DNA of 41,123 nt from Patescibacteria group bacterium. Lineage in GTDB: Bacteria > Patescibacteriota > Minisyncoccia > Phycocordibacterales > EsbW-18. The DNA is taken from contig JBBTUJ010000004.1 in the NCBI GenBank assembly GCA_038063815.1, positions 1 to 41,123 of the forward strand, given 5' to 3'. Positions 1-41,123 of the stretch are shown piece by piece (the first letter of the stretch is position 1; the number at the start of each line of letters is the position of its first letter). The notes under the pieces are model-generated. The model worked only from the letters and a program-made list of their open reading frames with translations. It was not told the origin of the DNA and ran no database searches. The position numbers were made by a program, and so were the translations under genes.

Positions 1-63
1 GAGGGTCTTTAACCTCGGAAACCCTTTGCAATAGGGCTTTTCTCGTGCTAATCTCTAAATCCT

Positions 64-564
64 ATGGCAGAAGACATGAAAACGGACATCGACGAGAACG
101 ACGACGAATCGCGCGTCTACGAGGTGTCTTTTCATATTGTCCCTTCGGGGGGCGAAGAGGGTGCACTTAAGGAATTTGAAGCAATTCGTACACTTCTTGA
201 ATCAAAGAAAGCCGTTATTCTCGGTCAGGAGGTGCCTCATTCGATGACGTTTGCGTATGAGATTCAAAAGGATATCGAGCGCAAGCGCCACACGTTCCCG
301 AATGGTTACTTCGGATGGTTTGTATTTGAAGCAACTCCAGAAGCGGCTCACTCGATCAAAGAGACGATGAACACGATGAATCCCGTCATCCGTTTTCTCT
401 TGGTGAAGACAGTTAAAGAAGCCGCTACTCCGCAGAAACACACATTCACTGCCACACAGACGGAAACACGAAGAGAGGCACCTCGTCGTAAAGAAGAGAA
501 ACCGGTTGGAGAGATGGATGTTGCAAAAGTCGACGCTGAGATCGCAAAACTCGTTGTTGAATAG
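64..564 (+). CDS. rpsF: 30S ribosomal protein S6
   Basis: YEVSFHI...FAYEI...GYFGWFVFE...VIRFLLVK pattern; first gene of the rpsF-ssb-rpsR block. Confidence 0.9.
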   Translation: MAEDMKTDIDENDDESRVYEVSFHIVPSGGEEGALKEFEAIRTLLESKKAVILGQEVPHSMTFAYEIQKDIERKRHTFPNGYFGWFVFEATPEAAHSIKETMNTMNPVIRFLLVKTVKEAATPQKHTFTATQTETRREAPRRKEEKPVGEMDVAKVDAEIAKLVVE

Positions 565-603
565 TTTTTATCGAGAATTTATCTACTTTTTGCTACCTTT
601 CTT

Positions 604-660
604 CCAAAACCAAACTAACTCCAACGACCAACTCCTAACCTCCAACCTCTAACTCCTATT
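604..660 (+). repeat. C/A-rich, nearly G-free heptad-like intergenic repeat
   Basis: CCAAACTAACT CCAACGA CCAACT CCTAACC TCCAACC TCTAACT; related to 1131-1230 and 21327-21438. Confidence 0.6.
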
Positions 661-665
661 TTTAT

Positions 666-1130
666 ATGTATTTAAATAAAGCACTCATCTTCGGCAACTT
701 GACCCGCGATCCGGAATTGAAGTCCCTCCCGTCGGGCTCATCGGTAACGACATTCAGTTTGGCAACGAACCGCGTGTGGAATGATCGTGAAGGGAAGCGC
801 CAAGAGTCGACGGAGTATCACAATATCGTTGTCTTCGGAAAGCAGGCAGAAACAACAGCCCAATACCTTCGTAAAGGATCCTCGGCTTTGATTGAAGGAA
901 GAATTGTCACACGAAGCTGGGATGCACAGGACGGCACGAAGAAATATCGCACGGAGATCGTTGCTGAGCGCGTACAATTCGGTCCTCGAAGTGCTGGTAC
1001 TGGCGCCGGACCAGCGCGTGACGCGGGCAGTGCTCCAGCAAAACAGGAATCACCAAAAGAAGAAGGTCCTGCAATCCAGTATCCTGACGCAGAGTCCGAG
1101 GGCATTAATCCTGAAGATATTCCATTTTAA
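666..1130 (+). CDS. ssb: Single-stranded DNA-binding protein
   Basis: LNKALIFGNLTRDPELK N-terminus; acidic C-terminal DIPF tail. Confidence 0.97.
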   Translation: MYLNKALIFGNLTRDPELKSLPSGSSVTTFSLATNRVWNDREGKRQESTEYHNIVVFGKQAETTAQYLRKGSSALIEGRIVTRSWDAQDGTKKYRTEIVAERVQFGPRSAGTGAGPARDAGSAPAKQESPKEEGPAIQYPDAESEGINPEDIPF

Positions 1131-1230
1131 ACCGACCACCTACAACCAACGACCAAACCCGCCAGGGGCGGGTAAGCCAAACTAAAACTAATCACTAACT
1201 TCTCACCGCTAACTCCCAATCCCCATTCCT
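1131..1230 (+). repeat. C/A-rich intergenic repeat element with internal hairpin
   Basis: Shares CCAAACTAAAAC(T/C)AATCACTAACT...CTCCCAATC...TCCT-ATG with 21391-21441. Confidence 0.65.
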
Positions 1231-1428
1231 ATGCAATGCTTTTTCACAAAACATCAGATTTCACACATCGACTATAAAGATACCGATCTTTTGCGTCAGT
1301 TCATCAATCCCTATGGTCGCTTGAAGACGCGCCGTTACACGGGTGTTTGCGGCAAGCACCAACGCGAACTTGCATCAGCCGTCAAACGCGCCCGTTTCAT
1401 GGGATTCCTTCCCTACATCATGAAATAA
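1231..1428 (+). CDS. rpsR: 30S ribosomal protein S18
   Basis: IDYKDTDLLRQFI...RRYTGVCGKHQRELASAVKRARFMGFLPY. Confidence 0.96.
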   Translation: MQCFFTKHQISHIDYKDTDLLRQFINPYGRLKTRRYTGVCGKHQRELASAVKRARFMGFLPYIMK

Positions 1429-1460
1429 CAAAACAGTCGCCTGAGGCGACTGTTTTGTTA
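1426..1460. terminator. Bidirectional intrinsic terminator between rpsR and efp
   Basis: TAACAAAACAGTCGCC-TGA-GGCGACTGTTTTGTTA, perfect inverted repeat between convergent genes. Confidence 0.85.
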
Positions 1461-2018
1461 TACGCGGGATGCGTATTCTCCTGTTTCAGTGTTTACTTCG
1501 ATCATGTCACCTTCCTCGACAAAGAGGGGGGTCGTGATAGTTGCTCCCGTTTCGAGCTTCACCAATTTGTTTCCGCCTTGGGATGTGTTGCCGCGCATGC
1601 TGGGCGGTGCCTCAACAACTTTAAATGTCATTTTGATGGGAAGACGGATGCCGATCGGTCGTTCATTGAAAAAAAGTCCCGTGATTTCTGTTTTTTCCTT
1701 AAGAAAACGTGTGTTATCTCCCAAAAGTTCGCTTGGAAGTGTCATGCGCGTTCCCGGATCTCCTGTTTTGTGGAACCACCACTCCCCCTTTGCGTTGTAG
1801 ATGTACATAAGTGGCACAGAATCAATCTCTGCCTCCTCTGCTTTTTCAGACACATGAAAAGAATACTCAGTTACCTTCCCGGTAATGAGATTTTTCAACT
1901 TCGTCGCGTTGACCGGTTTTCGTTGCTGTTTGTGGAAGACATGCGAATCAAGTACATCATACGGCTCGCCGTTCATGATGATGACCTTTCCCGGTCGGAC
2001 TTCGTTATATGTAAGCAT
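1458..2018 (-). CDS. efp: Elongation factor P
   Basis: KLKNLITG, RGNTSQGGNKLVKLETG, PLFVEEGDMIEVNTETGEYASR. Confidence 0.95.
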   Translation of the reverse strand: MLTYNEVRPGKVIIMNGEPYDVLDSHVFHKQQRKPVNATKLKNLITGKVTEYSFHVSEKAEEAEIDSVPLMYIYNAKGEWWFHKTGDPGTRMTLPSELLGDNTRFLKEKTEITGLFFNERPIGIRLPIKMTFKVVEAPPSMRGNTSQGGNKLVKLETGATITTPLFVEEGDMIEVNTETGEYASRV

Positions 2019-2092
2019 ACGTTAACAAAAAACGGCTCATCAAAGCCATTTGTAGAGCTTCACTTTAGCACCAGAAGGAAAGAGTCGGTATC

Positions 2093-2121
2093 TTGACTTC
2101 TTAACATATATGGTATATAAT
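2093..2121 (+). promoter_or_regulatory. Sigma70-type promoter
   Basis: TTGACT-17 nt-TATAAT. Confidence 0.75.
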
Positions 2122-2222
2122 ATGCTTCAGCAAAAGGGTTCTTTGAGAAAGGTTGCTTCGTGGTTTAAGGACATTTGCTTTAAGTGTTTTTTAACCACGA
2201 AGGTTAACCAAGGAGACCAAAC

Positions 2223-2462
2223 ATGCAGAAGCTGTCATTCTTCGTTCGAATCGCGCGAAGCCGGTTGGCGACGTTTGTCGCCACCGCCGTGGTGTTCGTT
2301 GCCGCGGTGTCACCCTTCATCCCCGGCGTCGGCAACCCCGACGCCAACCCGGCCGACGTTTTCTCGTGGACGGCGCGCTGCGCCGCCATGGGATTCGTCG
2401 GACTCTGCGTGATTTGCGTAGAGTCGCGCAAGAAGGGGGTGTTGCCGCTCACAAACGGGTAG
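2223..2462 (+). CDS. Small hypothetical membrane protein (2 predicted TM segments)
   Basis: Promoter plus AAGGAGA SD before the ATG; two hydrophobic stretches; hairpin downstream (~2514-2553). Confidence 0.6.
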   Translation: MQKLSFFVRIARSRLATFVATAVVFVAAVSPFIPGVGNPDANPADVFSWTARCAAMGFVGLCVICVESRKKGVLPLTNG

Positions 2463-2589
2463 CCTTTCCGCCAAGGAACGTCGTGATGACGCGCTGAGGC
2501 GGCCACAAGCTCACGACGGAAGCCCACAACGCTTCATCGTGGGCTTCTTTCGTTCCCGTATTTTGTCTTAACGCAAAAGTGAGCGTCCG

Positions 2590-3669
2590 CTATTCCGCCT
2601 TCAATTTTGCGCGAATCTCAGCGAGAAGTTTTTTCTTTACATCTTTATTCTCTCGCAGATAGGTTCGTGCCGCATCGTATCCGCGTCCGATTGTTTCACC
2701 CCCGTATTTGTATGATGCACCGCTTTTCTCCAGAAGTTCGTACTTTTCACCAAGCGCGAGCATTTCTCCTTCAAGTGAGATGCCTTCGTTGTATACCAAA
2801 TCGAATTCTGCTTGTTTGAATGGTGCCGCAACTTTGTTCTTCACAACTTTCACACGCACACGTCCTCCGACAACCTCTTCACCTTTTTTAATCTGTGCGA
2901 TGCGGCGTACATCGAGACGAACCGATGAATAGAATTTGAGAGCGTTTCCTCCCGGTGTCGTTTCAGGATTTCCGAACACAACACCAATTTTCATACGAAT
3001 CTGGTTGATAAAGATGACGATTGTCTTACTCTTCGCGACAATACCAGTCAATTTTCGAAGTGCCTGACTCATCAAACGTGCTTGTTTGCCCATGTGTTGC
3101 TGTCCCATCTCTCCCTCGATCTCATCTTTTGGAACAAGTGCCGCAACGGAGTCAATGACAACAACATCAATCTTGCCAGTACGCACCAAGGACTCAACGA
3201 TTTCAAGGGCCTGCTCTCCTGTGTCTGGCTGTGAAAGGAGAAGTTCCTCGATCTTCACACCAAGTTTTTTTGTGTATTCCGGATCCATCGCGTGCTCTGC
3301 GTCAACGAATGCGCAAATGCCGCCAGCTTTTTGTGCTTCGGCAACGACGTGGAGTGCGAGCGTTGTTTTTCCCGATGATTCAGGTCCGTAAATCTCGACA
3401 ACGCGTCCGCGGGGAAGTCCGCCGATGCCAAGCGCCGCATCCAAACCAAGAGATCCTGTTGAAACGGCTGCGATATCAACTCGCGGTCGATCACCAAGTT
3501 TCATAATCGAATCCTCGCCAAATTTTGTTTGAATTTGTCGGAGCGTCTCTTCGATGTTCGCCGCGGAGCGTCTGTTTTCCGGTTCTTCCTTGTCCGCTGG
3601 CTTTTTCGTCATCTTTTCTTCTGAAGGCGTTACCGGGGCGTCATTTTTTTGCTGTTTTTTGGGAGCCAT
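2590..3669 (-). CDS. recA: Recombinase A
   Basis: GPESSGKTT Walker [37 protein letters not shown]. Confidence 0.99.
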
Positions 3670-3737
3670 ATGAGATTCTTATTAAGTTTTTTGTAGTAAG
3701 GTACCTCTCATTTTATCACGCTCGTATGAAATTTTCC

Positions 3738-4157
3738 TTAAGGTGTTGTAGTGGCCATTTCAGGTGTCGAGGTGCTCGAGGACGCTTCTCCTGAAATGGA
3801 AAATGACGTTTCAGGACGGTAAAAAATGAGGATTGTCTCTATCTCCACCTCTCCAAATCGATCGGTCGCGGTTATCGTTATGACATTCTTTCCGGAGAGG
3901 AGCGCCACGGGCTCATTAAACGCGCCGAGGTCGTTGACGAACATTACGCGTCCATTTACTGTCATCCCGAGGATGCGCTCTGCGCGTCCTTCTATATAGA
4001 TGAGGGAATCTGTCACGATGTCGCCGTTGCGCGGCGTTACCACTTCAATCCTTGGTCCGAGGAGATACCCACGTGCTTCAAAGAGGACATATCCGATGAT
4101 GGCGATACTCACCAGGAGGGCGGCGGTTCCGGAGAGCGTTCGTGGCGTTATTCTCAT
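3738..4157 (-). CDS. Membrane-anchored protein with Ig-like beta-sandwich domain
   Basis: N-terminal TM then GPRIEV...GKNVITITATDRFG; start moved to ATG 4157 because the upstream extension lies inside a MITE-like element. Confidence 0.7.
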   Translation of the reverse strand: MRITPRTLSGTAALLVSIAIIGYVLFEARGYLLGPRIEVVTPRNGDIVTDSLIYIEGRAERILGMTVNGRVMFVNDLGAFNEPVALLSGKNVITITATDRFGEVEIETILIFYRPETSFSISGEASSSTSTPEMATTTP

Positions 4158-4269
4158 CCCGTTAGAAGCAGGTCGCGGTCTCTGTTCCGCGCGGTTGCTG
4201 GCCAAAACGTAATAAGGTTTGTTTTATCATGAAGAAAATTAACGTATCGCGACCGCGGCTTCTAACGGG
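4158..4269. mobile_element. MITE-like element A (112 bp)
   Basis: Terminal inverted repeats CCCGTTAGAAGC / GCTTCTAACGGG; CTCAT direct repeats on both sides. Confidence 0.75.
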
Positions 4270-4275
4270 TCTCAT

Positions 4276-4393
4276 CCCGTTAGAGATAGGAAACGCAGAG
4301 CGTTTCCGTAGGATTATTTCTAAATATCAATAGGTTGCGTGACATGGTTATTTCGGAGAGTGTGCTCATACAAACTCTTGTATCTCTAACGGG
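4276..4393. mobile_element. MITE-like element B (118 bp)
   Basis: Perfect 13-bp terminal inverted repeats CCCGTTAGAGATA / TATCTCTAACGGG; CTCAT on both sides. Confidence 0.75.
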
Positions 4394-4395
4394 AC

Positions 4396-6621
4396 TCATA
4401 CTTCTTCCTCTGGTGGTCTAGCGGGAACTCCGTCGGGATGGGGGACAAGAACATCGCGTGGTTTTGATCCGTCAGCGGGTCCGATGATGCCGCGCTCTTC
4501 GAGAACATCCATCAAGCGTGCCGCACGTGAGTATCCGATGCGTAGTTTTCTCTGCAGATACGATGTTGACGCTTTTCCGGCGTGAACAACCGTCTCACGA
4601 GCTTCTTCAAACATCTCGTCATCAATCTCGTCTTCATCGTCTCCCCATGCGCTTCCGCCACTCCCACCCTTTGCCGCATCGAGGTCAATCGTCATCGAAA
4701 GATCCTCGTCATCGCTTTTGTGTTCACGCAAGAAATCAGTGACTTTTTTTACCTCGTCTTCCGAGATGTATGCTGATTGCAGACGTTTTGGTTTTCCCAT
4801 GTCGCCCGACATGAAGAGCATGTCACCTGCACCGAGAAGTTTTTCCGCACCCGATGCATCAAGAATGGTTCGTGAATCGATCTGGGAGGAGACCTGAAGC
4901 GCGACGCGTCCCGGGATGTTCGCCTTGATGAGTCCTGTGATGACGTTTACTGACGGGCGTTGTGTCGAGAGAATGAGGTGTATTCCGACAGCGCGGCTCA
5001 TCTGGGCCAAGCGCACGATCCCCGCTTCAAGTTCTCTCGGGTACATCGACATGATGTCCGCGAGCTCATCGATGACGAGGATGATGTACGGCATCGTCTC
5101 GGGCACATCTTCACCTTCTACAATGTCGCCACCTTTTGCTTTTTCGCGCGCAGGGCAGACAATCGTCGCGTGGTATGACGTAATGTCACGAACGCGTCTT
5201 TGTTCAAGGACGTTATACCTCCTCTCCATTTCAGATATCAACCACTTGAGCGCGAGTATCGCTTTCTTCGACTCTGTTATAACGGGTGTCAAAAGGTGCG
5301 GGATACCGTTGTAAAGCGTCAATTCAACTCGTTTTGGGTCAACGAGAACGAAGCGGAGCATCTCGGGGCTATTCCTGAAGAGAAGTGAGTTGATGAGCGC
5401 GTGGATGGTAACCGATTTTCCTGAGCCCGTCGCGCCGGCGATAAGGAGATGCGGCATCTTCACGAGGTTCGCAAAGAGAGGTTGCCCGTCAACGTCGCGT
5501 CCAAATGCAAGCGTTAGAGGATCGCGCGACTCCTGATATTCAGGGAACGAGAGAAGTGTTCCGAGACCCAATTTTGTTTTTGCAGAATTCGGCACCTCAA
5601 TCCCCACCAATGCTTTTCCCGGGATGGGAGCTTCGATGCGCACAGGGTGCGCGGCAAGCGCTAACTCGAGATTTCTCTGCAGTCCAAGAATTTTTGAGAT
5701 GCGAACACCCTCCGCCGGTTTCATCGCGTAGCGCGTGACCGAGGGACCAATCGCGATTTCATCCATCGCGACATCGATGCCGAAATTTTGGAGTGTTCGC
5801 TTGATGATGTTCGCATTCGCTTTGATGTCGCCAACGCCCGGTTTTCCGGAATCCTTCGCGAAAATCGAGAGGGGAGGTGGCGTGTACTCGCCGGTGTATG
5901 CGGCGAGAGAAAACCCCTCTTTCTTTTTCTTCCCGAACAGAGTTTCTTTTATTGTCGGTTCTTCAGATGTTTCTGTAACATTTTTTGCTACAGCACTTTG
6001 GGATACGGGTGCGGTCGCAGCGGGAAGTGCGTTGTCGATTCGCTCCTCCTCATCCTCCGTCAATTCTTTTGCGCCGACGTTTTTATCCTCGTTCTCAAGG
6101 CGTTCCCTACGCTTTTCTTGCCATGCGCGAAGTGTTGCCAAGGGATGCGTGTTGAAGAGTATCAAAAGAGAGATGCAGAAAACCGCGCCAAGAAGGACAC
6201 CTGCTCCGGGTGTGTCAAAGAGTCGCGCAAGCGGGTGCGCAATCCAACCCCCCAAAAGCCCTGCATGATTTGGTGCGAAGAGTTCGATAAGACCAAGACC
6301 TGTTGCACAGAAAAGAATTGACCCCAAGATATTCACAAGTGCCAGATTTGCTTTGACGGAATTCCAATAAGAGTACGCGAGAAGAATCATGAGTGTCGGC
6401 AGAAGGTAGTAGCCGACGCCAAGAAGTTTTCCAAGTATGTTGTACACGCGGCTTCCTACGATTCCGCCGTATCCATACGCAGCAAGAACGAAGAAAATAC
6501 CGATGACAAAAAAGACAACTGCTGAAATCGCGTACATTGTTTCTCGAGAAAGCCCAAACCGAGAAGAAGAAACATTTTTTTCATCATCACGATCTCTCGA
6601 TTTCTTTTTCTTTCGTTTCAT
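4396..6621 (-). CDS. ftsK: DNA translocase FtsK/SpoIIIE
   Basis: N-terminal TMs, PHLLIAGATGSGKS, IDELAD, STQRPSV, gamma domain STSYLQRKLRIGYSRAARLMD. Confidence 0.98.
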   Translation of the reverse strand: MKRKKKKSRDRDDEKNVSSSRFGLSRETMYAISAVVFFVIGIFFVLAAYGYGGIVGSRVYNILGKLLGVGYYLLPTLMILLAYSYWNSVKANLALVNILGSILFCATGLGLIELFAPNHAGLLGGWIAHPLARLFDTPGAGVLLGAVFCISLLILFNTHPLATLRAWQEKRRERLENEDKNVGAKELTEDEEERIDNALPAATAPVSQSAVAKNVTETSEEPTIKETLFGKKKKEGFSLAAYTGEYTPPPLSIFAKDSGKPGVGDIKANANIIKRTLQNFGIDVAMDEIAIGPSVTRYAMKPAEGVRISKILGLQRNLELALAAHPVRIEAPIPGKALVGIEVPNSAKTKLGLGTLLSFPEYQESRDPLTLAFGRDVDGQPLFANLVKMPHLLIAGATGSGKSVTIHALINSLLFRNSPEMLRFVLVDPKRVELTLYNGIPHLLTPVITESKKAILALKWLISEMERRYNVLEQRRVRDITSYHATIVCPAREKAKGGDIVEGEDVPETMPYIILVIDELADIMSMYPRELEAGIVRLAQMSRAVGIHLILSTQRPSVNVITGLIKANIPGRVALQVSSQIDSRTILDASGAEKLLGAGDMLFMSGDMGKPKRLQSAYISEDEVKKVTDFLREHKSDDEDLSMTIDLDAAKGGSGGSAWGDDEDEIDDEMFEEARETVVHAGKASTSYLQRKLRIGYSRAARLMDVLEERGIIGPADGSKPRDVLVPHPDGVPARPPEEEV

Positions 6622-6664
6622 GTGTTCATTTTATCACGAGAAGAGAGTTGCATCTCTCTCTACA

Positions 6665-6700
6665 GACATCCGATGTCCGATTTTTCGGACATCGGATGTC
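6665..6700. repeat. Nested palindrome (REP-like)
   Basis: GACATCCGATGTCCGA-TTTT-TCGGACATCGGATGTC; each arm is itself near-palindromic. Confidence 0.75.
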
Positions 6701-6836
6701 CTTTGGTGGGTTACAAAAAATGATTTGACAATGGCGCGCCTCTATTTTGTGCATCTCGATACGTTCTCTAACCCTTGTCTTTTAGATTTCGGAGGAGTAG
6801 TGTGTCTTTTATATTCATCACTCAAGGACAAGTGGT

Positions 6837-7613
6837 ATGTCCGATACAGAAAACAAAAAGACATCTCTCAAAGACACAGAAGGGGCCTCTCTCTCAGAAA
6901 TGCCCTCCACTTCTTATGACCTTGAGGAAGTATCTCAGAAGCTTGCAACTGCGCTCTATCTTGTGACCGGTCTTATGTCTGACGAAGAACCATTGAAATG
7001 GCATCTACGAAGGAAAGCAATCTCTCTCGTATCGGACACAGGAAGAGCGCTCCGTCTTTTCAAAATCGACAAAGAAGAAGATGTGCTCGCTTCACTTCAG
7101 ACATCATGTCGTGAGACGGTGTCCTTGATTAGGGTTTCAGCAATTTCAGGTATCGTTTCCACGATGAACGAAGAAATTATCGTGTTGCAAATGAACGCTT
7201 TCATGTCCGATATGAGAAGCATTCTTGAACGTGAGGATGGGAAGGGGGGGTTGATCAAAAAAATCCTTTCATACAAACGCCCGCTTCTGCTTGGGCGCCC
7301 AGAGAACAAGTACAATTTTTCTCAAGGACATTCTCAAGGACAGAGTTTTTCAAACCAAGCCGTTTTACCAAAGCAATCTGTCAAAAAAATAATCCTTCGG
7401 GTGCGACCTAACGGCAACGGTCTTGAAGGAAAGGCAAGAAAAGAAAAGATAACGGCTCTTGTCCGAGAGAAGGGGTCCGTTATGATAAAGGACATTGCGG
7501 GAGCAATACAGGATTGCAGTGAAAAAACGCTCCAGCGCGATCTTGGAGACCTCGTTCGTGAAGGTGTCCTTAAGCGAAAAGGAGAGCGCCGATGGACCGT
7601 CTATTTCGTGTAA
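6837..7613 (+). CDS. Putative DNA-binding protein: N-terminal helical bundle plus C-terminal DeoR-like winged helix
   Basis: C-terminus RKEKITALVREKGSVMIKDIA...SEKTLQRDLGDLVREGVLKRKG matches the DeoR-type wHTH pattern. Confidence 0.75.
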   Translation: MSDTENKKTSLKDTEGASLSEMPSTSYDLEEVSQKLATALYLVTGLMSDEEPLKWHLRRKAISLVSDTGRALRLFKIDKEEDVLASLQTSCRETVSLIRVSAISGIVSTMNEEIIVLQMNAFMSDMRSILEREDGKGGLIKKILSYKRPLLLGRPENKYNFSQGHSQGQSFSNQAVLPKQSVKKIILRVRPNGNGLEGKARKEKITALVREKGSVMIKDIAGAIQDCSEKTLQRDLGDLVREGVLKRKGERRWTVYFV

Positions 7614-7748
7614 TAAATCGCCTACCTGTTCGTCTTCATATATAGAGCAGAAAAGACGGTTATACGATTGTACGAAGGGCTTTCTCGTGCTATATTTTGA
7701 TATCCCAATGTAGGGGTATCACCCTCTCTTAAAAAGGGCTTGTAGTAT

Positions 7749-7757
7749 TTATCCACA
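7749..7757 (+). promoter_or_regulatory. Consensus DnaA box (single)
   Basis: TTATCCACA upstream of a TATAAT at ~7787. Confidence 0.4.
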
Positions 7758-8060
7758 AGCGATTTTGAGTGGAGTGGGCAGAGCACTATAATGATTTCGT
7801 GATGCAAGCGACGCATTTGGTATGCGTTCTTTGCAGGCGAATGATTGCAGTGCAAGAAACAGAGAAGCACATTGACAACTCCATACCCCGGTAGTGAAAT
7901 CCCGAACGCTTCCACGAAAGAGCGGCATTACTGTGTGTCAGTATTCGTATCTCGAAACTAGACGGTGATGAGGCGGACGAGAGATCGTTCGAAGCATTTC
8001 CGATTAGTGATTAATTTTATTAGTAGGGTTATTAGTAAATCAAAAATTTACAAACAGAAT

Positions 8061-10070
8061 ATGAGCAAAAGACTTATTGGTCTTGCAGGTCTTCTCGTTG
8101 CAGTTGCGCTCTTCCTCCCATCAGGAGTAAAGGCAGCAACATCAGCAGAACTCCAATTGCAGATCGACGCATTGCTTTCACAGCTTGCACAATTGCAAGG
8201 AGGTGGAAGTGCATGCTTCACGTTTACTCGCGATCTTTACGAAGGAGTTTCAGGAAACGACGTTGTGCAACTTCAGAATCATTTGAAGTCAACAGGGCAC
8301 TTCCCGGTTACTGTTAACTCAACTGGTTTCTACGGTCCAATCACCGTAGCGGCAGTTGCAGCATGGCAGTCAGGAAACGGCGTTATGCCGCCAGCTGGAT
8401 ACTTTGGTGCGATTTCGCGTGCAAAGTACAACAGCATGTGCACCATGACTGGTGGTGATGACGATGACGACACCACAGGTGATGACGATGACGACACCAC
8501 AGGTGATGACGATGACGATGATGACGATGACTTCAACTCTGGCGACGGAGAAGAAGCAGATCTCTCTGACTTTGATTCGAAGTCGGGCACAGATTCCACG
8601 CTCGAAGAGGGTCAGGAAGATGGAGAAGTTCTTGAATTTGAATTCGACGTTGACGGCTCTGATGTAGAGGTTCAGCGTGTCGAAGTTAACTTCAACTCAA
8701 GTGTTACCAGCGGTACCGGCGAAGAGGACCCATGGAAAGCATTTGATGGTGCAACTCTCTGGTTTGACGGAGAAATGGTTGCCGAGGTTGACGATCTCGA
8801 TGACGAAGACGTGTGGGACGAAGAAGTTACCAACGACGAATGGAGCTTCCGTTTCAACGGTGTTGACGTTGTTATCAACGACGGTGATACAGCAGAATTC
8901 ATCGTTGCGATGAACGTTTCAGACAGCGTTGATGGTTCAAGCACAGCTGGTGCAAACACATGGCTCGTTTCGATCGACGCGAGCGGTATCCGCGCACTCG
9001 ATGAGGCTGGTATCGACCAGTACACCGGTTCAAGCGGGGATGACGTTACAGTTGAAATTGATGTAGCAGGAGCAGACAACGAGCTCAGCGTAACCGAAGG
9101 AGATGAGGATCCTGACCCGACGGTCTTTGAAGTCGAGACAGGAGAAACATCTGACTGGCAGACAATTGGTATTTTCCAGGTTTCTGCAGATGGTGATCTT
9201 GAGCTCGATACACTTTACTTCGATATTGCAGCAGCAAACGGCAGCGATACATACGCTGGTCTCGTGAATGACATTCAGCTTCTCATCGATGGTGAGGATT
9301 ACAATGACTTCACAGTTAACAACAGCACGTCTGCAACAGGAACGGTCGTCTTTGACCTTTCTGATGACGATGTTGTCGTTGATGACGGCGAAGAAATCGA
9401 TATTGAAGTCCAAGTTGAGTTCAATGCCTTGACTGGCAACTTCGACGAGGGTGACAACATCGTTCTTAACGCATCGTCAACAGGTGTTGACATCTGGGAC
9501 GTTGAAGGTGTAAGCGACGGTGAAGACATTCCAGCAGCGCGTCTCAAGGGTTCTTACGAAGGTGAGACCCACACGGTCCGCAGCACTGGTATCGTCGCGA
9601 CATTGGTTGACACAAGCGCAGTATCACCGGTTGGTGGCGACGAAGCACAAGCGAACTTCGAAGTCGAATTCACTCTTGAGGCATTCGGCGCAGACTTCTG
9701 GATTGAAAACAGCGCAATTGTTGACACAAGTGCGGATGGTACTGACGGTGTCGAATATGCGATTCTCGACAGCACAGGTACAGCAACGACTGGTGCAAGT
9801 GTCTCTGACACACTCCAGGCAGACGGTACAAGCGCTGGCGACAACAGCTACGGATACAAGATTAGCGAAGGTTCAACACGAACATTCACACTTCTTGTAA
9901 CGTTTGACAACGACAACGTTATCTCAGGTGCGGGCTTCTACACAACACAAATCTACGGCATCAGCTTTGACGCCGATGGTGTAGCTGGTAGCGAATCCTT
10001 CATCTCGACTGGTCTTGACGACTACGAGACCGATGACGTCTACGTTTCGAACGACGACGTAGCGAACTAA
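8061..10070 (+). CDS. Secreted, highly acidic surface (S-layer-like) protein with peptidoglycan-binding-like domain
   Basis: Signal peptide, coiled segment, FTRDLYEGVSGNDVVQLQ...GFYGPITVAAVAAWQ...GYFGAISRA, then acidic beta-rich domains; start at MSKRL. Confidence 0.8.
   Translation: MSKRLIGLAGLLVAVALFLPSGVKAATSAELQLQIDALLSQLAQLQGGGSACFTFTRDLYEGVSGNDVVQLQNHLKSTGHFPVTVNSTGFYGPITVAAVAAWQSGNGVMPPAGYFGAISRAKYNSMCTMTGGDDDDDTTGDDDDDTTGDDDDDDDDDFNSGDGEEADLSDFDSKSGTDSTLEEGQEDGEVLEFEFDVDGSDVEVQRVEVNFNSSVTSGTGEEDPWKAFDGATLWFDGEMVAEVDDLDDEDVWDEEVTNDEWSFRFNGVDVVINDGDTAEFIVAMNVSDSVDGSSTAGANTWLVSIDASGIRALDEAGIDQYTGSSGDDVTVEIDVAGADNELSVTEGDEDPDPTVFEVETGETSDWQTIGIFQVSADGDLELDTLYFDIAAANGSDTYAGLVNDIQLLIDGEDYNDFTVNNSTSATGTVVFDLSDDDVVVDDGEEIDIEVQVEFNALTGNFDEGDNIVLNASSTGVDIWDVEGVSDGEDIPAARLKGSYEGETHTVRSTGIVATLVDTSAVSPVGGDEAQANFEVEFTLEAFGADFWIENSAIVDTSADGTDGVEYAILDSTGTATTGASVSDTLQADGTSAGDNSYGYKISEGSTRTFTLLVTFDNDNVISGAGFYTTQIYGISFDADGVAGSESFISTGLDDYETDDVYVSNDDVAN
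8454..8531 (+). repeat. Coding tandem repeat (24-nt unit, GDDDDDTT)
   Basis: GGTGATGACGATGACGACACCACA x2, then a poly-Asp run. Confidence 0.85.
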
Positions 10071-10114
10071 TCTCGCATAGCTTCGCAAGAAGTTATCAAG
10101 GTTAGCTTCGGCTA

Positions 10115-10150
10115 AACAAAAACCACCCCCTCAAAAGGGTGGTTTTTGTT
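10115..10150 (+). terminator. Intrinsic terminator
   Basis: AACAAAAACCACCC...GGGTGGTTTTTGTT. Confidence 0.8.
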
Positions 10151-10191
10151 ATGGGCTGGAGGTTTATTCTCTGGATGAGTATACTAATGCT

Positions 10192-10350
10192 ATGCGCGGC
10201 CTCTTTACCAAAACATTTTGTACATACCTTCTATCATTTCTGGCGCTCATCATTGTTTCTTTTGTATTCCTTCACTTCGTGAACAGGGTGGAAGAACGAA
10301 CCCGCGGACCTGAGCCGACATGTATCACATCAGACGGAAGACCTTGTTAA
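10192..10350 (+). CDS. Small single-TM protein (52 aa), not in ORF track
   Basis: MRGLFTKTFCTYLLSFLALIIVSFVFLHFVNRVEERTRGPEPTCITSDGRPC; TATACT 6 nt before the ATG; hairpin after the stop. Confidence 0.6.
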   Translation: MRGLFTKTFCTYLLSFLALIIVSFVFLHFVNRVEERTRGPEPTCITSDGRPC

Positions 10351-10366
10351 ATGAACGATGAACAAA

Positions 10367-10406
10367 ACACAGCCCATATATCGCAGTCGCGATATATGGG
10401 CTGTGT
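10367..10406. terminator. 18-bp perfect hairpin between convergent genes
   Basis: ACACAGCCCATATATCGC-AGTC-GCGATATATGGGCTGTGT. Confidence 0.6.
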
Positions 10407-10442
10407 CCCCGCATTTGCTACAAGCTAGCGAAGCCGGTCAAC

Positions 10443-10895
10443 CTAGAGAAGCTTGCTCACGATTTCCTGCACCATTTTTCCATCCGCTTTTCCCTTGAGA
10501 TCTTTCATGACGGCTGACATCAAAGCTCCTTGTTGTGCTTTATCTGTGATGCCGAGCGCTTCTTTTTTCTCCTTAACGATCTTTTCAACTTCGCCACGCT
10601 CCATCTGTGCGGGGAGAAACTCATCAATAATCTTTAATTCTGCTGTTTCACTCTCGGCAAGGTCATTCCGTCCTGCAGCAGAGAATTGCTCGATTGAATC
10701 CTTTCTCTTTTTTCCTTCTCGCGCAATGACCGCAAGAGCATCCTCATCTCCGAGTTCTTCGTCCGGCTTTCTCTTTTTTGCGATGAGTTCATTCGTAAAT
10801 GCCGCCGAGATTCCACGAAGAACGTTCAGGCGAACGACATCTTTTGCACGCATCGCGTCTTTTATCTGGTCTTTGATCGTTGTTACAAGTGTCAT
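10443..10895 (-). CDS. yqeY: GatB/YqeY domain protein
   Basis: IKDAMRAKD...KKRKDSIEQF...GRNDLAESE...FLPAQM...KGKADGK. Confidence 0.93.
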   Translation of the reverse strand: MTLVTTIKDQIKDAMRAKDVVRLNVLRGISAAFTNELIAKKRKPDEELGDEDALAVIAREGKKRKDSIEQFSAAGRNDLAESETAELKIIDEFLPAQMERGEVEKIVKEKKEALGITDKAQQGALMSAVMKDLKGKADGKMVQEIVSKLL

Positions 10896-10976
10896 GATAA
10901 GAGTTAAAAGTTATAAAGCGTAAAGTTTATAAGGTTGAAACAAAGAATATCATAGCATACGAGCGAATGTGGGGAG

Positions 10977-11016
10977 TGCAGGGACCGAATCCCTGTTTGG
11001 GGATTCGGTCCCTGCA
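10977..11016. repeat. 17-bp perfect hairpin (REP-like) in divergent promoter region
   Basis: TGCAGGGACCGAATCCC-TGTTTG-GGGATTCGGTCCCTGCA. Confidence 0.75.
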
Positions 11017-11033
11017 AAGGTATACTAGACGAT

Positions 11034-12086
11034 ATGGAAACAAGCGTTGCAATCCTGATTGGGGCTCTCTTTGTCGGCGCATGCGTTTTTGCGGCTCTTT
11101 TTTTCACTCGCAAGGGGAAGAGGGGTGGTGGCGAGGAAGGCCTTTCGCTCGTGCTTCAGCAGATGAACGAGCACTTCCGGACGATGGGAGAGAGGATGGG
11201 AGAAACAACGAAGGTTGTCCACGAGTCCCTTGCAACACAATTCGGCCAGTCGCAAAAACTCATCCAGGAGGTCACGAAAGAATTGACCGAGGTCAAAGAG
11301 ACAGGGAAGCAGGTTGTCTCGTTTGCCGATCAACTCCAGAGTTTGCAGGACATACTCAAAAATCCAAAACAGCGCGGAGTTCTTGGCGAATACTATCTTG
11401 AAACGCTTTTGAAGAATGTTCTTCCGGATGGCAGTTACAAGATGCAGTATGCGTTTGCGGACGGAACGATCGTTGATGCCGCGGTGTTTGTAAAAGACAA
11501 GGTCATTCCCATTGACTCCAAATTTTCTCTTGAGAATTACAACCGCCTCGCCGAGGAGAAAAACGGACCAGAAAGAGATCGATTAGAGAAAGTTTTTGTT
11601 GCAGATCTCAAGAATCGCATCGTTGAGACATCAAAATATATTCTTCCCGCACAGGGAACAACCGATTTTGCGTTCATGTTCATTCCACACGAAGCCATCT
11701 ATTACGATCTTTTAGTGAACAAGATTGGTTTGGTTGGGGACGATACCGAGAGTTTGATCCAGCGGGCGGCGGGGAAGCACAAGGTTATCATTGTTTCCCC
11801 CACGTCGTTCCTTGCGTATCTCCAGACAGTCCTTCAGGGTTTGAAGGGTATGAAGATCGAAGAGCAGGCAAAAGACATCATCAAACGTGTCGGGGAGTTG
11901 GGGAAACACCTGAAAGGATACGAGGAGTATCACAAAAAATTGGGAAATGCGCTTGGTACAGCGATCAATCAATACAATTTTGCGGGGGATGAATTCAAGA
12001 AACTCGACAAAGATATCGTGCGCATCGCGGGCTCGTCACCGGGGCTCGAGACACTGACACTTGAGGTGCCCGCAAAGGGCGATTGA
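11034..12086 (+). CDS. rmuC: DNA recombination protein RmuC
   Basis: N-terminal TM, coiled coil, KQRGVLGE, IPIDSKF, TDFAFMFIP.E, IVSPTS. Confidence 0.93.
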   Translation: METSVAILIGALFVGACVFAALFFTRKGKRGGGEEGLSLVLQQMNEHFRTMGERMGETTKVVHESLATQFGQSQKLIQEVTKELTEVKETGKQVVSFADQLQSLQDILKNPKQRGVLGEYYLETLLKNVLPDGSYKMQYAFADGTIVDAAVFVKDKVIPIDSKFSLENYNRLAEEKNGPERDRLEKVFVADLKNRIVETSKYILPAQGTTDFAFMFIPHEAIYYDLLVNKIGLVGDDTESLIQRAAGKHKVIIVSPTSFLAYLQTVLQGLKGMKIEEQAKDIIKRVGELGKHLKGYEEYHKKLGNALGTAINQYNFAGDEFKKLDKDIVRIAGSSPGLETLTLEVPAKGD

Positions 12087-12160
12087 TTCACTTGTAGACG
12101 AATGTTACGCTACGCGTAGAAGTTCTCAGAACTCAAACTATCTCTCGCGAAGGGGAGGCC

Positions 12161-12598
12161 ATGACGAAAAAACCACTTGAGCAACAAGTGCTTCGAGTTT
12201 GTGCTCCGCGCGCGTGGCGCGAACAACTTGAGGCTCGCACGGTCCGTCATCGTCCCACCGGGCGGAGATTTCGTCTGTGTGTTGTTCCCTACGAGGAACT
12301 CACATGGCTTCGCCTGCGAAGGAGGGTGGCTGAGTACCGCTGCCATTTTTTTCTGAACAAGGGGTCGCGTACCACGCGTCTTTCGCGGGTGGAACTTGTG
12401 GTTCAGCCGCAGTTCGACCCCGTGGCGTGGCAGGTGCGTCTCGGTGGCACAAGTCACACTGAGGACCATTCTCTCGAGCTGTCCTCGGGGCACAACCCGT
12501 CTGTTGTACAGGTGACAAGTGGTATCGAGCGCCTCCTCGTTCTTCTCCCTGAGGAACGGCTCGAGCGATGGATCGCGAAGATGTGTCTCCGCGGTTGA
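12161..12598 (+). CDS. Hypothetical protein (orphan-like)
   Basis: TTGATT-17-TACGCT promoter (12083-12111) and GGGGAGG SD before the ATG; no recognisable motif. Confidence 0.5.
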   Translation: MTKKPLEQQVLRVCAPRAWREQLEARTVRHRPTGRRFRLCVVPYEELTWLRLRRRVAEYRCHFFLNKGSRTTRLSRVELVVQPQFDPVAWQVRLGGTSHTEDHSLELSSGHNPSVVQVTSGIERLLVLLPEERLERWIAKMCLRG

Positions 12599-12737
12599 CA
12601 CGAGCAACGTTCGTTGTTAGGGAGATTCCGGCGGCTGTTATCAGCCGCCGGTCGCTCGTATAACTAAAACAATAAAAGAAAGGAAAGTCTGGAGATTGAT
12701 ATATTGATTTTGGAGATGTATACTGTTGTTCTGACAG

Positions 12738-13012
12738 AGCGGGGTAGAGCAGTAGTAGCTCGTCAGGCTCAATTTTGGGCTCCTGTGAGAGCAATCTCAC
12801 ATGGATATCCTGTCAAATTCGGTGAAGTCCTCGATCAAAAAAGATCAAGATAATACCGAGCCAAGATCGCTCTGTGCGATAAGGTGTAGAGACTAGATGG
12901 CAGGCCTCTCCTCGAGAGGAAGGTATAGTCCAGACCACAAAACGAATGTGCAGTGAAAACTGTAGTGGTATGCATAACCTGAAGGTCGCAGGTGCAATTC
13001 CTGCCCCCGCAA
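12738..13012 (+). tRNA. tRNA-Met(CAT), initiator-like, split by intron (exons 12738-12769 and 12973-13012)
   Basis: Joined exons AGCGGGGTAGAGCAGTAGTAGCTCGTCAGGCT|CATAACCTGAAGGTCGCAGGTGCAATTCCTGCCCCCGCAA fold to a cloverleaf with an unpaired 1:72. Confidence 0.9.
12770..12972 (+). ncRNA. Group I self-splicing intron (203 nt, no ORF)
   Basis: Inserted after U33; ends in G; P1 with U.G wobble; core elements GTAGAGACTAGATGG and AAGGTATAGTCC (P7). Confidence 0.88.
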
Positions 13013-13017
13013 CAAGT

Positions 13018-13053
13018 AGAAAAAAGACGTGCCGTAAGGTGCGTCTTTTTTCT
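13018..13053 (+). terminator. Intrinsic terminator after tRNA
   Basis: AGAAAAAAGACGTGCC-GTAA-GGTGCGTCTTTTTTCT. Confidence 0.75.
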
Positions 13054-13137
13054 TGCTTTTGCGAGCGGGCAGGAATTGTAGGCCGGTTGTCCAACGCTCG
13101 TTGACAGCCCATATGTAACCTTCTATTATCGATTCAT

Positions 13138-13890
13138 ATGTCATACGTACTACTCATTTGCATCGCGCTGTTCCTTCTTTTAATCAGTATCAAGCAGATT
13201 AACCAATACCAACGTGGCTTGCGCTTCACTCTTGGCCGATTTACCGGGATTATGGAGCCCGGCTGGCGTCTCGTGATTCCTGTATTCCAGTCGCATCGCA
13301 AAGTGGATATGCGCGTGAAAGCAGTAGATGTACCGGACCAGAATGCTATTACGAAAGATAACGTATCAGTCGCGGTCAATGCGGTCATCTACTATAAGGT
13401 GTCTTCCGCCGAAAAGGCGATTCTCGAGGTCGAGGACTTCTTTTATGCGATTTCCCAGTACGCACAAACAACCATGCGTAACATCGTCGGAGAAGTGACG
13501 CTCGATGAGCTTTTGAGTGGGCGCGAGTCGATTGCAAACCGCATTAAGGAAATCGTTGATAAAGAAACCGATGCGTGGGGTTTGCAGGTCAACAATGTTG
13601 AGTTGAAGGACATCCGCTTACCAGAAGCTATGGAACGAACCATCGCAAAACAAGCCGAAGCGGAACGTGAAAAACGTGCCGTCATCATTACCTCTGAAGG
13701 AGAGCTGGCTGCCTCGGAGAATATCGCACGGGCCGCCGCAACACTGTCTGCCTCGGAGGGAGCGCTCCATTTGCGCACACTACAGTCCATTAACGATGTT
13801 TCCTCCGATGCTTCAAATACTATTATCTTTACGGTTCCACTTGAGATTTTAAAGGCGGTCACGGGATTTTCAAAAAAGAGCGGGCAATAA
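13138..13890 (+). CDS. SPFH/band 7 (slipin/stomatin-like) protein
   Basis: ITKDNVSVAVNAVIYY, AQTTMRNIVG, KQAEAEREKRA, LHLRTLQ. Confidence 0.93.
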   Translation: MSYVLLICIALFLLLISIKQINQYQRGLRFTLGRFTGIMEPGWRLVIPVFQSHRKVDMRVKAVDVPDQNAITKDNVSVAVNAVIYYKVSSAEKAILEVEDFFYAISQYAQTTMRNIVGEVTLDELLSGRESIANRIKEIVDKETDAWGLQVNNVELKDIRLPEAMERTIAKQAEAEREKRAVIITSEGELAASENIARAAATLSASEGALHLRTLQSINDVSSDASNTIIFTVPLEILKAVTGFSKKSGQ

Positions 13891-13998
13891 AAGTGATATC
13901 AAAAAGCCGGTCGTTTCAAGCGCCGCGCTTTTTGTGTGGCTCTATCTTGCTTTGCCCGCTACAAAATAATACTGGTCATACAATGTTATACTGACCGC

Positions 13999-14985
13999 AT
14001 GACGCAACTTTCTCTCCGACCACACCTTCTCCTTGTTTTTTTAGTGTTCGTAATAAGCATATTCATACCTCTCTCTGTCCATGCACAAAGCCGTTATGGG
14101 GGCTATTCAAGTTCGCTTCGTAATAAGATCAACGATCTCGATGATGACGCGGTTAAGAATCTCCCGGTACCCATCCTTTTTGGTGTAACGCTTCGAATGA
14201 TCACGCCGAATTTCGGTGACTCGCGCGGAGATGGAACACGAGAGCATGAAGGGCTCGACATCATGGCACCGAAGGGGGCACCTATCATCTCTCCAACTGA
14301 TGCCGTTGTGACGCGTACAGGCAGTGGCGCAAGTTCCGGCAAATATGTTTACACAGCGAACCCCGGGGGAGAGACCTTCATATACATGCACCTCGATGAG
14401 ATAGAGGTCAAGACGGGAGACGAACTTGACGAGGGGGATCTCATTGGTTTTGTCGGCAACACAGGAAATGCTTCGGGGGGCGCACACCACCTTCACCTTG
14501 AGATTCGTGACGGTCGACGTGCGACGGACCCACACCCGCGCATTTCTATCGAGCTTTCTCTCAAAGATAAAATAAAGTTTTTGAAAAATGTTATCCGAGA
14601 AGTAGATGATGAAGATGACTTCATTGAGTTCATCGTTGAAACATACTTGGGCGAATTGTGGCAGGCAAAAGCTGTGGGTATCGAACTCCCCAATGATGTC
14701 GAAGACGAGCTCGAAGACCTTCCCGTAATAACACCCGCAGGCGCTACGACGCCGGGCGACCTCACACTCGATTCGCAGGGTTCTGCGGTTGTAACATTGC
14801 AAGGATTTCTTATTGCAAAAGATACCGGCCCTGCCGCTCGTGCACTTTCTACTGCGGGGGCAACGGGCTACTTTGGTCCAATAACACAGCGCGCACTCAT
14901 CGAGTATCAACTTGCACACGGTATCTCGCCTGCAAGCGGTTACTTCGGCCCTCGAACACGCGCATACATACTGGCGAATGAGTAA
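13999..14985 (+). CDS. M23 family peptidase with C-terminal peptidoglycan-binding domain
   Basis: HEGLD, YMHL, HLHLEI motifs; C-terminal GYFGPITQRALIEYQ...GYFGPRTR; N-terminal signal/TM. Confidence 0.9.
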   Translation: MTQLSLRPHLLLVFLVFVISIFIPLSVHAQSRYGGYSSSLRNKINDLDDDAVKNLPVPILFGVTLRMITPNFGDSRGDGTREHEGLDIMAPKGAPIISPTDAVVTRTGSGASSGKYVYTANPGGETFIYMHLDEIEVKTGDELDEGDLIGFVGNTGNASGGAHHLHLEIRDGRRATDPHPRISIELSLKDKIKFLKNVIREVDDEDDFIEFIVETYLGELWQAKAVGIELPNDVEDELEDLPVITPAGATTPGDLTLDSQGSAVVTLQGFLIAKDTGPAARALSTAGATGYFGPITQRALIEYQLAHGISPASGYFGPRTRAYILANE

Positions 14986-15008
14986 AACCTTTTTCTACAA
15001 CAAGGGCA

Positions 15009-15815
15009 TCACCGCATTCTTTGTTTTTTAAAGTGTTTCAAGAATGCGACGATGACGAAGCTGATTATGACCATAAGGAACCACGAAGTGACTTTTTGAG
15101 TTGATACTACCCTCCACACATGAACCTGATCCGGATACTGCCATGCGCCGAGATAGGTTGATATATTTTCTGCGATCCAGATAAAAAAAGCGATACAGAG
15201 AAACGATACCGTTAATGACATGCGACGAACCGCGCGGGTGATTGTAAAGGATATTTTTGTTTTCCAAAATAGGACGAATACGAGAAATATAAGGAACCAG
15301 CGAATATCGTACAAAAAGTGATTTGTAAAAAAGTTGCCATAGATAGCTATACACAAGAGAACGCTCCAAAAGTACCGAGGAGGGTTGATTAGTTCAAGTT
15401 TTAGTATTTTCCATGCTTGGCTGATGTAACTTCCTATCGCGGCGTACATAAAACCGCTATATAAAGGCACCGTCAGGATCTTAAAGAATGCATCCTCGGG
15501 GTAACTCCACGAACCAATCGCGGGGTTGGTCTTATACAGCTCAAGTACAAGGCCGATGATATGGAACAAGAATATGACCTTTACCTCGTCTTTTGTTTCA
15601 AAGCCGGAGAAATAGAGAACGCATTGGATTGCGACCGCTGCCATAAAAAGAAAGTCATATCGTGCAAGACCAAAGAGAGGGATGTGATTTGACAGGAAGA
15701 GAACAAGAAAAAAAGAGCCGGCGAATATAGCAGCTCGCGCTTCTTTGATGGCAAAAACAACGCATTTGTGCAAAAGATTCTGGAAGACGTTTTTGAATCG
15801 AGAATACATGTTCAT
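15009..15815 (-). CDS. DUF817-family membrane protein
   Basis: RYDFLF, GSWSYPE, VPLYSGFMYAAIGSY, FFIWIAENI; start uncertain (15809-15848). Confidence 0.8.
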   Translation of the reverse strand: MNMYSRFKNVFQNLLHKCVVFAIKEARAAIFAGSFFLVLFLSNHIPLFGLARYDFLFMAAVAIQCVLYFSGFETKDEVKVIFLFHIIGLVLELYKTNPAIGSWSYPEDAFFKILTVPLYSGFMYAAIGSYISQAWKILKLELINPPRYFWSVLLCIAIYGNFFTNHFLYDIRWFLIFLVFVLFWKTKISFTITRAVRRMSLTVSFLCIAFFIWIAENISTYLGAWQYPDQVHVWRVVSTQKVTSWFLMVIISFVIVAFLKHFKKQRMR

Positions 15816-15896
15816 TCTTGCTGTGGCCACCAAAATTATAACACCCATGCCTGAGCGCGGGTGTTATGGAAGGTCTATGAAATTCTGCCCCCCCTG

Positions 15897-16658
15897 TTAC
15901 TTCGTCGAGTAGTTGAGGTTCACTTCGATGATGACTTCTGATGTCCCTGTGGGGACTGATGGAGCAATGCTGTCGCCCATATCGCCACCGTAACCATAAC
16001 TATCGTAATAAGGGATTGGTTGACCGGGAACAGAGATCGGATTTTCCCACCAACCAATCACTCGCTTGAGACGCACTCCAGCCGCGTCAGCAATCGCTTG
16101 CGCACGTCCTTTTGCTTCACCAATCGCCTCGATCAAAGCCTCTTGTTTCAAATCATCAATATTCGAAGGTTCAAATGTAACGCCGAGGATCTGGTTCGCG
16201 CCGTTTTTGCTTGCGGCTTCGATTACGCTCTGAACCATCGTCTTTGATTCTGCGATTGATACTTCAACGGTAATCTGCTCGTCTGCTGTGTATCCGCTCA
16301 CTTGGCTCGGGCTCCCTTCGGGATAGTAATATTGCGGATACAAACTCAAACTGTGTGTCGAGACATTTTCTTGAGGTACACCGAGCGCAAGAAGCGCGGC
16401 GAGTATCGCGTCAATCTTTGTGTTTAAGGGTAAAAGGGCTGCTTGTGCCGTAGAACCTTCCGAGTGAACACCAAGGATTATTTTCGCGATGTCGGGAGTG
16501 TACGAAACTTCCCCGCGTCCTGTTACAGAGATCTCACGGTACGGTTGGTTAACGATGCGATCGCGCAAGATAGCAACAGTGATAATACCCGCAAGGAGAA
16601 GCATGCCGAGGATCATGACGCCATTCGTCACACCGCGGGTATAAAGGGGCTGATTCAT
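15897..16658 (-). CDS. SIMPL (DUF541) domain protein
   Basis: ISVTGRGEVSYTPD, LSLYPQY, GANQILGVTF, EAKGRAQAIADAAGVRL. Confidence 0.9.
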   Translation of the reverse strand: MNQPLYTRGVTNGVMILGMLLLAGIITVAILRDRIVNQPYREISVTGRGEVSYTPDIAKIILGVHSEGSTAQAALLPLNTKIDAILAALLALGVPQENVSTHSLSLYPQYYYPEGSPSQVSGYTADEQITVEVSIAESKTMVQSVIEAASKNGANQILGVTFEPSNIDDLKQEALIEAIGEAKGRAQAIADAAGVRLKRVIGWWENPISVPGQPIPYYDSYGYGGDMGDSIAPSVPTGTSEVIIEVNLNYSTK

Positions 16659-16805
16659 GTGTATACGGAGAAAGTGTCTAATAATTAATTTCTTGGCGGT
16701 GTACTCGGGTTAAGTACCCACGACTCGAGGCTGTGTAAGCGTATTCTAGCACCTTTGGCTCAAGCAAATTGAGGGTACTCGGGTCACTCCGATACTAAAT
16801 TGTCT

Positions 16806-16882
16806 TGGCGGAGTCGACGGGACTCGAACCCGCAACCTCTCCCGTGACAGGGGAGTGCTCTAACCAGTTGAGCTACGACTCC
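16806..16882 (-). tRNA. tRNA-Asp(GTC)
   Basis: GGAGTCGTAGCTCAACTGGTTAGAGCACTCCCCTGTCACGGGAGAGGTTGCGGGTTCGAGTCCCGTCGACTCCGCCA. Confidence 0.96.
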
Positions 16883-16932
16883 AGAACGAAATCGATTATA
16901 GCAAAAAACGTTCCGAAATCAATCTCTTTTAG

Positions 16933-17006
16933 TGCCGGGGGAGGGACTCGAACCCTCGACCTTCTCTTTATGAGTGAGATGCTCTAACCACCTGAGCTAC
17001 CCCGGC
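16933..17006 (-). tRNA. tRNA with CAT anticodon (elongator Met or Ile2)
   Basis: GCCGGGGTAGCTCAGGTGGTTAGAGCATCTCACTCATAAAGAGAAGGTCGAGGGTTCGAGTCCCTCCCCCGGCA; paired 1:72; A-A mismatch in the anticodon stem. Confidence 0.9.
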
Positions 17007-17057
17007 ATCAGGTATCCGTAGGATACAAAAAAGGAAGGTATCTGACAACCAAGAGTG

Positions 17058-17507
17058 TTACGCGAAGCGTGCGGTACGGGCACGGTGCGATTCGTGAAGA
17101 AGAACGACAAGTCCAGCTATCGCGAGTGTCATATTTTTTATGACGAATTCTCCGGCAAGCGAAAGGATGGGAAAGTGTGGCTGGAAGACGATTTCTGTCC
17201 CCATTATGAATGAAAGGAATGTACCGGCGAGATGTAGAAGAAGAAGGACGTGCACGATGGGGCGTGCCTTGTTTACCAGAAGCCCGATACCAATCGCTGT
17301 TTCAAAAACACCGAGGAATATGAGACCGGGCGGCACTGCGAGTGTTGGCATGACCGCATTGATGAGATCAAAGACGGGGTTAAATCCAAATATCTTGAGA
17401 AGCCCAAACCAGACAAAAATAATGGCCAAACTGTAGCGAAGGATTACAACAATTTTGTCCTCGTAGGCGCGTTTCAGATGGGGAAGAGTGTTATTTGTCA
17501 ATTTCAT
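17058..17507 (-). CDS. DoxX/DUF417-like membrane protein
   Basis: LRYSLAIIFVWFGLLK...GEFVIKN; TATAAT 7 nt before ATG 17507. Confidence 0.8.
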   Translation of the reverse strand: MKLTNNTLPHLKRAYEDKIVVILRYSLAIIFVWFGLLKIFGFNPVFDLINAVMPTLAVPPGLIFLGVFETAIGIGLLVNKARPIVHVLLLLHLAGTFLSFIMGTEIVFQPHFPILSLAGEFVIKNMTLAIAGLVVLLHESHRARTARFA

Positions 17508-17564
17508 ACTGTGCATTATACTTTACAGCATATATCAGATTTGTATTAGCCCATGTAGTTACTT

Positions 17565-18224
17565 ATGACAACTTTTTCAAAGAAAGAAGCGCTTACATTT
17601 GGATGGAATACGTTTAAGAAAAATCCATGGATTTTTGTAGGCATTGCAGCATTTCTTGCGATTGTCTCCCTTCTCTTCCAGCAGGTAATGCCCAAGGAAC
17701 ACTCTTTCGTGGAATTAGTGCTTGGAATTGTTACGACAGTAATACAGTGGTGGTTGTATCTCGGTCTTACACGAATCACTCTTGCTGCGTACGCTGGGTC
17801 CCCGATTTCATTTAAAATGCTTTTTGGTGAATCGTGGAATATGCTCTGGCACTACATCGTTGCGATGGTCGTGACCATCGTCCTTGTCTGTATCGGTCTC
17901 GTGCTCCTTGTCGTGCCTGGTATTATCGTGCAGATCATGCTCTCCCTTTCCGTCTTCTTGATCGTGGAGAAGAACATGAAGCCGATCGAAGCACTCAAAG
18001 AAAGCCGTCGGTTAACGAAAGGACACCGGTGGAATATGTTTCTCCTCTTCCTCCTCTTGGCGCTCGTGAATGGTGTTGGACTTCTTCTTGTCGGTGTCGG
18101 GCTTCTTGTGACGATTCCCGTGACGTTTCTTGCGCTGACGTGGATGTATAAGGAAATCGAGAAGGGTGTACAACTTGAACCAGTTTCGAACACACCTCTC
18201 ATTACACCTACACCAAAACTCTAG
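17565..18224 (+). CDS. Integral membrane protein
   Basis: GLVLLVVPGII, EALKESRRLTKG, GVGLLVTIP; about 5 TM segments. Confidence 0.8.
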   Translation: MTTFSKKEALTFGWNTFKKNPWIFVGIAAFLAIVSLLFQQVMPKEHSFVELVLGIVTTVIQWWLYLGLTRITLAAYAGSPISFKMLFGESWNMLWHYIVAMVVTIVLVCIGLVLLVVPGIIVQIMLSLSVFLIVEKNMKPIEALKESRRLTKGHRWNMFLLFLLLALVNGVGLLLVGVGLLVTIPVTFLALTWMYKEIEKGVQLEPVSNTPLITPTPKL

Positions 18225-18288
18225 GGTTTTGCACTGAAACTTTCTCTGACGTATAGTAAACAACGCGCTTCAAGGCGCGCTGTTTACT

Positions 18289-18361
18289 GCCCGGGTAGCT
18301 CAGTTGGTAGAGCGCGTCCATGGTAAGGACGAGGTCGCCGGTTCAATCCCGGCCCCGGGCT
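18289..18361 (+). tRNA. tRNA-Thr(GGT)
   Basis: Cloverleaf; anticodon arm CGTCC-ATGGTAA-GGACG; TTGCAC-17-TATAGT upstream. Confidence 0.95.
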
Positions 18362-18376
18362 CCGAATTTTGGTTGT

Positions 18377-18500
18377 GGCCGGGATTGAACGCGAAAGGGG
18401 TCGGGGAAACTGTAGTTTCCCCGTGTCGGAGAGCAGCGAAGCGCTGAGCACCGAGGGTGCTCAGAGAACGTCAGTGAGTGAAATGCCCGGCCCCGGGCTC
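18377..18500. repeat. tRNA-linked structured element with inverted and direct copies of the tRNA 3' end
   Basis: 18377-18390 is the reverse complement of 18341-18354; 18486-18500 equals 18348-18362; two internal hairpins. Confidence 0.75.
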
Positions 18501-18707
18501 AGAGTCATAGGACTTGGAAGTTAGAAGTGGGCAGTTAGTAATGAGAATGTGATGTGGTTGCCGTATAGTTGTTTTTGTCTCCTGCTTTTTATTTCTGTAA
18601 GTAAAAACGTGTTCGTTCGTTATACTATACATGACGCTTATTGCAGTACTAAGCGCCGAGTTGTATTACTAGACGATTATTAAGTAATAACCTACTTTAT
18701 ATTATTT

Positions 18708-19553
18708 ATGAAAGAAAAATTTCTCAAAGCATTAGCGGCCGCTGTTGTTGCCGTTGTGGTTATTGTCGGAGCATTCGCTCTTACAAGCACAAACCGTGTC
18801 TATGCGGCAACAAACTCGAATTCTTCTGCTGAACAAACGCTCGAAAGCATTCTCATGAAAATCATCGAGCTCTTGAAAGAGCAGATTGCTCTTTTGAAGG
18901 GTGACTCAAGTAACGATGACAATAGTGATGACGATTCTTCATCGAATGGTCAAAAAGAAAGCGCGGCATCACACATTCAAAATGCCGAGAAGGAGATTGA
19001 AAAAGCACAGAGTGACTTTGATGATGCAGAGGACGATGGCGACGATGTTGGAGATGCTGAAGACCTTATTGATGATGCGGAAACAAAGCTCGCTGAAGCC
19101 AATGACGCCTATGACGATGGTGAATATGGTGAGGCAAAAGACCTTGCTGATGACGCAAAGGAACTCGCAAAGGATGCGCGAGATGAGGTAGATGGTGATA
19201 GTGACGGAGATGACGACGATGACGATGATGACGACGATGACGACGACGATGACGACGATGATGATGACGATGATGACGATGATGACGATGATGACGATGA
19301 TAATGACGATGAAAACGATGCGCAGGATGCGCTCGATGACGCCGAGGACACGATCAATGATGCCCAGGATGCCTTTAACGAAGCAGAGGACAATGACGAA
19401 GACACTGGCGATGCAGAGGGTCTCATTGACGAGGCAAACGATCTTCTCGATGACGCGCAGGACGCGTTTGATGATGAAGATTGGGATGGGGCAGAAGATC
19501 TTGCCAATGACGCTGAAGACAAGGCGGACGAGGCAATGGACGAACTCGACTAA
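18708..19553 (+). CDS. Secreted extremely acidic protein with two helical repeats and a poly-Asp linker
   Basis: Signal peptide; 31 consecutive GAT/GAC codons (19209-19301); terminator follows. Confidence 0.8.
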   Translation: MKEKFLKALAAAVVAVVVIVGAFALTSTNRVYAATNSNSSAEQTLESILMKIIELLKEQIALLKGDSSNDDNSDDDSSSNGQKESAASHIQNAEKEIEKAQSDFDDAEDDGDDVGDAEDLIDDAETKLAEANDAYDDGEYGEAKDLADDAKELAKDARDEVDGDSDGDDDDDDDDDDDDDDDDDDDDDDDDDDDDDDDNDDENDAQDALDDAEDTINDAQDAFNEAEDNDEDTGDAEGLIDEANDLLDDAQDAFDDEDWDGAEDLANDAEDKADEAMDELD

Positions 19554-19570
19554 AGATTCTTATTTCGAGG

Positions 19571-19598
19571 CAAAAACCCGCCATATGGCGGGTTTTTG
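19571..19598 (+). terminator. Intrinsic terminator
   Basis: CAAAAACCCGCC-ATAT-GGCGGGTTTTTG. Confidence 0.85.
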
Positions 19599-19622
19599 TG
19601 TTATAATCCGCCGGTATTAAAG

Positions 19623-19695
19623 GCCACCTTAGCTCAGTTGGTAGAGCACTACTTTCGTAAAGTAGGGGTCCCCAGTTCGATCCTGGGAGGTGGCT
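19623..19695 (+). tRNA. tRNA-Thr(CGT)
   Basis: Cloverleaf; anticodon arm CTACT-TTCGTAA-AGTAG. Confidence 0.95.
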
Positions 19696-19734
19696 CAAAA
19701 ACTGTACGGAGAATGTTTTGTTATACTGATACTC

Positions 19735-20616
19735 GTGAACGAGACGATGCAAGAGCGCATACGAGAACTCGAAGCGGCCATGGGTGCCGCCGATTTTTGG
19801 TCGAATAAGGACTCTGCTCAAAAGATAGTCAGGGAATACCAAGATCTCAAAGAGCGAGCAGAGGGGCACGGCTCTCATGACGCTGGAAATGCGATTATGA
19901 CGATTTTTGCGGGTGCGGGAGGTCTCGACGCAGAGGACTTCGCTCACATGCTGGTCGGCATGTACACGGCATACGCGAAGGGCAAGGCCTGGCCTATAAC
20001 ACTTCTTCACAAGAATGAGAATGATCACGGCGGGGTCAGGAATATCACATTTGAGATAGACGGCAAAAATGCATACGGAACACTTAAGAATGAGTCAGGC
20101 GTGCACCGACTGGTCCGTATCTCGCCTTTCAATGCAAAACAACAACGGCACACTTCATTTGTAATGGTTGAAGTGTTGCCAAAATTCGAAGACACGAAGG
20201 AGGACGATATCCCGGTGGCGGAAATCGAGTTTCAATTCGCGCGTTCGGGTGGTCCCGGAGGACAAAATGTTAACAAACGAGAAACAGCGGTGCGTGTTGT
20301 CCATATTCCGACAGGGCTCACGGCTCATGTTGACACAGAACGAAGTCAAGCACAGAATCGCGCGGTGGCACTTTCAATTTTGCGCGCAAAACTGTATCAT
20401 AAAGAGGAAGAGGATCAGAAAAAGATTGCACGCGGGCTCACCATTTCGAGTACAACAGATGCGGAATGGGGAAATCAGATACGCTCATACGTCCTCCATC
20501 CGTATAAATTGGTAAAAGATCATCGCACGAATGTTGAAGTCCGTGATACGGAGAAAGTGCTCATGGACGGAGCTATTGACGAGTTCATTGAGGCGGAACG
20601 GCTTCTCCAAACATAA
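19735..20616 (+). CDS. prfB: Peptide chain release factor 2, N-terminally shortened
   Basis: ESGVHRLVRISPF (SPF), GPGGQNVN, WGNQIRSYVLHPY; start GTG 19735 or ATG 19747. Confidence 0.93.
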   Translation: MNETMQERIRELEAAMGAADFWSNKDSAQKIVREYQDLKERAEGHGSHDAGNAIMTIFAGAGGLDAEDFAHMLVGMYTAYAKGKAWPITLLHKNENDHGGVRNITFEIDGKNAYGTLKNESGVHRLVRISPFNAKQQRHTSFVMVEVLPKFEDTKEDDIPVAEIEFQFARSGGPGGQNVNKRETAVRVVHIPTGLTAHVDTERSQAQNRAVALSILRAKLYHKEEEDQKKIARGLTISSTTDAEWGNQIRSYVLHPYKLVKDHRTNVEVRDTEKVLMDGAIDEFIEAERLLQT

Positions 20617-20621
20617 CCACT

Positions 20622-21326
20622 ATGGATCAAGAAGAAACACAACACATGATTTTATTTGACGACGTATCGAAGACATACGCCGACACATCGGTGGCGCTTT
20701 ATAACGTCTCTTTTTCAGTTGCGTCGGGAGAATTTGTTTCGATTGTAGGCCACTCGGGAGCGGGCAAGACGACTCTTTTGAAACTCCTTCTTGCCGAGGA
20801 ACATCCAACAGAAGGAAAAGTATTCTTAGGAGCACAGAATGTTCACGAGCTCTCACGTAAAGAAGTGAGCGCGCTTCGCCGCCGAATCGGAATGATTTTC
20901 CAGGATTTTCGATTACTCCCACAAAAGACAGCATTCGAAAACATTGCATTTGCAATGGAGGCGGCGGGGCGAACAGATGACGAGATCGAAAGTGACGTTC
21001 CGTATGCACTTGAGCTTGTAGGGCTTGCAGGAAAGGCGTGGAAATTTCCCCAGCAGATGTCGGGGGGTGAGAAACAGCGTCTTGCGATAGCGCGTGCAAT
21101 CGTGAACCAGCCAGATGTTCTCGTTGCGGACGAACCCACAGGAAATCTTGACCCTTTGAATACGTATGAAGTTGTGCAAATCTTGAAGAAGATTAATGAT
21201 CTTGGAACGACGGTTGTCCTTACAACGCACAATAAGGGGGTGATTGATTCACTTGAGAAGCGGGTCATCACACTTGAAAACGGACGTGTCGTCAGAGACA
21301 ATAAAGAAGGACGGTACGCAATATAA
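20622..21326 (+). CDS. ftsE: Cell division ATP-binding protein FtsE
   Basis: GHSGAGKTT, IGMIFQDFRLL, SGGEKQR, DEPTGNLDP; prfB-ftsE-ftsX order; alternative start 20646. Confidence 0.93.
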   Translation: MDQEETQHMILFDDVSKTYADTSVALYNVSFSVASGEFVSIVGHSGAGKTTLLKLLLAEEHPTEGKVFLGAQNVHELSRKEVSALRRRIGMIFQDFRLLPQKTAFENIAFAMEAAGRTDDEIESDVPYALELVGLAGKAWKFPQQMSGGEKQRLAIARAIVNQPDVLVADEPTGNLDPLNTYEVVQILKKINDLGTTVVLTTHNKGVIDSLEKRVITLENGRVVRDNKEGRYAI

Positions 21327-21438
21327 AAACCAACAACCAACAACCTACGACCAACGACCAACAACCTACGACCAACAACCGACGACGAAACCAAACTAAA
21401 ACCAATCACTAACTGCTCACTCCCAATCTCCAACTCCT
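21327..21438 (+). repeat. Heptamer tandem repeat (CC[A/T]AC[A/G]A) plus conserved C/A-rich tail
   Basis: About eight CCAACAA/CCTACGA/CCAACGA units, then a tail shared with 1177-1230. Confidence 0.8.
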
Positions 21439-22365
21439 ATGTTATGGACAAACACCAAAAGAATACTTGAAGCAGGATTCGTGAATTTTTGGCGAAACGG
21501 GTTCGTGTCGCTCGCATCCGTTCTCATCATGGTCGTGACCCTTTTTACCCTAGGTGCGATGCTTTTTTCGAGCGCTGTTCTCAACAGTTCTCTCGTACAA
21601 CTTCGTGAAAAAGTGGATGTGAACGTCTATTTCATGACGGATGCGTCCGAAGAAGATATTTTGGTATTGAAAGAAGAACTCGAAACTCTACCGGAGGTTG
21701 CACTCGTCGAATATGTATCGCGCGAACAAGCACTCTTGAACTTCAGGGAACGTCACCAAGACGATCAGACGATACAAAATGCTCTTGCGGAACTCGAAGA
21801 TAACCCTCTGGGCGCATTCTTCAACGTGAAAGCGCGCGAGACATCACAGTATGAATCAATCGCGACATTCCTTGAGAGCGAGGCGGCACTTGGAGCGGGG
21901 GATCGTGTCATCGTCCAGAATATTAACTACTTTGATAACAAACCGGTCATCGAGAAGCTCGCGGAAATTATTGATTCCGCAGAACGGCTCGGATTCGTGC
22001 TTTCCATCGTCCTTATTCTTCTCTCGCTTATCATTACGTTTAACACAATCCGACTTGCGATCTACACGGCGCGCGAAGAGATCTCGGTCATGCGACTTGT
22101 GGGAGCGAACAACAGCTATGTTCGTGGACCGTTTGTGGTTGAGGGGGTTATGTACGGCGTTTCAGCGGCGATTATTGTTCTTGCTCTCTTTTACCCTCTG
22201 ACACTTTGGATCGGACCATTTACAGAGCGATTCTTCGGCTCAATGAATCTCTTCTCGTACTATCTTGGTAATTTTGGACAGATCTTTCTCATCATCCTCG
22301 GTGCGGGAATTGTCCTCGGTGCTCTCTCGAGTTATCTTGCGGTGCGGAGATATCTTAGGGTTTAG
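21439..22365 (+). CDS. ftsX: Cell division permease FtsX
   Basis: NTIRLAIYTAREEISVMRLVGA...RGPFVVEG; 4 TM segments. Confidence 0.93.
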   Translation: MLWTNTKRILEAGFVNFWRNGFVSLASVLIMVVTLFTLGAMLFSSAVLNSSLVQLREKVDVNVYFMTDASEEDILVLKEELETLPEVALVEYVSREQALLNFRERHQDDQTIQNALAELEDNPLGAFFNVKARETSQYESIATFLESEAALGAGDRVIVQNINYFDNKPVIEKLAEIIDSAERLGFVLSIVLILLSLIITFNTIRLAIYTAREEISVMRLVGANNSYVRGPFVVEGVMYGVSAAIIVLALFYPLTLWIGPFTERFFGSMNLFSYYLGNFGQIFLIILGAGIVLGALSSYLAVRRYLRV

Positions 22366-22379
22366 ACCCCACTCTTCTA

Positions 22380-22406
22380 ATGACCGGACACTCGGTGTCC
22401 GGTCAT
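22380..22406. repeat. 12-bp perfect hairpin (REP-like)
   Basis: ATGACCGGACAC-TCG-GTGTCCGGTCAT. Confidence 0.6.
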
Positions 22407-22491
22407 CGACATTGGGTGCGGTGTTGTGTATGGGGTTGATAAAAATCTGTCCAACGAGGATACTACTGGTAGACGAAGAAAGGAGAGCGCG

Positions 22492-22779
22492 ATGGACATC
22501 TCGTCGTTCAGAGATCTGCCGGTCTGCCAGCGTGCGATCGTGACAGCTCTACGGCAGATCGGGGGACGGGCGAGTGTTCGATATGTTTTTGCTCGTCTTG
22601 TCCCCCGAGCGCGTCAACAGAGTTTTTTTACAAGAGAGGAGGTTCATAGGAGTATCATCCAGCTACTGAAGTCGCAGGTCGTGTGGTTGGATGAAGAGTA
22701 CCCAACATGGCGTCTAGAGAAGCAGACGCCGGCGGCCGCGGCCAAAAACCTGGTCGCGATTGCCTTGCGGCCGAGGTAA
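22492..22779 (+). CDS. Hypothetical protein, possibly winged-helix-like
   Basis: AAAGGAGAG SD before ATG 22492; helical pattern; hairpin plus T tract at the stop. Confidence 0.5.
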   Translation: MDISSFRDLPVCQRAIVTALRQIGGRASVRYVFARLVPRARQQSFFTREEVHRSIIQLLKSQVVWLDEEYPTWRLEKQTPAAAAKNLVAIALRPR

Positions 22780-22809
22780 CGCCTCGGCCGTTTGTTTTTA
22801 CATACACCC

Positions 22810-23190
22810 CTAGATGAAATAGGGAATGAAAATAAGCAGGCCGACGATAAGGGCGGTAATGGACGTTATGAGCACAGCTCCTGCCGCAACATCTTTGGTG
22901 TCGCGCGCATACGGATGATATTCGGGCGATGTTAGGTCCATATCGATTTCGATTGCCGTATTGAATGCTTCTGCGGCAAGCACTATTCCTCCGACAAAGA
23001 TGAGGAGGATCCACTCAGTGTGCGTGATTCCGCAATAAAAGCCGAGAAAGAGCGCGACGCAGAATATGACGATATGTATCCACGCGTTGTGAGTTGTTGT
23101 GAGAAAGATCCACAATCCTCGTCCCGCGTGTGCGAAGCTCTTTGCCCGTTTTACCAAAGAGAAGGCCTCTTTTTCTTTAGGTGTTTCCAT
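22810..23190 (-). CDS. dgkA: Prokaryotic diacylglycerol/undecaprenol kinase
   Basis: SFAHAGRG, EAFNTAIE, KDVAAGAVL. Confidence 0.9.
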   Translation of the reverse strand: METPKEKEAFSLVKRAKSFAHAGRGLWIFLTTTHNAWIHIVIFCVALFLGFYCGITHTEWILLIFVGGIVLAAEAFNTAIEIDMDLTSPEYHPYARDTKDVAAGAVLITSITALIVGLLIFIPYFI

Positions 23191-24409
23191 ATGCTGAGAT
23201 TGTTTGTGGTGATGTTGTACTGTATCTCAGTAGCTTTATAATCGCAATTACCGCAAGTATTTGAAACCCCGCCATCGAGAGCATTGCCCATCGGTATCCG
23301 CCGGCGGTAAGCGCAATACTCCACACCAACGGTCCTGCGATTGTCGCAGCGCGCTCTGAAATAGCGTAAATTCCAAAGGTGTAGTGCATGAGGTTTTTAG
23401 GAACAAGGGCGATGAGGAGTTGCCTCGAAACTGAAAACGTTCCACCAATCAAAAGTCCAACGACGATAGTGCCTATAAAGAAAAGAGTGTGACTTGATGC
23501 CAAAGACACAGTGGTGATAACTGGTATCCAACAGAGGAGGATACCTGCCAGAACATTTTTTGCATGAAGCTTGTCTGCAAGCCATCCAAAAATCCAAGCC
23601 CCTAGTGCGGCGGATGTAATGGTGATGAGTACTAGAGTACTGATTTGATTGTTGGGTATTTTGTATACTTCTACGGTAAATATTGAGTAGTTGTTAACGA
23701 GGGTGGTGACTGCATCGCTGAACAAAAAGAATGCGAGAAAAAAATAAAGGAGAATCTTGTTGGAAAAGATTATTTTCAAGAGTTCTCGATGAGATACGTG
23801 TTCTATCGGTTGTGGCTGGTCCGTACGCACGAAGATACTTTTACTCACGAGAAGCGGCAAAGCGCCGAGGATAAAAAGTATCGCGCAGGGAATGAGTGTT
23901 GCCAGTATGGGGTCTACTCCGAATGCGATTGTTCCCGAAATTATGGGAATAGAAATAAGCATTCCGCATATCTGACCGATGTAGTTTGACGTAAAACCGA
24001 TACCCGAGATCTTTCCTCGATTCGTTTCTGTGGAGATGTTACTAAGGAGCGGGTTATAAAAGACGAACGAGAGTTGGTAGAAGAAGTTTCCGATACCAAA
24101 AAAGAGCGCCGACCATCCAACGGGGAAGGCGAGAAGTGCACTGCCAATCGCGAGAGTGTAGAAAACAAAACATCCCCACGTTGAAAGCGATAGATACTTT
24201 TTACCGTTTCCAAACCGGTCAGCTCTCTTTCCAAAGAATGGTGCACAAAATAAAATCGCGACTGAGCCAAAGATAAATGTCGCGTTGTACCACCAATCAG
24301 AGAGTCCTTTGTTGACGACAAGCCAGCGCGAGAAATAGATGAGGAACGTTATGAAGACAAGAGAGTTCGCAAAATCGTACAAACTCCATATAAATATCTT
24401 TTTCTTCAT
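23177..24409 (-). CDS. MFS transporter (UMF1/Atg22-like)
   Basis: WSLYDFANS, FYNPLL, GKISGIG; about 12 TM segments. Confidence 0.88.
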   Translation of the reverse strand: MKKKIFIWSLYDFANSLVFITFLIYFSRWLVVNKGLSDWWYNATFIFGSVAILFCAPFFGKRADRFGNGKKYLSLSTWGCFVFYTLAIGSALLAFPVGWSALFFGIGNFFYQLSFVFYNPLLSNISTETNRGKISGIGFTSNYIGQICGMLISIPIISGTIAFGVDPILATLIPCAILFILGALPLLVSKSIFVRTDQPQPIEHVSHRELLKIIFSNKILLYFFLAFFLFSDAVTTLVNNYSIFTVEVYKIPNNQISTLVLITITSAALGAWIFGWLADKLHAKNVLAGILLCWIPVITTVSLASSHTLFFIGTIVVGLLIGGTFSVSRQLLIALVPKNLMHYTFGIYAISERAATIAGPLVWSIALTAGGYRWAMLSMAGFQILAVIAIIKLLRYSTTSPQTISAYGNT

Positions 24410-24419
24410 CCCGTTAGAG
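24410..24419. mobile_element. Solo terminal repeat of the CCCGTTAGA MITE family
   Basis: CCCGTTAGAG abuts the MFS ATG, same geometry as at 4157/4158. Confidence 0.45.
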
Positions 24420-24674
24420 GTTTAGTATTGTAATAGCATTTGTTGGTACTGTCGTCTGGATACCGTAGGGGGACGTTTATCTTGCTGTTGTTCGCGACTT
24501 CTGTTTCGCTGTTCCTATTTAAACGCTAGTTGGAGCGATTGGGGCGGAATTGGTAGAGCCACGGCGAACGGTTTTCCATGATGTATATGATATCACGTCT
24601 TTTTGTTTGGTTGCGCAGAAACCCTTTATTTTTAGCGTTTTTTATTGTAAGTTAGGTATTGCTAGCTATTTTTC

Positions 24675-24745
24675 TGCCGGATCGTCTAATGGTAGGACAC
24701 ATCCCTCTGGAGGATGGTATCTTGGTTCGAGTCCAAGTCCGGCAA
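24675..24745 (+). tRNA. tRNA-Gln(CTG)
   Basis: TGCCGGATCGTCTAATGGTAGGACACATCCCTCTGGAGGATGGTATCTTGGTTCGAGTCCAAGTCCGGCAA. Confidence 0.93.
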
Positions 24746-24761
24746 TAAGTGACTAATAAAT

Positions 24762-25271
24762 ATGACGAATCAAGACAAACCAAAGCATAAGAATTTTCAA
24801 ATTGCAGACTTAATCAAAAAGATAAAGACCTTTTTGTCGGATGAAAAGCCTTCAGATATTTTGATTATAAAAGCTCACTTACTCTGTGAGTACTATATAA
24901 ACCAGATATTAATTTTAAGAGAAGCCTGCTCTCTTAAGGACATGGAGTCTTTTACTTTTAATGAAAAGATTCAAAAAGCATTTAATTTAGATGATTTGTT
25001 AGAAAAACGCACTTTCGATTACGTAAATCGACTAAATAAATTACGCAATAAGGTCGGTCATGAATTGGAATATACCTTATCTGAATCAGACGTTGATGCT
25101 CTGGGCTATGTTCAAGGGAAGGAGTATATCTTGGAAAAATATGATTATGAAACCGATTTAGAGAGACTGAGAAATGTCCTTAATACTATTGTTATTGACA
25201 CAGCTTTATTGTTAATAAGTAGTATCAAGGTAGAGAGACAAAAAGTTAAAACTACACCTGAAACTAATTAA
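24762..25271 (+). CDS. Hypothetical protein with HEPN/MtlR-like Rx4H motif
   Basis: LIIKAHLLCE...LNKLRNKVGH; visibly AT-rich. Confidence 0.6.
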   Translation: MTNQDKPKHKNFQIADLIKKIKTFLSDEKPSDILIIKAHLLCEYYINQILILREACSLKDMESFTFNEKIQKAFNLDDLLEKRTFDYVNRLNKLRNKVGHELEYTLSESDVDALGYVQGKEYILEKYDYETDLERLRNVLNTIVIDTALLLISSIKVERQKVKTTPETN

Positions 25272-25276
25272 TTCAG

Positions 25277-25302
25277 GGTTCCAACATCGTAACAAACTGC
25301 CA
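25277..25302 (+). repeat. 26-nt cassette-boundary repeat 1
   Basis: GGTTCCAACATCGTAACAAACTGCCA. Confidence 0.65.
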
Positions 25303-25306
25303 AAAT

Positions 25307-25825
25307 ATGAAAGTAGTTGTTGTAAATAATCAAGACGAAATTCTTAGGTATGTAGACAAGAAAGACAGAACCTCCGAAGATATTATTCGTGTGTCGGGGC
25401 TTTGGATTTTTAACTCAAACGGTGAATTACTAATTGCACAAAGAGCTCTAGATAAAAAACATGATCCAGGGAAATGGGGACCTTCTGTAGCAGGGACAGT
25501 AGAAGAAGGAGAAACCTATGTTTCCAATATTCTTAAGGAGACCAAAGAAGAGCTGGGTGTATCTTTAACTGAGGACGAACTTGTACAGAGCACGCATCGG
25601 TACGTCCAAACCTCCCATAAATATTTTGTGCGGATATTTTTTGTTGAAATGGATGTTCCAATTTCAGCTTTTAAAGTTCAGGCCGAGGAAGTTGAACAAG
25701 TCAAATGGATTTCTGCCCAAGAGTTACAAGAATGGTTTGTCCAGGCTCCCCAGGACTTCATTTTATCTTTTGGAGACGCTCTTCAAGACTATATTCGATT
25801 TTCAACAAATTGGTTGAAAAGCTAA
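25307..25825 (+). CDS. NUDIX hydrolase (IPP isomerase type 1-like)
   Basis: LLIAQRA..K..PGKW.PSVAG, GETY...KETKEELG. Confidence 0.85.
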   Translation: MKVVVVNNQDEILRYVDKKDRTSEDIIRVSGLWIFNSNGELLIAQRALDKKHDPGKWGPSVAGTVEEGETYVSNILKETKEELGVSLTEDELVQSTHRYVQTSHKYFVRIFFVEMDVPISAFKVQAEEVEQVKWISAQELQEWFVQAPQDFILSFGDALQDYIRFSTNWLKS

Positions 25826-25827
25826 TT

Positions 25828-25853
25828 AGTTCCACCATCATCCCACGCAGCCA
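25828..25853 (+). repeat. 26-nt cassette-boundary repeat 2
   Basis: AGTTCCACCATCATCCCACGCAGCCA. Confidence 0.85.
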
Positions 25854-25921
25854 TACGCACAAACCCCGCCAACAGCACGGGGCTTGGCGGGGAGGGAGGG
25901 GTGTTCTAAAAAGACGACTGC

Positions 25922-26548
25922 TCAGTCGAGTTCTGCTCGAAGCATGAGCAGGAGGAGTACGGTGACGATCACTAGCGCCCGTGTCGCGTATACCTTGGGA
26001 AGGAATGTGTCCTTCCAGGTTCGCGGTTTTACTGCTCCCTCCCCATCCTTTTTGGGAAGGTAAGCGGAAACCATCGCAAACACACATGCAAACCATATGG
26101 GAATCCAAGAGCTCCATGGCTCCGGGTTTTCATCCACGGTGAGCATGCGCGCAATGAGCGGCAGATACCCGATCACCATCAGTGCCTGGATGGCGAGGTT
26201 TGATAAGAACGGGCTCTTGCTCCGCCACCAGAAGATCAGCACGACTCCTGCGATTGCGAGATTGCTGATTTCGAACCAGGTAAACCCCGATCGTACATTG
26301 TTGCCGAAGATGCTGATGGTGGCCAGGATGAGGGCGGTCACGACCAGATCAACGGTGTTACCGATGTTGTCGACGAGGCTGTGGTGATCTGTGGTCCAGT
26401 AGGTCCAGAATGCGATACCTACCGAAACCGTGAGCACCAACCAGCTAGCGAAGACGGGGTCATTTTTTCCAACAATGGTGAGCCAGCAGTAACGCAGGCC
26501 AGCCCACATCATCAGAATTGTGACCATCAAAGCGGATATCTTGCGCAC
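25922..26548 (-). CDS. Hypothetical multi-pass membrane protein
   Basis: About 7 hydrophobic segments; own TTGACG-17-TAAAGT promoter and AAAGGGGG SD. Confidence 0.7.
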   Translation of the reverse strand: MRKISALMVTILMMWAGLRYCWLTIVGKNDPVFASWLVLTVSVGIAFWTYWTTDHHSLVDNIGNTVDLVVTALILATISIFGNNVRSGFTWFEISNLAIAGVVLIFWWRSKSPFLSNLAIQALMVIGYLPLIARMLTVDENPEPWSSWIPIWFACVFAMVSAYLPKKDGEGAVKPRTWKDTFLPKVYATRALVIVTVLLLLMLRAELD

Positions 26549-26656
26549 CGCGGACCCCCTTTCTTTGAGAGGAACAATTCAGAACTTTAGACTTCTGATG
26601 TAACTTTACAAGATATAATAGATAACGTCAAGAACCACCATTGATGTTAAAATATG

Positions 26657-26682
26657 GATTCCACCATCATCCCACGCAGCAA
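26657..26682 (+). repeat. 26-nt cassette-boundary repeat 3
   Basis: GATTCCACCATCATCCCACGCAGCAA; 22 contiguous nt identical to repeat 2. Confidence 0.85.
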
Positions 26683-26711
26683 ATACATAAGTTCTTGGAT
26701 GACATATCTAC

Positions 26712-27308
26712 ATGTTGAAAAATCTCATTTTTGATTTTGACGGTGTTATTGCAGACACCCATGATATTAATTGGTTTCTCAGCCACGAGCATGATGAGAC
26801 CGCGACGTATGAAGATTTTCTGGCGCATCATGATGGAAATGTCTATGCAGAACCAAGAATTAAGTTTAAACCAGAAAGTTCACACCTCTTTTTTGATGAG
26901 TATAGAAAAAGAGTAACTACCAGCCATTTAGAAAAGTCGATAGAACCATTGAAAAGATTAAAGGAAAAATATTCTCTCTATATAATTTCGAGTACCAGCG
27001 AGCCCGTTATAAAAGAAATCTTGGAGAAAAGTCAGATATTAGATATCTTCGTTCGGATACTGGGGCAAGAAACCCATGAATCTAAAGTTGAGAAATTTAA
27101 AATGTTAATAGAGAACGGCGTTGTTACATCAGAGAATACGGTTTTTGTTACCGATACTTTAGGAGATATAAAGGAGGCGCATAAAGTAGGTATTAAAACC
27201 ATAGCCGAGACATTCGGGTTTCATAATAGGGAAAGATTAGAGACAGGGGAGCCTTTTAAAATTGTTGATTCTTGGGAAGAAATTGAAAGAACTGTTGATG
27301 GGTTATAA
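26712..27308 (+). CDS. HAD-superfamily hydrolase
   Basis: IFDFDGVIADT motif I; ISST; FVTDTLGDI. Confidence 0.9.
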   Translation: MLKNLIFDFDGVIADTHDINWFLSHEHDETATYEDFLAHHDGNVYAEPRIKFKPESSHLFFDEYRKRVTTSHLEKSIEPLKRLKEKYSLYIISSTSEPVIKEILEKSQILDIFVRILGQETHESKVEKFKMLIENGVVTSENTVFVTDTLGDIKEAHKVGIKTIAETFGFHNRERLETGEPFKIVDSWEEIERTVDGL

Positions 27309-27309
27309 T

Positions 27310-27335
27310 TACTTTACCATTGTCCCAAATGGCCA
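27310..27335 (+). repeat. 26-nt cassette-boundary repeat 4 (degenerate)
   Basis: TACTTTACCATTGTCCCAAATGGCCA; ungapped alignment to the other copies. Confidence 0.5.
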
Positions 27336-27349
27336 ATAATATCAAGTCC

Positions 27350-27946
27350 ATGAATATTCCAACTGTCACATTTATATATGCGTATCCCCTGGATGTCGGG
27401 AGAAGGCGACTTTTTGAAGAAAAGAATCTGGGATCATACCCATCACTCGAAGAGGTCAAGAAGGTAATACAACATTGGGAGCACGTTTGGCAAGAAACAA
27501 ATCAAGATAATAAAGTGATGCAGAAATTGGTTGAAGTATCGCGTCGTGTGCCAAAAAGAGCACTAGAATGTTTTGTATTCGGCGGAGGATTAAATCCAAT
27601 GTCGACTCCGTTTCTTATGCCGACGATGGCCCGCGGTGGTACGACAAGATCAGATGAAAATTTTATAGAGACCATGATCCACGAATTGCTCCATATTTTT
27701 GTGATGCATGACGCCGATACCTACTGGTCAATGGTGCGGGAAAAATATTCTAAAGAAACACCTCTTACTCAAAATCATATAATTATCTTTGCCATGCTTG
27801 CCAAAGCGTATCAGTATCTCTTTGGTCAAATGCCGCCAAGTTTTTCAGGGGGAGACCTGCCGGAAGAATACTCGCAAGCGATAGATATAGTTAAAGACGT
27901 TGGCTACGAACAAGTTATCGCTGAATATAACACCCTAGTGCAGTAA
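27350..27946 (+). CDS. Hypothetical protein with HExxH zincin-like motif
   Basis: ETMIHELLH; start chosen downstream of repeat 4. Confidence 0.65.
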   Translation: MNIPTVTFIYAYPLDVGRRRLFEEKNLGSYPSLEEVKKVIQHWEHVWQETNQDNKVMQKLVEVSRRVPKRALECFVFGGGLNPMSTPFLMPTMARGGTTRSDENFIETMIHELLHIFVMHDADTYWSMVREKYSKETPLTQNHIIIFAMLAKAYQYLFGQMPPSFSGGDLPEEYSQAIDIVKDVGYEQVIAEYNTLVQ

Positions 27947-27953
27947 TCAGGAT

Positions 27954-27979
27954 GGTTCTAACATCGTCCCACGCAGCCA
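27954..27979 (+). repeat. 26-nt cassette-boundary repeat 5
   Basis: GGTTCTAACATCGTCCCACGCAGCCA. Confidence 0.85.
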
Positions 27980-28031
27980 ACACGCTAGTTTAGTGTCCGG
28001 AAGAATGGCCTTTTTACTTCATATTGGACGT

Positions 28032-28071
28032 GTAAAGCCAGCTTTACTACTCTCTAGTGAGCGTCTATAAT
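28032..28071 (+). promoter_or_regulatory. Operator GTAAAG-N4-CTTTAC overlapping the -35 of a TTTACT-17-TATAAT promoter
   Basis: Palindrome at 28032-28047; same core at 28673-28688. Confidence 0.7.
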
Positions 28072-28078
28072 CAGACAT

Positions 28079-28291
28079 ATGCAGGAGAAGATAAAAAATG
28101 AGGTAAGCAAATATAGAACACAGATGGGCGTGACTCAAGAAGAACTCGCGTCCAAGGTGAATGTCAGTCGGCAGACCATCATTGCTTTGGAGAAGGGGAA
28201 CTACACGCCATCAATTTTACTGGCCCTAAAGATAGCGGGGTTTTTCAAAATGCCCGTTGAAAAACTATTCAAAATATCCTATGAGAAATAA
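28079..28291 (+). CDS. Xre/Cro-family HTH transcriptional regulator
   Basis: TQEELASKVNVSRQTIIALEKGNYTPSILLALKIA. Confidence 0.93.
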   Translation: MQEKIKNEVSKYRTQMGVTQEELASKVNVSRQTIIALEKGNYTPSILLALKIAGFFKMPVEKLFKISYEK

Positions 28292-28643
28292 TCTTTTAGA
28301 AACACTGGTGACCGCGTGTTTGATTGCGCTTGCAATTTTACTCCTCAATCCTTTTCAGTTTTGGATGCCTGATGTGGTAGTGATTTGTTTGCTTGCTGTC
28401 ACACTTGGCCTTTTTGGTATATTCGCAAGCTTTATACTTCGAGAAAGGGTGGCTGATGAACGCGAAGGGTTGCATCGCACCTTGGCAGGTAGAAATGCGT
28501 TTCTTGCGGGCTCTGGAGTGCTCACGCTTGCGATTGTTGTTCAGGGCTATACCCACTCTGTTGACCCATGGCTGGTGATAGCGCTGGTTGCCATGATTAT
28601 CGTAAAAATTTTGACCCGTATTTGGAGTGACAAAAACCTCTAA
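28281..28643 (+). CDS. Small membrane protein (DUF2178-like) paired with the Xre regulator
   Basis: 4 TM segments with a DERE motif; overlaps the regulator stop. Confidence 0.7.
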   Translation: MRNNLLETLVTACLIALAILLLNPFQFWMPDVVVICLLAVTLGLFGIFASFILRERVADEREGLHRTLAGRNAFLAGSGVLTLAIVVQGYTHSVDPWLVIALVAMIIVKILTRIWSDKNL

Positions 28644-28668
28644 GGGATGCCCTATTTATCCACTAAGT

Positions 28669-28712
28669 AGATGTAAAGTGTGCTTTACATCTGTTTTGGT
28701 TTTTATTACACT
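28669..28712 (+). promoter_or_regulatory. Operator overlapping the -35 of a TTTACA-17-TACACT promoter
   Basis: AGATGTAAAG-TGTG-CTTTACATCT perfect palindrome. Confidence 0.7.
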
Positions 28713-28753
28713 TATATCTATAACTAAATAGAATTAGTAGTTAATTATTTTTT

Positions 28754-29266
28754 ATGAATAAAACAACAGGAATTATTATTGGAGTCGTTGTCGTGGTACT
28801 CATCGCTGGAGGTATGTATGCATCAGTGAACAAGGGCGATGATGGAATGATGGACGCATCTTTAAAAGCGAAAGACGAGGACCAGATGATGAAGGACGAC
28901 CCAATCACACAAGATGGCAAAACCAACACGGTGGATGAAAGCGACAAAATGATGAAGGCAGGGTCGTATGAGGCATACGCGCCCGAAAAACTCGCGCGAG
29001 CCGAAACGGGCGATGTTGTGCTGTTCTTCCACGCATCATGGTGCCCATCATGCCGAGGATTGAACAGCGATATTGAGAAAAATCTTAGTGCGATACCGCC
29101 CGAGGTAAGCATCTTGAAGGTTGATTACGATACGGAGTCGGCGCTGAAGAAGAAATACGGAGTGACGTATCAGCACACGCTCGTACAAGTGGATGCAGAT
29201 GGCGCGATGATTAAGAAATGGAGCGGTAGCCCAACACTAAGTAGCTTGGTATCGCAAATCAATTAG
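28754..29266 (+). CDS. Membrane-anchored extracytoplasmic thioredoxin
   Basis: N-terminal TM, Met-rich linker, FFHASWCPSC. Confidence 0.9.
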   Translation: MNKTTGIIIGVVVVVLIAGGMYASVNKGDDGMMDASLKAKDEDQMMKDDPITQDGKTNTVDESDKMMKAGSYEAYAPEKLARAETGDVVLFFHASWCPSCRGLNSDIEKNLSAIPPEVSILKVDYDTESALKKKYGVTYQHTLVQVDADGAMIKKWSGSPTLSSLVSQIN

Positions 29267-29267
29267 C

Positions 29268-31076
29268 ATGATTTTCCTCGGTATATCAATTTTGGCGGGC
29301 ATACTCACGATTCTTGCGCCGTGTATATTGCCACTCCTCCCGGTGATAATAGGCGCGTCCGAAACAGGTGGGCGCCACATAGGAGGGCGAGCACTTGTGG
29401 TTATCGGCTCGCTATCTGTCTCCATTATTGTTTTTACGCTTCTTCTTAAGGCGTCAACGCTCCTTATTGATATTCCACAGGTATTTTGGAGTTGGTTTTC
29501 GGGTGTCATTATCATCTTGGTTGGTCTTGCGATTGTGTTTCCATTGCTTTGGGCAAAGGTGCCGTATGTAAACAAAATCAGCTTAATTGGCAACAAAGCG
29601 GTTGGGGCGGGGTATCAGAAAAAAAACTATACAGGAGACGTGCTGATTGGGCTGGCACTCGGTCCGGTCTTTACGACCTGCTCGCCGACGTATTTGTTTA
29701 TAATCGCAACGGCACTGCCCGCAACGTTCCTTACCGGATTTCTCTATCTTATTGGTTTTACACTTGGCTTAGCACTCGCGCTCCTTCTTGTTGCGTATTT
29801 TGGACAAAGTATCGTCAATGCACTTAGTGCTCGCATGAACACCACGGGGCGGATAAAACAGATCTTCGGTGTACTCATCGTTTTAGTTGGAATCGCGATA
29901 CTGACCGGATTCGATAAGAAGATTGAGACATTCATTCTTGATTCAGGATACGGCGCAACAATACAGCTGGAGAATACATTCATCGAACGATTTGCTCCGA
30001 CGGGTGCGTCGACAGAAGAAAGTCGTGGTGATGGCGCGTACGAAGTCATTACTTTGGCGGGGGGATGTTTCTGGTGTACAGAAGCGTATTTCCAGGAAGA
30101 AGAAGGAATCATTGATGCGGTTTCGGGATATGCTGGTGGAAGCGAAGACAGCGCTTCGTATCTGATGGTTGCGAAGGGAACGACGAAGCATCGAGAGGCG
30201 GTGCAGATAACCTATGATCCACAAATAATCTCCACCGAAGAAGTGCTTGATATCTATTGGTCGCATATTGACCCAACGAACACGGAAGGCCAATTTGCAG
30301 ACAATGGGTTTCAGTATACGACTGCAATTTTCTACCAAAACGATGAGCAAAAGGAGATAGCAATTGATTCAAAAACTCGATTGGAAGGGAGCAATCTTTT
30401 TGATGCGCCAATTGTAACAGTCATTGTCCCACTCACCACGTTCTTTGCAGCAGAAGAATATCATCAGGATTATTACAAAAAAGCGGAAGACCACTACGAA
30501 CGCTACAAAAAAGCATCAGGCAGGGCGGGGTTCGTAGAGGATACATGGGCAAAAGATGCCGCTATACAATTTTTAGAATCAGAACAAACAAATACTATGG
30601 ATACAAACGATGCGTCAAAGAAAGATAGCTACAATTACACCGACGAAGAAATCGCGGAATTACTCAAAAACCTAGATCCGCTTGCGTATCATGTGGTTGC
30701 CGAGAGCGGGACCGAATCGCCATTCAATAACGCATATTGGGATAACAAAGCAGACGGAATCTATGTCGATGTCGTTACAGGGAAACCCCTCTTTTCGAGT
30801 ACTCATAAATATGACTCGGGAACTGGCTGGCCAAGTTTTTGGAGAACGATCGACGACGATTCAGTAACGATGCATGAAGATAAGTCGCTTTCGACAACGC
30901 GCACCGAAATACGGAGCGATGCTGGACATGTTGGGCACGTTTTCGAGGATGGTCCCACGGAGGAGGGAGGCCGTCGTTTTTGCACCAATTCGGCTTCACT
31001 TCGTTTTGTCCCTAAAGCAGAAATGACCAAAGAAGGGCACGGTGAATATCTCTATTTGTTTGAGAAATCTGTGTAA
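29268..31076 (+). CDS. msrAB: CcdA/DsbD-type membrane domain fused to MsrA and MsrB
   Basis: APCILPLLP and TCSP (CcdA); AGGCFWC and AEEYHQDYY (MsrA); KYDSGTGWPSF, HVGHVFEDGP, RFCTNSASL (MsrB). Confidence 0.9.
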   Translation: MIFLGISILAGILTILAPCILPLLPVIIGASETGGRHIGGRALVVIGSLSVSIIVFTLLLKASTLLIDIPQVFWSWFSGVIIILVGLAIVFPLLWAKVPYVNKISLIGNKAVGAGYQKKNYTGDVLIGLALGPVFTTCSPTYLFIIATALPATFLTGFLYLIGFTLGLALALLLVAYFGQSIVNALSARMNTTGRIKQIFGVLIVLVGIAILTGFDKKIETFILDSGYGATIQLENTFIERFAPTGASTEESRGDGAYEVITLAGGCFWCTEAYFQEEEGIIDAVSGYAGGSEDSASYLMVAKGTTKHREAVQITYDPQIISTEEVLDIYWSHIDPTNTEGQFADNGFQYTTAIFYQNDEQKEIAIDSKTRLEGSNLFDAPIVTVIVPLTTFFAAEEYHQDYYKKAEDHYERYKKASGRAGFVEDTWAKDAAIQFLESEQTNTMDTNDASKKDSYNYTDEEIAELLKNLDPLAYHVVAESGTESPFNNAYWDNKADGIYVDVVTGKPLFSSTHKYDSGTGWPSFWRTIDDDSVTMHEDKSLSTTRTEIRSDAGHVGHVFEDGPTEEGGRRFCTNSASLRFVPKAEMTKEGHGEYLYLFEKSV

Positions 31077-31188
31077 GCGGGCCTTAGGTTTGAGCCGGCA
31101 GATCACTATGTTTTAAAGTACGATTTCGGGGGTTGTTGTATTCACCGATAAAGAATAAAAACATCTGCTATTATTGGGCATTACACCG

Positions 31189-31779
31189 ATGCCCACCACC
31201 ACTCCATTCTTCGTCGGTATTGCGGGCCCGAGCGGGTCAGGGAAGTCGACGCTCGCTCGTGCTATCGAAAAACAATATCCGACAATCGCGAGAGTTCGAT
31301 TTGATAACTACTTCAAAGAGCCAGAAGAATGTGAACAGATTAACGGAGAGCCGTTTTGGGATACGCCGAAGAGTTTAGATCTTGATCGTCTCCACAAAAA
31401 TCTGTTAGATCTCAAAAGTGGTAAACCAACACACGCGCCGCTCAACTATGATCGGGTTGCACTCACGCGTTCGTGGGGAACGATTGAGCCCGCACCCGTG
31501 ATGCTCATCGAGGGATTTCTTTTATTTGCCGATGAACGTATCCGCAACCTCTTTGACCTACGGGTCTATGTTGATCTTCCGGAAGATCTTCAGCTGGTGC
31601 GTCGCATGAAACGCACTCCCCGGGAAGAGTACGTTCGTGACATCATTATCGCGAATTACCGTCCACATGCTGTTGTGGCGAGGCAATGTGCACACCACGT
31701 TATCGATGGGGCTCGTTCAAAAAGAGAGGTGCAGGAGAAAATTATGGAGATAGTACGAAAGGTAAACAATCTTGTGTAG
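31189..31779 (+). CDS. udk: Uridine kinase family protein
   Basis: GIAGPSGSGKST, FDNYFK, WDTP, LIEGFLLF, RRMKR. Confidence 0.75.
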   Translation: MPTTTPFFVGIAGPSGSGKSTLARAIEKQYPTIARVRFDNYFKEPEECEQINGEPFWDTPKSLDLDRLHKNLLDLKSGKPTHAPLNYDRVALTRSWGTIEPAPVMLIEGFLLFADERIRNLFDLRVYVDLPEDLQLVRRMKRTPREEYVRDIIIANYRPHAVVARQCAHHVIDGARSKREVQEKIMEIVRKVNNLV

Positions 31780-31802
31780 AGGAAGTATACTAGGTATTGC
31801 GT

Positions 31803-32540
31803 ATGGACTTACATATCCGCCTTCCAAAAATGCTCGGGGATACGGTCGCAAGCACGGCGGTTCTTAAAACGCTCAGGGGCACATTTCCCGACAAAAAACT
31901 CATTGTCTACACTCATGTACCTGATCTGGTACAAGGTTTAGACAGTGTCGATGAAATCCACCCTTCAAAAAGTTTTGTTACAACGGACAGGTCTGTTGAT
32001 TTGCTTAATTTTTTAGAAGAGCGGGACCCTCTCAATGCAAAGCCCTATCGTCATCTCATTGATCATATGTATGAGGTGACGGAGGATTCTCTCCGGACTA
32101 CGCTCACACGAAATCACGTTCCTTCTTTTACTCCAGAACAAAAAGATCTAGAAGACGCAAAGAAGATTCTTGAAGAGGTCGATGAAGGTAAACCCGTAAT
32201 ATGGCTTCAAAAAAAGACGAGCACTCCAAAGAAAGATTGGTTGCACACGTATTGGCGGGAATTTGAAGACCACAACAAAAGTCGCTATACATTTTTGGAA
32301 CTTGATGGAAGATACGGGAGGCGAGCGGACATAACAGTTACTCAAATGTGCGCCGGAGGCATTACGCTCGACACCTTCCTATCTCACGGATCACAGGCCG
32401 TCGGAGCTTCGAATGTTGTGGTTATCCTTATGAGTACACGACCTGAGGTTGTTACGTACCCCAATCAGCATGTGTTGTACGAACAAGAGCACGTGGTCAG
32501 TCCTGACCTTGTCACTGAAACGTTACGGAAATTAGTTTGA
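31803..32540 (+). CDS. Glycosyltransferase family 9-like protein
   Basis: LGDTVASTAVLKTLR.FPD, KDW, ITLDTFLSH. Confidence 0.6.
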   Translation: MDLHIRLPKMLGDTVASTAVLKTLRGTFPDKKLIVYTHVPDLVQGLDSVDEIHPSKSFVTTDRSVDLLNFLEERDPLNAKPYRHLIDHMYEVTEDSLRTTLTRNHVPSFTPEQKDLEDAKKILEEVDEGKPVIWLQKKTSTPKKDWLHTYWREFEDHNKSRYTFLELDGRYGRRADITVTQMCAGGITLDTFLSHGSQAVGASNVVVILMSTRPEVVTYPNQHVLYEQEHVVSPDLVTETLRKLV

Positions 32541-32567
32541 GGGTATATGTGTCTTAGAAAAAATAAT

Positions 32568-33131
32568 ATGAAAAAAGTTCTCATTATTCACGGATTTGAA
32601 GGAAGCCCCAATGGCGGCTGGCGTCCGTGGCTTATGGGTGAGCTTGCAAAACATGACATCTACGCGTGCGCTCTTGCAATGCCGAAACCAGACGAGCCGA
32701 TATGTGCTGAATGGGTTGCAGAAGTCCAAAGGCATGTTGAAGGGAATAGGGACGACGAAGTCTATCTTGTTGGCCACAGCCTGGGCGTAGCTACGATTTT
32801 GCGTTATCTAGAATCCGCGCCACATCCTACCAATGTCCGCGGGGCGATGCTTATTTCGGGTCGTTGTGAAAAAGGCGGAGATCCAAAAATACACAACTTT
32901 TTTGAGAAGCCGTTTGACTACAACAGTATTCAATCCAAGGTTAAGAGTTTTTTAATAATCCATGGCGACAACGATCCTTACGTGCCGTTTGATAATGCAG
33001 AAACCCTCTCAAAAGAACTGGGTGGTACATTGCTAGCTATCTCAAATGGTGAGCACCTCAACAGCGAAAGCGGCTGGCTCTCGCTTCCGCAATGCCTCGA
33101 ACCATTAATGAGAATGATCGGAGTTGTATAG
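32568..33131 (+). CDS. RBBP9/YdeN alpha/beta hydrolase
   Basis: IIHGF, WRPWL, VGHSLG, DNDPYVP, GEHLN. Confidence 0.88.
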   Translation: MKKVLIIHGFEGSPNGGWRPWLMGELAKHDIYACALAMPKPDEPICAEWVAEVQRHVEGNRDDEVYLVGHSLGVATILRYLESAPHPTNVRGAMLISGRCEKGGDPKIHNFFEKPFDYNSIQSKVKSFLIIHGDNDPYVPFDNAETLSKELGGTLLAISNGEHLNSESGWLSLPQCLEPLMRMIGVV

Positions 33132-33136
33132 CGCGC

Positions 33137-33541
33137 ATGAAAAAGATTTTTATAGGCCTCATTTTCCTTTCGTTTCTTTTTATCGTTGATCAGAGTTTTG
33201 TGTCAGGTGATTTACCCGCCCTCACTCAACAAGCATTTATCGAATGCCAAGCGCAGAGGGGTACAAATACACCGCCACTCCCATTTCACTATGATGGTTG
33301 CACTTTATGGCCGAACGGTACCTGGGTTGAGTGTTGTGCAGAGCACGACAGTGCCTATTGGTGTGGGGGGAGTGCTGGGGATAGGTTAAAAGCAGATGTT
33401 GCTTTGGGTATATGTGTTAATGCAAAAGTTCCTCGTATAGGGTCTTTAATGCAACGCACTGTTCGTGTGACCGGTGTCCCGTGGATGCCTTGGAATGTAC
33501 GCTGGGGATTTGGATGGAAATATGGAAAGGGGTATAAATAA
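33137..33541 (+). CDS. Secreted Cys-rich protein, phospholipase A2-like motif
   Basis: Signal peptide; DGCT...CCAEHDSAY...AD..L..CV. Confidence 0.55.
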   Translation: MKKIFIGLIFLSFLFIVDQSFVSGDLPALTQQAFIECQAQRGTNTPPLPFHYDGCTLWPNGTWVECCAEHDSAYWCGGSAGDRLKADVALGICVNAKVPRIGSLMQRTVRVTGVPWMPWNVRWGFGWKYGKGYK

Positions 33542-34262
33542 AAAAGAGCTTTTGGAGAAAGTACGCCGTCTCCATAAGATTTTTCATAGTGGTAAGATTC
33601 CTGTCCTATCAAAACATGAAGTAAATCCCGGACTAGCTAAAGATAGTAGAGAGAACTATCTGTATTTTACTCTTCCACCTTGTATTAACTTTCAGAGAAG
33701 CTCAACTGCAATGTGGGCTGCGGCACTCAAAACATATAATGATCCCGAAACAAAGTATCTTTTTTATCCTGAAGAAGTAGTTACGCGTAGTCGAGACACC
33801 ATCCAAAAAGATTTACTGAAACACAAACTTGCTCTTCAGAAGAATAAACACACTGATATTTGGATGATCATATCAAAAGCATTCAGCGAGCATTTTTCAA
33901 ATGATCCCCGTGAGCTGCTCAAAAAGGGGAAGTGGGACGTTCTCGGTATCCATCAAATCATTCAGAAAGACATGAAAAAGGAATTTCCGTATATCAGTGG
34001 GCCCAAAATGTCGAATTACTGGCTCTATATCCTTTCCCAGTACACAGCCGCAAAATTTGCTAATATGCAGGAGATATCGATCATTCCGGATACGCACGTC
34101 CTTCAGTGTTCTCTCAGATTGGGCATGAGCGAGCCAAAGACATCTCCACTAGAAGTTGCTCGGATTTGGAAAGATCTCTTGGAAGGGATGGAGATATCGC
34201 CCGTAGAAATGCATCCCGTTCTCTGGAACTGGAGCCGAAACAATTTCTTGCCGGAAGTTTAA
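33522..34262 (+). CDS. Hypothetical protein, possible HhH-GPD DNA glycosylase-like fold
   Basis: FPYISGPKMSNYWL followed by IIPDTHV resembles HhH plus catalytic Asp. Confidence 0.55.
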   Translation: MERGINKKELLEKVRRLHKIFHSGKIPVLSKHEVNPGLAKDSRENYLYFTLPPCINFQRSSTAMWAAALKTYNDPETKYLFYPEEVVTRSRDTIQKDLLKHKLALQKNKHTDIWMIISKAFSEHFSNDPRELLKKGKWDVLGIHQIIQKDMKKEFPYISGPKMSNYWLYILSQYTAAKFANMQEISIIPDTHVLQCSLRLGMSEPKTSPLEVARIWKDLLEGMEISPVEMHPVLWNWSRNNFLPEV

Positions 34263-34267
34263 AAAAT

Positions 34268-34999
34268 ATGGAAAAGGAAATCAAAATCAAAACAGGGGAT
34301 GGACATATTATTTACGGCACGTTAAATGTACCGCGGAAACCCACAGCGGCTCTTGTTGTGTTTGTGCACGGACTCACGGGATCAAAAAATGAACACTTAT
34401 TTTTTAATGCGGCGAAATTGTTTCCATCAAAGGCTATCGCAACATTTCGTTTTGACCTATATTCTGGTGAAAAAAACGGACGAACTCTAACTTGCACAAC
34501 AATTTCAACTCATGCAAAGGATGTTGATACTGTAGTAAACCGCTTCAATGTTCGTTACAAGAAAATCTTTCTCGTTGGTCATAGTTTAGGTGGCCCCAGC
34601 ATATTGTTGTCTCGTGCCCGTAATAACGTTGCGGGGATAATTCTCTGGGATTCCGCCCACACTCTTCAGAAAAGTGATGAGGTAGATTATCGATATGATC
34701 GGCACCTCAAGGTCTATATTCTCTCGTGGGGAATAGAAATGCTTATTGGCAAGCGGATGTTTGATGATTGGAAAAGGCTTACACGTCCAAAAGATCTAGT
34801 GAAAAACGTTTCTGTGCCGATAAAAGTTATCTGTGCTGAGAAAGGAATTCTCATACGTCCTGGAAAAGAATATTACAAGTATGCAAAACAGCCGAAGGAA
34901 TTTATGATTATTAAAAAGGCCACCCACTGTTTTGACGAGCGAGGTACAGAGGAAAAGTTATTTAGTGAAACGATAAAGTTTGTGAAGAGACATTCATAA
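34268..34999 (+). CDS. Alpha/beta hydrolase
   Basis: VFVHGLTG, VGHSLGG, ATHCF. Confidence 0.85.
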   Translation: MEKEIKIKTGDGHIIYGTLNVPRKPTAALVVFVHGLTGSKNEHLFFNAAKLFPSKAIATFRFDLYSGEKNGRTLTCTTISTHAKDVDTVVNRFNVRYKKIFLVGHSLGGPSILLSRARNNVAGIILWDSAHTLQKSDEVDYRYDRHLKVYILSWGIEMLIGKRMFDDWKRLTRPKDLVKNVSVPIKVICAEKGILIRPGKEYYKYAKQPKEFMIIKKATHCFDERGTEEKLFSETIKFVKRHS

Positions 35000-35004
35000 G
35001 TACT

Positions 35005-35568
35005 ATGAAACGAATAATCGTCGTGCATCGTTGGTCCGGAGGCCCTGAAGACGATTGGCGGCCGTGGCTCAAAAAGGAGTTAGAAACTCTTGGATATGAG
35101 GTTGTTGTACCTTCGATGCCTGATACAGAAGTTCCTGTAATTGAAAAATGGGTCAGTCATCTTGCAAGTGTTGTTGGTACTCCAGATGCAGATACATATT
35201 TTGTCGGACACAGTATCGGAGGTCAGACGATACTTCGATATCTTGAAACAATTAATACACCTGTCGGAGGTGCAATATTTGTCGCGGGATGGTTTGATCT
35301 CAAAAATCTCGAAGGCGACGAGGTGCAGGAAATCGCAAATCCGTGGCTCACCATTCCGATTGATTTGGAAAAGGCGAAACAGGTGCTTCCAAAATCAACC
35401 CTTCTTATTTCGGACAACGACCCCTACGATGCATTTGAAACAAATAAGAAAAAGTTTGAAGAACTCGGGTCAAAGATAGTTGTTGTCCCCGATGCCGGTC
35501 ATTTTACAGAGGACGATGGGTTTGTGGAACTTCCGGAGGTGGTGGAGGAGCTGGAGAAACTTTCCTAA
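35005..35568 (+). CDS. RBBP9/YdeN alpha/beta hydrolase (second paralogue)
   Basis: WRPWL, VGHSIG, SDNDPY, AGHF. Confidence 0.88.
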   Translation: MKRIIVVHRWSGGPEDDWRPWLKKELETLGYEVVVPSMPDTEVPVIEKWVSHLASVVGTPDADTYFVGHSIGGQTILRYLETINTPVGGAIFVAGWFDLKNLEGDEVQEIANPWLTIPIDLEKAKQVLPKSTLLISDNDPYDAFETNKKKFEELGSKIVVVPDAGHFTEDDGFVELPEVVEELEKLS

Positions 35569-35834
35569 TGTACTTCGTTTATCTTCTCACCTGCGCTGAT
35601 GGGTCAATCTATACGGGCATTGCAACCGATGTGAAGCGGCGGTTTGCGGAGCACAGGAAGGGAACAGCAAGCCGATACACGCGCGCGAAAAAGGCGGTGA
35701 AGATTATCTATACAGAAAAACATCTGAACCGAAGTACGGCATCAAAACGAGAAGCAGAGATTAAAAAGTGGCCGAGGCGCGCGAAACTCGCGCTTGCCGC
35801 AAAAAGAAAAACAAAGAGACGAATGAAGGTTTAA
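35568..35834 (+). CDS. GIY-YIG nuclease family protein (UPF0213)
   Basis: YFVYLL.CADGSIYTGIATDVKRRF.EH...SRYTR...A.KRE..IK. Confidence 0.92.
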   Translation: MYFVYLLTCADGSIYTGIATDVKRRFAEHRKGTASRYTRAKKAVKIIYTEKHLNRSTASKREAEIKKWPRRAKLALAAKRKTKRRMKV

Positions 35835-35914
35835 AAATCACAAATAGCGTGGTATAGTACAGAGCCGCTCCAGAGGACTTGGTGAGCGGTCTTTTCTTTT
35901 CTTCGCTTGAATAT

Positions 35915-37408
35915 ATGGCACAAAACGAAACAATCGTCTCATTTGAGGACGTATCATTTGAATACGGAGCGATGAAACCTATTCTTGATGAGGTCTCTTT
36001 TTCTGTGCGTCGCGGCACGAAAACCACGTTCATGGGTCAGAACGGATCCGGTAAAAGTACGATATTTCAGTTGATCGCGGGTGGGCTTTCGCCCGAATCA
36101 GGAAAGATAACCATCATCGACGGGCTCACCATCGCGCTCTCGCGGCAAGTCATTCCGCGGGATGAACTTGATCTCACGGTACGTGAATTTTTTGAGAGGC
36201 GTTTTTCTGCAAAGGTGTACGATATCGATCCACAGATAGACGAAGTGCTCGAAGTAGTGAACTTGAAGGGCCACGAGAAACTCCACGAGAGGGTAATTCG
36301 CACATTCTCGGGTGGCCAACAGGCGCGACTCCTTTTAGCATCCGCCCTGATTCAGAATCCGGACCTTCTTCTTTTGGACGAGCCGACGAATAATCTTGAT
36401 ACGGCGGGCATCGAACACCTCACGCAATTTTTGGTGAATTATAAAAAGACAGTTATTGTCATTTCCCACGACGCGGACTTTTTGAATGCATTTACCGACG
36501 TCGTTTTGTATCTCGACAGTCACACAAAGAAAGTGGAGCAGTATTCAGGAAACTATTTTGACGTTGTAAAAGAGATTTCCATACGTGTTGAGAAAGAAAA
36601 CCGCAAGAACTATCAACTCGCAAAGAAAATTCAGGAAAATAAAGACAAAGCGAATTTCTTTGCACACAAGGGAGGAAAGATGCGTCTTGTCGCGAAGCGC
36701 ATGCGTGAGGAAGCGGAAGAACTCGAAGAAGAAAAAGTTGACGTACGAAAGGAAGACAAGACAATCCGACCGTTCATCATTCCAGCGCAAGAGAATCTCA
36801 CCGGCGTTGTACTCTCGATCACATCATTTGATGCGCTTGATTCGAAGACGCACAAGCCCGTTACTCGAAAGGCGAATGTGGCGCTTCGGAAAGGGGAACA
36901 CCTCCTTCTCAAGGGGCCAAATGGTATCGGTAAGAGCACGTTACTTGAACTCATCGCAAAAAATGAGGCACCAGGAACAACGATTGCGGATGGAGTAAAG
37001 ATTGGATACTACAGACAGGATTTCTCAACGCTTGATTTTGATGAAACGGTCAGAGAATCATTGATGGCGGTTATGGAGAAAAAGGAAGAAGAGCGGATGC
37101 GCTCTCTTGCCGCAGGGTTTCTTATCACGGGAAATATCATAGAAACAAAGATCGGGGCATTGTCAGAAGGGCAGAAAGGACTCGTTGCGTTTGCACGTCT
37201 CGTATTCGAGAAGCCGGGCCTCCTCATTCTTGATGAACCAACGAATCACATAAACTTCCGCCACATTCCGGAGATCGCAAAAGCACTCGATGCATACAAG
37301 GGAGCAATGATCCTTGTCTCTCACGTGCCAGAGTTCGTCGAACAAATTCGCATCGACGAAGTGCTCGATCTCGAGAAAAAGAAAAAAGTGTCACACGAGG
37401 TCGAGTGA
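35915..37408 (+). CDS. ABC-F family ATPase
   Basis: Two ABC domains (GQNGSGKST, GPNGIGKST; LDEPTNNLD, LDEPTNH); no TM. Confidence 0.92.
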   Translation: MAQNETIVSFEDVSFEYGAMKPILDEVSFSVRRGTKTTFMGQNGSGKSTIFQLIAGGLSPESGKITIIDGLTIALSRQVIPRDELDLTVREFFERRFSAKVYDIDPQIDEVLEVVNLKGHEKLHERVIRTFSGGQQARLLLASALIQNPDLLLLDEPTNNLDTAGIEHLTQFLVNYKKTVIVISHDADFLNAFTDVVLYLDSHTKKVEQYSGNYFDVVKEISIRVEKENRKNYQLAKKIQENKDKANFFAHKGGKMRLVAKRMREEAEELEEEKVDVRKEDKTIRPFIIPAQENLTGVVLSITSFDALDSKTHKPVTRKANVALRKGEHLLLKGPNGIGKSTLLELIAKNEAPGTTIADGVKIGYYRQDFSTLDFDETVRESLMAVMEKKEEERMRSLAAGFLITGNIIETKIGALSEGQKGLVAFARLVFEKPGLLILDEPTNHINFRHIPEIAKALDAYKGAMILVSHVPEFVEQIRIDEVLDLEKKKKVSHEVE

Positions 37409-38149
37409 GCGTAGAAATTCTTTGAGTTCCGCGCCCTCGATCTTTCGGTGTACTCCTTCGGGAAGAGTTCCCAGTTCAACATTCATCACCCGAAGACGTT
37501 TGAGGTCGTCGACTTCTTGAAAAAGAGCGACGCACATACGTCTTATCTGGTGCTTTTTTCCTTCGGTCAGAATCACACGGAATGTGTTTCCATTGATGAT
37601 CTGCACTTTACACGGTTTTGTTTTTTCATCCTCGATCTGCACACCCGCTTCCATTTTTTGTTTGAAATTTCCTCGGAGCGGATTCTTTGTTGTCACAAGA
37701 TACTCTTTTTCGTGTTCGAAACGCGGCCCGAGAAGTCGTTCGGTGACTCGCCCGTCATTTGTGAGGATAATGAGACCGTGTGAGTCCTTGTCCAATCGGC
37801 CAACAGGGAAGACGCCTCGAAGGGGCGCTACCTGCTGTATATCTTTTTCGCCGCGTTGTGCTGAGTGCGTAACGATGCCGCGCGCTTTGTTGTATGCGTA
37901 GTAGACGAACGTGGGTCGTTTGCCGCGGAAATGCACTTCGACAACGTCTTTCTCATTTACCTTGTCGCCAAGTTGGGCGAGGCGCCCATTCAAGAACACC
38001 TGTTTTTTCTCGATCATTTCATCCGCCCCGCGGCGCGTTGAGTAGCTCTTGAACGCAAGATACTTATTAATCCGCATGGGGAATGTGGGAACAGTTCCCA
38101 AGGGTTTTGGGGGTGGTTGTTTGAACCCCTTCTTTTGTTGATGAACCAT
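37391..38149 (-). CDS. rRNA pseudouridine synthase (RsuA/RluB/E/F family)
   Basis: S4 domain, PVGRLDKDSHGL, LTEGKKHQIRRM. Confidence 0.93.
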   Translation of the reverse strand: MVHQQKKGFKQPPPKPLGTVPTFPMRINKYLAFKSYSTRRGADEMIEKKQVFLNGRLAQLGDKVNEKDVVEVHFRGKRPTFVYYAYNKARGIVTHSAQRGEKDIQQVAPLRGVFPVGRLDKDSHGLIILTNDGRVTERLLGPRFEHEKEYLVTTKNPLRGNFKQKMEAGVQIEDEKTKPCKVQIINGNTFRVILTEGKKHQIRRMCVALFQEVDDLKRLRVMNVELGTLPEGVHRKIEGAELKEFLRSLDLV

Positions 38150-38162
38150 ACCCTCGCAGTTT

Positions 38163-38201
38163 ACCCAGCACTTACCTTTTAAGCAAAGGTAAGTGCTGGG
38201 T
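38163..38201. repeat. 17-bp perfect hairpin between divergent genes
   Basis: ACCCAGCACTTACCTTT-TAAGC-AAAGGTAAGTGCTGGGT. Confidence 0.75.
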
Positions 38202-38251
38202 GTATCATCATGTGGTCGATTTATCCGAGAACACGTACACTTGGAGAGAAT

Positions 38252-39520
38252 ATGAAAAAAGAGGCACTACAGAAAATCACCAGAGATGTATGGGACGTTG
38301 TTGTGGTTGGGGGCGGGCCGGCGGGCATGATGGCGGCAGGTCGCGCGGCCGAGAGGGGTCGTTCCGTGCTTGTACTTGAGAAAAATGACAAGCTCGGTAA
38401 GAAACTCCTTATCACAGGCGGAGGCCGGTGCAATATCACAAACAACACACCCGATGTACGAACAATGCTCGGAAGATACAAGGAAAGCAGTAAATTTCTT
38501 TTTTCGGCGTTTTCGCAATTTTCCGTAAAGGATTCAATTGTGTTCTTCGAAAAACGAAATGTTGCTCTCAAAGAAGAAAACGATGGCAGAATGTTTCCAA
38601 AATCAAACAAAGCACAAACCGTGTGGGACGTACTGGTTCGATATATAAAGGGAGGGAATGTGTCGGTACGAACGAGGGCGAGTGTTTCGGGTATTGCGCA
38701 GGATGTTGACTCGAAACATATCGTTGTGACGCTTACCAACAGCGAGAAAATTGTTGCCAAGTCGTGCGTTGTAGCAACAGGCGGTACATCGCATCCAGAA
38801 ACCGGCTCAACAGGAGAAGGTTTTAAGTGGCTCACGAAACTCGGCCATACGATTATTGAGAACAACTTCGCACTCGTTCCACTCGCGCTTTCGGACGATT
38901 GGGTAAAGAATCTGGGTGGCGTAACACTTCCCAATATCAAACTCACCGTGCTTGCGGATGACAAAAAACAAAGTGTCCACAGAGGGAGAATTCTCTTCAC
39001 GCATTTTGGCGTGAGTGGCCCGACAGTCCTTAATATGAGTAGGGAAATCGGCGAACTTTTGGAACACAGCGATGTGACGATACTTCTTGATCTTTTTCCA
39101 AGACTTGACCCAGCGGGAATGCGCGAGAAGATTCAGACGCTTCTCATGACGGAATCGAATAAGAAGATAAAGAATGCGCTCAGTTCTCTCATACCTTCCG
39201 CGCTTGTCGGGCCGATTCTCACACTTGCGGGAATTGACGGTGATACGCCGAACCACAGTGTGCGCAGTGCCGAGCGCACAAAACTCACTACACTCCTGAA
39301 GAGCATTCCACTCCACGTGAAGGGGCTCTTGGGGGCCAATAAGGCGGTTATATCCGCTGGCGGGGTTTCGCTCAACGAGGTTGATTTCAAAACGATGGAA
39401 TCCCGCGTCGTGCCGCGCCTCTATCTCGTCGGGGATGTTCTCAATATTGATAGGCCTTCAGGCGGATACAGTTTGCAACTTTGTTGGACGACTGGTTTTG
39501 TTGCGGGGGAGAATGCGTAA
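38252..39520 (+). CDS. HI0933/YhiN/BaiN family flavoprotein
   Basis: GGGPAG, GKKLLITGGGRCNITN, ILFTHFGVSGP, GGYSLQ. Confidence 0.93.
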   Translation: MKKEALQKITRDVWDVVVVGGGPAGMMAAGRAAERGRSVLVLEKNDKLGKKLLITGGGRCNITNNTPDVRTMLGRYKESSKFLFSAFSQFSVKDSIVFFEKRNVALKEENDGRMFPKSNKAQTVWDVLVRYIKGGNVSVRTRASVSGIAQDVDSKHIVVTLTNSEKIVAKSCVVATGGTSHPETGSTGEGFKWLTKLGHTIIENNFALVPLALSDDWVKNLGGVTLPNIKLTVLADDKKQSVHRGRILFTHFGVSGPTVLNMSREIGELLEHSDVTILLDLFPRLDPAGMREKIQTLLMTESNKKIKNALSSLIPSALVGPILTLAGIDGDTPNHSVRSAERTKLTTLLKSIPLHVKGLLGANKAVISAGGVSLNEVDFKTMESRVVPRLYLVGDVLNIDRPSGGYSLQLCWTTGFVAGENA

Positions 39521-39534
39521 TCCCCACAGGGTTA

Positions 39535-39562
39535 TTGACACCCTTAATATCGGTGCTATAAT
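39535..39562 (+). promoter_or_regulatory. Sigma70 promoter with extended -10
   Basis: TTGACA-16-TATAAT with TGn. Confidence 0.75.
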
Positions 39563-39619
39563 TCTTTTTACCTTGCCTCGGCAAGATCCTCGGTCAGAAA
39601 TCGGGGAAAAGAACACATC

Positions 39620-39751
39620 ATGAAAACAACCCATTACATGTGGAATATGCAGACGCTTTACATGCGCACAGGCGCAGGCCTTTGTGCATTCAAAGATACC
39701 GGCGTCATTTCGCCGTTTGTCTCATATGGGCGGTGTGTTCCGAGGACTTAA
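39620..39751 (+). CDS. Putative leader peptide (43 aa)
   Basis: MKTTHYMWNMQTLYMRTGAGLCAFKDTGVISPFVSYGRCVPRT, between the promoter and a terminator. Confidence 0.55.
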   Translation: MKTTHYMWNMQTLYMRTGAGLCAFKDTGVISPFVSYGRCVPRT

Positions 39752-39773
39752 CTTTTCCTTAATTGAGTTTTTC

Positions 39774-39810
39774 AAACACCCCGCCACCAGGCGGGGTGTT
39801 TTGTTCTTTT
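39774..39810 (+). terminator. Attenuator-type terminator in the MFS leader
   Basis: AAACACCCCGCC-ACCA-GGCGGGGTGTTT plus TGTTCTTTT. Confidence 0.8.
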
Positions 39811-39870
39811 ACAACTCATCATTCAACAAACGATTTCCTATAGCAACCCACTAACGGAGAGGAGAGAACC

Positions 39871-41064
39871 ATGATCAAGTCAACGATGCGGCAGTACCTC
39901 GTACTCGTCGGGTTGTCGAAGTTCGGCATTAGCTTCATTGCTGCGATGTACGTAACCTTTTTGATCTCAAAAGGGCTCAACCTCTTTGAAGTCAATCTGG
40001 TCAACTTCATCTATTTCACCACATTGTTCATCTGCGAGATTCCCACGGGGGCATTCGCTGATGTCTTTGGGAGAAAGGTGTCGTTCGTCACCTCGTGTTT
40101 CATTTTTGCATTGGGGATGGCGGTCTACTTCGCATCAACGTCGTTCTGGGGCTTTGCTCTCGCTGAAGCAATCAGCGCGGTGGGCGCCACGTTTGCAAGT
40201 GGTGCCTTCCAGTCATGGGCGGTGGATTCACTCAAGCATCACGGCTACGAGGGCACATTCACAAAGCTCTTTGCGAGAGAGCAACAAGTTGTGCAAGGTG
40301 TCGGGATTGTCGGGGCAGTTGCGGGCGCGTTTCTCGCCGATGTTTCGATCGCATTGCCGTGGCTCGTGGCGAGCGGCGTTCTCTTTACAACCGGAATCCT
40401 TGCTTGGGTCTGGATGAAAGAGGATTACTTCGTGCGACAGAAGCTCTCGTTCAAAGAGGGGCTTCGGTCAATGAAGACCGTAACCCTCGTGAGTGTGCGG
40501 TATGGAGCAAAAAACAAAGCGATTAGATTCGTTCTCGTTATTGGAACCCTTCAGTTCGTCGCCATTCAAGCGCCGAACATGCAGTGGCAGCCATACTTCT
40601 CACAATTCTTTACCGGAGGAATCAGCTCGTTCGGGTTTTTGTCGGCCGGGATAGGACTATCGCTTATGACAGGAGCATGGCTCGCGCCGCGTCTGCTCAA
40701 GAAGATTCCAAATGAAAGAAGAGCGCTCATCTTCACGCAAGCGATGGTTGGGATTGGGCTTGCGGCAAGTGTCGCGTGGAATGTGTTTCCTGTTGTGCTT
40801 ATCGCATTCCTCTTTCATGAGGTGGCGCGCGGGATGTTCAAGCCGCTCAAGGATGTATATCTGCACGATAACATTCCTTCAAAAGAGCGCGCGACAATTA
40901 TCTCGTTCGAGTCCATCGCCCATCACGGAGGCGGCATGATTGGACTTCTGGGGAGCGGTATTCTTGCGGAGAAGGCAGGGATTCCTGTGGCATGGGCTCT
41001 CTCCGGCATGTTGCTCTTGGTATCTACGTTGTTGGTTATGAGAAACGGTTCTCGGAAAAAGTAA
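39871..41064 (+). CDS. MFS transporter (probable efflux)
   Basis: EIPTGAFADVFGRK, SGAFQSW, RATIIS; strong GGAGAGGAG SD. Confidence 0.9.
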   Translation: MIKSTMRQYLVLVGLSKFGISFIAAMYVTFLISKGLNLFEVNLVNFIYFTTLFICEIPTGAFADVFGRKVSFVTSCFIFALGMAVYFASTSFWGFALAEAISAVGATFASGAFQSWAVDSLKHHGYEGTFTKLFAREQQVVQGVGIVGAVAGAFLADVSIALPWLVASGVLFTTGILAWVWMKEDYFVRQKLSFKEGLRSMKTVTLVSVRYGAKNKAIRFVLVIGTLQFVAIQAPNMQWQPYFSQFFTGGISSFGFLSAGIGLSLMTGAWLAPRLLKKIPNERRALIFTQAMVGIGLAASVAWNVFPVVLIAFLFHEVARGMFKPLKDVYLHDNIPSKERATIISFESIAHHGGGMIGLLGSGILAEKAGIPVAWALSGMLLLVSTLLVMRNGSRKK

Positions 41065-41076
41065 TTTCGAAGACCC

Positions 41077-41111
41077 AGAGGGCGGCTCGATGGCATCGAG
41101 CCGCCCTCTTT
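41077..41111 (+). terminator. Intrinsic terminator
   Basis: AGAGGGCGGCTCGATG..CATCGAGCCGCCCTCT plus T tract. Confidence 0.8.
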
Positions 41112-41123
41112 CTTGGATAAAAT

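Follow-up and report, generated by a model that had tools for sequence, protein, structure and literature searches.

The gene at 6837..7613 on the forward strand encodes a 258-residue winged-helix (wHTH) protein, and across its promoter, start codon, and coding sequence lies the largest array in the genome of a short DNA site, TAAARGACA. We propose, with a probability of about 0.6, that the gene product is an autoregulator that acts multivalently on its own gene, has a small regulon, and takes TAAARGACA as its predicted site. The array is unique in its genome, conserved across relatives, helically phased, and maintained by selection on the DNA itself. We describe the array and its layout, its conservation and the other places where the motif clusters, the architecture of the protein, and the explanations that compete to account for them. 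The window, meaning the whole stretch of DNA analysed, is 41,123 bp long.

Density and layout of the site array

A sequence-only reading of the window had reported 19 copies of a 7-bp degenerate motif, TGTC[CT](TT|GA) or its reverse complement, over the gene, against about 0.5 expected. A regular-expression search recovers every one of these starts; it finds exactly 19 in 6665-7613 and 44 in the whole window. Across the genome, the motif occurs 477 times in 631,992 bp (0.75 per kb), or about 0.7 times expected per 949 bp. The highest-scoring 949-bp segment of the 632-kb genome is 6665-7613, with 19 sites, and the runner-up holds 5. Since the motif had been defined after it was sighted, an unbiased k-mer scan of all 950-bp segments was added. 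In the array segment, GGACA/TGTCC is present 13 times against 1.65 expected, AAGGACA 7 times against 0.18, and TCGGACA 6 times against 0.13. The segments that outscore it number 56 of 6468 for k = 5 (14 loci) and 41 of 6468 for k = 7 (10 loci); the top-scoring segments are D-rich or poly-A tracts, CG- or AT-rich runs, or the AT-rich contig C19. Together, the scan and the genome-wide counts show that the enrichment is real, yet milder than "19 against 0.5" implies.

The 19 sites stand, but the 7-bp definition was imprecise. The refined consensus, drawn from 303 instances at 19 loci, is the 9-bp TAAARGACA, with TCRGACA as a minor variant. With a PWM built without the gene's own locus, 10 of the 117 sites scoring at least 12 in genome G000 fall within the 1 kb of the array; in the relative G013, 9 of the 36 sites scoring at least 14 fall within the orthologous locus.

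The gene is divergent from ftsK, an ORF, and recA, as had been read from the sequence. On the reverse strand, ftsK occupies 4396..6621 (Pfam FtsK_SpoIIIE, FtsK_gamma, FtsK_alpha, and FtsK_4TM), and recA, beyond ftsK and the ORF, occupies 2590-3669. The 215-bp region between ftsK and the wHTH gene houses cluster A (6673..6877), 8 sites with PWM scores of at least 10 that span the intergenic region, the promoter, the start codon, and the first 14 codons; this hot spot is common to the orthologues. A repeat search also finds a perfect inverted repeat at 6665..6700, 44 bp upstream of the ftsK start, formed by GACATCCGATGTCCGA / TCGGACATCGGATGTC with a 4-nt spacer and 16-nt arms that are 100% complementary. 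It holds the sites at 6674, 6685, and 6697, which reach PWM scores of just 10.2-11.2; no inverted repeat like it was seen in the upstream regions of 19 relatives. The same kind of search places ATGTCCGAT at 6837 and 7203, with a third copy, bearing one mismatch, at 6673.

A putative promoter of the gene, read by eye, lies at 6775..6803 on the forward strand: TTGTCT (-35-like), 17 nt, and TAGTGT (-10-like). Motif sites overlap its -35 (6776) and its -10/start region (6803). It matches the consensus weakly and was not called in a consensus promoter scan. The layout TTGTCYTT-N13-17-TAnnnT is present in just 10 of 93 non-redundant loci, where sites are fixed at 0, +35, ~+52, +72, and +87; with the -35 overlap confined to so few loci, promoter occlusion is not general for the family.

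Within the coding sequence, five sites (6976, 7032, 7097, 7120, and 7204) fall at 6976..7210, in the part that encodes a four-helix bundle. Cluster B, at 7319..7342 on the forward strand, is a tandem of two TTCTCAAGGACA copies 12 bp apart (repeat search; PWM 14.9 and 13.0); it sits in the linker-coding part and encodes SQGHSQGQ. Three sites at 7459..7575, in the winged-helix coding part, include GATAAAGGACAT, which encodes IKDI, nearly invariant among orthologues (PWM scan and alignment). The protein words MSD, KD, and QG are encoded at sites, as the earlier reading stated. Rfam gives no RNA family within 6600-7964. Past the gene and outside the array, at 7749..7792 on the forward strand, TTATCCACA, a DnaA-box sequence, is followed by the TTGAGT-16-TATAAT promoter of a conserved neighbour, the PG_binding_1 gene. 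The DnaA-box sequence lies just upstream of the -35 of that gene and is conserved ~25-290 bp past the stop codon.

Conservation, selection on the DNA, and other clusters

Orthologues are present in 39 of 41 sampled relatives of the order, and species genomes contain at least 569 relatives. Present on the chromosome in a single copy, the gene keeps its synteny across an order; ftsK is its neighbour in 18 of the 19 loci with an upstream flank, and PG_binding_1 in 18 of 20. The array covers the orthologous gene in 20 of 20 loci and in 80 of 80 further species loci, at protein identities of 26-40%; the loci compared are kin, and counts across them overstate independence. In the 20 loci, there are 0.8-3 sites per 100 bp over the gene against ~0.05-0.1 in the flanks; the 80 further loci have 5.58 copies of AAARGACA per kb against 0.127.

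Selection acts on these sites at the DNA level. They occupy non-homologous positions and all reading frames across the 100 orthologous loci, and one DNA word is translated as KGH, KDI, KRT, or KKT from orthologue to orthologue (87, 88, and 148 sense copies in frames 0, 1, and 2). Over 93 genes, real sites number 553, whereas synonymous-codon shuffles give 162.8, a 3.4-fold excess, and 84 of the 93 genes lie above the mean + 2 sd. Three checks proposed in the sequence-only reading, of genome-wide motif density, enrichment in orthologues, and synonymous-site constraint, all bore the array out. Site density is highest in the parts that encode a disordered tail (17.5 per kb) and a disordered linker (12.4 per kb); the domain-coding parts still carry 4-6 sites per kb, and the bundle-coding part carries 4.2 per kb against 0.19 per kb downstream (63 loci). 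Spacing between same-strand sites peaks at 11, 20, and 31 bp, in helical phase. In the orthologues, the linker part holds 3-6 ATAAARGACAT repeats, read in three frames; this linker cluster is absent in two relatives, L015 and L019. Inverted and palindromic arrangements of the motif are present in untranscribed or intergenic DNA.

Motif clusters also occur elsewhere, at orthologous places in G000 and G013. Away from the gene's own locus, 26% and 25% of strong sites are intergenic, against 12% of the genome that is intergenic DNA. At 8 of 8 parS loci, drawn from 7 genomes of which two belong to other families, PWM sites scoring at least 12 lie on the flanks of parS; these flanks hold 37 sites in 22.2 kb, a density that exceeds the genome background (0.16-0.18 per kb) ~10-fold. 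In G000, all 5 parS-like sites are on contig C5, elsewhere from the wHTH locus, and a motif cluster starts 26 bp past the last of them. The parS sites lie inside or beside a UPF0102 gene. Further clusters are found in a class I tRNA synthetase/surface-protein region (divergent promoters), at an MscS-like gene, and in one non-coding region between convergent genes. The genome encodes three ParB_N-domain proteins, away from the wHTH locus; in the wHTH protein itself, Pfam finds no ParB_N domain.

Architecture of the encoded protein

The protein comprises 4 segments, all delimited with AlphaFold2 and encoded on the forward strand: a disordered tail (residues 1-24; pLDDT <50), a four-helix bundle (residues 25-134, nt 6909-7238; pLDDT >90), a disordered linker of ~55 residues (residues 136-192, nt 7242-7412; pLDDT <50), and a winged helix (residues 195-257, nt 7419-7607; pLDDT >90). 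The label "DeoR-like wHTH", given from the sequence, suits the small C-terminal HTH, where Pfam HTH_DeoR (PF08220) matches residues 201-247 with 22 bits (cut-off 21; E 1.4e-4), but not the rest of the protein; DeoR-family regulators carry this domain at the N-terminus and DeoRC at the C-terminus. NCBIfam DeoR/GlpR models matched the HTH alone, far under their cut-offs, and the DeoRC sugar-phosphate sensor/oligomerisation domain has no Pfam match at E up to 1.

The bundle resembles proteins of the Avd/S23-IVP kind, Avd being the accessory variability determinant of DGRs. These make up the best seven entries in a structure search (2rld; the DGR complexes 8ub8, 8ub7, 8ube, and 8ubb; 2gsc; and Avd itself, 4dwl), with Z of 13.3-14.4 and rmsd of 1.6-2.2 over 104-109 residues and the next row at Z 11.9; for helical bundles, a Z of ~13 may reflect a common arrangement. 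Foldseek against 2gsc gives E 6.6e-4 and a TM (target) of 0.83. Pfam finds no four-helix-bundle family in the protein at E up to 1, and the match of the family profile to PDB 2gsc is marginal (E 0.36). Residues 25-134 thus appear Avd-like by fold alone. According to 10.1101/344556, Avd is pentameric and works with a reverse transcriptase and RNA.

Modelling suggests that the bundle self-associates head to tail. A four-copy model of residues 25-136 scores 0.66 against 0.01 for the best control; at least 87% of contacts agree between the four-copy runs, partner pLDDT is at least 81, and the predicted interface uses the invariant residues E51, P52, R58, and Y41. When such scores were calibrated, 20 of 30 solved pairs attained the mark, as did 1 of 23 single chains; these counts apply only roughly here because the calibration was made with two copies and its own alignments. 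The score may also stem from the model's memory of solved Avd rings. The likeness to Avd/S23-IVP proteins (4dwl, 8ub8, 2rld, and 2gsc) thus comprises the bundle fold and the predicted head-to-tail self-association; similarity in sequence to that family is marginal. Unlike stand-alone Avd, the bundle here is fused to a winged helix, and no reverse transcriptase was found in the 1.5-kb flanks scanned. Searches of source names, cluster names, and papers turned up no described or named protein that joins an Avd-like hub to a winged helix.

Proposed mechanism and competing explanations

In the mechanism that we propose, the gene product would be a sequence-specific DNA binder that recognises TAAARGACA. 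Its Avd-like bundles would join head to tail to form a ring, probably pentameric like that of Avd, and every subunit would bear one small winged helix tethered by the ~55-residue disordered linker. Such a multivalent particle would favour arrays of sites over single sites and would tolerate irregular spacing and both orientations. The largest array covers the promoter, start codon, and coding sequence of the gene itself, so that the protein, as it accumulated, would coat and silence its own gene, by promoter occlusion combined with roadblocks or with looping from the 5' cluster to the linker cluster. The outcome would be tight negative autoregulation, and the divergent ftsK promoter would probably be affected too. 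The lesser clusters, at the parS flanks, in the tRNA synthetase/surface-protein region, and in the non-coding region between convergent genes, would form a small regulon or serve as anchoring points. We infer that the motif is bound by the product of the gene itself, and we likewise infer the sign of regulation and the number of subunits in the oligomer. The sequence-only reading had suggested a self-binding platform; among the mechanisms it listed, strong autoregulation by a self-binding protein fits best, and the origin and centromere versions fit poorly.

A regulator gene with the strongest cluster of a motif is a classic signature of autoregulation. Intragenic or auxiliary operators are found with LacI (O2 in lacZ), GalR (OI in galE), and E. 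coli DeoR, which has three separated operators. Common to these and the present locus are several separated operators, some of them intragenic, a presumed cooperative oligomeric repressor, and, for DeoR, the type of HTH. Whereas those systems have 2-3 operators, there are 10-20 sites per gene here, in the regulator's own coding sequence and maintained by selection across an order-level radiation. Unlike E. coli DeoR, the protein has no DeoRC sensor domain, and its oligomerising part would be the Avd-like bundle.

There is almost no likelihood that the enrichment is due to chance or composition, or is a by-product of protein repeats or codon bias. The motif was defined post hoc, 2 of the 19 sites are one 12-bp tandem duplication, and one site encodes the conserved IKDI; against these points, the genome-wide uniqueness of the array (19 against 5), its presence in all 100 orthologous loci, where the sites occupy every frame and positions that are not homologous, and the excess over synonymous shuffles refute such an origin. 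It is improbable that the motif is read by a different DNA-binding protein, or by an RNA-binding factor acting on mRNA, with the wHTH gene as its main target. This explanation can point to the inferred nature of the link between protein and motif, to the ~70% of intragenic copies that are sense (116 against 49 antisense), and to other candidates: the three ParB_N proteins, HU, which is present, and a TrmB-like protein in G013. The copies that are palindromic or antisense, in promoters and intergenic DNA, speak against an RNA element. Moreover, the cluster tracks the protein family and its invariant recognition helix: six orthologues with the helix (C/V)(S/G)EKT(I/L)QR(E/D)L have 14-21 RGACA cores each, whereas 23 distant winged-helix relatives with other helices (e.g., SEDTILRDL and STRTLRRDM) have 0-7 cores and 0-1 strict sites. 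Across 301 genomes of the phylum, the strict tandem pattern AAARGACA-N3-5-AAARGACA is at background, with 19 matches against 16 for a reversed-pattern control, in an overly strict search of a sample with ~7 genomes that hold the full-length family; 3 of these 7 matched, two of them in the gene locus, which is weakly supportive.

Replication and segregation offer further explanations. Origins embedded in initiator genes are exemplified by ori-lambda inside gene O and, in RepA_N plasmids, by an origin located centrally within rep. According to PMC7145576, RepA_N proteins bind iterons at their ori. Here too, the poorly conserved middle of the gene, which encodes the disordered linker, carries phased direct repeats of the presumed site; the promoter has inverted copies, and a DnaA-box sequence is conserved downstream of the stop. 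It is nonetheless highly improbable that the internal repeats are iterons of such an origin. In the complete relative G013, the locus is at 350 kb, ~195 kb from dnaA (544.6 kb), the GC-skew minimum is at 547 kb, and the cumulative skew drops steadily through the locus without inflection; this mid-replichore position makes the locus neither origin nor terminus, and both locations are rejected. Within the window, a shallow minimum of the cumulative skew falls near 4.9 kb; contigs C1 and C3 are alike, and dnaA is on C3. The DnaA box was rejected as part of an origin, belonging as it does to the promoter of the next gene. Neither Pfam nor NCBIfam gives a Rep or initiator family at E up to 1, nor was a DnaD-like or AAA+ domain found. 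In contrast to lambda O and RepA_N rep, the setting is chromosomal, single copy, and syntenic, with no origin signature and no Rep homology, and sites are 9 bp against 17-22 bp for iteron initiators.

Plasmid ParR/parC and TubR/tubC are centromere-binding autoregulators, and the locus resembles them in its arrays of short repeats ~11-12 bp apart around its own promoter and in a small DNA-binding protein presumed to coat them. Unlike in those cassettes, no ParM, ParA, or TubZ gene, or other partition NTPase gene, is adjacent to the wHTH gene, the genome carries a ParB of its own and, on another contig, a parS cluster, and the sites run through the coding sequence. A broader explanation, in which the array is mainly an architectural or segregation platform that may bound or organise the ParB complex or mark a landmark, with autoregulation as a by-product, is unlikely. 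It gains from the flanking of parS in 8 of 8 loci, the G000 cluster 26 bp past the last parS-like site, the conserved ftsK neighbour, an array beyond the needs of promoter control even in domain-coding parts, and a compatible multivalent hub. It loses from the unremarkable mid-replichore position of the locus, other clusters in ordinary divergent promoters (tRNA synthetase/surface-protein region and MscS-like gene), a UPF0102 promoter at parS that may simply be regulated, and a search for an adjacent motor gene that found none. The tie to segregation once suggested finds unexpected, indirect backing in the parS flanks and in the retention of ftsK in 18 of 19 loci; the locus itself is neither parS nor ori/ter. 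That the hub assembles into a sequence-specific nucleoprotein body at its own gene, next to ftsK, and along the two parS flanks, bounding or organising the ParB complex, is doubtful, though worth stating.

Patescibacteria (CPR) are ultra-small, uncultured bacteria with very few regulators, and their regulation and chromosome biology are nearly uncharted. Literature searches on Patescibacteria/Parcubacteria regulators gave no description of this family. The autoregulator that we propose brings to these organisms a family found in 39 of 41 genomes of the order, a precise predicted site, and a small predicted target set. The gene is a natural case of a coding sequence moulded by a second, DNA-level code, in which disordered protein segments appear to serve in part to house predicted binding sites. 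The conserved bracketing of parS connects the factor to chromosome segregation. If the nucleoprotein body does form, it would be a new CPR chromosome-organisation system, with the gene itself as the main loading platform.

A motif array conserved over a winged-helix gene

The winged-helix gene (6837-7613, + strand) encodes 258 aa and is transcribed away from ftsK, a small ORF and recA, the arrangement given in the sequence-only reading. The motif described there, TGTC(C/T)(TT/GA) or its reverse complement, is recovered by regular expression at exactly the 19 listed starts within 6665-7613; the window holds 44. Across the whole assembly (19 contigs, 631,992 bp; the window is contig C4), the motif occurs 477 times (0.75 per kb), and among 949-bp windows genome-wide this locus is unmatched, with 19 sites against 5 for the runner-up. 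As a control for post-hoc choice of the motif, each 950-bp window was scored by its most over-represented strand-collapsed k-mer. The array window contains GGACA 13 times (1.65 expected), AAGGACA 7 times (0.18 expected) and TCGGACA 6 times (0.13 expected); 41 (k=7) or 56 (k=5) of 6468 windows, in 10 or 14 loci, outscore it. The highest-ranking windows come from the AT-rich contig C19, from runs rich in CG or AT, or from tracts that are D-rich or poly-A.

The genome's k-mer scan is dominated by a GATGA/GACGA/ATGACG-rich stretch at ~18,400-19,400 of the window, near two tRNA-Thr genes (18289 and 19623). Elsewhere in the window, 12760-12954 (+) matches an Rfam group I intron at 52.9 bits (gathering score 50); ARAGORN, run on 12000-25000, reported no tRNA at this match.

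Of 41 sampled relatives from the order, 39 have an orthologue of the protein, with full-length matches at 26-40% identity. The orthologues carry the array: the motif is concentrated over the gene in 20/20 fetched loci, and in each of 80 further species loci AAARGACA is present at least once, with 5.58 per kb across the gene region versus 0.127 per kb outside. Measured from the stop codon in the 20 loci, the interval from -900 to -100 has 0.8-3 sites per 100 bp and the flanks ~0.05-0.1; density peaks around the start codon and promoter and again in the stretch preceding the winged helix. The consensus from 303 instances is TAAARGACA. Gene order is also shared: divergent ftsK (18 of 19 loci with upstream flank), the gene, a long intergenic region, and a PG_binding_1 surface protein (18 of 20 loci with downstream flank).

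In a phylum sample of 301 genomes (300 drawn plus the source genome), full-length matches are found only in the order and, in small number, in the class; beyond these, the winged helix alone matches, within other protein architectures. Atlas clusters of the protein are all Minisyncoccota. Among further orthologues, six whose recognition helix reads (C/V)(S/G)EKT(I/L)QR(E/D)L have 14-21 RGACA cores and 4-9 strict sites, versus 0-7 cores and 0-1 strict sites in 23 relatives that are more distant and have different helices, for example SEDTILRDL and STRTLRRDM. This tracking of motif and recognition helix in sequence is the pattern expected if the product reads the motif; it is not proof.

Selection on the DNA and chromosomal position

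Several features show that the sites are maintained at the DNA level. In the linker-coding region, ATAAARGACAT translates as KGH, KDI, KRT, KKT or KGQ, varying between and within genes, and sense copies start in frames 0, 1 and 2 in 87, 88 and 148 cases. When synonymous codons were permuted within each of 93 non-redundant genes (100 shuffles per gene), sites matching the position weight matrix (PWM) fell from 553 to 162.8, a synonymous-site constraint of the kind the sequence-only reading had proposed looking for. The real count exceeds the shuffle mean plus 2 sd in 84 of the 93 genes and all 100 shuffles in 61; the window's own gene has 9 sites versus 2.2 +/- 1.3.

Density and spacing were counted in 63 of 99 loci, the other 36 being duplicates, too short, or devoid of the EPLKW landmark for placing domains. 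Sites per kb number 8.8 in the upstream region of promoter and 5' end (100-400 nt ahead of the part coding for the bundle), 17.5 in the 5' tail-coding part, 4.2 in the four-helix-bundle-coding part, 12.4 in the linker-coding part, 6.2 in the winged-helix-coding part and 0.19 in the 1 kb downstream. In these 63 loci, distances between same-strand neighbours peak at 11, 20 and 31 bp, that is, with helical phasing; copies near the promoter are often inverted, and intergenic DNA elsewhere holds perfect palindromes of the motif word. The inverted and palindromic copies point to a motif that acts as DNA, not RNA.

A placement at the origin or terminus, which the sequence-only reading proposed to check, did not hold in the complete relative G013 (811,376 bp). 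Its cumulative GC skew has a minimum at 547 kb, adjoining dnaA at 544.6 kb, and peaks near 130-210 kb. At 350 kb, where the orthologous locus sits, the curve declines steadily, which places the locus at neither.

A predicted self-associating protein

An AlphaFold2 model built with a 46-sequence alignment predicts a disordered tail (residues 1-24), a confident four-helix bundle (25-134), a disordered linker (136-192) and a confident winged helix (195-257). By structure comparison, the bundle is akin in fold to Avd from diversity-generating retroelements and to S23-IVP proteins: the seven best matches (2rld, 8ub8, 8ub7, 2gsc, 4dwl, 8ube and 8ubb) have Z 13.3-14.4 and rmsd 1.6-2.2 over 104-109 residues, and the next has Z 11.9. 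Foldseek gives E 6.6e-4 for this kind; the sequence evidence is marginal. Avd is a pentameric barrel (10.1101/344556).

A four-copy complex of residues 25-136 is predicted with a score of 0.66 versus 0.01 for the best control; at least 87% of contacts agree between runs, and partner pLDDT is at least 81. Among solved pairs in the calibration 20 of 30 reached the mark, and among single chains 1 of 23; these counts hold only roughly for a four-copy job since the calibration used two copies and its own alignments. Likeness to solved Avd rings may also lie behind the four-copy pass. In the predicted interface, subunits meet head to tail through the invariant residues E51, P52, Y41 and R58.

The winged helix resembles small wHTH domains, among them the Z-alpha, MecI/BlaI and ArsR types. 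Its earlier description as DeoR-like stands in part: the helix-turn-helix just passes Pfam HTH_DeoR, but the protein has no DeoRC domain. Homologues are named "hypothetical" or, once, "DeoR family transcriptional regulator".

Other targets and the function of the array

In genome scans with a PWM built without that genome's own locus, the first-ranked cluster, in the source genome and in G013 alike, falls on the gene itself. Smaller orthologous clusters lie in front of a class I tRNA synthetase gene, in ~670 bp of non-coding DNA where the CCA-adding enzyme and Exo_endo_phos genes converge, and alongside the parS cluster, which sits in and beside a UPF0102 gene. The tRNA synthetase intergenic region is common to a divergent GEVED/SpaA surface-protein gene in G013; in the source genome the contig ends just past the cluster. 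Outside the own locus, 26% and 25% of strong sites are intergenic, versus 12% of the genome by crude gene calls. The non-coding region (source contig C5, ~99,843-100,511; 5843-6511 of fetched locus L064) has four motif sites and convergent flanking genes. It had no Rfam match; unusually long for so compact a genome, it could harbour an RNA not yet recognised.

In 8/8 parS loci from seven genomes, two of other families, the parS cluster has strong sites on its flanks (37 sites in 22.2 kb versus a background of 0.16-0.18 per kb), in a sample restricted to the 7 of 41 genomes that have a perfect parS 16-mer. When up to 2 mismatches are allowed, 5/5 parS-like sites of the source genome fall within C5:96,975-97,236 (L064 2975-3236) and 4/5 of those in G013 within 590,372-590,736. 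Both clusters lie inside and just upstream of the UPF0102 (YraN-like) nuclease-fold gene, which embeds the centromere in coding sequence. A ParB_N gene is found in the source genome; in its 632 kb, three ORFs have the domain (C2:25418, C3:93031 and C1:58346; 388, 487 and 433 aa), and the two longer may be non-canonical ParB-like proteins.

DnaA-box words were also noted. At 7749-7792, a perfect DnaA box, TTATCCACA, stands just 5' of the -35 of a strong promoter of the PG_binding_1 gene, followed by a boxA-like CTTTGACAA leader. The whole genome has only 9 perfect boxes; TTATCCACA lies in + orientation within 450 bp past the stop in 19/20 loci (the window and L002-L020) and 67/77 further loci (L068-L147), which suggests that the surface protein is controlled by DnaA or another reader of TTATCCACA. 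The box or near-box words TGTGGATAA, TGTGGACAA and TTATCCCCA directly adjoin TAAARGACA at several other clusters: 39,210 and 611,101 in G013 (L024, L053), and C1 ~66,010 (L067) and C5 ~97,300 and ~100,490 (L064) in the source genome.

The simplest account of the array, to which we give a probability of about 0.6, is a regulator that is multivalent and targets its own gene. In it, Avd-like bundles would form a ring that displays several winged helices on flexible tethers and prefers arrays of 9-bp sites with loose spacing. The gene itself, as the best array, would place its expression under tight negative feedback; ftsK is probably affected too, through the intergenic region common to both. The disordered tail and linker would provide coding space where sites are written at little protein cost.

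The main rival, a chromosome-organising platform tied to parS and ftsK, has the parS flanks and the ftsK neighbourhood in its favour and the mid-replichore position of the top cluster against it; we consider it rather unlikely as the principal account, and it is compatible with a self-targeting regulator, not exclusive of it. Three others are disfavoured: an origin with iterons, suggested by the repeats and set against the skew; the site of another factor, set against the tracking of the recognition helix; and chance, set against the genome-wide uniqueness of the array and the synonymous shuffles.

In the literature searched on Patescibacteria/Parcubacteria regulators, we found nothing described on this protein family. 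The new elements are the Avd-like hub, which is predicted to self-associate, the location of the gene in mid-replichore, a negative control from distant winged-helix relatives, and the conserved bracketing of parS by the motif.

What the first reader, a model, noticed from the sequence alone, without database searches (positions are those of the whole stretch)
24675..27979. tRNA-Gln-anchored array of single-gene cassettes, each closed by a 26-nt tRNA-3'-like repeat
Seen: five unrelated genes follow tRNA-Gln (HEPN-like, NUDIX, membrane, HAD, HExxH). Each is followed on the + strand by an ungapped 26-nt repeat at 25277, 25828, 26657, 27310 and 27954, consensus about GGTTCCA(A/C)CATC(G/A)TCCCACGCAGCCA. 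Four copies start within 1-7 nt of the preceding stop codon. The only inverted gene carries its own promoter and SD. The repeat starts like a T-arm (GGTTC) and usually ends GCCA like an acceptor end. It is not palindromic like attC, and no integrase is in the window. Inference: an integron-like system that captures genes one at a time at the tRNA 3' end using a recombinase encoded elsewhere, with expression possibly from the tRNA promoter.
Basis: partly seen in the sequence, partly recalled or inferred. Interest (0 to 1): 0.88.

Follow-up and report, generated by a model that had tools for sequence, protein, structure and literature searches.

The report
Gene-cassette array docked at tRNA-Gln
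Behind a glutamine tRNA gene of an ultra-small bacterium sits a row of foreign single genes, each closed by the same 30-letter signal, and the same layout recurs in many related tiny bacteria, which points to a gene-collecting system that seems not to have been described.

Summary
Behind tRNA-Gln (24675-24745) lie five units of foreign base composition. Three close with a strong motif copy, one with a diverged copy and one with a decayed copy. The motif, A.AAArGTTCCAACATCGTCCCAnACAGCCArCA, is not local. It occurs in 19 of 401 genomes of the same order and in at least 119 stretches of public genomes, nearly all labelled Patescibacteria. It forms arrays of up to nine or more mostly single-gene units. 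Where a tRNA lies upstream, it is tRNA-Gln in 47 of 52 loci. Cargo is extremely diverse, and DNA similarity between cassettes never runs past a motif copy. In four loci the motif is the far end of a 3-7 kb element whose large serine recombinase gene abuts tRNA-Gln. Its GTTC block lies exactly 5 nt further out than the tRNA T-loop GTTC, as in attP versus attB half-sites. Its last bases co-vary with the tRNA's 3' end. My reading is a serine-recombinase att half-site that closes cassettes stacked at the tRNA 3' end. It works like an integron but is not one. Unshown: that lone cassettes move, which enzyme moves them, and how they are expressed. I found no description in print.

The parts
24675..24745 (+). 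tRNA-Gln(ctg), the docking site. Its 3' part from G53 (24725) to A73 (24745) is read as the attB-type half-site. The proposed crossover is at C71-A72 (24743-24744).
   Evidence: register compared with PMC3783163
24762..25271 (+). Cassette 1 gene, 169 aa, HEPN-like (Rx4H motif), 31% GC. No Pfam, PADLOC or credible NCBIfam hit.
25278..25305 (+). Motif copy 1, diverged (GTTCCAACATCGTAACAAACTGCCA+AAA). It starts 5 nt after the stop codon (counting the R before GTTC).
   Evidence: 4 mismatches
25307..25825 (+). Cassette 2 gene, NUDIX hydrolase, 172 aa, 39% GC.
   Evidence: (PDC-S07)
25829..25856 (+). Motif copy 2, strong.
25922..26548 (-). Cassette 3 gene, inverted, 208-aa hydrophobic protein, 54% GC. 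It has its own promoter-like site (26631-26603), an SD-like sequence and a terminator-like hairpin (25928-25915).
26658..26685 (+). Motif copy 3, strong. The proposed central dinucleotide is mutated to AA.
26712..27308 (+). Cassette 4 gene, HAD-family hydrolase, 198 aa, 36% GC. It belongs to the most recurrent cassette family (9 members in 9 arrays).
27311..27338 (+). Motif copy 4, decayed (about 17 of 26 identical). It starts 1 nt after the HAD stop codon (counting the base before the GTTC position).
   Evidence: read by eye; position supported by homologous HAD cassettes
27350..27946 (+). Cassette 5 gene, HExxH (HELLH) protein, 198-208 aa, 42% GC. No family hit.
27955..27982 (+). Motif copy 5, strong, the terminal copy. 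It is followed by ACACGCT, the same letters that follow the first motif of a same-genus genome (L035).

Best explanation
The 26-nt repeat is the core of a 35-nt recombination signal. I read it as the element-side (attP-type) left half-site of large serine recombinases that use the 3' end of tRNA-Gln as their attB-type half-site. Foreign genes, mostly one per unit, each carry this signal at their 3' end. They are stacked behind the tRNA by recombination within the last bases of the tRNA (the block Y71-A72-R73-C-A, most likely the dinucleotide 71-72). Each incoming unit would then supply the new discriminator base and trailer, and the old tail would move behind the incoming motif. Only the left half of each site is specific. 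The product at the tRNA therefore stays a usable target, and every motif stays a possible partner for excising the block between it and the tRNA. The recombinase need not be resident. In some genomes it sits in a 3-7 kb rolling-circle-replicon-like element at the same tRNA. In this genome the only recombinase found is one large serine recombinase on another contig. Shown: the motif, its link to tRNA-Gln, the modular structure, the serine-recombinase elements that end in the motif, the register shift and the co-variation. Inferred: that lone cassettes are moved in trans by such an enzyme, the crossover position, and the one-sided recognition.
For: (1) The motif is real and conserved far beyond this genome. 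It occurs in 19 of 401 genomes of the order with at most 3 mismatches, while the reversed-pattern control gave 0 in all.
(2) Information content is confined to positions -6 to +28 and is zero beyond (294 instances).
(3) The nearest upstream tRNA within 5 kb is tRNA-Gln on the same strand in 47 of the 52 loci that have one. The other 88 of 140 loci show none, and 74 of those hold less than 5 kb upstream.
(4) Both tRNA-Gln genes of this genome carry arrays. All 7 hits with at most 2 mismatches to the distal 17-mer lie behind them, against a mean of 1.1 in 20 shuffles.
(5) Unit structure: 232 distinct cassettes, of which 164 hold one ORF; median spacing is 635 nt (n=172). The 335 ORFs fall into 307 clusters, 290 of them singletons. 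A same-strand ORF stop lies within 12 nt upstream of 115 of 279 motifs, against 250 of 5580 random positions.
(6) In 9 pairs of DNA-similar cassettes the similarity never runs past a motif, and in 6 of the 9 it ends in the downstream motif.
(7) In L040, L044, L143 and L203 the motif ends an element whose large serine recombinase gene overlaps the 3' end of tRNA-Gln. These proteins match Pfam Resolvase, Recombinase and Zn_ribbon_recom.
(8) Serine-recombinase elements at tRNA-Ser, tRNA-Ile and tRNA-Trp end in the same distal module fused to a proximal part that copies that tRNA's 3' end.
(9) GTTC lies 26 nt before the conserved CA in the motif and 21 nt before it in the tRNA, a shift of 5. With the centre at positions 71-72, rGTTCCAAC occupies half-site positions 16-24 and GGTTCGAnT occupies 11-19. 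These are the zinc-ribbon-domain motif positions given for attP and attB of LI integrase (PMC3783163, passages read).
(10) Co-variation over 46 loci and 99 copies: position 71 is identical in 96 of 99 and position 73 in 93 of 99, with 0 of 2000 permutations reaching either value. Position 70 is identical in only 31 of 99 and shows no signal.
(11) This genome shows no PF00589 tyrosine recombinase and exactly one PF00239 protein, a large serine recombinase at C1:45295-46629.
Against: (1) There is no conserved right half-site and no dyad symmetry at cassette junctions. Canonical serine-integrase sites have two half-sites.
(2) Four array-bearing genomes (G003, G092, G112, G410) have no PF00239 match at all, and each has one Xer-like PF00589 protein.
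(3) Across the order, a homologue of the large serine recombinase (E<=1e-20) is found in 14 of 19 motif-bearing genomes and in 230 of 382 others. That is no real enrichment.
(4) Only 7 of 140 array loci hold a match to this recombinase.
(5) The resident recombinase of this genome is only 37% identical to the tRNA-Gln-adjacent one. It sits 2 kb from tRNA-Gly, so its target is unknown.
(6) No internal second motif occurs in 5 recombinase-bearing elements, so no delivery route is visible.
(7) In this array the copy nearest the tRNA is the second most decayed of the five. The bases at the proposed centre and just after it are not uniform: CA, CA, AA, CA, CA, followed by A, T, A, A, A.
(8) The loci in the co-variation count are related to an unknown degree, so the permutation figures overstate independence.
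Confidence: 0.6

Rival explanations
1. The motif copies are scars. Each marks one past integration of a complete recombinase-bearing element at tRNA-Gln. The backbone was later lost by deletion, leaving only the cargo gene next to the far-end att site. On this reading nothing moves as a lone cassette.
For: Complete elements exist and end in the motif. The last gene of the L040 element recurs as a stand-alone cassette in L163 at 67% DNA identity, ending exactly at the motif. Decayed copies exist, namely window copies 1 and 4 and the C2 array. Contigs of four runs show a fixed order.
Against: It needs hundreds of deletions that each run from the tRNA end to just before a cargo gene. Yet units begin directly after the previous motif, spacing is tight (median 635 nt) and 164 of 232 units hold one ORF. 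No backbone remnants were seen between motifs: a large-serine-recombinase match occurs in only 7 of 140 loci. Most copies are nearly perfect, which scars without function should not be.
Confidence: 0.15
2. The motif is a recombination signal, but for another agent. Candidates are the single Xer-like tyrosine recombinase of these genomes, an unknown enzyme, or RecA-driven exchange between about 30-nt motif copies after DNA uptake.
For: Four array genomes lack any serine recombinase but each has one PF00589 protein. The site is one-sided, unlike classical serine-integrase sites.
Against: This genome shows no PF00589 match at 97% completeness. The motif has no inverted arms round a spacer as Xer or integrase core sites do. 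It is no dif site: only 19 of 401 genomes hold it, always in arrays. This rival does not explain the 5-nt register shift or the chimeric motifs of serine-recombinase elements at other tRNAs.
Confidence: 0.12
3. The motif acts in RNA, for example as a 3'-end, processing or tRNA-like signal shared by mRNAs transcribed from the tRNA-Gln promoter. It is then not a DNA recombination site.
For: It lies right after stop codons on the coding strand. It resembles a tRNA 3' part and ends in GCCA. Gene spacing in the window is tight.
Against: There is no fold: z-scores are +0.27 to +1.25 on both strands. There was no Rfam hit other than the tRNA. The motif also follows inverted genes (copy 3; 40 of 164 single-ORF units are on the - strand). 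It marks the ends of integrated serine-recombinase elements and the limits of DNA similarity, which an RNA signal does not explain.
Confidence: 0.05

Closest known systems
Integrons (IntI, attI, attC cassette arrays)
   Same: Arrays of mostly single, very diverse, mostly co-oriented genes. Each gene is closed by a recombination signal. The array is stacked at one docking site. Arrays often lack a resident recombinase, as in clusters of attC sites without an integrase (that comparison is recalled).
   Different: There is no IntI and, in this genome, no tyrosine recombinase at all. The signal is an unstructured, one-sided 35-nt motif, not a folded attC palindrome. The docking site is the 3' end of a tRNA gene, not an attI beside intI.
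Large serine integrase attP/attB systems (LI/A118, Bxb1, phiC31)
   Same: Recombinases with Resolvase, Recombinase and zinc-ribbon domains abut the site in four loci. The distal motif is displaced by 5 bp between element-side and host-side half-sites, at positions 16-24 and 11-19 (PMC3783163). The shared core is short.
   Different: Only the left half-site is conserved. The sites stand in arrays behind one target. Most units carry no recombinase. Classical attL is not a target, whereas here the tRNA seems to be re-used.
SCC elements of staphylococci (Ccr serine recombinases; recalled, not checked here)
   Same: Elements dock at the 3' end of a conserved gene. Composite islands hold several elements separated by short direct repeats, and some elements lack recombinase genes.
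   Different: The target is rlmH, not a tRNA. Elements are tens of kb, not about 0.6 kb single genes. The repeat is a copy of the target core.
Tycheposons of Prochlorococcus (bioRxiv 10.1101/2020.12.28.424599; passages read)
   Same: tRNA-anchored islands are built by successive integrations that push older elements outward. 27 of 937 elements use a large serine recombinase, and the elements carry replication genes.
   Different: Tycheposons are integrase-carrying elements flanked by partial tRNA copies. Here the repeat is not a tRNA copy (5-6 identical bases plus a displaced T-loop-like block), and the units are mostly single genes without an integrase.

Membership tests
Integron | intI (tyrosine recombinase) next to the array | tested here: not met
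   No PF00589 match anywhere in the 632-kb assembly, which is 97.4% complete. No recombinase among the 9 ORFs flanking the array that were scanned.
Integron | attC sites: imperfect palindromes that fold as single strands | tested here: not met
   No inverted partner. Information content is zero outside -6 to +28. Fold z-scores are +0.27 to +1.25 on both strands.
Integron | Array of mostly single-ORF, co-oriented cassettes of diverse content | tested here: met
   164 of 232 units hold one ORF; 124 of these 164 are on the motif strand; 290 of 307 protein clusters are singletons.
Large serine recombinase att system | Recombinase with Resolvase + Recombinase + zinc-ribbon domains beside the att site | tested here: inconclusive
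   Met in L040, L044, L143 and L203. Not met at the window's array. One such gene lies elsewhere in the genome. Absent from 4 other array genomes.
Large serine recombinase att system | Distal (zinc-ribbon-domain) motif 5 bp closer to the centre in attB than in attP | tested here: met
   GTTC lies 26 nt before the shared CA in the motif and 21 nt before it in the tRNA, in all 46 loci. The positions match those given in PMC3783163.
Large serine recombinase att system | Two half-sites in dyad symmetry round a central dinucleotide | tested here: not met
   Nothing is conserved to the right of +28 at 294 junctions. In three recombinase-bearing elements the right arm shows only weak symmetry.
Large serine recombinase att system | Recombination between the two sites by the enzyme | not testable with these tools
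   Needs an assay. Contigs of four runs showed no joints at the motifs.
Tycheposon / classical tRNA island | Element flanked by a partial copy of the target tRNA | tested here: not met
   The motif shares only the last 5-6 bases with the tRNA. Position 70 differs in 68 of 99 copies.
Xer/dif-exploiting modules (IMEX, pdif) | dif-like site with two arms, plus a chromosomal dif of the same kind in each genome | tested here: not met
   No dyad. The motif is found in only 19 of 401 genomes, always in arrays or behind tRNA-Gln.

The most novel reading that the evidence does not exclude
Patescibacteria have their own phylum-wide gene-capture platform, a functional counterpart of the integron built on serine-recombinase logic. 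The 3' end of tRNA-Gln serves as a reusable docking half-site. Each cassette carries a one-sided attP-type half-site and also supplies the tRNA's last base and trailer. Blocks are added and removed at the tRNA end, last in and first out, by recombinases that visit on small rolling-circle replicons. The platform trades small nucleotide- and metabolite-handling enzymes (NUDIX, HAD, HD nucleotidases, P-loop kinases, methyltransferases) among ultra-small symbionts.
Probability: 0.4. Interest if true: 0.9.

Novelty: new variant of a known kind. Interest (0 to 1): 0.8.

Why it matters
Patescibacteria (CPR) have tiny genomes and depend on hosts. How they gain and exchange accessory genes is largely unknown. 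A recent survey of their horizontally acquired regions does not mention tRNA, recombinase, integrase, cassette or integron in its main text (PMC12455944, term search). If this reading holds, one conserved 35-nt signal and one tRNA gene define a predictable place where these organisms collect foreign genes. Their flexible gene pool could then be read directly from metagenomes. It would also be a second, independent solution to cassette capture, using a serine rather than a tyrosine recombinase. And it suggests that a serine integrase can work with one specific half-site per partner, which would interest genome engineers. The modular site (a common distal block plus a proximal part that copies the target tRNA) hints at how such enzymes are retargeted in nature.

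Tried and rejected
attC-like folding: rejected, because the motif does not fold.

Known RNA family: none apart from the tRNA itself.

dif site: rejected.

Chance or coding match: the single family-level hit in G012 lies inside a coding region and is chance.

Close relatives of the locus: a scan of metagenome contigs with the neighbouring MFS protein gave no close relative (best 29% identity), so no strain-level comparison was possible.

Reads: Logan contigs of runs X3, X4, X6 and X8 laid on 22500-30000 cover the array in the same order. They show no joint at a motif border. These are contigs, so rare variants would be dropped. I draw no conclusion on mobility from this.

Free element: the motif pattern gave 0 hits in viral contigs, and the large-serine-recombinase protein gave no relative there.

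Hit-and-run delivery: I looked for a second internal motif in 5 recombinase-bearing elements and found none.

L167: small HAD-like and NUDIX-like genes lie between the locus start and a truncated recombinase gene. I saw no motif at the expected junction.

Similarity of the motif's inner part to tRNA 3' ends: among the 41 tRNAs of this genome the two tRNA-Gln genes rank 1st and 3rd (10 and 9 of 16 scored positions). This is weak, and ARAGORN's end positions vary.

The regex used for other tRNAs also gave chance hits (one in L241, two in L242). It failed on L238 because the T-loop was mis-located. Only the three hits that also carry the distal module are used.

Literature: searches found nothing that describes this arrangement. 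I read passages only of PMC3783163, 10.1101/2020.12.28.424599, PMC9580842 and PMC12455944. Supplements were not seen and might list such islands. Subscription journals are not covered.


Full report
WHAT IS IN THE WINDOW. The window is contig C4 of a 632-kb, 19-contig genome of about 48% GC. tRNA-Gln(ctg) lies at 24675-24745. Five ORFs follow:
- 24762-25271: 169 aa, an Rx4H motif, no family hit.
- 25307-25825: NUDIX.
- 25922-26548 on the minus strand: a hydrophobic 208-aa protein.
- 26712-27308: HAD.
- 27320/27350-27946: a protein with HELLH.
GC of the ORFs is 31, 39, 54, 36 and 42%, so the block is compositionally foreign and heterogeneous.

The repeat. Its 24-nt core matches at 25830, 26659 and 27956 with at most 1 mismatch, and there were no matches in 100 shuffles. 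The repeat finder adds the diverged copy at 25277. The copy at 27310 is weak and was found by no tool. It sits 1 nt after the HAD stop codon. That is where homologous HAD cassettes of other arrays carry the motif, so I accept it as decayed. The inverted gene has a promoter-like site, an SD-like sequence and a terminator-like hairpin. Contigs of four runs from two studies bridge the junctions in the same order, so the array is real.

THE MOTIF IS NOT LOCAL. In the 17 genomes of the family (16 besides this one) the only other match to a 16-nt core with 1 mismatch allowed is a chance match inside a gene. With 3 mismatches allowed on the 24-nt core, 19 of 401 genomes sampled from the order have it, at 28 places. 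The pattern read backwards matched in none. My own estimate of chance hits for that pattern is about 2. Of the 80 stretches listed, 69 carry Patescibacteria-type labels (Paceibacterota, Parcubacteria, Nomura-, Kaiser-, Campbell- and Berkelbacteria, 'Saccharibacteria', Patescibacteria group). Eight are unnamed bacteria and three carry other labels. These labels are the submitters' own.

Across 294 distinct instances, information content is high from -6 to +28 relative to the G of GTTC and falls to zero on both sides. The motif is A.AAArGTTCCAACATCGTCCCAnACAGCCArCA. Positions -6 to -1 and +25 to +28 lay outside the search pattern, so their conservation is not an ascertainment effect. The motif does not fold on either strand.

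LINK TO tRNA-Gln AND UNIT STRUCTURE. I examined 140 loci. In 52 a tRNA lies within 5 kb upstream of the first motif. It is tRNA-Gln on the motif's strand in 47, tRNA-Ala in 2, tRNA-Tyr in 1 and an opposite-strand tRNA-Arg in 2. The other 88 show no tRNA, and 74 of those hold less than 5 kb upstream.

Arrays reach nine units behind one tRNA-Gln (L052 = L127), and more on two contigs that were cut into blocks. Motif-to-motif spacing has a median of 635 nt (182-4909, n=172). Of 232 distinct units, 164 hold one ORF of 50 aa or more, and 124 of those 164 are on the motif strand. A same-strand ORF of at least 60 codons stops within 12 nt upstream of 115 of 279 motifs, against 250 of 5580 random positions.

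The 335 ORFs form 307 clusters, 290 of them singletons. The largest cluster (9 members) is the HAD family and includes the window's gene. Among 121 motif-adjacent ORFs, Pfam finds:
- HAD in 7 and NUDIX in 7;
- methyltransferases in 4;
- histidine phosphatases in 3 and P-loop kinases in 3;
- short-chain dehydrogenase, diacylglycerol kinase, GNAT acetyltransferase and others in 1-2 each.
PADLOC matches are few.

In nine pairs of DNA-similar units from different loci, similarity never runs past a motif, and in six it ends in the downstream motif. The best pair (90% over 323 nt) has unrelated neighbours on both sides.

In the same genus the genes upstream are syntenic (68-85% protein identity). 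What follows tRNA-Gln differs entirely: one unit in G009, three motif copies with other genes in G003 and in G002.

THIS GENOME HAS A SECOND ARRAY. All 7 hits with at most 2 mismatches to the distal 17-mer lie behind the two tRNA-Gln genes, against a mean of 1.1 in 20 shuffles. Behind tRNA-Gln(ttg) at C2:36802-36872, decayed copies follow stop codons at 37995, 38642 and 46571. The cargo there includes an AAA_18 kinase, an HD 5'-deoxynucleotidase, a methyltransferase and a short-chain dehydrogenase.

WHICH ENZYME. In L040 (G187), L044 (G186), L143 and L203 (G337), tRNA-Gln is followed by a 480-502-aa gene on the opposite strand whose 3' end overlaps the tRNA. The protein matches Resolvase, Recombinase and Zn_ribbon_recom, so it is a large serine recombinase. 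A rolling-circle Rep gene (PF23343 or PF05144) follows, then cargo (AbiEii; or an EcoRI-like methylase plus GmrSD/HNH). The motif comes 3.3-6.5 kb from the tRNA. The motif is therefore the far-end att site of such elements.

Such recombinases are very common in the order: 244 of 401 genomes have a match at E<=1e-20. They often abut tRNA genes of many kinds. Elements at tRNA-Ser(gct), tRNA-Ile(gat) and tRNA-Trp end in GTTCCAACTTCATCCCA-like blocks fused to a proximal part that copies the 3' end of that tRNA. For tRNA-Ser, 12 consecutive bases are identical. The site is thus modular. It has a common distal block, and a proximal block that mimics the target.

GEOMETRY AND CO-VARIATION. tRNA-Gln ends ...GGCA-R-CA and the motif ends ...GCCA-R-CA. 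GTTC lies 21 nt before that CA in the tRNA (G53) and 26 nt before it in the motif, a shift of 5.

Over 46 loci and 99 copies, tRNA position 71 and the aligned motif base are identical in 96 (C with C 85 times, T with T 11 times). Position 73 is identical in 93 (G with G 78, A with A 15). In both cases 0 of 2000 permutations of loci reach the observed value. Positions 68-70 show no signal; at position 70 the tRNA has G and the motif C in 61 of 99.

The block shared by descent or by requirement therefore starts at position 71. If the central dinucleotide is 71-72 (motif +23/+24), rGTTCCAAC occupies half-site positions 16-24 and the tRNA's GGTTCGAnT occupies 11-19. [quoted passage not shown] A crossover at the CA after the discriminator is not excluded. 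The loci are related to an unknown degree, so the permutation counts are not probabilities.

HOW IT MOST LIKELY WORKS (inferred). A tRNA-targeting enzyme meets a conserved left half (the tRNA) and an arbitrary right half (whatever lies downstream). It must therefore tolerate a non-specific right half. If that also holds for the element side, a circle with motif|x can recombine with tRNA|y to give tRNA|x...motif|y. The tRNA junction then remains a target and each motif remains a partner. Units pile up at the tRNA, with the newest next to it. Any block between the tRNA and a motif can leave again.

With the crossover at 71-72, each unit brings the discriminator base and trailer of the tRNA. That would explain the conserved R-C-A at unit starts. 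In the window the terminal junction reads GCCA|ACACGCT, as does the first junction of the same-genus genome G003. This fits an old tRNA flank pushed outward, but six letters are weak evidence.

WHAT SPEAKS AGAINST IT.
- No right half-site is seen at 294 junctions.
- G003, G092, G112 and G410 have arrays but no PF00239 protein, and each has one Xer-like PF00589 protein.
- This genome has one large serine recombinase (C1:45295-46629, 37% identical to that of L040, 2 kb from tRNA-Gly) and no PF00589 match.
- Presence of the recombinase is not enriched among motif-bearing genomes: 14 of 19 against 230 of 382.
- No free element, circle or joint was found, and no internal second motif.
- In the window the tRNA-proximal copy is the second most decayed of the five, and one central dinucleotide reads AA.

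I therefore hold the 'recombination signal that bounds mobile units' part at about 0.85. The full serine-recombinase cassette model I hold at 0.6.

COMPARISON AND NOVELTY. The system works like an integron but fails the tests for intI and attC. It shares enzyme family and site geometry with serine integrases but lacks the second half-site. It resembles SCC composite islands (recalled) and tycheposons in docking at the 3' end of a conserved gene and in stacking. It differs from them in unit size, in the nature of the repeat and in host.

Six literature searches found no description. A 2025 survey of horizontal transfer in Patescibacteria does not use the words tRNA, recombinase, integrase, cassette or integron in its main text. 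Supplements and subscription journals were not seen. I rate it a new variant of a known kind, of high interest.

Noticed in passing
own genome, contig C2:36802-46598 (locus L244): A second array lies behind the genome's other tRNA-Gln(ttg). Decayed motif copies at 37995, 38642 and 46571 each follow a stop codon. Cargo includes an AAA_18 kinase, an HD 5'-deoxynucleotidase, a methyltransferase and a short-chain dehydrogenase.
   Followed up: partly
L237:5643, L239:5466, L242:13185: Large-serine-recombinase elements at tRNA-Ser(gct), tRNA-Ile(gat) and tRNA-Trp end in the same distal block (GTTCCAACTTCATCCCA-like). It is fused to a proximal part that copies that tRNA's 3' end. This is a modular att site that could show how targets are switched.
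   Followed up: partly
own genome, contig C1:43200-48000 (locus L053): The genome's only serine recombinase (45295-46629, minus strand) lies in an island. A 580-aa P-loop protein and a 349-aa ORF that I took by eye for a reverse transcriptase (not scanned) are its neighbours. The island is 2 kb from tRNA-Gly(ccc), which is followed by a stray tRNA-3'-half-like fragment.
   Followed up: partly
L036, L043, L048, L052 (first 80 nt after tRNA-Gln): Partial direct copies (L036, L043) or inverted copies (L048, L052) of the tRNA-Gln 3' part lie just downstream of the intact tRNA. They may be remnants of other integration events or right-arm sites.
   Followed up: no
L206:5975: A more distant serine recombinase (35% identical) also abuts tRNA-Gln. 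About 5 kb away lies a different A-rich-preceded GTTC block that ends in the tRNA-like tail. It may be a second motif family for the same target.
   Followed up: no
own genome (whole): No Phage_integrase (PF00589) match, not even a Xer-type gene, in a 97.4% complete assembly. Five related genomes each have exactly one. The gene may lie in an assembly gap.
   Followed up: no
window 29268-31076: A 602-aa ORF. Relatives encode its parts separately: matches to residues 2-241, about 235-406 and about 460-588 fall in separate open frames. From the sequence I read it as a CcdA-like membrane part fused to MsrA and MsrB. It follows a thioredoxin gene (28754-29266).
   Followed up: no
L096 and L149 (genome contigs): Two motif-bearing contigs sit in MAGs labelled Bacteroidota (Patiriisocius, Crocinitomicaceae). 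L096 has tRNA-Gln plus two units. This is either mis-binned Patescibacteria DNA or spread beyond the phylum.
   Followed up: no
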